Source: Squalus acanthias
Lineage: Eukaryota
Reading direction: 5' to 3'
DNA: 64,000 nt
Assembly: GCA_030390025.1 (NCBI GenBank)
Contig: CM059432.1
Location: 13,890,001-13,954,000, forward strand
The notes under the pieces are model-generated. The model was not told the DNA's origin. It was given only the letters and a program-made list of their open reading frames with translations, and made no database searches. The stretch's first letter is position 1, and each line of letters opens with the position of its first letter. The position numbers were made by a program, and so were the translations under genes. Below, piece by piece: positions 1 through 64,000 of the stretch.

Positions 1-1911
1 TATGGTCATGGCACTTTAAGAGTTGCTTTCTCTCACTTTGCATCTCTTAATATAGCAATATGCTTCCTCGCTAAACCCTGATGAAGGGTGCGGTGGAGGG
101 GGAAGGGGGGCTGTTTCTGCATTAAATCCTTTCAATTTAGGGCCTTCAGCCATAACCAACAGCTGTTCATGCTGAGCTTGTGACAACTGGTTCCTGAACT
201 GGAATTTCAAAAAGTGCATCTTTGAAAATCCTCTTCGCAACAGAGGACACTGACACTACCATCAGACCAAAGGCATCAGGGTTCTTTTGAGTGCAACTCA
301 AGTCCAATCTAGTGATGGTGGACATTTGTTCCACCTTTGAAGATGTATTATACAGTTGTTCGAGTACAAAAACTGCTGTGAATGTCCACAAGAGCACTCT
401 GGCTTCAGAGGCCATTTTTACCAAAATTAGAGAACTTCAACAGGTTGTCAAGATCTTGGGAACACTGGCAACACCACTGTTCAAAAATACCTCAAGCAGG
501 CCCATTCACCACAAGGGATTAGATCAGTAAATGGCCTTTCAGGTTGGGCAGGAAAGAAATAGTAAATAAAACAGTCCAGGAAGAGTGGCATTGAAATTTC
601 CATCTCCCAATCTTGCTTATTTCTTCTGCCACTAACTACAAATCGCGAAATGGGCTCTCTGGAAATCGAGCCTGCATTCTTTGTATGCTGGCACACTTCT
701 ATACCGAGCAGTGCACCCACCAGCTGAGCTACTGGGGTACCTCTATTCATTTTACCTAAAAAAAATACACTCAGGTGAAATCGAGCAACTATCTTTCTCA
801 TCAGCTAATTAAATCTATTGTTCACCCAAGTGCATTTAAAATGATTTAATAGCAAGTTTGTACGAGTGTTTAACTGCCAGCGGCAACTCCTAGGTCAACT
901 AAGTAAATGAACTGGAGATCCTACCGCTGTATGCGGCGCACAACACCAAAGTGATTTATCTAATGACATGACCTCAGACAGTAAATGTAAATGCAGCCAC
1001 TGAAGGCAAAGGTACCCAAAAAAACTGACGTACTCCTGTGTGTCCAGTACAAGCTGTTGCACTATCATTGGCCTGTATAGACCTTCCCAGGCAGTGGGAA
1101 ATGTAGTAGCTCCACTGACTAATTTCGGTTTCATACATAGCAAACATGTGTATGCAGATTGATCTGGTTGCTGTAGAAACCATTACACCATTTAAATGGT
1201 ACAATTACTAAACTGGAAACTGATGTTGGAGATACAAATGCAAAATTAGACTTTATTTACAGACCAAAACTGATCTACAACAATCACAATCTTATACAGC
1301 TCTCTTTTTCTGAACACAATTTCCAGTTTGCAACTCATAGAATGATACAACACAGTAGGAGGCCATTCGGCCCATTGTGCCTGTGCTGGCTCTTTGAAAG
1401 AGCTATCCAATTAGTCCTACTCCACTGCTCTTTCCTCATAGCCCTGCAAATTTTTCTTTTACAAGTATTTATCCAATTCCCTTTTGAAAGTTATTACTGA
1501 ATCTGCTTCCACAACCCTATCAGGCAGCGCATTCCAGATCATCATAACTCATTGCAGATTTTTTTTCCCCTCATGTCACCTCTGGTTCCTTTGCCAATCA
1601 CCTTAACTTTGCCACTGGAAACAGGTTCTCATTTACTCTATCAAAATCATTCATGATTTTGAACACCTCTATCAAATCTCCTCTTAACCTTCTCTGCTCT
1701 AAAGAGAACAACCCCAGCTTCTCCAGTCTCTCTACATAACTGAAGACCTGCATCCCTGGTACCATTCTAGTAAATCTCCTCTGCGCCCTCTCTAAGGCCT
1801 TGACATCCTTCCAGAGTTGGCCACAATACTCCAGCTGGGGCCTAACCAGTGTTTTATAAAGGTCTAGCATAACCTCTTTGCTTTTGTACTCTATGCCTCT
1901 ATTTATAAAGC

Positions 1912-2109
1912 GGAGATGCCGGTGTTGGACTGGGGTGGACAAAATTGAGAGGTCGCACAACACCAGGTTATAGTCCAACAGTTTTATTTGAAATCACAAG
2001 CTTTCGGAGCTATCACTCCTTCCTCAGGTGAAGGAAGGAGTGATAGCTCCGAAAGCTTGTGATTTCAAATAAAACTGTTGGACTATAACCTGGTGTTGTG
2101 CGACCTCTC
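1912..2109. mobile_element. Penelope-like element remnant (inverted pseudo-LTR hairpin)
   Basis: Perfect 78-bp inverted arms (1947-2024 and 2032-2109) with a 7-nt loop. Duplication ctctatttataaagc at 1897-1911 and 2107-2121. Contains AATAAA and a hammerhead core. Confidence 0.8.
1994..2031 (-). ncRNA. Minimal hammerhead ribozyme motif
   Basis: The minus strand reads tcac-CUGAGGA-a-GGAG(ugauag)CUCC-GAAA-GCUU-guga: conserved core, 4-bp helix II, tcac/gtga helix I, palindromic AAGCUU in place of helix III. Confidence 0.7.
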
Positions 2110-4279
2110 TATTTATAAAGCCAAGGATCCCGTATACCTTTTCAACAGTCTTCTCAACTCGCCCTGCCACCTTCAAAGACTTGTGTACGTATACCCCAGT
2201 TCCCTCTGTTCCTGCACTGCCTTTAAAGTTCTACCATTTCGTTTATATTGCCTCTCCTCATTCTTCCTACCAAAATGAATCACCTCACACTTCTCTGCAT
2301 TACATTTCATCTGCCATGTGTCTGGCCCATTTCATCAGTCTGTCTATGTCCTCCTGAAGTCTGTTACTATCCTCCTCACTGTTTACTGCATTTCCAAATT
2401 TTGTGTCATCTGCAAACTTTGAAATTATGCCCTGTAATCCCAATTCCAGGTCATGGATATATATCAAAAAGAGCAGTGGTCCCAACACCGACCACGAGGG
2501 GACACCACTGCACATTTCCCTCCAATCTGAAAAACAACCTCTCATCAGCCAATTTCGTATCCACGCAGCCACTGCCTCTTTAATCCCATGGGCTTCAATT
2601 TTATGTGGTACTTTATCAAAAGCCTTTTGAAAGTCCATATACACTACATCAACCACACTACCCTCATCAACCCTCTCCGATACTTCAAAGAACTCAAATC
2701 AAATTAGTCAAACACGATTTGCCTTTAACAAATCCATACTGGATTTTGTTTATTAACCCATATTTTTCAAGTGCCAATTAATTTTGTCCTGGATTATTGT
2801 CCATAAAAGTATCCCCACCACTGAGAGGCTGACTGGCCTGTAATTGCCGGGTTTATCCCTCTCCCCTTTTTTGAACAGTGATGTAACATTTGCAATCCTC
2901 CAGTCCTCTGGCACCACTCCTATATCTAAGGAGGATTGGAAGATTGAGGCCAGAGCCTCCGCAATTTCCACCTTTACTTCCCTCAGCAACCTAGGATGCA
3001 TCCCATCAGGACCGGATGACTTTTCTACTTTGAACGTTGCCAACCTCTTAAGTACCTCTATTTTTATTTTATCCAATTTCTCTACTACCTCCTCCTTTGT
3101 TGTGACATTGACAGCATCCTCTTCTTCAGTGAAGACAGATGCAAAGTACTCATTTAGTACATTAGCTATGCCCTCTGCCTCCACAAGATGATCTCCTTTT
3201 TGGTCCCAATCAGCCCCTTCTTCTTCTTTGACTTCCTTTAACTACCGTTTTACTATTTATATGTTTACAAAAGACTTTTGGGTTCCCTTTTATGTTACCC
3301 GGTAACCTATTCTCATACACTGTCTTTGCCCTTCTTATTTCCTTTTCAGTTCTCTATACTTTTTGTATTCGGCTTAGTTCTCTGTTGAATTATGAACCAG
3401 ACATTTATCATCAGCCTCATTTGTCTGTTTCATTTTAATCTCTATATATTTAGTCACGCAGGGAGCTCTAGCTTTGGATGCCCTTCCTTTCTCCCTCGTG
3501 GGAATGTGTCTCGTCTCCTATCTGAACTATCTCCTCTTTGAAGGCCTCCCACTGCTCAATTACTCCAATCCACCTGGGCCAGATCCCTTTTCAACTCAAT
3601 GAAATTAGCTCTCTTCCAGTTGAGTACTTTCACATTTGATTTTTCCTCGTCCTTTTCCACAGCTACTCTAAACATAATGATACTGTGATCACTGTTTCCG
3701 CACCTGACACCATTGTAGGAGCACAATCCCCACAAGAGCTTCCAAAGTTCAAGGAGAAGGTCCACTACCATCTTCTTGCAGTGATTCAGGGTGGTCAATA
3801 AATTAGGCCTTGCCAGCGTCACTCACATCCAGAAATCAAAAGCCTAATTTTTCAGTAAACCCCACACCAATCACATCGAATTTTTTGGGTATTCAAAAAG
3901 AAATTGTATTATATGCTTATGCTGTCCTGTAGACCCATTGGAATCCAATTTTGAAGAGAGACCAGGGCCTTCTGTAAATCCAAAACAGTTTCCAACAGGC
4001 CTTCAGGAGAATGGAGTGAAAGGAAATATGAAAGGAAATATAAAAGGAGTGCGCAGAGGCCAATTCAGCATTGGCTCTCCCTAAACTAAGATTAAATGAA
4101 AAGCACCTCTAGTGACAACACTAATTGACTGCCAATGATTACAGCAGTTTTTTTTTTTTTAAGATCACTGGAAAATTCTAGAACCAAAAAATTACATATT
4201 CTTAGTTCATTGAATAATTTGTAGTAGAATTACAAGAACAGTTAATTATTCACAAACTGAAGCAAAAATATCTCATTTA

Positions 4280-4745
4280 AAAGAAAGATTTGCATTTATA
4301 TAGCACCTTTCACGACCACCGGATGTCTCAAAGTGCTTTACAGCCAATGAAGTACAGTCACTGTTGTAATGTAAGAAACGTGGTAGCCAATTTGCGCACA
4401 GCAAGGTTCCACAAACAGCAATGTCCCACAAACAGCAATGTCCCACAAACAGCAATGTCCCACAAACAGCAATGTGATAATGACTAAATAATCTTTTTTT
4501 ATTTAAATGATGTTGATTGAGGGATAAATATTGGCCAGGACACTGGGATAGCTCCTGCTCTTCTTTGATATAGTGCCATGGGATCTTTTACACCCACCCG
4601 AAAGAGCAGATGGGGCCTCGGTTTAACATCTCATTCGAAAGACGGCACAGTGGAGCACTCCCCTACCTAGAGTGTCAGCCTAGATTTTTGTGCTCAAGTC
4701 TCTGGAGTGGGACTTGAACCCCAACTGAGCCACAGCTGACACTCT
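4280..4745 (-). mobile_element. tRNA-headed Deu-domain SINE (SacSINE1/AmnSINE1-related) with an internal 17-bp tandem expansion
   Basis: The reverse complement contains aaagatcccatggcacta...gtcctggccaatatttatccctcaa...cacattgctgtttgtgg. About 4 copies of ccacaaacagcaatgtc at roughly 4409-4475. Confidence 0.8.
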
Positions 4746-5059
4746 AGGTCCTTGCAGTAAAAAGACAATTGACTACAACAACTAGCATCTACTGTATATA
4801 AGCACCTTATATATCCCAAGGCATTGCAACGGAGACATAATCAGACAAAAATGGATACTGAGCCAAAGGAGGAGTTATTAGGAGGAGGGAGGGGGATCTG
4901 GGCTGAAGGTCATCAAAAGAGGTGGAGATACCTGCTTAGTGTCAACACATTAATATTCATTTGAAATTCTTAAAACTACATTAAATCAAATAGAATTGGG
5001 GATATTGAGCTGTTAGGGTTCAGTTCCGTTCCTGTGGTTACTAAACAGATCGCGTAGTC

Positions 5060-5385
5060 TTTCTGATGAGATGTTAAACCGATGCCACGTCTGCTCTCTC
5101 TCTCAGGTGGATGCAAAAGATCCCATGGCACTATTTCAAAGACGAGCAGGGGAGTTATCCCCAGTGTCCTGGCCAATATTTATCTCTCAATCAACATCAC
5201 TTAAGCAGATTATCTGGCCATTATCACATTGCTGTTTGTGGGAGCTTGCTGTGCGCAAATTGGCAACCGCATTTCCTACATTACAAGTGACTACACTTCA
5301 AAAAAAAAAGTACTTAATTGGCTGTAAAGCACTTTGGGAACGTCCAGTGGTCGTGCAAGGCGCTATAGAAATGCAAGTTCTTTCT
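5060..5385 (+). mobile_element. Deu-domain SINE, 5'-truncated
   Basis: gatcccatggcactatttc...cacattgctgtttgtgggagcttgctgtgcgcaaattggc...ggcgctatagaaatgcaag. Confidence 0.85.
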
Positions 5386-5499
5386 TTTAGACCCCTATTG
5401 AATAGAGAGACAATTCAAAACTGAAACAGTTATAAATAAATAGGGGGTTTTACTGGTGCAGCCCCGATGGGTGAATGATTTTAAATAAAGGCTGAAGTT

Positions 5500-5860
5500 G
5501 CAGTGCTCTGGGAAGGGGAGGACGCGGTCTCCCTGCGAAGGTCGAGCCGCCGCCATCATCATGATAACTCTCAGCCCGGCCTGGACAAGGACACCGAGGG
5601 CCCAGAACAAGCGGCTTTTACTCATCCTTTTCAAACAGGTTCCTCCCCGCCTCCCAAACAATCCCGTTCGGATTGAAGACCCCGGGAATGATTTTAACAG
5701 TCAGTTCTCACCGAGTGCGAGGCTGCTGAGCGGAAGAGGCCTGACAGCAACATGGCGGCGCCCGGGCAACCCTGAGGATTGACGCAATCGCCCAACTACT
5801 GCCTCCGCCTAGCGACGCAGCACCTCCAATCGAACGCAGAACGCCCTATGCAGCCACTCC
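5500..5860 (-). promoter_or_regulatory. CpG-island promoter and probable first exon of a divergent gene
   Basis: High CpG density. The minus strand reads gccgccATGTT (Kozak/YY1-like) at 5753, then 14 codons (MLLSGLFRSAASHS), then TCG|gtgaga donor at 5712/5711. ETS-like cggaag at 5731. Confidence 0.5.
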
Positions 5861-5918
5861 AGACATTCAATGTGTGGCTGCATCTGATGTACATGTATGT
5901 CAACATGCAATTTTATAT

Positions 5919-6263
5919 TAGGGCGACCATATCTTCTAAACCAAATCAGGGCAAACTTTGAGATTTATTATTTTAAATCTAAAAAGTTGTGTGGTATTGT
6001 TTAAGGGTATTTGTACTGTAAACATTATTGATTATTTGTAAAATTAATCATTGCATTTATATAAGGCTGTTTTTAAGGCTTTATTTTTTACTGTGATGGA
6101 TGAATGTAATGGATTTACTATGTAATGGATTTACTATGTAATTGATGAGTTGTATAAGTATTATTGTATTTGAATAAAAAGATTTCTCCAAAAAAAAAAT
6201 CAGGGCACACACAGGGTGGGAGCACAGCAAAATAGCCAGGCTGGAAAATGTAGGTTGTGCAGT

Positions 6264-6302
<39 letters not shown>

Positions 6303-6303
6303 G

Positions 6304-6341
<38 letters not shown>

Positions 6342-6598
6342 AACCGCGGATGTGAGGTCACACTTGAAGTGCATTCAGACACAGTTTATAAATAATACAA
6401 TAACACTGTCAGTCCATTGACCTGAAACTGTGATTCTGTCAAACGGTATGATGTCCATATATTCCAATTGCTATGGCTCTAGTCTATTCAGGGACGAGTT
6501 TCATGAACCGGGGACTCTTCTGGTGACATTATTTGCCCGGGGAAACAGTACCTCATCCGGGGACTGTCCCTGGGAAATGGGGTCGTATGGTCACCCTA
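5919..6598. mobile_element. Non-autonomous hAT DNA transposon (Blackjack-like TIRs)
   Basis: TIRs TAGGGCGACCATA / TATGGTCACCCTA. Perfect 8-bp TSD ttttatat at 5911-5918 and 6599-6606. Confidence 0.88.
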
Positions 6599-6666
6599 TT
6601 TTATATACTGTATATTTATATACATATATTACATACAGGTAGCTTATATATTGCTTTGTGTCCTGA

Positions 6667-6875
6667 ACAATATTTATCCCTCACCAACATCACTAAAACA
6701 GATTATCTGGTCATTTATCACATTGCTGTTTGTGGGAGCTTGCTGTGTGCAAATTGGCTGCCACGTTTCCTACATTACAACAGTGACTACACTTCAAAAA
6801 GTACTTAATTGGCAGTAAGGCGCTTTGGGATGTCCAGTGGTTGTGAAAGGCGCTATATAAATGCAAGTCTTTCTT
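6667..6875 (+). mobile_element. Deu-SINE 3' half
   Basis: Same Deu-domain and tail sequence as 5060-5385. Confidence 0.8.
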
Positions 6876-6999
6876 TGTATGTTGGTATAGCGATATCACA
6901 CATTTATATGTTGTCCCTTCTCTCTCTCTATGTGTGTGCACACATATATATATATGTGTGTATATTTGCATGTGTGTATGTATATATAGTGAGAGAGAG

Positions 7000-7750
7000 C
7001 TACTAGAGCAAGTCAGAGGCTGGGTATTCTGCTGCAAGTGACTCACCTCCTGATTCTCCAACGCCTCTCCACCACCTGCAAAACAAGCATGGTGAGAATG
7101 TGGAACTCATATGGAGTGGTTGAGGCAAATAGCATAGCTGCATTTAAGGGGAAGCTAGATACGTACAAAAGGGAGAAAAAAATAAAATGATATGTTGATA
7201 GGGTGAGATTAAATAAGGTGGGAGGAGGCTCGTGTGGAGCATAAACACCAGCATAGACCTGTTGGGCTGAATGGCCTGTTTTCTGTGCTGTAAAATCCTA
7301 TGTAAGGCACAAGTCAGGAGTGTGATGGAATATTCTCCACTTGCCTGGATGTGTGTAGCTGCACTCAAGAAGCTCAACACCATCCAGGGCAAAGCAGTAA
7401 GCTAGATCAACACCCCAGCCACCAGCTTCAACATCCACTCAATCCACCACCGGCAGACCGTGGCTGCGATCTACTGGATGCACTGCCAAATCACCAAGGC
7501 TTCTTTGGCAGCACCTCCCAACCTGTGACTGCCACCATCTAGAAGGACATTGGCAGCAGGTGCATGGGAATACTATGACCTGCAAGTTCCCCTCCAAATC
7601 CCACACCATCCGACTTGGACCTATATCGCTGGGGCAAGATCCTGAAATTCCCTAGCAGTATTGTGGGAGCACTGCAGCGGTTGAAGAAGAAAGCCCACCA
7701 CCATCTTCTCAAGGGCACCTAGGGGTGGTAATAAATAAGGATATGGCCTT
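7000..7750 (+). mobile_element. Old 3' fragment of LINE family 2 with an inserted CR1 tail (about 7085-7300)
   Basis: aaggcacaagtcaggagtgtgatggaatattctccac...caccatcttctcaagggc matches the larger family-2 copies. Confidence 0.7.
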
Positions 7751-8204
7751 GTCATAACTTAAGCTGCACTAACATTATAGAGTTTGCAGCAGAGATAAAT
7801 TTAGAGATTACTGAAGGAGGATGTGAGTACTGATGACATGAGATTTCTTTTCTAGACGGTGATCTGTGGGCATAACACCCCATTTGAAATTTTTTTACAT
7901 CTAATTTGGTGAATTTTCTGACATTTCTGAACCTATTATAGTTCTGAGTGTGACTCTCAGTGTTGTTTTTTAAATAAACAACTTGCATTTGTATAGTGCC
8001 TTTAATGTAGTAAAACATCCCAAGGCGCTTCACAGGGGCATTAGATTATGTAACACTCATCAGCACTCCAAACCTACTCCCTATAGTCCCAGTTTGTTAG
8101 TTACCTGAGTGGACTCCCTGACCCTAGTACTAAGGAGACTGGTCGCGCCTGCGCCATGCAGCCGGCTTGTACTCCCAGCGGCGAGAAGACACGGTCGGTG
8201 TCTC

Positions 8205-8655
8205 TGAGCGAGATTGAGTAGATTGGGCCTGTACTCTCTGAAGTTTAGAAGAATGAGAGGTGATCTCATTGAAACATATAAGATTCTGAGGGGGATTGAC
8301 AGGGTAGATGCTGAGAGGTTGTTTTCCCCTGGCTGGAGAGTCTAGAACTAGGGGCCATAGTCTCAGGATAAGGGGTCGGCCATTTAAGACTGAGATGAGG
8401 AGGAATTTCTTCACTCAGAGGGTTGTGAATCTTTGGAATTCTCTGCCCCAAAGGGCTGCGGATGCTTGCTGAGTCATTGAGTATACTCAAGGCTGAGATC
8501 GATAGATTTTTGGACTCTTGGGGAATCAAGGGATATGGAGATCGGGCAGGAAAGTGGAGTTGAGGTCGATGATCAGCCATGATCTTATTGAATGGCGGAG
8601 CAAGCTCGAGAGGCCGTATGGCCTACTCCTGCTCCTAATTCTTATGTTCTTATGT
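8205..8655 (+). mobile_element. CR1 3' fragment
   Basis: Encodes FRRMRGDLIETYKIL-like sequence and ends in the cctactcctgctcctaattcttatgttcttatgt tail. Confidence 0.9.
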
Positions 8656-8659
8656 ACAG

Positions 8660-10738
8660 TGTGGCATAAGAATAAAACAAAAAGGGTGGCTCAACCGTGG
8701 CTAACAAGGGAAATTAGGGATAGCATAAGATCCAAGGAGAGGGCATATAAATTGGCCAGAAAAAGCGGTAGCCCTGAGGATTGGGAGCAGTTTAGGATTC
8801 AACAAAGGAGGACAAAGGGATTAATTAAGAAGGGGAAAATAGAATATGAAAGTAAGCTTGCTGGGAACATAAAAACTGACTGTAAGAGCTTTTATAGATA
8901 TGTGAAGAGGAAAAGATTAGTGAAATCAAGTGTAGGTCCCTTGCAGTCAGAAGCGGGGGAAGTTATAATGGGGAACAAAGAAATGGCAGCCCAATTAAAT
9001 GCATATTTTGGTTCTGTCTTCACAAAGGAGGACACAAATAAGCTCCCAGAGATGTTGGAGAACATACGGTCTGATGAAAGGGATGAACTGAAAGAAATCA
9101 GTATTTGCAGGGAAATGGTGTTAGGGAAATTGATGGTATTGAAGGCCGATAAATCCCCAGGGCCTGATAATCTACATCCTAGGGTACTTAAGGAAGTGGC
9201 CCTAGAAATAGTAGATGCATTGCTGATCATCTTCCAACATTCGATGGAATCTGGAACTGTACCCATGGATTGGAGAGTAGCTAATGTTACCCCACTATTC
9301 AAAAAGGGTGGTAGAGAGAAAGCGGGGAATTAAGACCGGTAAGCCTGACATCGGTAGTGGGGAAAATGCTAGAGTCCATTATAAAGGATGTAATAGCTGA
9401 GCATTTGAAAAACAGTGACAGGATCGGACAAAGTCAACATGGATTTACAAAAGGTAAATCGTGCTTGACTAATCTACTGGAATTTTTTGAGGATGTAACT
9501 GGGAAAATAGATAAGGGAGAACCAGTAGATGTGGTGTATTTGGACTTTCAAAAGGCTTTCGATAAGGTCCCGCATAAGAGATTAGCGGGCAAAGTTAAGG
9601 CACATGGGATTGGGGGCAAGATATTGACTTGGATAGAGAACTGGTTGGCGGACAGAAAGCAGAGAGTAGGAATTAATGGGTCTTTTTCCGAGTGGCAGGC
9701 AGTGACTAGTGGGGTACCGCAGGGATCGGTCCTTGGACCCCAGCTATTCACAATATACATTAATGATCTAGATAAGGGAATTAAATGTAATATCTCCAAG
9801 TTTGCAGATGACACAAAGCTGGGTGGGAGTGTGTGCTGCGAGGAGGATACCGAGAAACTCCAGGATGATTTGGACAGGTTGGGTGAGTGGGCAGAAGCGT
9901 GGCAGATGCAATATAACGTGGATAAGTGCGAGATTATCCACTTTGGTGTCAAAAACAGAAAGGCAGACTATTATCTGAATGGCAATAGATTGGGAGAAGG
10001 GGAAGTGCAACGAGACCTGGGTGTCCTTGTGCACCAGTCGCTGAAAGTAAGCATGCAGGTGCAGCAGGCGGTGAAGAAGGCAAATGGTATGTTGGCCTTC
10101 ATAGCGAAAGGGTTTGAGTATAGGAACAGGGATGTCCTGCTGCAGTTGTACAGGGCCTTGGTGAGACCACACCTTGAGTACTGTGTGCAGTTTTGGTCGC
10201 CTTATCTGAGGAAGGATGTTCTTGCCATGGAAGGAGTTCAGCGAAGATTCACAAGGCTGATACCTGGGATGGCAGGAATGACATATGAGGAGAGATTGGG
10301 TCGATTGGCCTTATACTCACTGGAGTATAGAAGAATGAGAGGGGATCTCATCGAAACATATAAAATTTTGACAGGTCTGGACAAACTAGATGCAGGAAGA
10401 ATGTTCCCGATGGTCGGAGAGTCCAGAACCAGGGGTCATAATCTACGGATAACGGGTAAACCATTTAGGACAGAAATGAGGAAGAATTTCTTCACCCAGA
10501 GAGTGGTGAACCTGTGGAATTCTCTACCACAGAAGGTAGTTGAGGCGAAGTCATTAAATATATTCAAGGTTGAGTTAGATATATTTCTTAAAGCTAAAGG
10601 TATCAAGGGATATGGGGAGAAAGCAGGGACAGGGTACTGAGTTTAGATGATCAGCCATGATCTCATCGAATGGCGGAGCAGGCTCGAGGGGCCGAATGGC
10701 CTACTCCTGCTCCTATCTTGTATGTTTCTATGTATGTA
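8660..10738 (+). mobile_element. 5'-truncated CR1 LINE, ORF2/RT nearly intact (one frameshift near 9330)
   Basis: ORFs ending at 9333 and 9357-10640 with [32 protein letters not shown] and KFADDTK motifs. Typical 3' tail. Confidence 0.95.
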
Positions 10739-10893
10739 GGTGACCATGGTGTCTCCTTCACAGCTCACAATTCATGCTTCACTTGACCTGTGAAAATGAT
10801 AGTTAATGAAGACAGCATAGGGGGTGACCATGGCAACAATGAATGGTACTCCTCAAGTGTGGATTCTGACGGTGCTGAAACATTTCAATGGAT

Positions 10894-10926
<33 letters not shown>
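10894..10926 (+). repeat. Poly-G tract
   Basis: More than 30 consecutive G residues. Confidence 0.9.
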
Positions 10927-10927
<1 letters not shown>

Positions 10928-11451
10928 AACATTCTGGGTGCCCAGGATCCCAAGAATTCTTAATGCTGCTCTGCTTAAAGAAGTACTTGCGACCTTAGAG
11001 AATAAAGTGCAGGAACTTAACAAGGGCAGACAGAAAGAACAAGATTTTTGAGGGTGAGTGGGTAATATTACATTCAGTAAGTGAATCATCTCAGGAGACA
11101 TAGCCAGGTTAGCATCAGCTCTCAAGCGTGAACCTTTAGGGATTGTTATTCAGTAAGACATTTCCTTTTACTAGTTATGTTCCTGAGCATAGGCAAAACC
11201 CCTTTTTAACCTGATAGGTGGATAATTTTACTAATGCTAAGGGCTAAGTGCAAAAACTGCCACTAAATTTGTGTACCACACCTTTAAAGTACTCAAATTT
11301 CAGGTGCAACGAAGCTAACTCCTCATGTCTAAATGCACAGGAGGTTTCTAAGGCAGATTTAAATATATTTGAACAGTATTTGACACCTACATTTCCGTAA
11401 TCAATATATGCACAATTAGATTGCTCCCTATTGCACTATTATTGTACTAAG

Positions 11452-11865
11452 TGTCAGCTTGTCTCAGTGGTAGTATTCTGCCCTCTGAGCCATAGGTTGT
11501 AGGTTAAAGACCCATGTCAGGATTTAAGTGCATAAACTAGATCGGCGCTTCATGCAGTTCTGAGGGAGTGCTGCATTGTCTAAGGTGCTGTTTTTCCACA
11601 TGAAATGTTGTTGTGAGGCTCGGTTGCCCATTCAGTCGGATGTAAAAGCACACTTTAAAAGAAGAGCCGAGCATTCTCCTTGTGTTCCTGGTCCACATTC
11701 ATCTTTTAATCAACACCCAAAAAAAAGAACAGATTAACTCGTCATTCATCACACTACTGTTTGTGGGATCTTACTGTGTACTGTTTGGCTGCCAGGACAC
11801 TTCAAGAGTAGTTTGGGACGTCATAAGGCCATGAAAGGTGCTGTATAAATGCTGGTTCTTTCATT
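11452..11865 (+). mobile_element. Diverged full-length Deu-SINE
   Basis: Head gtcagcttgtctcagtggtag plus a degenerate Deu domain and tail. Confidence 0.65.
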
Positions 11866-11961
11866 CTTAACTCTTCCCAGCAGCTCAGTTGCTGAAACTA
11901 GTGAGCAGAAGCAATGAACTTCTGTGAAATTGTGCAGTACAATATTAGTAACAAATGCAGT

Positions 11962-13235
11962 ACAACAACAAGAACAACTTGTATTTATATAGCGCCTTTA
12001 ACATAGTAAAATGTCCCAAGGTGTTTCACAGGAGAATTATAAGACAAAACATTTGACACTGAGCCACATAAGGAAAATTAGGGCAGATGACCAAAAGTTT
12101 GGTCAAAGAGGTCGGTTTTAAAGGAGCGTCTTAAAGGAGGAAAGAGAGGTAGCGAGGCGGAGAGGTTTAGGCAGGGAATTCCAGAGCTTAGGGCCTAGGC
12201 AACAGAAGGCACGGCCTACCAAAGATTGAGCGATTTATAATCAGGGATGCTCAAGAGGGCAGAATTAGAGGAGTGCAGATATCTCGGGGGGGTTGTGGGG
12301 CTGAAGGAGATTACAGAGATAGGGAGGGGCGAGGCCATGGAGAGATTTGAAAACAAGGATGAGAATTTTGAAATCGAGGTGTTGCTTAACCGGGAGCCAA
12401 TGTAGGTCAGCGAGCATAGGGGCGATGGGTGAACGGGACTTGGTGCGAGTTAGGACACGGGCAGCCGAGTTTTGGATGATCTCAAGTTTACGTAGGGTAG
12501 AACGTGGGAGGCCAGCAGGAGTGCGTTGGAATAGTCAAGTTTAACAAAAGTAACAAAGGCATGGATGAGAGTTTCAGCAACAGATGAGCTGAGGCAGGAG
12601 CGGAGACGGGCGAAGTTACGGAGGTGGAAATAGGCGGTCTTAGTTATGGCGTGGATATGTGGTCAGAAGCTCATTTAAGGGTAAAATATGACACCAAGGT
12701 TGTGAACAGTCTGGTTCAGCCTCAGACAGATGCTAGGGAGGAGGAATGGAGTCGGTGGCTAGGGAATGGAGTTTGTGGTGGGGACCAAAGACAGTGGGCT
12801 GGATTTTGAATGACCCATGGAGTCGGGTTTGGAGGCGTGTGGGGGGTTAAATTTGCGGGGTCGGGGGTCCCGACCCCATCCCGACTCCATCCCGCCTCCA
12901 CGCAATTTTGACAAAATCAGTCGCGGGGTTCCCGACTCCGTCCCGCCTCCAAGAGGCGGGAGAGGCCATTAAAGCCCTTAACAAGCCATTTTGAAACGTT
13001 TTAGCTAGTTTAACCCTTTTCTGACGTGAAGTACGCCTGGTGTGAAACACTCCAGTGAAACCTGGCGGGAGCACAAGTGGATAGCTGACTATCAGCTGCA
13101 GGTCCACTATTACAACGGAGATGTGATGAAGGTAGTAGTAGTATTAGGTCTGAAAGTCGCCTCTGATGCTACTGCATTGAATGTGTTCAGATACTGCCTG
13201 ACCTTTGCTGTGAGAGGCCTTGGATGCAAAAAAAT

Positions 13236-13266
<31 letters not shown>

Positions 13267-13970
13267 TCAAGTTTGCATCCAGGTCCAATCACATCAAAAG
13301 CCAGGCAGGTCCTCTCTCAGCAACAGCCAGACAGTCTCTGAGACCCTGCAGACAGTCTCTCACCTGCAATGCTGCAGGAATGATGACATGATCAGAGGCG
13401 ACTTTCAGACTGAAACCACTAATTGGTTCATGGGTTCCCACATGCTGGAACTCAATTGCCCAATTAAGTGAAAATTGCATCATTCATCCACATTAATCTG
13501 GAGTCGGGGGGGGGGGAACACGAAATGCGGATGACACGACCCCAACCCGACCCCAAGACAAAATCCAGCCCAATGGCTTCGATCTCCCAATATTTAATTG
13601 ACTGACGCTGTGTTTTCAGATGATGTCGTCGAGGGGCAGCACGTAGATGAGAAATAGGAGGGGGGCCAAGGATAGATCCTTGGGGGACCCCAGAGGTAAC
13701 GATGCGGGAGTGGGAAGAGAAGCCGTTGCAGGCGATTCTCCGGCTACGGTTAGATAGATAAGAATGGAACCAGGCGAATGCAGTCCCACCCAGCTGGATG
13801 ATGGTGGAGAGGCTTTGGAGGAGGATGGAGTGGTCAACCGTGTCAAAGGCTGCAGCCAGGTCGAGAAGGATGAGGAGGGATAGTTTACCTTTGTCACAAT
13901 CACAAAGGATGTCATTTGTGACTTTGATGAGAGCCGTTTCGGTACTGTGGCAAGGGCGGAAACCTGATTT
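11962..13970 (-). mobile_element. L2-type LINE 3' portion, split by a MITE
   Basis: Tail caacaacttgtatttatatagcgcc. RT fragment 13616-13915 (GVPQGS-like, frameshifted). Sequence is continuous across 12796-13571 (acaat|ggcttc). Confidence 0.75.
12796..13571. mobile_element. Non-autonomous PIF/Harbinger-like MITE
   Basis: TIRs GGGCTGGATTTT / AAAATCCAGCCC with 3-bp flanks agt / aat. Confidence 0.8.
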
Positions 13971-14312
13971 GTATGAAATTTCTTTGTAATTTAAACAAAT
14001 AACAAGTGATACTTCAGTATTCTGCCCGTGGCACCACTCACAATGAGTGCTGGCTGGCAGGCTATTTACTGAGGGTTTAAAATAAATGGGTTCACCCTTG
14101 TTAAAATGTTAATACGACCTTGTGAACACGTTCATTAGTAATATCAAAGAGCATGATTTCAACCCATTGGTCAAGTACTGAAACGTCGGAGTTTTCATAA
14201 AATGAAGTTTAAATACTAATAAAAGAAAGTAATGAGACATTTTAAGTGAAGAAGCACTTTGTTTTCAAGGAGAAAATCTTTCCATTTAGTGTCTCAGATT
14301 AGGAAGCAGTCT

Positions 14313-14346
14313 CTAGTGCCCCCTCTTGGCAAAATTGGAAATGCAG
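14313..14346 (-). promoter_or_regulatory. Bipartite CTCF-like binding motif (core plus upstream motif)
   Basis: The minus strand reads CTGCATTTCC-AATTTT-GCCAAGAGGGGGCACTAG, in unique AT-rich sequence. Confidence 0.6.
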
Positions 14347-15604
14347 ATTAAATAACAAGTCCAAATAAAATAAATAATCAGAGGAGCTGTAATGCTATAG
14401 TATTGCATTTTTATAATAATAGACGTTGTTACTATAAGCAATGTTGCTTATAGTCTATGTTTCTCCCAACCCCCTCTTTCATGGATAAAGTGACAATGGC
14501 AACTTTTGTGCTCCAGTACTTTGCCAATGCTACCATAATTCATAATTCAAGGCTGTGAGCGATAGATTTTTGGACTCTAGGGGAATCAACGGATATGGGG
14601 ACAGGGCGAGAAAGTGGAGTTGAGGTCAAAGGATCTTATTGAATGGCTTGAGGGGCCGTATGGCCTACTCCTGTTCCTAATTCTTATATTCTTAAATGTG
14701 AGCCTATACAGTGAGTGTCAGGAAGTTATTTAACCGTAGGGGCATCAGAGTTGAGCCCAATCCTGCCCCCCCCCCCCAAATTCTGCACACGTGTACTTAC
14801 CAGACGTGGTCACTGGTCAGCAATCAGGAGCGGGAAGCTTGTCTGATTTCTACCCTTCCTCCCTCCCCAGAAGTGCTGATCTTAATCGTGAGCCCCTACT
14901 GTTAGGCCAACTGAGATCAGTCAACTCAGTACAAAAGAAACCAGAGATTCAAACTGGGGTTTTCCTGATCTGTTCCACAATGGGCAGTGCATATACCAAC
15001 TGAGCCATTGTGGGGGTTCATAATATTGCATTTTCAATTTGGAAACTCACTGTTGCTTGCCTTTTTGAAGTGTTGTTCAGAGAGCATGTACATTTCTGGC
15101 CCTTGTTTCCTACTTCCATTTGCACGCTACTAAATCGTACAGGAACAGACACAATAGGATCATTATCCCATCCGCAACTGTAACTGGCCTTGAAAGCACA
15201 GATGTCAGTGAGACTGTCCTAACTGAGGACTTGCTACAATAATATTTAAAAATTGCATTTAAGTATTATTAACAAAATATTTTTGAGGAGCAATGAGCAC
15301 GAGTAATAATTTTCAAGCGCATATTTATGTGATACTGCTCTTATAAATAGATTAAATAGAATGTCCTTGACATTCCTGATTTGTTTTCAGAACAATTAAG
15401 GAATGTTTTCTTCTTAAATTCGGCAAAGCAGCTCTCCCAATTCCTCAGTGGTTACATGCAGCACTTGCGTGCTGCGAAGTTATACACGCCAACAAGATCC
15501 CAGGTTTGCCCCCAGATCTGCGCTGTATTAACTGATCAGTTGAGAGAGCGGTGCAGGTGCAACAATTAAGCTCAAAATTCCTGGATTAGGGCGTGAAAAT
15601 ACAA

Positions 15605-16250
15605 AAGAAAAGAAAGGAAGACTTGCATTTCTATAGCGCCTTTCACGACCACCGGACGCCCCACAGCGCATGAAGCACTTTTTGAAGTGGAGTCACTGTT
15701 CTAATCTAGGAAATGCGGCAGCCAAAGTTGCGCACAGCAAGCTCCCACAAACAGCAATGTGATAATGACCAGATAATCTGTTTTAGTGATGTTGGTTGAG
15801 GGATAAATATTGGCCCCAGGACACCAGGGATAACTCCCCCGCTCTTCTTCGAAATAGTGCCGCGGGATCTTTTACATCCACCTGAGAGAGCAGACGGGTC
15901 CTCGGTTTAACGTCTCATCCGAAAGACGGCACCTCCGACAGTGCAGCACTCCCTCAGCACTGCACTGGAGTGTTAGCCCTAGATATTTGTGCTCAAGTCT
16001 CTGGAGTGGGGCTTGAACCCACAAACCTTCTGACTCAGAGGCGAGTGTGCTACCCACTGAGCCACATTAAACAGATTATCTGGTCATTATCACATTGCTG
16101 TTCGTGGGAGCTTGCTGTGCGCAGTTGGCTGCCGCATTTCCTAGATTACAACAGTGACTACACTTCAAAAAAAGTACTCATTTGGCTGTAAATCGCTTGG
16201 GACGTCTTGAGGTCGTGAAAGGCGCTACATAAATGCAAGTCTGTCTTTCT
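15605..16250. mobile_element. Full Deu-SINE (minus, about 15605-16063) abutting an inverted Deu-SINE 3' half (plus, about 16064-16250)
   Basis: The first copy is the reverse complement of the SINE including its head (tggctcagtgggtagcac). The second starts acagattatctggtcattatcacattgctg. Confidence 0.85.
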
Positions 16251-16399
16251 TTGTTGCAGGTTGAACATCTATAATGTAATTTCCTTTCCCTTAAGGTGGA
16301 CTCATCCTTTTTTTTTCCAAATCATTTGTTGCAAGCAATTGCAGCGATTGTTTCCGCTAATTTTAGTGCTTCTTTACTGTGCTTCCCAAACAGCACTTA

Positions 16400-17103
16400 C
16401 TCGACTTCTTAAAGCTGTCGCTCATCTCCTATCTGTGCACGTTTTGTCAAGAGAGCTGTCGTTCCTTTATAGGAGCCTCCCTCCATCTGAAGATTCCGGA
16501 TCGGAGGGGCCGTGCAGAACAAGAGCATCTGCACATCAGGCGATTGAGTGCGAATCACCCGCGTGTACAGCTCAGGGGGCACTCCTACTTGGATAGGGCC
16601 GAAGAAATCTGTCGGGGAGAGATTACCATTCCCCCAAAGATATACAAACACTGCAGGAACAGACCGAACATGCTCCTGTTCTTGTTTCCTGGGTACTGCA
16701 ACGGGATTGATTCAATAGCAGAAGGAGGTGGGACTTTCCAAGCTGGCGATTGGACAGCCCGACCTTTAGACCCACATCACCAGCCTGAGAGGGCAAGTGG
16801 GAGCACTGTCAGTGTAATAGGGGGGGGAGACCTCATGTACTTGGTTAGCATTTAGCAATATTAATGCATTGAATGAAAATGTATCCGTTGATCTATGATT
16901 CGTGCATGTGTGATATATTATCATCATTGCCCAGGTTCTGTTGCATGTAAACCAGTTATTGTGTGCCAAGTGTTGCAGTGGGCTGGCCTGTGCCAGGTAC
17001 CTGGGGCGGGGCCTGAGGGAGGTCTCTGACATTGTTCGGATCGACTGCCACTTGTGCTCAGTGCAGTCTTGGGCTGGAGCGGTTCCCCTTTCCGGAGATA
17101 ACC
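16400..17103 (+). promoter_or_regulatory. Probable ACSS2 promoter / 5' UTR region
   Basis: Non-repetitive and CpG-retaining, directly upstream of exon 1. GC box ggggcggggc at 17003-17012 and a reverse CCAAT (gattgg) near 16748. Confidence 0.55.
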
Positions 17104-17233
17104 ATGACGTCCGAAAGAGTTTCTGTGCAAAAGTTGGTCTACCACCCCGACCCATTTCTCCAACCAGACGCGCACGTAGCAGATTTGGAAACCTACAGAA
17201 AGCTACATAAGAAATCTGTTGAAAACCCCGAAG
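17104..17233 (+). CDS. ACSS2: Acetyl-CoA synthetase (ACSS2 or ACSS2-like paralog), coding exon 1
   Basis: accATG start. Translates MTSERVSVQKLVYHPDPFLQPDAHVADLETYRKLHKKSVENPE, resembling the ACSS2 N-terminal AHV..L..Y..LH..SVE.P motif. Donor AAG|gtatga, phase 1, joins exon 2 in frame. Confidence 0.88.
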
Positions 17234-17462
17234 GTATGATATTTTTTTTTAACAAATCGCTGCCGACGACATCCAATTTGGCATAAATATTTATCTATAG
17301 ATTTCGTCTCTATAACTAGTTACAGCCGTCTTAACATTGAGGTGTTTGCCAACATCAGCTTTATGTTTTTGATCTGTTTGTGGTGATGATTGAATAAACA
17401 AACTTGGTTCACACTCCAGTTAAAGCCTGAGTATGTACAGAAGTGTGTTTCTTTTATACATA

Positions 17463-17958
17463 AAATCATAGAAATTTACAGCACAGAAGGAGACCATTCG
17501 GCCCATCGTGTTTGTACCAGCCGAAAAAGAGCTATCCAGCCTAATCCCACTTTCCAGCTCTTGGTCCGTAGCCCTAGGTTACCGCACTCCAAGTGCATAT
17601 CCAAGTACTTTTGAAATGTGATGAGGGTTTCTGCCTCTACCACCCTTTCAGGCAGTGAGTTCCAGACCCCCACCACCCTCTGGGTGGAAAAGCCCTCCTC
17701 AACTCCCCTCTAATCCTTCTACCAATTACTTTAAATCTGTGCCCCCAGTTATTGACCTCTCTGCTGAGGGAAATAGGTCCTTCCTATCCACTCTATCTAG
17801 GCCCCTTCATAAGTTTATACACTTCAATTAAGTCTCCCTTCAGCCTCCTTTGTTCCAAAGAAAACAACTCCAGCCTATCCAATCTTTCCTCATAGCTAAA
17901 ATTCTCCAGTCCTGGCAACGTCCTCGTAAATCTCCTCTGTACCCTCTCTAGTGCAATC
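17463..17958 (-). mobile_element. CR1 3' fragment
   Basis: ORF 17793-18056 contains ALERVQRRFTR...RLKGDLIEVYK. Confidence 0.88.
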
Positions 17959-18282
17959 AATATTGTACAACAGTATTTTTTGCTAGCGGTCCACATATTG
18001 CGCAAAGCAGGTTTCCCAATATCTGGAAGGCTTTTCACAACTGTAGTATTTGGCACCTGTCTGATGTTTCATGCAATAAAGAGAAAATTGAGGATGGATT
18101 TACCAGCAATTAGAATTGTTTAATAATGTCGTAAACTATGATGGCGAAGTTTGGTTCAAAATTGCCATTTAACCTCAGGAATGACATTTCTGATTGGAAG
18201 TCACCCTATGTATCACGGTGAAGGCCATTCAGACCATATTTATTCATCCATTCAGAATGACCTTAAATTCCCTTCCCCCTTT

Positions 18283-20865
18283 TTTTATTTGTTCATGGGA
18301 TGTGGGCGTCGCTGGCAAGGCCAGAATTTATTGCTCATCCCTAATTGCCCTTGAGAAGGTGGTGGTGAGCTGCCTTCTTGAACCGCTGCAGTCCGTGTGG
18401 TGAAGCTACTCCCACAGTGCTGTTAGGGAGGGAGTTCCAGGATTTTGACCCAGCGACGATGAAGGAACAGCGATACATTTCCAAGTCAGGATGGTGAGTG
18501 ACTTGGAGGGGAACTTGCAGGTGGTGGTGTTCCCATGTGCTTGCTGCCCTTGTCCTTCTAGGTGGTAGAGGTCGCGGGTTTGGGAGGTGCTGTTGAAGAA
18601 GCCTTGGCGAGTTGCTGCAGTGCATCTTGTAGATGGTACACACTGGTGGAGGGAGTGAATGTTTCAGGTGGTGGATGGGGTGTCAATCAAGCGGTCTGCT
18701 TTGTCCTGGATGGTGTTGAGCTTCTTGAGTGTTGTTGGAGCTGCACTCATCCAGGCAAGTGGAGAGTATTCCATCACACTTCTGACTTGTGCCTTGTAGA
18801 TAGTGGAAAGTCTTTGGGGAGTCAGGAAGTGAGACACTCGCTGCAGAATACCCAGCCTCTGGCCTGCTCTTGTTGCCAAAGTATTTATGTGGTTGGTCCA
18901 GTTAAGTTTCTGGTCAATGGTGACCCCCCCAGGATGTTGATGCTGGGGGATTCAGCGATGGTAATCCTGTTGAATGTCAAGGGGAGGTAGACTCTTGTTG
19001 GAGATGGTCATTATCTGGCACTTACCACTTATCAGCCCAAGCCTGAATGTTGTCCAGGTCTTCTTGCATTCGGGCATGGATTGCTTCTTTCTCTGAGGAA
19101 TTGCGAATGGAACTGAACATTGTGCAATCATCAGCGAACACCCCCACTTCTGACCTTATGATGGAGGGAAGGTCATTGATGAAGCAGCTGAAGATGGTTG
19201 GGCCTAGGACACTGCCCTGAGGAACTCCTGCAGTGATGTCCTGGGATGAGATGATTGGTCTCCAACAATAATTGACCTCCAACAACCATAACCATCTTCC
19301 TTTGTGCTAGGTATGACTCCAGCCAGTGGCGAATTTGCCCCCTGATTCCCACTGACTTCAATTTAACAAGGCCTCCTTGATGCCACATTTGGTCAAATGC
19401 TGCCTTGATGTCCAGGGCAGTCACTCTTACCTCACCACTAGAATTCAACTCTTTTGTCCATGTTTGGACCAAGGCTGTAATGAAGTCTGGAGCCAAGTGA
19501 TCCTGATGGAAATCAAACTGGGCAATGATTCGCAGGCTATTGGTGAGTAAGTAGTGCTTGATAGCACTGTCAATGACACCTTCCATCACTTTGCTGATGA
19601 TTGAGAGTAGACTGATGGGGCGGTAATTGCTGGACTGGATTTGTCCTGCTTTTTGTGGACAGGACATACCTGGGCAATTTTCCACATTGTTGGGTAGATG
19701 CCAGTGTTGTAGCTGTACAGGGACAGCTTGGCTAGAGGCATGGCTAGTTCTGGAGCACAAGTCTTCAGCACGACAGCTGGGATGTTGTCAGGGCCCATAG
19801 CCTTTGCTGTATCTAGTGCGCTCAGCTGTTTCTTGATATCACATGGAGTGAATCGAATTGGCTGAAGATTGGCTTCTGTGATGGTGGGGACCTCAGGAGG
19901 ACGCTGAGATGGATCATCCACTTGGCACTTCTGGCTGGAGATGGTTGCAAATACCTCAGTCTTGTCTTTTGCACCCACATGCTGGGCTCTGCCATAATTG
20001 AGGATGGGAATGTTCATTGTCCACCACCATTTACGACTGGATGTGGCAGAACAACAGAGCTTTTATCCGATCCGTTGGTTGTGGAATCATTTAGCTCTGT
20101 CTATAGCATGCTGCTTCTGATGTTTAGCATGCATCTAGTCCTGTATTGAAGCTTCACCAGGTTGGCACCTCATTTTTAGGTACGCCTGGTGTTGCTCTTG
20201 GCATGCTCTTCTACACTCCTCATTGAACCAGGGTTGGTCACCTGGCTTGATGGTAATGGTAGATTGAGGAATATGCCAGGCCATGAAGTTGCAGATTGTG
20301 GTGCAATACAATTCTGCTGCTGCTGATGGCCCACAGCGCCTCATGGGTGCCCAGTTTTGAGCTACTAGGTCTGTTCGGAATCTATCCCATTTAGCACGGT
20401 GGTAGTGCCACACAACACGATGGAGGGTGTCCTCAGTGTGAAGACAGGTCTTTGTCTCCACAAGGATTGTGTGGTGCTCACTCCTACCAGTACTGTCATG
20501 GACAGATGCATGTGCGACAGGTAGACAAAGTCAAGTAGGTTTTTCCCTCATGTTGGTTCCCTCAGGATCTGCCGCAGGCCCAGTCTGGCAGCTATGTTCT
20601 TCAGGACTCGGCCAGCTCGGTCAGTAGTGGTGCTACCAAGCCAGTCTTGGTGGTGGACATTGTAGTCCCCCACCGAGAGTATGTTCTGTGCCCTTGCTAC
20701 CCTCAGTGCTTCTTCCAAGTGATGTTCAACGTGGAGGAGTATTGATTCATCAGCTGAAGGAGGGCAGTAGGTGATAATCAGCAGGAGGTTTCCTTGCCCA
20801 TTTTTGACCTGATGCCATGAGACTTCATGGGATCCGGAGTCAATGTTAAGGACTCCCAAGGCCAC
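18283..20865 (-). mobile_element. LINE family 2 (APE endonuclease + RT, C-terminus KKAAHHHLLKGN), decayed
   Basis: Minus-strand ORF pieces: 20548-20865 (EN, GD.N.HH..W), 19173-19760 (NYRPISLLS, LDIKAAFD), 19022-19285 (GVPQGS, FADD), 18341-18643. Confidence 0.92.
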
Positions 20866-20984
20866 TCGTTGCAGCAGCCAGTCGTTTCTTAATTATTCCA
20901 GATTGCTTTGTCTATACTACTCCATCTGGGTGTCTAATCCAAGTATTGATCACTCTTTGTATGAAGTAGAATTGGTGCCAAATT

Positions 20985-21540
20985 GGTGTCAGCCTTGGCT
21001 CAGTGGTAGCCCTCTCACTTCTGAGTCAACAAATTGTGGGTCCAAGCCCTACTCCAGATTTGAGCATATAATCCAGGCTGACACTTAAGTGGAGCGCTGC
21101 ACTGTTGGAGATGCCATCTTTCCGAGCTCTGGAATTTCCTCCCTAAACCTCTCCGCCTCTCCACTTCTCGCTCCTCCTTTAAGACGCGCCTTAAAATCTA
21201 CCTCTTTGACCAAGCTTTTGGTCATCTGCCCTAACATCTCCTTATATGGCTCAGTGTCAAATTTTTGTTTTTGATAACGCTCCTCTGAAGCGGCTTGGGA
21301 CAGACACTTTACTATGTTAAAGGCACTATATAAATGCAAGTTGTTGTTGTTGTCCTGGCCAATATTTATCCCTCAACCAACATCACTTAAAACGGATTAT
21401 CCGGTCATGTATCTCATTGCTGTTTGTGGGAGCTTGCTGTGCACAAATTGGCTGCTGATTTTCTCTACATGACAGCAGTAACTACATTTCAAAAGTACTT
21501 CATAGGCCATGAAAGGTGTTATATAAATGCAACTTCTTTC
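20985..21540 (+). mobile_element. Deu-SINE interrupted by an L2-type 3' tail (about 21120-21352)
   Basis: SINE head at 20985, L2 tail ending gcaagttgttgttgtt, then SINE body resumes at gtcctggccaatatttatcc. Confidence 0.7.
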
Positions 21541-21974
21541 CTTTAATGTTGTCTTTTATTAGTTTGAACCTATGGCCCCTTGTTCTATTCTTGCAATTTA
21601 TTTTAATGTAATTTTCTGATTTACCTTTTCCATACCACTTACAATTTTATTTACCTCTATAAGATCACCTCTCAGATACCTTGTTTCACCTTGTTTCAAG
21701 GATGAAAAACCCAAGTTTCTCCAGTCTTTTCTCATAACTGAGATCCTTGACACTAGGGAATCTGTCTTAGTTCTTCTCTGCATTGCCTCCAAATCTTGAA
21801 TGCCTCCCTTGTGTTTAATTGATTAGAACCTTACACTGCACTAAAGGTGTGTGCACAGTGCCGTTTGATCAAGAATCCTCTGACTTATACTCTACTATTT
21901 TGACTATGTAGCATAACATTCTGCTGCTCTTCATTGGTTGGACATGTTTAGCGTTGAATCTACTAAGACTCTAG

Positions 21975-23643
21975 GGGGGAGAAATTGAACATCTTTGTGC
22001 CTGCTTTTAAGTGCATTAAATCACCATGGGGGGACTAATTTCAGGTCACGACCCCAATCTCTAATGATTTCTCGGTGTACAGGGCGCCCACCCGAAACAG
22101 GCGCTAGGCGCTCAGCATATTCAATTGAGGGTCCTAATGCAAGTTGTAGGACCCCAATCTTTTTTTATTCGTATAGGCGATGTGGGCGTCACTGGTAAGG
22201 CCAGCATTTATTGCCCATCCCTAATTGCCCTTGAGAAGGTGGTGGTGAGCCGCCTTCTTGAACCGCTGCAGTCCGTGTGGTGAAGGTACTCCCACAGTGC
22301 TGTTAGGTAGGGAGTTCCAGGATTTTGACCCAGCGACAATGAAGGATCGGCGATATACTTCTAAGTCAGGATGGTGTGTGACTTGGAGGGGAACTTGGAG
22401 GTGGTGGTGTTCCCATGCGCCTGCTGCCTTTGTCATTCTAGGTGGAAAAGGATCATGGGTTTGGGAGGTGCTGTCAAAGAAGCCTTGGCGAGTTGCTGCA
22501 GTGCATCTTGTAGATGGTACACACTGCAGCCACGGTACGCCAGTGGTGGAGGGAGTAATTGATTAAGGTGGGCGATGGGGTGCCAATCAAGCGGGCTGCT
22601 TTGTCCTGGATGGTGTCGAGCTTCTTGAGTGTTGTTGGAGCTGCACTCATCCAGGCAAGTGGAGAGTATTCCATCACACTCCTGACTTGTGCCTTGTAGA
22701 TGGTGGAAAGGCTTTGGGAAGTCAGGAGGTGAGACACTCACCGCAGAATATCCAGCCTCTGACCTGCTATGTTGCCACAGTATTTATGTGGCTGGTCCAG
22801 TTAAGTTTCTGGTCAGTGGTGACCCCCAGGATGTTGATGGTGGGGGATTCAGCGATGGTAATACTGTTGAATGTCAAGGGGCGGTGGTTAGGCTCTTGCT
22901 TGTTGGAGATAGTCATAGCCTGGCACTTCTGTGGCGCGAATGTTAACTGCCATTTATCAACCCATGCCTGAACATTGTCCAGGTCTTGTTGCATGCGGGC
23001 ATGGACTGCTTCATTATCTGAGGAGTTGTGAATGGCACTGAACACTGTGCAGTCATCAGCGAACATCCCCATTTCTGACCTTATGTTGGCGGGAAGGTCA
23101 TTGATGAAGCAGCTGAAGATGGTTGGGCCTAGGACACTGCCTTGAGGAACTCCTGCAGCGATGTCCTGGGGCTGTGATGATTGACCTCCAACCACCACAA
23201 CTATCTTCCTTCAATCAAAATTGGTCAGCAAATAGGCGGAGCTTGTGCCACGCTTGTTCTGGCCAGCTGTTGCAGTTCTTCAGCGGTTTAATCAGAGGCC
23301 CTGAAAGGAACCTCTGGAGGCCACCCCAAACAATAGAAATGCGCCTCCTGGCTCCAAAAAATACCGTGGGCTACTCATCCGTACCCATGCCCATCCCCTC
23401 CGCTCTGTCTCCTCCAGGCGCTGCCTGTGGTCAGGCTCGGCGCCAGAGCTGGCGGAATTGGTCAGGCTTCGATCAGCGAGGAGCATAGGGATGCCCAGTT
23501 GGCGTCCGCAGCTCGCCGATTCATTGCAAACAAAGCTCGAGGCCCAATCTTTCTCGGGAACTCAGGCCGAAGTCTTTGGGCGTGCAATGAGAATGTGCCG
23601 CCCATTTTGTGGCGGAAACGGGCACAAGTTGAATTTCTCCCTC
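21975..23643. mobile_element. Harbinger-type MITE in an old CR1, containing a nested LINE family-2 fragment (about 22160-23212, minus)
   Basis: Ends GGGGGAGAAATT / AATTTCTCCCTC with flanks tag / tgg. Removing it restores actctag|gtcttttt. Nested RT ORF at 22767-23198. Confidence 0.72.
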
Positions 23644-24341
23644 TGGGTCTTTTTCAACTTTAATGATTTCAAGATTCATGAATATGTATGTTGCTTGTCT
23701 TTGTTTCCTATGGGCAGTACTTTACACTTGTCTGCATTAAATTCCATTTGCCTTGTTCTGCCTACATATGTCCAACTCATTCTGTAATTTCTGAGCTGCC
23801 TCCTAATGACATTCTGATTGAAGGATGAACGATTGTGATGTAATCGGTACAAATTTATTGATATTTAATTTATAACTAGCAACTACACAGTCATTAGATG
23901 GGGATTAATGGTAGGTTCTCCACGATGGCTCAGTGGGTAAGTACCAGCTCAATGTGGTATTGAGGGATATAGACCCAGAGAGTCACTTTCAATCCCTGAT
24001 CTGACCTGAGTTAGTTGATCTCACCTAGGCCAGCTGTAGGAGTACTTCAGACCCCACTGAGCTTGGTGGAGGGCTGGGCTGCCGAGTGTGCATGTACAGG
24101 CAGTGGATGAGGACAAGTTCAGAATTAGCTGTATTGACCGTCCAAATTTTTGAAGAGTGTGGCAGCTCGCACTGACTATGGTTGCACATTAAGAATGTGT
24201 ACAAGGAGATTGGCCACTTGGCTGAAGTTTCAGGCCAGATTATATGGTCAAGTCTCTGGAGTGGGGATTGAACCGACTACATTCAGAGGTAGGAGAGCTA
24301 CCACTGAGCCACGGCAGACATACATGCCATCGCCATTAGAG

Positions 24342-24905
24342 CAGGTCAGAGGCTCGTTATTCTCACCTCCCGACTCCCCAAAGCCTTTCCACCATCTACA
24401 AGGCACAAGTCAGGAGTGCGATGGAATGCTCTCCACTTGCCTGGATGGGTGCAGCTGCAACAACACTCGAATAGCTCGACACCATCCAGGACATCTACTA
24501 TCCTAAATATCCACCCCTCCATCACCGGCGTACCGTGGCTGCACTGTGTACTATCTACAGATAGCCTGCGGCAACTCGCCAAGTCTTCTTCGGCAGCACC
24601 TCTCAAACCCACGATCTCTACCACCTAGAAGGACAAGGGCAGCAGGCGCATGGGAACACCACCACCTCCAAGTTCCCCTCCAAGTCACACACCATCTTGA
24701 CTTGAAGATATACCATTGTTCCTTCATCGTCGCTGGATCAAAATCCTAGAACTTTCTACCTAACAGCATTGTGGGAGTACCATCACAACACAGATTGCAG
24801 CGGTTCAAGAAAGCAGCTCACCACCACCTGCTCAAGGGCAACTAGGGATGGGCAATAAGTGCTGGCCTTGCCAGTAATGCTCACTTCCTCAGAATTAATT
24901 TAAAA
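24342..24905 (+). mobile_element. LINE family 2, 3' fragment
   Basis: ccatctacaaggcacaagtcagg...ctcaagggcaactagggatgggcaataa tail. Confidence 0.88.
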
Positions 24906-25368
24906 AAGTTGCAATAAATATCATTATATCATAGAGTCATAACGGCACAGAAGGAGACTATTCGGCCCATCGAGTCTGTGCCGGCTCCCTGTAGAGCAAT
25001 CCAGTCAGTCCCATTCCCCCGCTCTATCCCTGTAGCCCTGCAAGTTTATTTCCCTCAAGTGCCTGTCCAGTCTCCCCTTAAAAACATTGAGTGTCTTCCG
25101 TCGGCAGCAAATTCCAGGTCATCACCACTCGCTGTGTAAAAAAGTTTTTCCTCACATCCCCCTGTATCTCTTGCCCAAAACCTTAAATCTGTGTCCCCTA
25201 GTCCTTGTACCATCAACTAGTGACATCATCTCGTCAAGAATAAAAGAATTTTAACCTGTGGTGAATTACTGGGAAATAGCACTGCTTGTATGTTTCAGAC
25301 TTTTTAAAAGTATGTCCTATTATTTAGAGATCTTGTTATTAGTATTATTCTATTTTTTTTCCATACAG

Positions 25369-25564
25369 AATTCTGGAGTGAACTTGCTCAAGAGTTTTAC
25401 TGGAACAGCCCTCCGACAGGAGCAATTCTAGATTACAATTTTGATGTGACGAAGGGGAATGTGTATGTGAAGTTCATGGAAGGAGCCACAACAAACATCT
25501 GCCACAACCTTCTGGATAGAAACATACAAGAAAATGACCAGGGAGAGAAAATAGCCTATTACTG
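25369..25564 (+). CDS. ACSS2: ACSS2-type exon 2 (196 nt)
   Basis: Acceptor ttttttttccatacag. Translates EFWSELAQEFYWNSPPTGAILDYNFDVTKGNVYVKFMEGATTNICHNLLDRNIQENDQGEKIAYYW. Donor TG|gtaatc. Confidence 0.95.
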
Positions 25565-28059
25565 GTAATCAGAGGCTTTATATTTTTGTTCTTTCTTTAT
25601 ATATATATATCTTTATTTTTTTTTTAAATGTACTTGTCAAAAATAATTTGGGATCCAATAGATGACAAATGTTCTAACCATCACTTTTGCTTAGATCTTC
25701 AAAAGAATATTTGGACAAAGTGTTAATTTTATTGGTCCAGGAAATAATTCAAGAGGATGAAAACTCCCTTTGTCTCCTAAAGACACTGACTAATGTTGGA
25801 GTATGGCTCCGTTGCAGCCAGCTACCCTATGGTACCTCACCCAAGTGCTTACTATTCATGTAAAAGGATATTGTGAAAGAATTAAATGAAGGGAAAATGC
25901 AGAGATATGGAATTAGAGTAGATGGCTTTAATTTGAAGAGTTAGCACCAGCACAGGACTAAATGGTCTCCCTGCAGTAATATCTGTAATTTCTATGATTC
26001 TATGTATCAGGGGAAGGGAGAGATATCTGAGAGTGATCAATGGATTGATGCTTGCTGTTACCAACTCCCTTGTAAGGTTGAACAATGGCTCTGGTGGAAG
26101 GCAAGGGAATAGGTCGTGTGGATGGCATCGCAGTTGCAGTAAGTGTGTGTGAGCCTGGGGGGGGGGGGGGGATATTTACAGGTAGAAAAATGAGTGAAGG
26201 GTTAAAAGGGATTCCATATTCTGACCCTTATCTGGCCCTTCAAATTTGATTCTTCATATTATTTTCTATATAACCAAACCAAATTAGAGTAACACATAGG
26301 TGTATGGTAGCCTAGTGGTTATGGTACTAGACTAGTAACCCAGAAGGTGGTGGTGAGCCGCCTTCTTGAACCGCTGCAGTCCGTGTGTTTAAACCCTACC
26401 ATGCTTTTCAAACCTTGCACCCGCCCCTCCCCCCACACCCCCTTCCAAACATTTAGAAGGACTAAGCAGCTGGAATGGCCTTCCCAATGGGAGTGCCCCG
26501 GTTCTCCATAATGATGGAGGAGGAAGAGAAGCAGCAGATGCAAGAGGCTATGAGAGTGAGGCACCATGGCAGAAGACAGCTGCCTACTTGCTATTACCCC
26601 TATTGGTGGCGCCACATTTGCGCCTGTTTTATGGCGGTTTTTAAAATGATAAATCAGTGGAAAATTTTTTTTTTTACTTTCTTAAACTATTAGCCTGGTA
26701 AAGGCAGGCCTTGTGCCTGCTTTTCTAGGCGCAGCTGTTCCCGACTTACCTGGACTGATAAAACTCTGAAAAAAACGGAAGTTTCTGCCGTACGCGCTGC
26801 CTATCTGGCGCAGGCGTTTGACCTGGGAAGCCCTTTCTGCAGAGAACGGAAGTTCCGGTTTCCAGCGCATGCGCAGTGCATGCGTAAAACCGGCACTTCC
26901 GTTGGCCCTACGGGTGAGTGCACAGCGCGTACACACCCGTAGGGAACGGAATTTCTAGGCCAATAACTAAAATTATGTGCATGTGCAAAGGAGCATATAA
27001 TAATAATCAAGGCCACTGATTTACAGTTTTCAAGGAACTAAGGATGGAACCAGGAAATTTGATCCATGAAACATTAGTGAAATTATTCATTAGCACTGTA
27101 AAACATTGGCCTTTATAATAATACTTTGTACATCACATTGCATAACGCTCCCTTTATCACAAACCATGACCTGAAATTTGCTGGCACCGCACCCTTTTTC
27201 GGGCACTAACCGGCCGTCTAATATGACGGGCAGGAAGCGCACGCTCATTATGAGCTGGAAATGCACCTTGCGCCATATTGGTATAGGCAAAACAATAGGC
27301 ATCCAGGGCCCGTGCCTGAAACAGGTGTGAGGCCCTTTGAATATTAAATAAGGGCCCAATGCCCGTTTGAGGCTCCCTATGCATAAGTGGTTTGCCCTGA
27401 GGCAGCCAGCACTGGCACCAGCTACATTCAGGAAAACCAGGTTTACATGCAAATTAACAGGCGGTCCGGCCGCCACCTAAAAGGTAAGTTTGTTAAAAAT
27501 ACTTACCTGATTGTAGAGCCGAGAAGAGCAGGAGTACTCCTTCTGGCTCCACATTAACACTACGCGAGTTGATGACGACCACTGCTCGCACCCCTCTCCG
27601 ATTGTGACCTTGACCCACAATCTCACCCCAATTGCTGCACCACCTTCCCAGATCCTGGCCACTGCTATCCTCCCCGATCGCAGCCACTGCTACTATCCCA
27701 GATCCTGGCCACTGCTATCTCCCCGATCGCAGCCACTGCTACTATCCCAGATCCTGGCCACTGCTATCCTGAATTAAAGCAGCGGCAACGGCGAGGCGCC
27801 AATTCAAAAACAACAACAACAACAAAATCAAAGAGTGCCGTCACAGGAGAGCAGGTAGGTGATTGGTTGGTGAGTATTACAGCTTTTCTTTGCTCTCTAA
27901 GTTAGGGAAGGGGGTTAAATTAAGAGCTGAGAAACTGTAACTTGCTAGTACTTATTAAATTAATAACTTAAACTAGGTAAAATAATCAAACAATAAAACT
28001 AAAATATCGATTGAATAAAAGCTTCAACTAATTGATTAATAAATAAAACAAGGTTAGAG

Positions 28060-29274
28060 ATGGCAGGGCAGGTGGAGTGTCGTAACTGCAGCATGTGGGA
28101 GTCTGTGGGGAGCATCGCGATCCCGAGCAACCACATCTGCAGCAAGTGTCTGCAACTCGAGGAACTTCGGCTCAGAATTGTTGAGCTGGAGTCCGAGCTG
28201 CAGACATTGCGATGCATCAGGGAGGGGGGAGAGTTACCTGGACACTTTGTTCCAGGAGGCAGTCACACCCTTTAGGTTAAGTAGTACTTTAGAGTTCGTC
28301 AATGGTCAGGGACAGGAGGGTGTGACTGAGAGTCAGGAAGGTATGGGGACCCAGGATGTAGTGATGGAGGAGCCTCAGCCCTTGACCTTGTCCAACAGGT
28401 ACGAGGTACTTACTGCCTGTATGGATGAGGAAAAGGACTGCAGGGAGGATGGGCAAACTGACCACGGCACCGTGGTACAGGTGGCCATCCAAGTGAGGGG
28501 AGAAGGAAGGAATGTGGTAGTAGTAGGGGACAGTATAGTCAGGGGGATAGATACTGTTCTCTGCAGCCACGAAAGAGAGTCCCGAAGGCTGTGTTGCCTG
28601 CCCGGTGCCAGGGTTAAGGATATCTCCTCGCAGCTGGAGAAGACCTAGAAGTAAAGGGAATTAGGGGTTACGGGGAGCGGGCAGGAAATTGGACATGAGG
28701 CTGAGTTCGGATCGGTCAAGGCCCTGTGGGTGGCGGAGCGGGCCCAGGGGCTGAGTGGCCGGGTCCTGCTCCTACTTCTTGTGTTCTTTAGATTTGAGGT
28801 TAGGATCAGATAAGCCATGATCGTGTTGAATGGCGGAGCAGGCTCGAGGGGCCGATTGGCCTACTCCTGCTCCTATTTCTTATGTTCTTATGTTCTTAAC
28901 TTGGAGTGGGAGGGGAGGATCCAGTTGTCGTGGTCCATTTAGGAACCAACGACATAGGTAGAACTAAGAATGAAGTTCTGCTGAGGGAGTTTGAGGAGCT
29001 AGGGTCTAAATTAATAAGCAGAACCTCAAGGGTAATAATCTCTGGATTACGACCTGAGCCACATGTAAATTGGCATAGGGTCAAGCAGATCAGAGAGTTA
29101 AATGCATGGCTCAAAGAGTGGTGTGGGAAGAAGGGGTTTCAATTCACGGGGCACTGGCAGCAGTACTGGGGAAAGAGGGAGCTGTTCCGTCGGGACGGGC
29201 TCCACTTAAACCGGGCTGGGACCAGTGTCCTGGCAAATCAAATAACTAGGGCTGTAGATAGGGCTTTAAACTAA
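28060..29274 (+). pseudogene. CR1 ORF1: Cys-rich zinc finger, coiled coil and SGNH/GDSL esterase domain (frameshifted and interrupted)
   Basis: CxxC...CxxC (CRNC/CSKC), leucine-zipper-like helix, VVGDS, LPGA, GTND and DGLH motifs. Confidence 0.88.
28645..28898 (+). mobile_element. Short CR1 3'-end insertion with a doubled 3' UTR
   Basis: Starts in the last ORF2 codons (EVKGIRGYGERAG) and ends (ttcttatg)n. Interrupts ORF1. Confidence 0.85.
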
Positions 29275-31247
29275 AAAATGGGGGGAGGGGTCAGGTGAGG
29301 GGAAATTTAGAAACCTATAGAGAAAGGTCAAGGCAATAAAGCAGTGTAGCGATTTGAGTAAAAATAAGCAGAATGTGAAAGGAAGGGACAGAGAGTTTAA
29401 CAGTAGCAGTGCAGCAGAGAATAAGGTCAAAGCAGGAAATAATGGTAAAAAATTTAAATTAAAGGCTCTTTATCTGAATGCATGAAGCATTCGTAACAAG
29501 TTGGACAAACCAATGGCACAAATAGAGATAAGTGGGTTTGATCTAATAGCCATTACACAGAAGTGGTTGCAAGGTGACCAAGGTTGGGAACTCAATGTTC
29601 CAGGGTACTTGACGTTTCGAAAAAACAGGCAGAATGGAAAAGGAGGGGGAGTAGCCCTGATAATAAAGAATGACATAAGGACAGCAGAGAGAAAGGATCT
29701 CGGCTCGGAAGATCAGGAAGTAGAATCAGTATGGGTGGAGATAAGGAACAACAAGGGGCAGAAAACACCGATGGGATAGTAGTATATAGGCCCCCTAACA
29801 TTGGCTACACCATTGGACAGAATATTAATCAAGAAATAGTAGGAGCTTGTAACAAAGGTAATGCAATAATCGTGGGGGACTTTAATCTTCATATAGACTG
29901 GACAAATCAAATTGGCAAAGGTAGTCTGGAGGACAAGTTCATGGAATGCATTTGGGACAGTTTCCTATAACAATACATCATGGAACCAAACAGGGAACAG
30001 GCAATTTTAGATCTTGTATTGTGTAATGAGACAGGGTTAATTAGCAGTCTCATAGTAAAGGATCCTCTGGGGCAGAGTGATCATAATATGATAGAATTTC
30101 ACATTAAGTTTGAGAGTGACTTGCCTAAGTCTGAAACTAGAGCCTTAAATTTAAATAAAGCCAATTACAAAGCTATGAGTGGTGAGTTGGCTAAGGTAGA
30201 TTGGAAAAATAGATTAAAAGGTATGGTGGTAGATAAGCAGTGGCTAGCATTTAAAGAAATATTTCATAATTCTCAACAAAAATACATTCCATTGAGAAAC
30301 AAAAACTCCACGGGAAAAGTGATCCATCCATGGCTAACTAAAGAAGTTAAGGATAGCATTAGATTGAAAGAAGAAGCTTATAATGTTGCAAAGAGTAGTA
30401 ATAGGCCTGAGGATTGGGAGAGTTTCAGAAACCAGCAAAGGATGACCAAAAAATTGATAAAAAGAGTGAAAAATAGAATATGAGAGAAAACAAGCAAAAA
30501 ATATAAAAACAGATTGTAAGAGCTTCTACAAGTATGTAAAAAGGAAGAGAGTAGCAAAAGTAAACATTGGTCCCTTAGAGGCTGAGACAGGAGAAATTAT
30601 TATGGGGAATAAGGAAATGGCAGAAACGTTAAACAAATATTTTGTATCTGTCTTCACATTAGAAGACACAAAAAGCATATCAAAAATGGTGGGGAACCAA
30701 GGGTCTAATGAGGGTGAGGAACTTAACGTAATTAATATAGGTAGAGAAAAGGTACCAGAGAAACTAATGGGACTAAAATCCCCCGGACCTGACGGCCTAC
30801 ATCCTCGGGTTCTAAAAGAGGTGGCTGCAGAGATAGTGGATGCATTGGTTTTGATTTTCCAAAATTTCCTAGATTCTAGAACGGTCCCAATGGATTGGAA
30901 GGTAGCAAATGTAACACCGCTATTCAAGAAAGGAGGGAGAGAGAAAACAGGGAACTACAGGCCAGTTAGCCTGACATCAGTTGTCGGGAAAATGTTGGAA
31001 TCCATTGTTAAGGAAGTGGTATCAGGGCACTTAGAAAATCATAACATGATTAGGCAGAGTCAACATGGTTTTATGAAAGCGAAATTGTGTTTGGCAAATT
31101 TATTAGAGTTTTTTGAGGATGTAACTAGCAGGGTAGATAAAGGGGAACCAGTGGATGTAGTATATTTGGTTTTCTAAAAAGCATTTGATAAGGTGCCACA
31201 TAAAAGGTTATTACACAAGATAAGGGCTCATGGGTTGGGGGTAATAA

Positions 31248-34178
31248 GAACATAAGAACATAAGAAATAGGAGCAGGAGTAGGCCAATCGGCCCCTCGAG
31301 CCTGCTCCGCCATTCAATAAGATCATGGCTGATCTGATCCTAACCGCCAATCTACTATCTATCACAGAACCATCTCCTGCATCTAACAGAATTGCACACA
31401 CGAAATAGGAGCAGAATCAGGCTACACAGTCCCTGGGCCCGCTCCACTACCCACAGGGCCATGACCGATCCGAACCTAGACTCATGTCCAAATTCCTGCC
31501 CGCTCCCCGTAACCCTTAATGCCCTTTACTTCCAGGAAACTGTCTATTTCTGTTTTAAATTTAATTAATGTTGTAGCTTCTACAGCTTTTTGTGGCAGCA
31601 TATTCCATGGACCTACCACCCTCTGAGTGAAGTAGTTCCTCCTCATCTCAGTTTTGAAAGAGCAGCCCCTTATTCTAAGACTATGTCCCCTAGTTCTCGT
31701 CTCACCCGTCATCGGGAACATCCTCCCCGCATCCACCCGATCCAACCCCTTCACAATCTTATATGTTTCAATAAGATCGCCTCTCATTCTTCTGAACTCC
31801 AATGAGTAGAGTCCCAATCTACCCAACCTCTCCTCATATGACCACCCCCTCATCCCCGGGATTAACCGAGTGAACCTTTTTTGCACTGCCTCGAGAGCAA
31901 GGATGTCTTTCCTTAAGTAAGGACACCAAAACTGTATGCAGTATTCCAGGTGCGGTCTCACCAATACCTTGTACAACTGAAGCAATACCTCCCTATTTTT
32001 ATATTCTATCCCCCTAGCAATGAAAGCCAACATTCCATTTGCCTTCTTAATCACTTGCTGCACCTGCATACTAACCTTTTGAGTTTCGTGCACCAGGACC
32101 CCCAGATCCCTTTGCACTTCAGTACTCTCCAGTTTCTTGCCATTAAGATAATAAATTGCTCTAGGATTTTTCCTGCCAAAGTGCATCACCTCACACTTTC
32201 CAGTGTTGTATTCCATCTGCCAAATCTCTGCCCACTTACTTAGCCTGTCTATGTCCCCTTGCAGGTTTTTTATGTCCTCCTCACTCACTACTTTCCCTCC
32301 CATCTTTGTATCATCTGCAAATTTTGATATGTTACACTTGGTCCCTTCCTCCAAATCGTTAATATAGATTGTGAAGAGTTGGGGACCCAGCACTGACCCC
32401 TGTGGAACACCACTAGTTACTGATTGCCAGTCTGAGAATGAACCATTTATCCCAACTCTTTGCTTTCTGTTGGATAGCCAATCCTCTATCCATGCCAGAA
32501 TATTACCCCCAATCCCGTGATTTTTTACCTTAAGCAATAATCTTTTGTGTGGCACCTTGTCAAATGCCTTTTGGAAGTCTAAATACACTACGTCCACTGG
32601 TTCCCCTTTATCCACTCTATATGTTACTTCCTCAAAGAACTCCAGCAAATTTGTCAAACATGACTTCCCCTTCGTAAAACCATGCTGACTTTGTCCTATT
32701 AAATTATGATTATCCAAATGTCCTGTTACTGTTTCCTTAATAATGGACTCCAAAATTTTACCTACCACAGATGTTAGGCTAACCGGTCTATAGTTACCAG
32801 CCTTCTGTCTACTGCCCTTTTTAAATAAGGGTGTTACATTAGCAGTTTTCCAGTCTGCCAGGACCTTAGCGGAATCCAGGGAGTTTTGAAAAATTATTAC
32901 CAATGCATCTACAATCCCTACCGCCACTTCCTTCAAGACTCTAGGATGTAAGCCATCAGGTCCAGGTGATTTATCCGCCTTGAGTCCCATTATTTTACCG
33001 AGTACCACTTCCTTAGTGATTTTGATCGTGTTTAGCTCCTCTCCCCCTATAGCCCCCTGTTTGTCCAGTGTTGGGATATTCTTAGTGTCCTCTACTGTAA
33101 AGACTGATACAAAATATTCATTCAGTGTTTTTGCCATCTCCATATTTCCCACCATTAATTTCCCGGTCTCATTCTCTAAGGGACCAACATTTACTTTAGC
33201 CACCCTTTTTCTTTTTATATAACTATAAAAACTCTTACTATCTGTTTTTATATTTTTTGCTAATTTACTTTCATAATCTATCTTCCCTTTCTTAATCAAT
33301 CTTTTTGTTATTTTTTGCTGCCTTTTCAAGTTTTCCCAATCCTCTGTCCTCCCACTAGATTTCGCTACCTTATATGCCCTTGTTTTTAGTCGAATACTAT
33401 CCTTAATTTCTTTACTTAGCCACGGATGACTGTCCTTTCTTTTACACCCTTTTCTTTTCAGTGGAATATATATTTTTTGGAAGTTGTAAAATAACTCCTT
33501 GAATGTACACCACTGATCATGTGTCGTCTTACCCTTTAATCTATTTTCCCAATCCACTCTACTCAATTCCGCTCGCATACCTTCATAGTCTCCTTTATTC
33601 AAGCTTAGCACGCTTGTTTGAGATCCAACCTTCTCACCCTCTAATTGAATATGGAATTCAACCATGTTATGGTCACTCATTCCAAGGGGATCCTTTACTA
33701 GGACATTTTTAATTAATCCTGTCTCGTTACACAGGACCAGATCTAAGGTTGCTTGCCCCCTGGTCGGTTCAGTTACATACTGCTCAAGAAACCCATCCCT
33801 AATACACTCAATGAACTCATCCTCAAGGCAGCCCTGCCCCATTTGATTTGTCCAATTAATATGATAGTTAAAATCCCCCATAATTATAGATGTTCCCTTA
33901 TTACATGCATCAACTATTTCCTGATTGATACTCCGTCCAATAGAGTTGCAACTGTTCGGAGGCCTATAGACTACGCCCACTAATGTTTTTTTCCCCTTAT
34001 TATTCCTTATCTCCACCCAAACTGTTTCATTATCATGATTTTTTGACCCAATATCATTACTCTGTATTACAGTGATTCCTTCCTTTATTAACATAGCCAC
34101 CCCACCTCCCCTTCCTTCCTGCCTGTCCTTCCTGATCGTTAAATAACCTGGTATGTTTAATTCCCAGGCATTGCCTAA
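31248..34178 (-). mobile_element. Young 5'-truncated CR1 with an uninterrupted ORF2 (EN partly missing, RT complete)
   Basis: Stop-free 910-aa ORF at 31482-34214, of which the first ~15 aa are read-through from the host. Motifs YRPP, GDFN, SDH, FADD. taata duplicated at both ends. Confidence 0.95.
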
Positions 34179-34489
34179 TATAGTAGCATGGATAGAGGAT
34201 TGGTTAACGGACATAAAACAGAGAGTAGGGATAAAAGGATTTTTTCAGGTTGGCAGGCTGTAACTAGATCGACTAAGTGAGTGGGCAGTAAGGTGCAGAT
34301 GAAGTATAATGTAGGGAAATGTGAGGTTATTCACTTTGGTAGGAAGAATAGAAAATCATTATATTTTTTAAATGATGAGAAACTTTCAAATGTTGGCGTT
34401 CAGAGAGATTTGGGTGTCCTCGTGCAAGTAACACAGAAAGCTAGCATGCAGGTACAGCAAGCAATAAGGAAGGCAAATGGCATGTTTTA

Positions 34490-36008
34490 AAAAAAAATGT
34501 TTTTATTCATTTTATGGGATCAGGGCATCACTGGCAATGCCAGCATTTATTGCCCAAGCCTAGTTGCCCTTGAGAAGGTGGTGGTGAGCCGCCTTCTTGA
34601 ACCGCTGCAGTCTGTGTGGTGAAGGTACTCTCACAGTGCTGTTAGGTAGGGAGTTCCAGGATTTTGACCCAGCGACGATGAAGGATCGGCGATATACTTC
34701 TAAGTCAGGATGGTGTGTGACTTGGAGGGGAACTTGGAGGTGGTGGTGTTCCCATGCGCCTGCTGCCCTTGTCCTTCTAGGTCGTGGGTTTGGGAGGTGC
34801 TGCCGAAGAAGCCTTGGCGAGTTGCTGCAGTGCATCTTGTAGATGGTACACACTGCAGCCACGGTGCGCCAGTGGTGGAGGGAGTGAATGTTTAAGGTGG
34901 TGGATGGGATGCCAATCAAGCGGGCTGCTTTGTCCTGGATGGTGCGAAGCTTCTTGAATGTTGTTGGAGCTGCACTCATCCAGGCAAGTGGAGAGTATTC
35001 CATCACACTCCTTTCTTCTGCCTTGTAGATGGTGGAAAGGCTTTGGGGAGTCAGGAGGTGAGACACGCGCCGCAGAATACCTAGCCTCTGACCTGCTCTT
35101 GTTGCCACAGTATTTATGTGGCTGGTCCAGTTAAGTTTCTGGTCAATGGTGACCCCCAGGATGTTGATAGTGGGGGATTCGGTGATGGTAATGCCGTTGA
35201 ATGTCATGGGGAGGTGGTTAGACTCTCGCTTGTTGGAGATAGTCATTGCCTGGCATGTCTGTGGCACGAATGTTACCTGCCACTTATCAGCCCAAGCCTG
35301 AACGTCGTCCAGGTCTTGTTGCATGCGGGCATGGACTGCTTCATTATCTGTGGAGTTGCGAATGGCGCTGAACATGGTGCAGTCATCAGCGAACATCCCC
35401 ATTTCTGACCTTATGTTGGAGGGAAGGTCATTGATGAAGCAGCTGAAGATGGTTGGGCATAGGACACTGCCCTGAGGAACTCCTGCAGCGATGTCCTGGG
35501 GCTGAGATGATTGACCTTCAACCACCACAACCATCTTCCTTTGTGCTAGGTATGACTCCAGCCAGTTGAGCGTTTTCCCCCTGATTCCCATTGACTTCAG
35601 TTTTACCAGGGCTCCTTGATGCCAGACTCGGTCAAATGCTGCCTTGATGTGAAGGGCAGTCCGTCTCACCTCACCTTTGGAATTCAGCTCCTTTGTCCAT
35701 GTTTGGACCAAGGCTGTAATGAGGTCGGCAGCTGAGTGGTCTTGGCGCAACCCAAACTGGGCATCTGTGAGCAGGTTATTGGTGAGTAAGTGCCGCTTGA
35801 TAGCACTGTCGATGACACCTTCCATCACTTTGCTGATGATTGAGAGTAGACTGATGGGGCGGTAATTAGCTGGATTGGATTTGTCCTGCTTTTTGTGGAC
35901 AGGACATACCTGGGCAGTTTTCCACATTGTCGGATAGATGCCAGTGTTGTAGCTGTACTGGAACAGCTTGGCTAGAGGCGCGGCTAGTTCTGGAGCACAA
36001 GTCTTCAG
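34490..36008 (-). mobile_element. LINE family 2, 5'-truncated, RT region open
   Basis: 455-aa ORF at 34560-35927 ending HHHLLKGN. Confidence 0.93.
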
Positions 36009-36353
36009 CCTTTATTACAAGGGGATTGGAGTATAAGAGTAAGGAAGTCTTGCTACAATTCTACAGAACCTTGGTGAGATCACACCTGGAGTACTGTGCA
36101 CAGTTTTGGTCTCCTTATCTAAGGAAGGATATACTTGCCTTGGAGTCGGTGCAACGGAGGTTCACTAGATTGATTCCTGGGATGAGAGGGCTGTCCTATG
36201 ATGAGAGATTGTGTAGTATGGGCCTATACTCTCTGGAGTTTAGAAGAATGAGAGGTGATCTCATTGAAACATACAAGATTCTGAAGGGGATTGACAGGGT
36301 ACATGCTAAGAGGTTGTTTCCCCTGGCTGGAGTGTCTAGAACTAAGGGGCAAT

Positions 36354-37165
36354 GGGCTGGATTTTGTGAATGGAGGCGAGTTGGAGGCGGGACTGCTGAT
36401 TGCCGTGTCAATGTCCCACCTCCATCCTCGCCTGACCAACCAGAGGGATTTTCCCCTGATTGACCTTGTTAAGCCCGCCCTGTGGGCTCAGCAGGCCACT
36501 TAGGGAGGAAGTCACTGACAGAGCACGTCAACGTCAGACGTGCTATCTGTCAAGACTTCTTGAAAGAAGAAATGTCAGCATTTGACAGCTCTGTGAAGCT
36601 GTCAAACACTGACATTCTCTTTAGTTTGATGAGACCTTGTGTTCAGGACTCATCAAACCTTTCAACTTTGTAAATTTCACATGGCTGTTGGTTCGGAGGT
36701 TCCAACAGCCAGTCTGTGAAATTGACAAGGAGGATGTCGGCTCTCCCGATCCACCACGGCTGAAGGCTGTAGGAAGAAAACAAGGTAAGTGAACACTTTT
36801 TAAAACTTATCACTCACCTTGCATACTTACCACTCCACACTTGCACCCATCACTCACCTCTACATCTTACTTCCAGGTGCCTCCGACCCCCGCAGACCTC
36901 CTCCAACCTGGCAGGGTTCTCCGAGGTCGGGAAGCCTTCACCTGTGAAGGCAAAATGGCACTAATCCTTTTTTCTGCCTGTTAACTACCTGTTAAAAGGA
37001 TTAAATTACTTTCCCGCCTCCAGGAGACGGGACCTGAAGCTGCACATCTTCCCGCCTCCTGGCAAAAGGGCACGGAGGCGGGATGGGCGCGGATTTGCCG
37101 TCCGCCCCCACTTTCTCCGAGTTTACCGGCTGTCCCGCCTCCTCGGGGCTTGGAAAATCCAGCCC
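36354..37165. mobile_element. Harbinger-like MITE with the same TIRs as 12796-13571
   Basis: GGGCTGGATTTT...AAAATCCAGCCC, splitting the CR1 sequence aggggc|atagtctcagg. Confidence 0.82.
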
Positions 37166-38880
37166 ATAGTCTCAGGATAATGGGTCGGCCATTTAAGACC
37201 GAGATGAGGAGGAATTTCTTCACTCAGAGGGTTGTGAATCTTTGGAATTTTCTGCCCCAGAGGGCTGTGAATGCTGAGTCTTTGAGTATATGCAAGGCTG
37301 CGATAGATAGATTTTTGGACTCCAGTGGAATCAAGGGATATGGAGATTGGGCGGGAAAATGGAGTTGAGGTCGATGATCAGCCATGATCTTATTGAATGG
37401 TGGAGCAGGCTCGAGGGGCCGTATGGCCTACTCCTGCTCCTAATTCTTATGTTCTTATGCTCCCCAATCTCGGCCACTGCTACCCTCACTTCCAATCGAT
37501 TCCCTCCTGGTCGCCCCCCTCTTCTGATCGCCCCCTCCTCCGGCCTACTTTTAGACCCTGCCTGAGGAACGCTGTCGGCGACTTAGCGGCTTGATATTTG
37601 AGGCTTCTTCTCCAACGAGCTGCCTGGGGACGCTCATTAGGTGCTGATAATGGGGCCCAGGACCCAATATCAGGTATGCCTTAGACCTATTCATTCAGGC
37701 GCAGGGATTGTGCTCTGCACTTTTGGGCACGAACAAATTTTTTCCCCCTGTATATCCGTGAGAAAGGCATGGAAGATCCAATGCGAATAAATTAAATAGG
37801 GTATGAAAGCACACGTTTCCCGTGTGTCATGTTACACATCAGTGCCACATTTTTCGATTGGCTCAACTTTCTTATCTCTAAACAGGCAACAAATCAGAAT
37901 TCTGTAACTCTGAGGAAAATCTACCAGTAAAAGAAAGCAGAAACTCAACCAATCGTACCCTATTTAAAATATTATCTGGATGCCATTTTTTTTCTTCACG
38001 GGGAAATCAATGTTGAAAATAAGGATTGTAACATAATAAAGACAAAAAGAAAATCCGTATTTCACAATAACATGATTAAAATTACCTGCAAAATGTTCTC
38101 ATGAATTTTTGAGGACCATCATTAACGGACATCTCAGTATCTCTGAAAAGCCTAGGATTTCAGTTGATGTTCTTTCTCGATCTAACACTATCAGCTGAAG
38201 AGAAGTAACTGCACCTCCGCCTGCCATTCTCTGGATGCCACAGTCTCTATGCAGTGTATAGAATCTTAATCTTCAGCACTTCCCAGACCCTTCCTCATGG
38301 GGTACAGACATGCCTCCACTCCATCCTCCTCCACCTGCATGTGCTGGATGATCCCAGATGCCACTATCCACCCAGTGCAGCCAACTATCACTAAGTGCTC
38401 TCAAGCCTCAGATCCCAAGTCTCCAAGCCCCCATCATCCATAAGTACTTCCAGCCCAACACCCAAACCTACTCCCCCTACAAACTCCCACCTCCTTCCTC
38501 CCAGCATAAGTTCTCAGTTCCACACTTTCTCTCTTACATGTGTTTCACCTTCTAAATACATAGGAATACATAGAAGTTACAACATGGCAACAGGCCATTC
38601 TGCCCAACCAGTCCGTGTTGGCGTTGATCCTCCATGTGAGCAAATAGTTCTAATCACTTTTACCCACCATGTTCCCATACCCCTTCAATCCCTTTCCCTT
38701 CATCCACCTATCCGCTCCAATCTTGAATATTGACATAGTTTCTGCCTCAACCACCAACCCTTGAAGTTAATTCGGCATCCTCACAACTCTGTGTGAAGAA
38801 TTTTCTCCTGCTCTCAGATCGAAATCTCTTACATTTAATTTTGTATTTTTGGCCGCTTATTCTTCACCTCTCACCTCTAC

Positions 38881-40957
38881 GTGGGAACGATAGCGTAGTG
38901 GTTATGTCACTGAGCTAATAATCCAGTAGGCCTAGACTAATGATCCAGAGACGTGAGTTCAAATCCCACCATGGCAGCTGGGAATTTAAATTCAGTTAAT
39001 TAAATAAATCTGGAATAAAAAAGCTAGTATCAGTAATGGTGACCATGAAACTATCGGATTGTCGTAAAAACCCATCTGGTTCACTAATGTCCTTTAGGGA
39101 AGGAAATCTGCCGTCCTTACCTGGTCTGGCCTATATGTGACTCTTAACTGCCCTCTGAAATGGCCCAGCAAGCCACTCAGTTGTAACAAACTGCTAAGAA
39201 ACAAAATAATAAGAAAGAAACCGAATGGACCACCCGGCATCGACCTCGGCACCGGTTATGGACACGGCAACGGCACACCCAGCCCAGTCAACCCTGCAAA
39301 GTCCTCATCATCAACATCTGGGGACTTGTGCCAAACTTGGGAGAGCTGTTCCACAGACTAGTCATACTCACAGAATCATACCTTTCAGCCAATGTCCCAA
39401 AATCCTCCATCACCATCCCTGGGTATGTCCTGTCCCACTGGCAGGACAGACCCACCAGGGGTGGCGGTACATTTGGGAAGGAGTGGCCTTGGAGTCCTCA
39501 ACATTGACTCCGGACCCCATGAAGTCTCATGGCTTCAGGTCAAGCATGGGCAAGGAAACCTCCTGCTGATTACCACCTACCGCCCTCCCTTAGCTGATGA
39601 ATCAGAACTCTGCCATGTTGAACACCACTGAGCGTAGCAAGGGCACAGAATGTACTCTGGGTGGGGGTCTTCAATGTCCATCACCAAGAGTGGCTCGGTA
39701 GCACCACTACTGGCCGAGTCCTGAAGGACATAACTGCCAGTCTGGGCCTGCGACAGGAGCTGAATTCCAGAGGTGAGGTGAGAGTGACTGCCCTTGACAT
39801 CAAGGCAGCATTTGACTGAGTGTGGCATGAAGGAGCCCTAGTAAAACTGAAGTCAATGGGAATCGGGGGAGAAAATTCTCCACTAGCTGGAGTCATACCT
39901 AGCACAAAGGAAGATGGTTGTGGTGATTGAAGGTCAATCATCACAGCCCCAGGACATCGCTGCAGGAGTTCCTCAGGGTAGTGTCCTAGGCCCAACCATC
40001 TCCAGCTGCTTCACCAATGACCTTCCCTCCAACATAAGGTCAGAAGTGGGGATGTTCGCTGATGACTTCACAGTGTTCAGTGCCATTCGCAAATCCTCAG
40101 ATAATGAAGCAGTCCATGCCCGCATGCAGCAAGATCACGACGACATTCAGGCTTGGGCTGATAAGGGCAGCTAACATTCGCGCCACACAAGTGCCAGGCA
40201 ATGACTATCTCCAACAAGCGAGCGTCTAACCACCGCCCCTTGACATTCAACAGCATTACCATCGCCGAATCCCCCAGCATCAACATCCTGGGGGTCACCA
40301 TTGACCAGAAACTTAACTGGACCAGCCACATAAATGTTGTGGCAACAAGAGCAGGTCAGAGGCTGGGTATTCTGCAGCCAGTGTCTCACCTCCTGACTCC
40401 CCAAAGCCTTTCCATCATCTACAAGGCATAAGTCAGGAGTGTGATGGAATACTCTCCACTTGCCTGGATGAGTACAGCTCCAACAACACTGAAGAAGCTC
40501 AACACCATCCAAGACAAAGCAGCCCGCTTGATTGGCACTCCATCCACCACCTTAAACATTCACTCCCTCCACCACCGGTGTACCGTGGCTGTAGTGTGTA
40601 CCATCTACAAGATGCACTGCAGCAACTCGCCAAGGCGTCTTTGACAGCACCTCCCAAACCCGTGACCTCTACCACCTAGAAGGACAAGGGCAGCAGGCGC
40701 ATGGGAACACCCCCACCTCCAACTTGCCCTCCAAGTCACACACTATCCTGACTTGCAAGTATTTCGCCATTCCTTCATCGTCGCTGGGTCAAAATCCTGG
40801 AACTCCCTCCCTAACTGTGGGAGTACCTTCACCACACGGACTGCAGCGGTTCAAGAAGGCGGCTCACCACCACCTTCTCAAGGGCAACTAAGGATGGGCA
40901 ATAAATGCTGGCCTTGCCAGTGACTCCCATATCCCATGAACAAATAAAAAAAAATAA
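38881..40957 (+). mobile_element. LINE family 2 copy retaining a tRNA-like 5' head, internally deleted near 39755
   Basis: A box TAGCGTAGTGG at 38891, B box GTTCAAATC at 38957. Endonuclease start CKVLIINIWGL...LTESYL from 39295. RT ORF 39914-40174. 3' tail and A-rich end. Confidence 0.85.
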
Positions 40958-42273
40958 ACCAGCCAGAGTTCCTGCTTGTGAAAACTATCCAACAAACTCT
41001 GTTGGAAGTGGTGAAGATGGCCCATTTGGTTGAACATGGTCATTAGAGTAGGTGTGTCTCAGGTATTGTAGTTATCCTTAGATGAGTAGGAGTAAAGGAA
41101 GAAAATTGCAGAAGGATATGAATAATAAGAAACAAGCTGGACCAATGTGTAGCTGACCAGCACTATCTTCAATCTAAACAAAGCAAACTACGTAGGTATG
41201 AGGGGCGAGTTGGCTAAGGTAGATTGGGAAACTACATTAAAAGGTATGACGGTAGACAAGCAATGGCCAGCATTTAAAGAATGAATACATAATTTACAAC
41301 AAATATACATTCCTTTAAGGCACAAAAAACCCCACAGGAAAAGCAGTCCAACCGTGGCTAACAAGAGAAGTTAAAGATAGTATTAAATCAAAGATAGAGG
41401 TTTATAATGTTGCCAAAAAGAGTAGTAAGCCTGAGGATTGGTCAGAATTTAGAATTCAGCAAAGGAGGACCAAGAAATTGATAAGGAAAGAGAACAAAGA
41501 ATATGAGAGTAAATTAGCAAGAGACATAAAAACAGATTGTAAACGTTTCTATAGGTATGTAAATAGGAAGAGATTAGTGAAATTAAATGTGGGCCCATTA
41601 GAGACAGAGACAGGAGAAATTATAATGGGCAATAAGGAAATGGCAGAGACATTAAACAAATACTTCACGGTAGAAGACACAAAAAACATTCCGGAAATAA
41701 TGGGGAACCAAGGGTCTAGAGAGAATGAGGAACCTAAAGAAATCAGTATAAGTAAAGACATAGGGGGAAAAATTCAGTTGGTTGCGCCTCCCGTTAGCGC
41801 CTTAAGAGGGTGCTAATGGGGCGCAAAGCAACTAGCGCCTGGGCGCGGCGATGTTTGCGCCGCTCGCGAACTTAACTAGACATTTTGCGGCGGCGCTAAA
41901 CTTTACCGCCGCGATCTCCTGCGCACGCAGATCTTGACGTCATACGAGGGTGCAACGCCCTTGTGGCGCCCCGGAGCGGAAATTGAGTGGCGCCCCCAAC
42001 CTTTCCGCCTGGCGCAACCAACGACCGGAAGACTGGAATGCTATCAGTCGCTGTGGGGCTGGGGGGGGCGCTATTTAAAGGGGGCCTCTTCCTGTCTTTC
42101 TCTGTGGTTGACATTTTTGCACCACTCGTTCTGAGAGAGAGAGAGAGATTCGGAGAGAGAGAAAGAGAGACTTCTGCATTGAGTCAACACTGTGTGAGGT
42201 AGTTTTGGCTACTGATCATAACTTGGCAGGTACTTTGGTTTTTGGCCTTCATAACTTTGCTTGCTAAGAGACT

Positions 42274-43304
42274 ATGGGGGCTGCACTGATTGGGGGCGTC
42301 GTCCTGCGCCAGCTGAATCGGAGGACACAGAGACGCAGAGAGAGAGTGGCAATCATGGCCAGACGGAGGAGGGCCAACAGGCGTCTGTACAGGAGAGCTT
42401 ACCCTCCCAGGGTATATCGTCAACAGCTCTCCTACATTCATATGTCTGAGGAGCAGTGTTTGCGAAGGCTGCGCTTCAGCAAGGAGGTGGTCACTGAGCT
42501 CTGCCACCTGCTGCAGCCAGATCTGCAGCCTCAACTGAGGTCCAGGACGTCTCTGTCAGTGGCAGTGAAGATCACAGTGGCTCTGAACTTTTATGCTACT
42601 GGCTCATTTCAATCTGCTGCTGGGGACATCGCCAATATCTCCCAGTTCGCGGTGCATTGCTGCATCCGTCAGGTCACAAATGCCCTCTTTAAAAGGAGAC
42701 GAGAGTACATCTCTTTCCCCATGACCCCAGACAAGCAGCATGAACGCGCTCTGGGCTTTGCGAGGATAGCGGGCTTCCCCATGGTGCAGGGCGCCATTGA
42801 CTGCACGCATGTGGCTTTGCGTGCTCCGCATGAGAATGCCGAGGATTTCCGGAACAGAAAGGGGTTCCATTCCTTGAACGTTCAGTTGGTCTGTGACCAC
42901 AGACAGCTGATACTCGCTGTCAATGCCCACTATCCTGGCAGCTGCCACGATGCTTTCATCCTGCGCCAGACTACTGTGGCAGAACTTTTCGAGGCACCGC
43001 ATCAGCCAGTTGGTTGGCTTCTCGGGGACAAGGGGTATCCACTGAGCACCTGGCTGATGACACCGCTCCATACGCCCAACACCCCTGCTGAGCTGCGGTA
43101 CAACGAGAGCCATCAAGCTACCAGGAACATCGTTGAGCACACAATCGGCGTGCTCAAGCAACGGTTCCGCTGTCTGGACCATTCTGGAGGAGCCCTGCAG
43201 TACTCGCCTGAGCGAGTTTCCCACTTCGTAGTTGTGTGCTGCATGCTGCATAACATGGCAATCCTCAGGACCCAGCCAATGCCACCAGGCCTTGGAGCAC
43301 CACC

Positions 43305-43335
<31 letters not shown>

Positions 43336-43434
43336 GAGGAGGATGATCATCAGCAGCACCAAGGCGGGAGGGCGGCCCACAATGTTGAAACTGCAAGGGC
43401 CGTCCGTCAACGGCTGATAGCAAGCCGCTTCTAG
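42274..43434 (+). CDS. Harbinger/PIF DDE transposase (HARBI1-like), intact, 386 aa
   Basis: GAIDCTH, NRKGFHSLNVQLVCD, PGSCHDAFIL, LLGDKGY, YN..H..TRNIVEHTIGVLKQRFRCL, CCMLHN motifs and an acidic tail. TATA-like tatttaaa near 42072. Confidence 0.95.
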
Positions 43435-43733
43435 GCCCCTGCTGAGGAAATGGCTTCTGCCATTGAGAACAACATGAATGAAACCAACCCGCAACCCCTA
43501 AGCCGGCCAAGGCACCAATGATTCCAAAGACCAAACATGTATATTTTGAATACAAAAACTTATTTATTTCACAAACTCTGTGTGTGTCATTTCCTCATGA
43601 CAAACTAATAGAAAGAAACACAAAAACACAGTCATTAACAGAACTGGTTCTCATAACCTGGAGATAATGTCCAAAAGTTTGACCACGAACCTTAGCCTTT
43701 AATAAAAAAATGACCAACATTTTGTCACACCTC

Positions 43734-45639
43734 CTACTTTTTGCCCTTCGAGGGTGATCTCCTTCCCTTGCGCACTTCCCCCCTTCCCACCCAACTGCTC
43801 CTCCGTAATGGGACCTCAGTGGCTGCAGCAAGGCTGGTGGAAGGCTGCTGATTGTCAGAACCTGAGACTGCAGATGCCCTTGAAGGACAGCCTCGACCAG
43901 CTCTGGGCCTGGAGGGCCCGGCTGCAGACTGCACCAACTCTGCATGGGCGGCAGCAGTCTGTCCTACAGGCGGTGGCAAGTGCAGTGGAGAAGTGACAGT
44001 GGTGGCAGCAGGAATGCTGTCATCTTGAGAGAGGACAGCAACTCCCTGCTCGACCGACACACTGGCACTCCCACGGGGCAGCACTTCAGCATCCGGAGCA
44101 ATCTGCTGGAGCACAGATTGCTGGCCTGCTGCGGCGCGGTGAGAGCCCTGGGGAAATGTGTACGAACCATCGAGGATGGCAGCAGTCAGTGCTCGCGTGG
44201 CCTCAATCTGAGTCTGCATGAGAGCAGTCTGAGACTGAATTGCAGCACTAAGCTTTAGTGTGGCATCCGCCTGTGCTACAGCGAAGTGCTCCACACTCCT
44301 TGCCAGTGATTCAATGCATTCGGGCACCCTTCCCACTGCACCCATGAGCTCAGTGTGCATGTCCACCGCCTGGGTGTTCATTTCAGCGATGAGCCGCTCC
44401 TCCTCTGCGTCCAGTGCAGTAGGAGTCGCTGGCATACTCTCCCTCCGGGGAGAAGGCCCCCGTTCTTCCCTACCCCCATGGCGTTGCTGCAGCCCGCTGG
44501 GTCCTGGAGCTTCACCCTCATCAGACCCTTCCCCCCTGCTCCCCTCCAGGGAAGGCGTGTTCCCAGTGTGGGCATGGGCTTCCTCGGGAGAGGGTGGCAC
44601 TGATGCTCCGCCTTCATCTTCCTCCTCGCCTGCAGCTTCACTCCCATTGGCAGCTTGAAGGCCCGTCTCCTCAGCTGGTGAATCACCATCTGAAAGCAGG
44701 GAGGTACAAGAGTGGCTTTAGCGTGAGGACAGGGTGGCAGTAAGGGAGGAATAAGTGCAGCGATTTAGTAAGTTGGATTGAAAGTGTCAAAGGCTGGTGT
44801 TGTGAGGGACAAGTGGAAGGACAGAGGACAAAAAGGTGATGACCTTACCATTGCTGTCCAGAACGGGGTCGGCGTCTCCAGTGGCAACGGGACCGATCAC
44901 CCGGCTTGCCACAATCCTCTGGACGCGCGCCTCAAGATCGCTGAGGGGTTGCAGCTGAGGCTGCCCTCCACCCGTCTGTTGCTGCTGTCTCCTATTATGA
45001 GATAGCTTGGCCCGCAAGAAAAAGGACGGCGTCTGAGTAAATATACAGCCATGGTCTTGCCTGATGTGCCTCCCATAGGTGAATAGCCCTTACTGTATGC
45101 AGCCATGGTCTTGCCTGATGTACCTCCCATAGGTGAATAGCCCTTACTGTATGCAGCCATGGTCTTGCCTGATGTGCCTCCCATAGGTGAATAGCCCTTA
45201 CTGTATGCAGCCATGGTCTTGCCTGATGTACCTCCCATAGGTGAATAGCCCTTACTGTATGCAAAGTGTGGAATGTGCATGTGTGTTTCATGAGAGGGCC
45301 ATAGGTGTTGGATGAGTGTTGTGCATTGGGGTTTTAAGACCCTCTGGCCATAGAGTGAGGTTAAGATGGAGGGATGGAGAGGTATTGAAAAAAAGCCACT
45401 CACCCTGATGATCCGAGTGAGGTCGTTGAACTTTTACGACATTGTACATGGATCCTAGGCACCATCCTCCTGCAGGAGACGCTCTGAGCCACCTCCCTCC
45501 ACACTCTTCTGTACTCGCGCGGCAAAGGCCTCCTGCCACTCTCAGGGAAGAGTATAGATCTTCTGCGCTCCACCGCGCCAACCAGAGCCTCCAAGGCCCG
45601 CTCGCTGAAGCGCTGAGCTCGTTCTCTCACCCTCTCTAT
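43734..45639 (-). pseudogene. Harbinger Myb/SANT-like DNA-binding partner gene, 3 exons (about 45639-45404, 45011-44849, 44689-43734), disabled
   Basis: RERAQRFSERALEAL...W.EVA...QCRK(K)FNDL and AKLSHNRR...TGGG motifs. Donors gtgagt and gtaagg, exon-3 acceptor tttcag. Lesions: probable ATG>ATA, a 1-bp deletion near 45432, and an exon-2 acceptor reading cgg instead of cag. Confidence 0.82.
45046..45261. repeat. 54-bp minisatellite, 4 copies, in intron 1 of the Myb-like gene
   Basis: cagccatggtcttgcctgatgt(g/a)cctcccataggtgaatagcccttactgtatg x4, alternating g and a. Confidence 0.95.
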
Positions 45640-46734
45640 AGTCCTTGGCTGGAAGATTTAGGCACAGGTCTCTCTAGGCCGAGATTCAAGGCTCCAATGA
45701 GCAGGGTGTGGCTGGAGTGCAAGATCGACCCTCCCCTTTAAGAACTGTCTGGCGCCAGTGTGTCTGTGTTCCATCGCTAACTGACAGCACCTGCGCTGCG
45801 CCCTGCGCTCTGAGTTAGCGCCTCGCTCCTCGGCCTTTGCGCCTTAAGACAGGTGTGTAGCGCCTGATTTAGCACTCCAATCACCTCCAGGGGCGGTAAA
45901 AGTCAAGTTTGCAGTCGGAGGCGATAATTAGCGCCAGGCGCTAATCTTTGCGCCCGGCCGAAAATTGCGCCCCAAACGGGGCGATACTGAATTTCTCCCC
46001 CATAGTGCTGGAGAAATTAATGGGGCTAAGTGGCAACAAATCCCCTGGACCTGACGACCTGCATCCTAGGGTTTTAAAAGAGGTAGCTGCAGAGATAGTG
46101 GATGCATTGGTATTAATCTTCCAGAATTCCCTAGATTCTAGAACAGTCCCCAAGGATTGGAAGGTAGCAAACATAACCCCTCTATTTAAGAAAGGAGGAA
46201 GAGAACAAATGGGGAACTATAGGCCAATTAGCCTGACATCAGTAGTAGGCAAAATGTTAGAATCTATTAGTGAGAAGTGGTAACAGGGCACTTAGAAAAT
46301 CATAATATGATTAGGCAGAGTCAACATGCTTTTATGAAAGGGAAATCGTGTTTGACAAATCTGTTAGAATTTTTTGAAGATGTAACTAGTAGGGTGGATA
46401 AGGGGGAACCAGTGGATGTAGTATATTTGGATTTTCAAAAAGCATTCGATAAGGTGCCACACAAGAGGATCTTACACAAAATTAGGACTTATGGTATTGG
46501 GGGTAATATATTAGCATGATTGAGGATTGGTTAATGGACAGAAAACAGACAGTAGGAATAAACGGTACTTTTTCAGGTTGGCAGGCTGTAACGAGCGGGG
46601 TACCGCAATGATCAGTGCTGGGGCCTCAGCTATTAACAATCTATATTAATGACTTAGATGAAGGGACTGAGTGTAACGTATCCAAGTTTGCTGATGATAC
46701 AAAGTTAGGTGGGACAGTAAGCTGTGAGGAGGAC

Positions 46735-47223
46735 CCCCAGCATCGAAGCTTTGACCACGCTCGATCAGCTCCGATGGATGGGCCACATCGTCTGCATGCC
46801 CGATTTGAGACTGCCAAAGCAAACGCTCTACTCGGAGCTCTGACACGGCAAGAGAGCCCCAGGTGGGCAGAGGAAACACTTCAAGGACACCCTCAAAGCC
46901 TCCTTGAAAAAGTGCAACATTCCCACCGACACCTGGGAATCCCTTGCCCAAGACCGCACAAAGTGGAGGAGAAGCATCTGGGGAGGGGCTGAACACCTCG
47001 AGTCTCTTTGCCGGGAGCAAGTGGAAGCCAAGCACAAACAGCAGAAGGAGCGCACGTCAACCCAAGAACCCCACCCACCCGCCTCTTCAACCACCGTCTG
47101 CGCCACCTGTGACAGAGACTGTAGGTCCTGCATTGGACTCATCAGTCACCTGAGAACTCATTTTTAATGTGGAAGCAAGTCATCCTCGGTTCCGAGGGAC
47201 TGCCTGAGTAGAAGGAGAAGAAG
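46735..47223 (+). mobile_element. RTE-type LINE 3' fragment
   Basis: [12 protein letters not shown]...CATCDRDCRSCIGLISHLRTH, then an (aga)n-like tail. Confidence 0.85.
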
Positions 47224-49399
47224 CAAAGAGGCTGCAGAGAGATATAGACAGGTTGACTGAGTGGGCAAGAACATGGCAAATGGAATACAATGTGAGGAAG
47301 TGTGAAGTTATTCACTTAGGTAGGAAAAACAAAAAGGCAGAATATTTTTTGAATGGCGAGAGACTGGGAAATGTTTGCACTCAGAGGGACTCAGAGAGAA
47401 AGTTAATATGTAGTTACAGCAAGCAATTAGGAAAGCAAATGACATGTTAGCTTTTGTTACAAAGGGATGAGAGTATAAGAGTAAAGAAGTCTTACTACAA
47501 TTATACAGGGCATTGGTGAGGCCTCACCTGGAGTACTGTGTACAGTTCTGGTCTCCTTACCTAAGGAAAGACATACTTTGCCTTAGAGGGAGTGCAACGA
47601 AGGTTCACTAGACTGGTTCCTGGGATGAGGGGATTGCCCAATGAGGAAAGATTGAGTAGACTAGTCCTATATTCCTTAGAGTTTAGGTGATCTAATTGAA
47701 ACATATAAAATTATTAAATGGCTTGACAGGGTCAATGCTGGGAAAATGTTTCCCCTGGCTGGGGAATCTAGAACACAGGGTCACAGTCTCAGAATAAGGG
47801 GTCGGCCATTTAGGACTGAGATGAGGAGAAATTTCTTCACTCAGAGTGTAGTGAATCTTTGTAATTCTCTACCCCAGAGAGCTGTGGATTCTCAGTCATT
47901 GAGTATATTCAAGACAGAGGTCGATAAATATTTGGGAACGAAGGGAATTAAGGGATATAGGGATAGTGCGGGAAGGTGGAGTTGAGGTAGAAGATCAGCC
48001 ATGATCTTGTTGAATGGCGGAGCAGACTTGAAGGGCCAAATGGCCGACTCCAGCTCCTATTTCTTATGTTCTTATCTTGACAAGCATGAATAAATTAGGA
48101 TTTGGGTTAGACTTTACACCCAATAATAGTGAATGAGCAGAAAATGTTGCTCTTCAAATGTCTACTTATAGTGCACATTGAACGGTTTGTGATCCATGAC
48201 TGTGCCACCCACTGCCCTTTGCTGCTCCGATGGAAGGGATCCTGCTCTCCACATCATAATATAATTAGTCCACATCGATGCTCCCTGAGACTACTCACTG
48301 AACAAATCTCACCCAAGTCCAGTGACCCTCCTGACCTTGATTTAATCACTCCTCTATCAAGGAATGACACAATCAGCTTTCAATACACACTGCTATCAAT
48401 CCCAAATCTATGTACCTACAGGAACCATGCAACCCGTAATGTACTAGAACCTACAGAAGCAAGTAACCTTCACTGAAATTGATAAACAATTTTTAATTTG
48501 AAAGAAAGTTTGAAAATGGATCATCGTCTATGACACGATTAATGCATTTGAAGTCATTGGAGAGCAACACACCGTGCTTGAACTGTTAGCCCATGGGAAC
48601 TTAGTAATGCACTGTGCTTGAACTATAAGACCTTGGGAACTTAGCTGAGGTGCCAGATGAGATATTGCAACAATCCAGAACCCTTATTTACTGAAGACTG
48701 GCTGTCATATTGCTGATCGCTAGTCATCTTTATCTGTTGTTATTGAACAAAGAGCTGTATCACTTTTTCAGAGCATGGTTTCAGCAAGACCTTGGTAATG
48801 CAAGTCATTCAAGGTCTTTCCCTGCAAAGATATTTTCAATCTGTAACTAGGAAGTTTAAGTCTTGGCATTTTATTCTGCAATTTTGTTCTTGAAATGAGT
48901 GTACACAATGTTGAGTGGCATGCAGCAAATGTACCCAGGCACCTGACTAACAATTTATTTGTCCGTTTTGAATCTTATGCAATGGGCAACTGTCAAGAAT
49001 GATTTTCTGAGTAACTGGAGGTGTGGTTAATTTCAAGTGCTACCTGATATAAATGACTGGAACGTGATAATCAAGTGATATTAACAGGACACCACTCTCA
49101 GACTTTTGACGCACTTCACCGGAGTTATGGCAGGAGTGTGCTGGAAAAGCCAAGGATTTTTGTCCTCACAGTTTTTACTGGTGTTTGGGACTGTATGTAG
49201 AGCGGTCTAACCAAGGGTCCTTCAAGGCTCCGAAACATGAAAGGTAAGTTTGTTGAAAGATTTATGCGCAGCCAAGAGGAGCATGAATGTTCCACCTGGC
49301 TTCACAAAAACCTTTCCACCTGCTGCTGGCCCCTTCGCGGCCCTCCCCGCTATCACCTGCCCCTCCCTTAATGGAATTTGGCCAGCTCAGCTTTTAAAA

Positions 49400-51052
49400 A
49401 AATTCGTTTATGGGATGTGGGCGGCGCTGGTAAGGCCAGCATTTATTGCCCATCCCTAGTTGCCCTTTGAGAAGGTGGTGGTGAGCCGCATTCTTGAACC
49501 GCTGCAGTCCGTGTGGTGAAGGTACTCCCACAGTGCTGTTAGGAGGGCGTTCCAGGATTTTGACCCAGTGACGATGAAGGAACAGCGATATACTTCTAAG
49601 TCAGGATGGTGAGTGACTTGGAGGGGAACTTGCAGGTGGTGGTGTTCCCATGCGCCTGCTGCCCTTGTCCTTCTAGGTGGAAGAGGTCGCGGGTTTGGGA
49701 GGTGCTGCCAAAGAAGCCTTGGCGAGTTGCTGCAGTGCATCTTATAGATGGTACACACTGCAGCCACGGTACGCCGGTGGTGGAGGGAGTGAATGTTTAA
49801 GGTGGTAGATGGGGTGCCAAGCAAACGGACTGCTTTGTACTGGATGGTGTCGAGCTTCTCGAGTGTTGTTGGTGCTGCAGTCATCCAGGCAAGTGGAGAG
49901 TATTCCATCACACTCCTTACTTGTGCCTTGTAGATGGTGGAAAGGCTTTGGGGAGTCAGGAGGTGAGACACTCGCCGCAGAATACCTAGCCTCTGACCTG
50001 CTCTTGTTGCCACAGTATTTATGTGGCTGGTCCAGTAAAGTTTCTGGTCAATGGTGACCCCCAGGATGTTGATGGTGTGGGATTCGGCGATGGTAATGCT
50101 GTTGAATGCCAAGGGGCGGTGGTTAGACTCTCGCTTGTTGGAGATAGTCATTGCCTGGCACTTCTGTGACACGAATGTTACCTGCCACTTATCAGCCCAA
50201 GCCTGAACGTCATCCAGGTCTTGTTGCATGCAGGCATGGACTGCTTCATTATCTGTGGAGTTGCGAATAGCGCTGAACATGGTGCAGTCATCAGCGAACA
50301 TCCCCATTTCTGACCTTATGTTGGAGGGAAAGTCATTGATGAAGCAGCTGAAGATGGTTGGACCTAGGATCCTGCACTGAGAAACTCATGCAGCGATGTC
50401 CTGGGGCTGAGATGATTGACCTTCAATCACCACAACTATCTTCCTTTGTGCTAGGTATGACTCCAGCCAGTGGAGAGATTTCCCCCTGATTCCCATTGAC
50501 TTCAGTTTTACTAGGGCTCCTCGATGCCACACTCGGTCAAATGCTGCCTTGATTTCAAGGGCAGTCCGTCTCACCTCACCTCTGGAATTCAGCTCCTTTG
50601 TCCATGTTTGGACCAAGGCTGTAATGAGTTCCGGGGCCATGTGGTCTTGGCGGAACCCAAACTGGGCATCAGTGAGCAGGTTATTGGTGAGTAAGTGCCG
50701 CTTGATAGCACTGTCGATGACACCTTCCATCACTTTGCTGATGATTGAGAGTAGACTGATGGGACGGTAATTGGCCGGATTGGATTTGTCCTGCTTTTTG
50801 TGGACAGGACATACCTGGGCAGTTTTCCACATTGTCGGATAGATGTTAGTGTTGTAGCTGTATTGGAACGGCTTGGCTAGAGGCACGGCTAGTTCTGGAG
50901 CACAAGTCTTCAGCATGATAGCCGGGATGTTGTCGGGGCCCACAGCCTTTGCTGTATCCAGTGTGCTCAGCCATTTCTTGATATCACGTGGAGTGAATCG
51001 AATTGGCTGAAGACTGGCTTCTGTGATGGTGGGGACCTCAGGAGGAGGCCCA
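49400..51052 (-). mobile_element. LINE family 2, 5'-truncated
   Basis: ORFs 50386-51084 and 49456-50307 with RT motifs. Confidence 0.92.
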
Positions 51053-51719
51053 TATGAATGTGGAGGAACCATCAGATTTCCCACCTCCCCCGACCAGTGA
51101 GATCCAAAAGTGCGGGCAGCTTGTCGCCAGCATGTTAATGAGATCTGACCATAAAAATTGGTCAGCCTCTTACTGGTGACATTAGGCGGGTGGCGGGCTC
51201 ATTCTGTCCATTGCCCGCCCTATCTCTGCCCAAACTGGAAATTGACCCCATTATGTTCTGCATAGCTTTGCCATGATGAAGGGCAGATCCTGAATGAGGA
51301 AGAGAATCCAATATAAAGAGCGCTTTACCAGCAGCAGCAGTAGCAGGAGGAAGAAGCAGTAGATGTCCTAGGATCTGAGGGAGACAGATTAGGCAATATT
51401 CGATGAACACCACTTTCTCCAACCAACCAGTAAAGAGGTGGCCCTCTGTTGCAGCCCTTACACTGACACAAACATCCCTTGTCCTTAATTTCAGCCTAGT
51501 GGCCTGCCCTGTTCCCTTTAACCTTGGTTCAGGAGTAGCTCTTGCCTCTGTGTCAGAAGGTCTGAAGTGTCCAGAGACTTCAGCACATAATCTAGGCTGA
51601 CACTTCAGTGGTGTCTTTCAGATGAGATGTTACCCTCTCAGGTAGACATAAAAGATCCCATGGCAATATTTGAAGAAGAGTAAAGACAGTTCTCTTAGAA
51701 GATAAATGCAGCATTAGTT

Positions 51720-52412
51720 CCTTCTTCTTCTTAGGCAGTCCCTCAGAACCGAGGATGACTTGCTTCCACACTAAAAATGAGTTCTCAGGTGACTGATGAG
51801 TCCAATGCGGGACCTACAGTCTCTGTCACAGGTGGGGCAGACGGTGGTTGAAGGGGCGGCTGGGTGGGGTGCTTGGGTTGACGTGCGCTCCTTCCGCTGT
51901 TTGCGCTTGGCTTCCGCTTGCTCCAGGCAAAGAGACTCGAGGTGTTCGGCGCCTTCCCGGATGCTTCTCCTCTACTTTGTGCGGTCTTGGGCCAGGGATT
52001 CCCAGATGTCGGTGGGGATGTTGCACTTTTTGAAGGAGGCTTTGAGGGTGTCCTTGAAGCGTTTCCTCTGCTCATCTGGGGCTCTCTTGCCGTGTCGGAG
52101 CTCCGAGTAGAGCGCTTGTTTTGGGAGTCTCATATCGGGCATGCGGACGATGTGGCCTGTCCATCGGAGCTGATCGAGCGTGGTCAAAACTTCGATGCTG
52201 GGGATGTTGGCCTGAGCGAGAACACTGACGTTGGTGCGCCTATCCTGCCAATGGATTTGCAGGATCTTGCGGAGGCAGCGTTGGTGGTAGAACTGCAGTG
52301 CTTTGAGGTGCCTGCTGTACATGGTCCATGTCTCTGAAGCATAGAGGAGGGCAGGGTATCACTGCTGCTCTGTAGACCATGAGCTTGGTGCTGGGTTTGA
52401 GGTCCTGGTCTT
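51720..52412 (-). mobile_element. RTE-type LINE 3' fragment
   Basis: ORF 51972-52322: HQRCLRKILQIHWQDR...QLRWTGHIVRMPD.RLPKQALYSEL. (ctt)n tail at about 51720. Confidence 0.88.
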
Positions 52413-52982
52413 TTTTGATTAAAAGTTGGGGGTGGGGGGGGGGGGGGGGGGCGGAGTTGCTGCCCTGTGGCTGCATGTTTAGCTAAATCACAGAGATCAG
52501 GAAAAACCTAGGTCAGTCGGTCTGTGCTGAGCTAACTGATCTCAAACCGGGCAACGTTAGGCATTACAACTGGCTTCAGCGCCACTAGGTGAACGAAAGG
52601 GGAACTCGGCTTGGGTTCCTGCTCCTAATAGCTTTTCAATAACCTCTGCTGAAAATACACGGGTTTCAACGTCAGGTGAGGACAGGATTGAGCTTTACTG
52701 AGGTGCCCATTCGATCGAAACATCTGCCAGCAATCACTGTCACGGGCACACGCGTGAATAATGGGCACTTGGATGAGGTACTGGAGGGCAAAGAATGCCA
52801 GTGGAACCAAACTTCAGATTGGATCACCAGCTTCAGGAAAAGAGGAGAGGGGAGAAAATCACTGAGATAAAATGAAGAGAGTTGAAGTGAGAGCGTATTG
52901 AAACAAAACAAAAGCGGGATTGATGATATTAGTGTTGTAACTTTTTTTTTTAATCAGGATCATTTTTGACTTGTTGTTCCAG

Positions 52983-53074
52983 GGAAGGAAATGAGCCCCA
53001 TGACTGCTCCACCATCACCTACTCTCAGCTCTTAAAGGAAGTCTGCAAGTTTGCCAATGTCCTACGGAGTTTAG
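52983..53074 (+). CDS. ACSS2: ACSS2-type exon 3 (92 nt)
   Basis: Acceptor ttgttccag. Translates EGNEPHDCSTITYSQLLKEVCKFANVLRSL. Donor TAG|gtgaat. Confidence 0.95.
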
Positions 53075-53159
53075 GTGAATAATCCCTTTTTCCAGGCAGG
53101 AGTAGAGAGTTCTTATCTTATCCATGTAAGTAGAGAGCTCTGTTATTCCAGTGATTAGA

Positions 53160-53790
53160 GAGGCATTCGATATAAGACGCCACACAAGAGATTGTTACAC
53201 AAGATTAGGACTCATGGGCTTGGGGTTATTATATTAGCATGGACGGAGGATTGGTTAATGGGCAGAAAACAGAGAGCAGGAATAAACTGGTCATTTTCGG
53301 GTTGGCAGGTTGTAGCTAGTGGGCTACCACAAGGATCAGTGCTTGGGCCTCAGCTATTTACAATCTATATTAGTGACTTAGATGAAGGGACCGAGTGTAA
53401 CGTATCCAGGTTTGCTGACAATATAAAGCTAGGTGGGAAAGTAAGCTGTGAGGAGGACACAAAGAGGCTGCCAAGGGATATAGAAAAGTTAAGTGAGTGG
53501 GCAAGAAGGTGGCAGATGGAGTATAATGTGGGGAAATGTGAAATTATCCACTTTGGTAGGAAGAACAGAAAAGCAGAATATTTTTTAAAAGGTGAGAGAC
53601 TAGCAAATGTTGGTGTTCAGAGGGACCTGGGTGTCCTTGTACACGAATCACAGAAAGTTAACATGCAGGTACAGCAACCAATTAGGAAGGCAAATGGTCT
53701 GTTGGCCTTTATTGCAAGGCGGTTGAATTGTACAGGGCCTTGGTGAGACCACACCTGGAGTACTGTGCACAGTTTTGGTCTCCTTACCTG
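53160..53790 (+). mobile_element. CR1 RT fragment, followed by L2-type fragments (about 53790-54815)
   Basis: ORF 53192-53746 with [11 protein letters not shown] and FAD motifs. L2-type tail tataaatgcaagttgttgttgtt near 54200. Confidence 0.8.
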
Positions 53791-55184
53791 CCTTCGAGGT
53801 TCCAATCCTGCCCTCCAACCTATCTGGTTCTGACAGGCTCCAGTCGAAAATCTCAAATAATCTGATTGGTTGATTGGGCCTCGCCAGAAACTCCGTACCC
53901 TCACCATCGATTCCATCTCCCTCCCTTGCTATTGTCTCATCCCCGATTTTCATTGCACCTCCATTGGCGGTCATGCCTTCAATTGCCGAGGCCCTAAGCT
54001 CTGAAATTCCCTCCCTAAACCTCTCCGCCTCTCCACTTCTCTCTCCTCCTTTATTACGCTCCTTGAAACTAATCTCTTTGACCAAACTTTTGGTCACTTG
54101 TCCTAATATCTCCCAAGTTACTCAATGTCAAATATTGTTTGATAACGCTCCTGTGAAGCGCCTTGGGTTGTTTTACCAGTTAAAGGTGCTATATAAATGC
54201 AAGTTGTTGTTGTTGAATCAGACTGCTTGCAATCTCTACAACCGATTCGACCCAAGTTGGGCTTCTAACTCCATACACTCATCATCAGATAAACAGTCTT
54301 CTTACACCTCTGTATCATTGCCGCCCCTGCCCCTGCCCCTGCCCCATCCCATCCGCTGCTGACACCCTCATCCATGTCTTTATGACCTCAAGACTCGGCT
54401 ATTGCAATACTTGTCTGGCCGGCCTCCCATCCTCCATACTCTGTAAGCTTCAGCAATTGACTTCCAGTCCCCCAACACTTCAAATTTAAAATCTCATCTT
54501 CATGCTTAAATCCCTTTGTGGCCTCGCCCCCTCCCTATCTCTGTAATCTCCCCCAGCCCTATCCTGAACTCTCCGTTACTCTGAACCTTTGTGCTTTCTC
54601 CCTTCCCTTGCCCCACCATTGATGTAAACTCTAAAATTCCATCCCTATCCCCCTGCCTCTCCATCTCCTCCTATAAGGCCCTCCTTAAAACCCACCTCTT
54701 TGACCAAACTTGCGGTCACCCCTCCTTGTATCTCCTTTGCCTCAGTGTTCATATTTGTCTCATTTTGCCTCTGCAAAGCGCCTTGGGACGTTTTTCTACA
54801 TTATTGTTGCTGTTGATATTGACAACCTTCTAGTGCCAGTGGAAGAAAAGCAGTTTTTAATCTTGTGAAATATTGACAAGTAGACACATGGGTCAAAAAA
54901 AAAAGTTGTCAGCTTAAAATGCTGATGGTTGGCATGTATGTTGGAGAGAAAACAAATTGGAAATTCCTGGAGGAAAGGCTATAAATGGAACACAGAGACT
55001 GAAGGTGATGCTGTTGGAGATAGACAGAATTTTCCACTGGTTGGGACAATCATTCAGGAGACTGGCTGATGGACTGAACCCTTGTCAAGTTCCTTAGTAC
55101 CATCAATTTAAATCCAAACACTTGACATCAGAAATCTTCCAATCATTCATAAATAAACTGCAGAACATCTTATTCTCTTTATAG

Positions 55185-55288
55185 GGGTGCAGAAAGGAGA
55201 CAGGGTCGCCATATACTTACCAGTGATCCCAGAGCTGATGTATGCAATGCTGGCATGTGCAAGAATAGGAGCAGTACACTCAATAGTG
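55185..55288 (+). CDS. ACSS2: ACSS2-type exon 4 (104 nt)
   Basis: Acceptor ttctctttatag. Translates [35 protein letters not shown]. Donor GTG|gtatgt. Confidence 0.96.
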
Positions 55289-55801
55289 GTATGTATGCCC
55301 TTGGAATATCCGACTGCTCGATGAGCGCTGTGTTTATAAATAAATAAACCCAGGTGAGGGGCCAAAAACCATTGTAAAATACAACGCCAAGTTTGAAAAG
55401 GTAGAAGAAAAGCCAAGATGCACATGAAACATGGAGGGCAGGATGATGTGGTGCTTCGCTGCCCTCGGGGGGTGGGGGGGGGGGTGGGGGGGGGGGGGGT
55501 GTGGGGGGGGGGGGGGTGTGGGGGGTGGGGAGTGCAAGCCGGTGTGACTGGTGAGACATGAAGCTGAGGCCTCATCCAGCCACTCAGGTGGACGTAAAAG
55601 AGCCAATGGCCAAATCTGAAGAAGAGCATGGGAGTTCTCCTGATGTCCTGGTCAACATTTATTTTTCACCCAACACCACTAAAAACAGATTATCTGGTCA
55701 TTTAACTCTTTTTTTTATGGGGACCTTGCTATGTGCAAATTGGCTGCTGTGGTTGACCACATTCAAATGTGTATTTCATTGGCTGCGAAACATTTTGTGA
55801 C

Positions 55802-56430
55802 CAGGGGCGGCATTAGGACCTTGCAACCACTGCAATTTCACGGGGTCCTGAGCTAGTCAGGGGTCCTGAGCCAGTCAGGGGTCACAAGCCAGTCAGGGGT
55901 CATGAGCCAGTCAGGGGTCACGAGCCAGTCAGGGGTCACGGCCAGTCAGGGGTCACGAGCCAGTCAGGGGTCACGAGTCAATCAGGGGTCACGAGCCAAT
56001 CAGGGGTCACGAGCCAGTCAGGGATCACGAGCCAGTCGGGGTCACGAGCCAGTCAGGGGTCACGAGCCAGTCAGGGGTCACGAGCCAGTCAGGGGTCATG
56101 GCCAGTCAGGGGTCATGAGCCAGTCAGGGGTCATGAGCCAGTCAGGGGTCGTGAGCCAGTCAGGGGTCATGAGTCAATCAGGGATCACGAACCAGTCAGG
56201 GGTCGCGAGCGGATCCAGTGAAAGGATCCCATGCATCGGTAATAGCTGATCCTTGATCATTTTGTCAACTATTTTTATATTACTTATTGCAAACATGCCT
56301 TTTGATGATTGTACATCTGTGGATTTGACACCAATTTAAGTAGGTAGTATTTAGTATCATTGTCGAGTAAAATGTAGAGGTCCAAAACCAAGTTTTTGCA
56401 GGGGGCCCCGGCAGGCAAACACCGCTCCTG
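55802..56430. mobile_element. Non-autonomous hAT element inserted in a Deu-SINE tail
   Basis: Ends CAGGGGCGG / CCGCTCCTG. Perfect 8-bp TSD tttgtgac at 55794-55801 and 56431-56438. Confidence 0.85.
55849..56210. repeat. 18-bp minisatellite, about 20 copies
   Basis: (gagccagtcaggggtcaY)n with a few 17-bp variants. Confidence 0.95.
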
Positions 56431-56943
56431 TTTGTGACATCCTGAGGTCATGAAGGGCGCCATGAGTTTTTCTTATTAATCACCTTTTGTGTGAAGAACT
56501 ATTTTCTGACATCAATTCGGGATTTGGTGCTGTGTAGTGCATATAATACACAATCGCATTAGTCAAGTCTTGTAGCTTTCAGCTCATGAAGTGCACGGTT
56601 AGCGGCTTAACAAGTGACTTAGCGTTACTGCTGGGGTGTTCTGATTGGCTCTTCAGTTGTGCGTTAAGTGGAATGCCTCTGATCTTGTAGCAACTCCACA
56701 AAAAGTTATGCATTGAGGGGACAATTAAATTGACTCTCATTTAACACATTCCCTGTGTAATAAGACCAATTTCAGGCCCTAGCCCAAGTTCCTTCAAGGT
56801 TTGATGGGAACTAGGACCTGGGCTGAACCACACTATTTATTCCCATTGGCCACCACGGGCGATACACTCACCAAAATGTTTTGGCTGCTGTGCCGATTAA
56901 ACAGCAGACGTCATTACAGCTGTTTTATGTGTTTATTATTTAG

Positions 56944-57016
56944 TTTGCAGGTTTCTCAGCTGAATCTCTGTGTGAGAGAATATTAGACTCCCAATGTATA
57001 TTGCTGGTGACTGCAG
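56944..57016 (+). CDS. ACSS2: ACSS2-type exon 5 (73 nt)
   Basis: Acceptor ttattatttag. Translates FAGFSAESLCERILDSQCILLVTA. Donor CAG|gtaagg. Confidence 0.96.
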
Positions 57017-57185
57017 GTAAGGACCCTGTTGTTCCTCTACAGTAATTCACTTGTGAATGGCTGTGCTCTCTGTAATCTTCTGACTCTTATTCTAGTGAGT
57101 ACCTGTGGCTGTAATGCCAGAAAGCTTTGCGAATCTGTGTTGGAAAAGTCATGATGCTTCACACTCCTGTTTTTCTGCCACTCAG

Positions 57186-57261
57186 ATGGTTTTTACAGAG
57201 GCGAAAAGCTTGTAAACCTAAAGCAGATCGCAGATGACGCTTTGAAGAAGTGCAAAGACAA
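57186..57261 (+). CDS. ACSS2: ACSS2-type exon 6 (76 nt)
   Basis: Acceptor ttttctgccactcag. Translates DGFYRGEKLVNLKQIADDALKKCKDK. Donor CAA|gtgaga. Confidence 0.95.
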
Positions 57262-57964
57262 GTGAGATTTTTTGCTATTAGCACCTTTTTGTGCCAGAGT
57301 GTGTCAAGTGACCTTGTGAGGGAGAGAGAGCTCTGGAAAACCCACTGCTCAGTCCATGCTGAAGCGCGGCTGATATAGAGAGGAAATTGCCGAGGAGGTT
57401 ATTTAATACTGCATTCATTTCATGCGTGCAGGAGACCCCAGAACGTGAGCCATGGAGATAAACAGGTCTCCCCAAATGGAATAAAGATTGTGTTCAATAA
57501 TTTCTTGCTGCAGTATTCCGTTTTGTATGTTTCACATGTTGTCAACCAAAGTTGTATTAAATGCTCACATAAAATCCTAATCCTTTATTCTATAAATTAC
57601 ATGGTTTCCTTTGAGCTAAAGCTACTCCCCAAAACTTTCACTCCACTTTATTTATTTTTTATTCAAACAATGTGAAATACTTAATTCTGGTTATTGGTAG
57701 TGTAACTTTTATGGCACAGAAGAGCATTGTGGTAGATGAAGATACTGCGTGAGAAACAGTAAGCATAGATTTCATTGTACAGTTGAAATACACAGGCTGC
57801 CCTTATGACTGGAATTAAATTTGTATCATGCCAAATCCCTTACATTTCTCTGCATCATGCTGGCACTTGCACAATACTCTCACTCTTGTTACTATGTATT
57901 ACTCCGTGTCATGTCGACCGTTGCACCTTACTCTCTGACTCTAGTTACTATGCATTACTCTGAG

Positions 57965-58330
57965 GAACATAGGAATATAGGAGCAGGGGTAGGCCATTTA
58001 GCCCCTCGAGCCTGCTCCGCCATTCAATGAGATTATGGTTGATCTGCGACCCAACTCCATATACCCACCTTTGGCCCATATCCCTTAATACCTTTGGTTA
58101 GCAAAAATCTACCAATCTCAGATTTAAAATTAACAATTGATCTAGCATCAATTGCCGTTTGCGGAAGAGAGTTCAAACTTCCACCACCCTTTGTGTGTAG
58201 AAGTGTTTCCTAATTTCACTCCTGAAAGGTCTCGCTCTAATTTTTAGACTATGCCCCCTAGTCTGAGAATCCCCAACCAGCAGAAATAGTTTCTCTCTAT
58301 CTACCCCATCTGTTCCCCTTAATATCTTAC
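57965..58330 (-). mobile_element. CR1 3' fragment
   Basis: gaacataggaatataggagcaggggtaggcc is the reverse-complement tail. Confidence 0.8.
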
Positions 58331-58689
58331 ACATTACTCTCTCACTGCAATGCCTGCATGCCCCTGCACATTACCCTCTGTCAATTTAGTCACCACATAT
58401 TACTTTGTTATGTCTCCTCCTGCCCATTACTTTCTCTCACACGAGTTCCTGTACATTGCTGTGAGTTACGCCGGCTCTTTTGTCCTGATCAGTTTAGGCA
58501 ACAGGACAATTTTGTTTCATGGTTTCCAATTTAAATGAACAATGCTCGCAGAATCCTTGGCAGCTTACTCAGTTGTTCTGTGGGAGGAGTCTGACAGACT
58601 TGGAAAGGATCAGAGGGGGAGAGAAATCAGGAGGAAACAAAATCTACAAGTCTATGGGAAGCGACAGGGGAAGGAATACAGCATAGCTA

Positions 58690-61297
58690 ACAAAAGAAAT
58701 TAAAGCTAGTATTAAGTCAAAGGAGGAAGCTTATAAAGTTGCCAGAAAAAGCGGTCAGCCTGAGGATTGGGATCTTTTTAGAAATCAGCAAAGGGGGACC
58801 AAGAAATTGATAAAGAAAGGGAAAATGGAATATGAGCAAAAACTAGCGAAAAATATAAAAACGGATTGTAAAAGCTTCTATAGGTATGTGAAAAGGAAAA
58901 GACTGGCGAAGGTAAATGTAGGTCCTTTACAGTCAGAGACGGGAGAATTTATAATGGGGAATGAGGAAATGGCAGAGAAATTAAATAAATACTTTGTTTA
59001 TGTCTTCACAGAGGAAGACACAAAAAACCTCCCAGAAATACGAGAAAACCAAGGGTGTGACGAGAATGAGGAACTTAAAGAAATTATTATTAGTAAAAAA
59101 ACAGTACTAGCAAAATTAATGGGACTAAAAGTTGACAAATCCCAAGGACCGGATGACCTACATCCTAGGGTTTTGAAAGAGGTAGCCATTGGGATAGTGG
59201 ACGCATTGGTGGTCATCTTCCAAAATTCTATTGATTCTGGAACGGTTCCTGCAGATTGGAGGATAGCAAATGTAACCCCGCTATTTAAGATAGGAGGGAG
59301 AGAGAAAACGGGGAACTACAGACCTGTTAGCCTCACATCAGTAGTTGGGAAAATGCTGGAATCTATTATAAAGGATGCAATAACTGGGCACTTAGAAACT
59401 AATAGTAAGATTGGGCAGAGTCAACATGGATTTATGAAAGGGAAATCCTGTTTGACAAACCTATTGGAGTTCTTTGAGGATGTAACTAGTGGAGTAGACA
59501 AAGGGGAACTGGTAGATGTGGTGTATCTGGATTTTCAGAAGGCCTTCGATAAGGTCCCACACAAGAGGTTGGTGAACAAAATTAGGGCACATGGAATTGG
59601 GGGTAATATACTAGCATAGATTGAGAATTGGTTAACAGACAGAAAACAAAGAGTAGGGATAAACGGGTCTGAAGTGGGACATCGGCGTCCTTCAGGAATT
59701 AAGGGGTTAACAATGCAGCTTGCACACTAGAAACGGTTGAGACAGAGACCGGCGGAGATAGTTCAGACTTGCTGACCACAAGGTCTTGATGCTTTTCAAG
59801 ATTAGATGAAATTAGCTCAGAAGCACCATCTATGATTAATCACAAACTATGAACCTAGAGATAAGTAAAACCACACAGGGCACAGCGAGACAGAAATGCA
59901 GACATGTGGTTTTACTAAAGGTTACAAAATTACAACAGGTCATGTCATAAAGATCATGTGACAATAAATATAGGTGAACGGTTGTGTGACGCGAGATAGG
60001 GAATTAGCCAATCAGCAACTGTGCACGCGGGCCTTAGGCCAATTAAAACAGTGTAACGGGATTGTGCATGAGGTTGAGTTTGTATGATTAAGTGTATAAA
60101 AGATTGCTTAAAATTTGTAACAGTGGAGAAGTCTCCTGGTGCGCCAGTAGAGATTGTCTCCCCACCGGTATAATAAAGACCATTTGAATAACGATCTAAA
60201 ACCTTGTGTCGAGTGTTGATTTAAAATACTCCACAACAGGGTTTTTTTCAGATGGCAGGCTGTGACTAGTGGGGTACCGCAAGGATCGGTGCTTGGGCCC
60301 CAGCTATTCACAATCTATTTCAATGATTTGGATGAGGGGGACTAAATGTAACATTTCCAAATTTGCTGATGAGACAAAGCTAGGTGGCAGCGTCAGTTGC
60401 GAAGAGGATGTGAAGAGGCTTCAAGGGGATCTCGACAGGCTCAGTGAGTGGGCGAGAACCTGGCAGATGGAATATAATGTGGATAAATGTGAAGTTATCC
60501 ACTTTGGTAGAAAAAACAAAGGCACAGTATTTCTTAAATGGTGAAAGATTGGGGAATGCAGATGCTCAAAGGGACCTGGGTGTCCTTGTACATGAGTCAC
60601 TGAAAGTGAATGTGCAGGTGCAGCAAGCTATTAGGAAGGCAAATGGTATGCTGGCCTTCATTACAAGAGGATTTGAGTACAGGAGTAAAGAAGTCTTACT
60701 CCAATTATATAGGGCCTTGGTGAGACCACACCTGGAGTACTGTGTACAATTTTGGTCTCCTTACCTAAGGAAGGATATACTTGCCATAGAGGGAGTGCAA
60801 CGAAGGTTCACGAGATTGATTCCTGGGATGGCGGGACTGTTGTATGAGAAGAGATTGAGTAAACTAGGCCTGTATTCTCTTGAATTCAGAAGAATGAGAG
60901 GAGATCTCATTGAAGCATACAAAATAATTACAGGGCTTGATAGGATGGATGCTGGGAGAATGTTTCCCTGAGCTGGGGAGTCTAGAACCAGGGGCCACAG
61001 CCTCAGGATAAAGGGTAGGCCATTCAGGACTGAGATGAGAAGAAATTTCTTCACACAGAGGGTAGTGGATCTTTGGAATTCTCTACCCCAGAGGGCTGTG
61101 GAGGCTCAGTCATTGGGTATATTTAAAACAGAAGTTGATAGATTTCTGACTAGTAAGGGCATCAAGAGATATGGCGATAGGGCCGGTGAATAGAGTTGAG
61201 GCAGAAGATCAGCCATGATCTCATTGAATGGCGGAGCAGGCTCGAAGGGCCGAATGGCCGACTCCTGCTCCTATTTCTTATGTTCTTATGTTCTTAG
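58690..61297 (+). mobile_element. 5'-truncated CR1 interrupted by a solo LTR
   Basis: ORFs 58807-59619, 60269-60544 and 60444-60971, ending in a (ttcttatg)n tail. Confidence 0.92.
59670..60238 (+). mobile_element. Solo LTR (569 bp)
   Basis: TG...CA ends. 5-bp flanks gggtc / gggtt. CCAAT near 60009 and 60039, TATAAAA near 60095, AATAAA near 60172. Confidence 0.85.
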
Positions 61298-61559
61298 GAC
61301 CGCAGCAGCAACATTGAAACCATGGCCAGTCGAGAGAGTGGCAATGGTGGAACTGTGCTAAAAGCTGGGGAGTGCCACAAATATCGAAATAACTATTAAA
61401 TAAAAAGGAATGGTTAAAAAATATGTTAAAATCCCCCCAAAATGTGATATTGAGGGACATTATTTTGTGACATGAAAAGGCAGTCCTGCTATTTGTAGAA
61501 TATATTACTTTTTTTTTAAATGGAACATTCTTCATAATTTGATTTATAATTTCTGTTAG

Positions 61560-61653
61560 AGAGGATTTTGTTGTGAAAAAGTGCATTGTGGTGCAACGTC
61601 TTGGTGACAAGGTGAAGAACAACCATGGACAAACCTGCTGTAACATACTGCAG
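61560..61653 (+). CDS. ACSS2: ACSS2-type exon 7 (94 nt)
   Basis: Acceptor tttctgttag. Translates EDFVVKKCIVVQRLGDKVKNNHGQTCCNILQ (CIVV..LG motif). Donor CAG|gtaaat. Phases match exons 6 and 8. Confidence 0.88.
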
Positions 61654-61879
61654 GTAAATGCTGATTCAATTTAAAAAAATAACTAAGTGATGACTAATGG
61701 TTGAAACGTAACATAAAAACATAGGAAATCTTGGATCGGGAAAAGGCCATTTGGCCCATCAAGCCTGCCCCTCCCACAGTCCATGCATGACTACCTCAGC
61801 TCATAAACATCCACTCCCTCCCACCTCCCAGATCTCAACACTATTCTTAACTCCTATGGAACAGTGAGCATTTTTGTAG

Positions 61880-62315
61880 TAAAAACAGAAAATGCTGGAA
61901 ATACTCAGCAGGTCAGGCAGCATCTGTGGAGAGAGAAACAAAGTTAACGTTTCAGGTCGATGACCTTTTGTCAGAACTGGAAAAAGTTGGAGATGGAACA
62001 GGTTTTTAAGCAAGTGCAGGGACAGGGAAAGGGAGGAGGGGAGGGAAGAACAAAAGGGAAGGTCTGTGATAGGATGGAAGACAGGAGAGATTAAGGGACA
62101 AAAGGGATGATGGTGCGAGGCAAAAGGAGATGGTAATGGGACAAGTTAAGAAACAAAAGATGGCTCTAGATGAAGTGTAAATGGCACTGGCAGAATGAAA
62201 GTTCTGACAAAAGGTCATCGTCCTGAAATATTAACTTTGTTTCTCTCTCCACAGATGCTGCCTGACCTGCTGAGTATTTCCAGTTTTTCAGCATCCGCAG
62301 TATTTTGCTTTTGTA
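61880..62315. mobile_element. Second Penelope-like fold-back element with degenerate hammerhead cores
   Basis: Inverted arms at about 61895-61978 and 62200-62283 around a purine-rich spacer. 15-bp duplication tgagYatttttgtag at 61865-61879 and 62316-62330. Confidence 0.75.
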
Positions 62316-62941
62316 TGAGTATTTTTGTAGACCTTAGTTTAGATCCCAGGGCAACAGAGTAAACGATTATATTTCTTTAGCCCACTTAGACTCAGAATTA
62401 TTTTTTTCTATTCACTTTTCTCCACCTCTCTGGAAGTTGTTGACTCTGTTCCTGGGTTATGATTCAGAGGAGATAGTTGCAGTCCGGCACCTCGCTATAG
62501 TGGCTGTCATTCACGCGTGTGCCTTGGTTGGTTAAACCAACTGTGCAGGGGCATTATAACCAGGCCTGATTCCTGTCCTCAGCAATACATACTTAGGAGC
62601 AAGTTTCACTGTATCGTGAGGAGCAGCAGTACAGACCAAATTTCCCATCTCTAATCCAATTGTAGCACCCTTACTTAACCTGGCACAGACCAGCGAACGA
62701 GCTTAAGACCTTCCTGCTAATTCCTTTTCGTAGGTGCATCATTTTTACTGAGGAGAGAACACAGGCATTCTGCTTGTTTGTTCACAAACTTATCATAGGA
62801 TCAACCAGCACTCAAGGAGCCCCCGACAGAGTGCGAGTTTGGCCTGTGATTTCCCCACATGGCAAGTTATCACTCTTAGCTGTGTTGTCACACCGAGGTG
62901 CCATGTGTTCTCAGCACTAGAGAGGGAATATTGGAGAGCTA

Positions 62942-63312
62942 TTTTTTTTTTCGTTCATGGGATGTGGATATCACTGGCAAGGCCAGCATTTATTGCCCAT
63001 TCCTAGTTGCGCTTGAGAAGCTGGTGGTGAGCCACCTTCTTGGACCACTGCAGTCAAGGAACCCCCACAGTAGCAGTTTGGTACAACTAATAGTTAAGAG
63101 TCTGGAGGCAGATTTCCTTCCCTAAAGGACATTAGTGAACCAGATAGGTTTTTAATGGTCATCATTACTGATACTAGCTTTTTATTGCAGATTTTTTATT
63201 TAATTAGCTGAATTTAAATTCCCCAGCTGCCGTGGTGGGATTTGAACTCATGATCATTAGTCCAGGCCTCTGGATTACTAGGCCAATAACATAGCCACTA
63301 TGCTACCATACC
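62942..63312 (-). mobile_element. Short element joining the tRNA-like head/body directly to the LINE family-2 tail (SINE or internally deleted LINE)
   Basis: The reverse complement reads ggtagcatagtggctatg...gagttcaaatcccacc...ctggttcactaatgtcctttaggg...ccagcttctcaagcgcaactaggaatgggcaataaatgctggcc. Confidence 0.8.
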
Positions 63313-63646
63313 TAATGTCTTGAATGACATTCCATTGCCTCCTAGTTTTGAAGCAGCAGTAGCAAAGGCTAAGAGCAATTCAGTGTCTGCCTGTATTACT
63401 GAAATTACTGGAAGGAAAGTCCTGCGGATCTATAAAGGGCGTGTGATCCTCCCTGTCAGATTTTCCTTCTGTGCTTTGCCCAGGCGATGCTTAATGCCCA
63501 GGGGGTAAGGATGAAATTCTACTCTATTGTAGGAATGGGCTTGATAGATAAAATGGCATTTTCTCATTCTGTGCTTTATTATGTGGCGGCTAAATGCTAT
63601 GTTCTGAAAGACGTTATTGTTCCAATTCTTTGTGGTTTTCTCATAG

Positions 63647-63784
63647 TTATTCTGGAACTCCGAGACTGATGTGCGCTGGGATGTACTAATGAAGGATGCC
63701 AGTGAGCAGTGTGAGCCAGAATGGGTTGATGCTGAACATCCACTCTTCATCCTCTACACAAGTGGGTCTACTGGGAAACCCAAG
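63647..63784 (+). CDS. ACSS2: ACSS2-type exon 8 (138 nt) with the AMP-binding signature; gene continues beyond the window
   Basis: Acceptor ttttctcatag. Translates LFWNSETDVRWDVLMKDASEQCEPEWVDAEHPLFILYTSGSTGKPK. Followed by AAG|gcaagt, a GC donor. Confidence 0.95.
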
Positions 63785-64000
63785 GCAAGTCTTCCGTCTG
63801 CAAGCGATTTTCACCATTGTAGACGACAGGATGCCAATCAAAAATATCTCTCTCTCTCACATTGTCACTGTGCTGAAATCAAGACTGATTATACCGTCTC
63901 CTAGTCTAACCCATTCTTTCTCACAACCTCGCAACTGTAGATCTCTTTACCTCCCTCAGTCTTTTCTTCCTCCTACGAGCTTTTAATACCCAACCTTAAG

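Follow-up and report, generated by a model that had tools for sequence, protein, structure and literature searches.

A LINE family of Squalus acanthias with a tRNA-like head on its coding unit, a candidate for transcription by RNA polymerase III

Introduction

In the account of Kojima, 2024, LINEs are coding elements transcribed by RNA polymerase II (Pol II), SINEs are non-coding elements transcribed by Pol III, and the Pol III retrotransposons described are all short and non-coding (PMC10886601). Several tRNA-derived SINEs, such as Bov-tA, CoeSINE4 and SINE2_Gav, are described as built on bipartite LINE sequences of the RTE and Vingi types (Kojima, 2018; PMC5786205). Full-length elements of the Zenon type have been reported from five elasmobranchs in a preprint according to which they lack ORF1, end in a poly-A tail and are absent from repeat databases (bioRxiv 10.64898/2026.01.13.699120). 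Persaeus, a lepidopteran Zenon derivative, is presented as an internally deleted element with neither tRNA homology nor a Pol III promoter (PMC6740152). Further related work is available (PMC7245038 with its supplement 1, PMC11481361, PMC3747384, PMC4824008, PMC6685494).

The type of promoter sequence that is normally found on short, non-coding SINEs stands in the family described here at the head of a 3.3-kb coding element of sharks and rays. We analyzed a stretch of 64,000 nt from S. acanthias (assembly GCA_030390025.1, contig CM059432.1, positions 13,890,001 to 13,954,000), hereafter the window, in which a sequence-only reading had proposed a protein-coding LINE driven by Pol III.

Results

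The head-to-endonuclease junction recurs throughout the genome

As that reading had stated, only one copy in the window, at 38883-40957, carries both the head and the ORF, the other head belonging to a SINE at 62942-63307. The positions given for the A box, the B box, the stop codon (39184) and the start of the endonuclease (EN; 39295) were all correct (Table 1). This copy is a dead element: 1158 nt of the middle of its ORF are missing, with the break at about 39755, and the rest of the ORF contains further smaller deletions and stop codons. Its leader has lost 26 nt (205 nt here against 234 nt in the family), and about 37 open codons lie between the leader and the EN start.

Table 1. Positions in the window of the headed copy, its parts and the other family members
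Feature	Positions	Strand	Basis
tRNA-like head; starts at 38883 (GGGAAC)	38883..38978	+	shared start in full-length copies; Rfam tRNA match
A box TAGCGTAGTGG, element position 9	38891..38901	+	fits box A pattern
B box GTTCAAATC, element position 74	38957..38965	+	sequence read
5′ leader, also body of derived SINEs	38979..39183	+	alignment to family
TAA closing ORF frame upstream	39184..39186	+	kept in nearly all aligned LINE copies
Remains of the single ORF: basic N-terminal part, APE endonuclease (39295 onwards), RT	39187..40891	+	family frame, Pfam on sister copies
3′ stem-loop common to LINE and SINEs	40891..40935	+	folding of family sequence and copy
3′ end and A tail, without target-site duplication	40936..40957	+	sequence read
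5′-truncated family copy, older, 8% from consensus	18280..20870	-	
5′-truncated family copy with one interior T4 near 22446	22157..23211	-	
3′ fragment of family LINE	24338..24888	+	
5′-truncated family copy, open 483-codon RT frame, T8 behind A tail	34500..36011	-	
5′-truncated family copy; end is a T7 run followed by A's	49402..51052	-	
SINE-like derivative: head and leader up to first ORF codons, joined to last ~140 nt of LINE	62942..63307	-	

The 3.7-Gb genome was searched for the head together with the EN start, and 40 of 8346 candidates were scored. The 39 scored loci other than the window copy all span the junction, and 18 of the 20 junction loci that were fetched (14 of 16 without duplicates) continue through the reverse transcriptase (RT) to the same 3′ tail. 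As a control, copies were picked on the EN sequence alone and the first 20 of 39 matches were read upstream: 15 of the 20 run into the head (10 up to the A box), five are cut short within the same family sequence, and none has any other 5′ end. A 30-mer across the leader/ORF boundary has 541 exact matches in the genome and a 29-mer at the EN start has 3307, two counts that cannot be converted to a fraction because the leader/ORF word is the more variable; it is exact in only two of the 20 EN-picked copies. Full-length copies share their starting base and have unrelated flanks. The expectation that they would carry this head inside a common target-site duplication was borne out for the head and not for the duplication, which none of the 20 head-picked loci has, 18 of them being complete at the 3′ end. 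These results indicate that head and EN-RT ORF form one unit, as proposed, and that their junction is a heritable trait of the family. The alternative that a SINE and a LINE lie side by side at 38883-40957 by accident is refuted by the 39 scored loci, the 15 EN-picked copies and the 541 exact matches, and we give it next to no probability.

The family is an autonomous APE-type LINE

A consensus of 3312 nt was built from 35 copies, mostly 3-5% diverged (16 long loci, five window copies and 14 5′ pieces, duplicates excluded). It consists of the head (1-95), the leader (96-329), the ORF (330-3248), a 3′ hairpin and an A tail. The ORF is a single open frame of 973 codons for EN and RT with the E, YRP, GDFN, SDH and FADD motifs, and Pfam Exo_endo_phos_2 and RVT_1 are above cut-off on genomic copies. 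Numerous copies are 5′-truncated and end at the common 3′ end, a trait of non-LTR elements of the APE-type LINE group. SINEs are short and non-coding, a description that applies only to deleted derivatives of this element, which is itself 3312 nt long and coding. The family is an autonomous APE-type non-LTR retrotransposon.

Many deletions between short direct repeats were observed in the fetched copies L031-L070 and in the window copy despite their divergence of 3-5%, and the same deletion often recurs in unrelated copies. Among 101 deletions, 41% end in at least three matching letters, against 6% by chance. In another copy (L047), the element is interrupted at 2823-6399 (element orientation) by an element with two frames of more than 620 codons.

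The window also contains CR1 copies at 8506-10640, 28058-31177 (with a piece of a GDSL esterase ORF1), 58687-60971 and 31482-34244 (minus strand), the last of which has an open EN-RT frame of 920 codons and is therefore young. A Harbinger-type DNA transposon at 42268-44717 encodes an intact 388-aa DDE transposase (Pfam DDE_Tnp_4), and an opposing frame of 327 aa in the same element has no Pfam match. Fragments at 13464-14108 (minus strand), 46646-47056 and 51882-52358 are, we presume, similar to L2 RT and to the C-terminus of RTE-type elements. Short tandem repeat arrays at 55817-56249 and 44897-45433 give long repetitive open frames.

The ORF lacks an in-frame AUG before EN and shows a modest sign of coding constraint

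The absence of ORF1 and of an in-frame AUG before EN, noted earlier for the window copy, is true of the whole family. Only 329 nt precede the ORF frame, leaving no room for ORF1, a Zenon trait, and the first methionine of the frame is residue 287, past the whole EN domain. Nine ATGs occur in the first 460 nt and none opens into the ORF. The ATG at 303 is in frame and reaches a stop by 327 at the latest; the ATG at 358 is out of frame and is lost in 14 of 31 copies, on which ground initiation there followed by a frameshift was rejected. The first near-cognate codon of the ORF is an ACG at codon 4. Two relatives whose proteins begin A-T-K align at their N-termini with the basic stretch that precedes EN, and in an older subfamily a shared 3-nt indel lies directly after the GCT-ACG codons and keeps the frame.

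Changes shared among copies lean towards silent ones, with a silent to non-silent ratio of 70:109 against 259:617 for private changes (P 0.013), and there is no stop among the 51 changes common to at least three copies. This points, if modestly, to a need for the protein in source copies and to selection having kept the ORF in the source lineages.

The head is only weakly tRNA-like and the leader has no distinctive fold

The Rfam tRNA model matches 38900-38977 with 23.2 bits (E 0.025), which is weak and below the 29-bit gathering score, and ARAGORN called no tRNA. The head, which may resemble tRNA-Gln, contains a tandem duplication of 20-22 nt of an anticodon-arm-like segment between the A and B boxes, and it did not form a cloverleaf on folding. 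The start of the element is fixed 8 nt upstream of the A box, the same spacing as in tRNA genes and tRNA SINEs. In the A box, only CpG-type variants are common to several copies, and the B box has no variant in three or more copies; the conservation of both boxes among copies is no better than that of the leader or the ORF.

For the leader, no fold was better than those of shuffled sequences, which provides no support for an IRES. A dicistrovirus-type IRES is likewise unsupported, Rfam giving only weak matches at the level of the tRNA match. The leader was compared by eye with the printed Deu domains of AmnSINE1 and hagfish SINEs; it is unlike these domains except for a 7-letter word, and on this comparison identity with Deu/SacSINE1 was rejected. 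No likeness to the printed alignments of the Meta and UCON3 domains was seen by eye, and we know of no likeness in the leader to the CORE and V domains.

T clusters are moderately avoided on the coding strand

The family sense strand is only 19% T. The sequence-only reading had found no run of four or more T (T4) in five copies, and this holds for 38881-40957, 18283-20865, 24342-24905 and 49400-51052, but not for 34490-36008, where a T8 follows the A tail at the 3′ terminus. The T4 near 22446 is indeed a point mutation, absent from the consensus and private to its copy. A-runs are common, as reported, and merely at expectation (12 against 10.4-11.9). The neighboring CR1s are rich in T4 (31 in 8390 nt), as had also been remarked, against one in 9387 nt of family interior in the window. 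Across the 35 copies (60,801 nt) we counted four interior T4, each private. The claim that T4 as such is depleted did not survive the codon-keeping shuffle, in which the observed zero is within expectation (1.8 expected, P 0.12); with CpG decay fixed as well, 1.4 are expected in the ORF (P 0.22).

Shuffles of this kind retain a low T content and a codon usage that would themselves be the outcome of selection, and finer measures were therefore examined, several in number, against nulls that preserve the protein, the codon usage and the CpG decay, with P values uncorrected (P 0.001-0.02 overall). T|T across codon boundaries occurs 8 times against 19.2 expected (P 0.001), none of 18 Phe codons adjoins another T (4.0 expected, P 0.003), TTTT or a word one letter off is absent from the ORF (4.0 expected, P 0.014), and 6-mers with at least four T number 8 against 24.2 (P 0.001), compared with 104 against 111 in CR1. 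A|A and T|A across codons are not depleted (T|A 0.88, P 0.14), and the effect is thus specific to the strand and to T. RNase L-type avoidance, which is directed at UA/UU, was rejected on the same T|A value.

The T|T ratio of 0.42 is below that of all 50 related metagenome ORFs of at least 700 aa (0.66-1.40), and the same protein written with CR1 or uniform codon usage would be expected to contain 5-6 T4, with a probability of none of about 0.002. Three CR1 frames and the Harbinger transposase in the window show no T-cluster avoidance, except that T|T is slightly short of expectation in one of the CR1s (38 against 47, P 0.027). Isolated TT are low in both the family (6 against 12.1) and CR1 (13 against 20.2), T after T within codons is not rarer than in CR1, and newly arisen shared changes that create a T show no clear tendency to keep away from existing T's. 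Phe makes up 1.8% of the family protein, and only five of 155 relatives have a lower residual. Taken together, the avoidance of T clusters is real but moderate; what stands of the proposed T depletion of the sense strand is this significant avoidance, confined to the coding strand, the absence of T4 alone not being significant.

Two observations were made on relatives. One clade, which includes a lancelet element (P0125, P0018, P0023, P0024 and P0025, available as proteins only), has the lowest Phe contents of the 155, 1.5-1.8%, similar to that of the family. A metagenome relative with about 35% RT identity (L134:1-3018), whose 3018 nt are 25% T, is free of T4, and its ORF has none against 5.4-6.8 expected, possibly by chance as it is one of 67 ORFs tested; it is a candidate for a second LINE that avoids T. 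Its contig does not include the 5′ end and is hence headless as assembled.

3′ ends and SINE-like derivatives

The window copy forms the same 3′ hairpin fold as the family (z -0.9, not significant). In nine of 19 independent LINE ends, a T4 or longer run lies within 18 nt of the hairpin, in seven of them at the same place. Pooled LINE and SINE 3′ ends in the genome, counted as exact matches, comprise 9464 plain A tails, 2193 with T2, 1335 with T3 and 2245 with T4 or more, far above the 3307 matches to the EN start, as 5′ truncation would lead one to expect. This continuum of lengths fits the oligo-U ends of Pol III transcripts and priming at T/A-rich targets equally and was not counted as support. 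One insertion of Persaeus is reported to have a T6 duplication (PMC6740152), and T4 is described as a context-dependent terminator of Pol III (PMC4758252).

SINEs with the same head are abundant in the genome. In a sample of the window element at 62942-63307 and 17 fetched loci (of 40 scored, chosen for length), the SINE-like elements consist of the first 330-340 bases of the LINE joined to its last 70-140. The junction from 328 to 3210 has 498 exact matches in the genome; that from 325 to 3239 has three here and was also seen in contigs of other organisms. The first ORF codons are retained in longer forms and can have come only from the full LINE. Some of the junction variety may be due to later deletion, given the microhomology at 41% of the 101 deletions. 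The SINEs sharing the head have spread without other promoter parts. Their make-up suggests that they arose from the headed LINE by deletion of the ORF; the order may instead have been the reverse, a SINE having donated its head to the LINE through template switching within the leader common to both.

Four contig runs, presumed to be RNA, cover all 30 bins of the element and contain the head-to-tail SINE joint in three cases, and no piece listed in the four runs bridges the leader/ORF junction. Being contigs only presumed to be RNA, with no junction-bridging piece listed, they have no bearing on transcription or on the junction elsewhere.

Relatives of the family

Among named proteins, those of Heptranchias, Heterodontus and Rhincodon come closest (70-84% over 170-200 aa), followed by lancelet and moth elements (35-39%), and distant protein matches come from lancelet, brittle star, moth and marine contigs. 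RT identity is 41-52% to invertebrate single-ORF elements including that of the moth, 35-36% to the window CR1s and 34% to the window L2; the RT tree was built without labelled Zenon references and does not fix the place of the family. A search for the family pattern in viral contigs gave no match. Scanning of 56 of 80 metagenome loci of distant relatives found no tRNA, by a method (ARAGORN) that misses the family head too, and none of the 26 relatives with at least 300 nt upstream has a pair of A and B boxes. There is accordingly no comparative replicate of the combination of head and T avoidance, and together with the lack of tRNA likeness in Persaeus this makes the head look like a lineage-specific gain.

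Discussion

A pathway that would unite these features begins with a Zenon-type (CR1-group) LINE of sharks and rays in which a tRNA-derived head has become a permanent part of the 5′ end. TFIIIC and Pol III would use its A and B boxes, with the start at element position 1, and Pol III would transcribe all 3.3 kb until it meets a first T run, either at the 3′ end or downstream of it. Selection on source copies may have reduced T clusters in the coding strand, sparing Pol III an internal stop. The uncapped RNA would be translated from a non-AUG codon just after the conserved TAA, likely within the first ten codons, and the EN-RT protein would bind the 3′ hairpin and carry out target-primed reverse transcription, mostly with 5′-truncated products. 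Such a mode of integration, with mostly 5′-truncated inserts, is established for the LINE group. Deletion of the ORF from the headed LINE would leave a ready-made tRNA SINE. From the sequence evidence assembled here, we consider it likely that the family is transcribed by Pol III, and we slightly favor the fuller reading, in which a Pol III promoter of the tRNA type drives the LINE and the resulting RNA is itself translated, from a non-AUG start. The most far-reaching version, a first autonomous coding retrotransposon on Pol III, with an uncapped 3.3-kb RNA, a non-AUG start, an ORF reshaped against terminators down to its Phe usage and repeated loss of that ORF to give tRNA SINEs, seems to us evenly balanced between true and false.

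One objection to Pol III is that the enzyme is regarded as poorly processive on templates this long (PMC10886601). Transcription by Pol II, with a head captured from a SINE, a Pol II promoter in head or leader, and T avoidance explained by base composition or by counter-selection of U-rich signals (polypyrimidine tracts, downstream polyadenylation elements or U-rich sensing), would agree with the description of LINEs as Pol II units (PMC10886601, PMC5786205), with the 19% T of the sense strand and a T4 count inside the shuffle range, with boxes no better conserved than their surroundings and with the A tail, a reported Zenon trait (bioRxiv 10.64898/2026.01.13.699120). Nevertheless, ribosomes scanning a capped RNA would meet eight upstream AUGs, none opening into the ORF, and the element begins at a constant 8 nt from the A box. 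Avoidance of T clusters is not seen in the CR1s of this genome, which are presumably Pol II units, and SINEs with the same head have spread without other promoter parts; we regard Pol II transcription as unlikely. The absence of ORF1 is no evidence for Pol III, as it is reported for all Zenon elements (bioRxiv 10.64898/2026.01.13.699120).

Two further explanations retain part of the Pol III reading or replace it. Pol III might make only the template, the protein coming from capped host RNAs that run over some copies, either Pol II read-through products or spliced transcripts, and the element would be a giant SINE served in trans by its kin. This arrangement would account for the head, the fixed start and the T avoidance without translation of an uncapped RNA, fits the finding of neither an AUG nor a structured leader, and relies on a trans-mobilization by the family RT that the SINEs show to work. 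A passenger ORF, however, should decay, yet the consensus is intact and the shared changes lean silent, if modestly, and we rate this arrangement somewhat below Pol II transcription. By analogy with R2, whose ribozyme frees the element from a host transcript, the tRNA-like head might instead be cut by RNase P at position 1 from a host read-through RNA. A 5′ end at the tRNA-like start and the weak match to the tRNA model would suit such processing, which is nonetheless quite improbable given a head with a duplicated arm and no cloverleaf fold, and which offers no reason for the avoidance of T clusters.

If a Pol III transcript of the headed LINE is indeed translated, the division into Pol II LINEs and Pol III SINEs would be broken by an autonomous LINE on a tRNA-type promoter, a vertebrate would have a natural Pol III mRNA of several kilobases, and the leader would be one that supports cap- and AUG-independent translation. 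The headed LINE would also offer a direct origin of SINEs by internal deletion, opposite to the route by which a head is joined to a LINE remnant.

Single steps of this scheme have precedents. The ORF of R2 is translated without a cap, from an RNA cut out of a Pol I transcript by a ribozyme, and ORF2 of L1 is translated without an AUG, from a capped Pol II RNA that also carries ORF1; the two are precedents for cap-less and AUG-less LINE translation, respectively. Retrotransposons with a Pol III promoter derived from a small RNA, as proposed here, are represented by the TRIMp3 elements Cassandra, Helenus and Ajax, which are described as non-coding LTR elements of 0.3-1.3 kb, in contrast to a 3.3-kb non-LTR element encoding its own enzymes (PMC10886601). 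The SacSINE1/DeuSINEs of sharks are tRNA-headed and similar in length to the short elements (up to 463 bp), but are reported to have a Deu domain and a tail tied to L2-2_CM, unlike the leader and tail here (PMC5499810). Bov-tA-type SINEs combine a tRNA head with a 5′ and a 3′ part of a LINE, which is the make-up of our short elements; in the model given for them, the head joins a non-coding, deleted LINE while the autonomous LINE stays with Pol II, and the 5′ parts described are of RTE and Vingi only, whereas here the head sits on a full coding LINE of the Zenon clade (Kojima, 2018; PMC5786205).

The elasmobranch Zenon elements share with the family a single APE-RT ORF, the absence of ORF1, an A tail and shark or ray hosts (bioRxiv 10.64898/2026.01.13.699120). 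On the match of these descriptions, they are probably the same family. The main text of the preprint contains no occurrence of 'tRNA' or 'polymerase'. A tRNA-headed coding LINE is not described in the literature searched, which did not extend to Repbase, Dfam and most subscription journals; the family itself is probably in print, and a description of its tRNA-like head was not found there, although the supplements of PMC5499810 and of the Zenon preprint may contain its 5′ sequence. Compared with Persaeus, in whose published description no tRNA homology figures, the short element and its parent LINE here both carry the tRNA-like head (PMC6740152). The family is SINE-like at its promoter and LINE-like otherwise; we place it as a variant among the Zenon-type LINEs, and it may well prove to be a category of its own.
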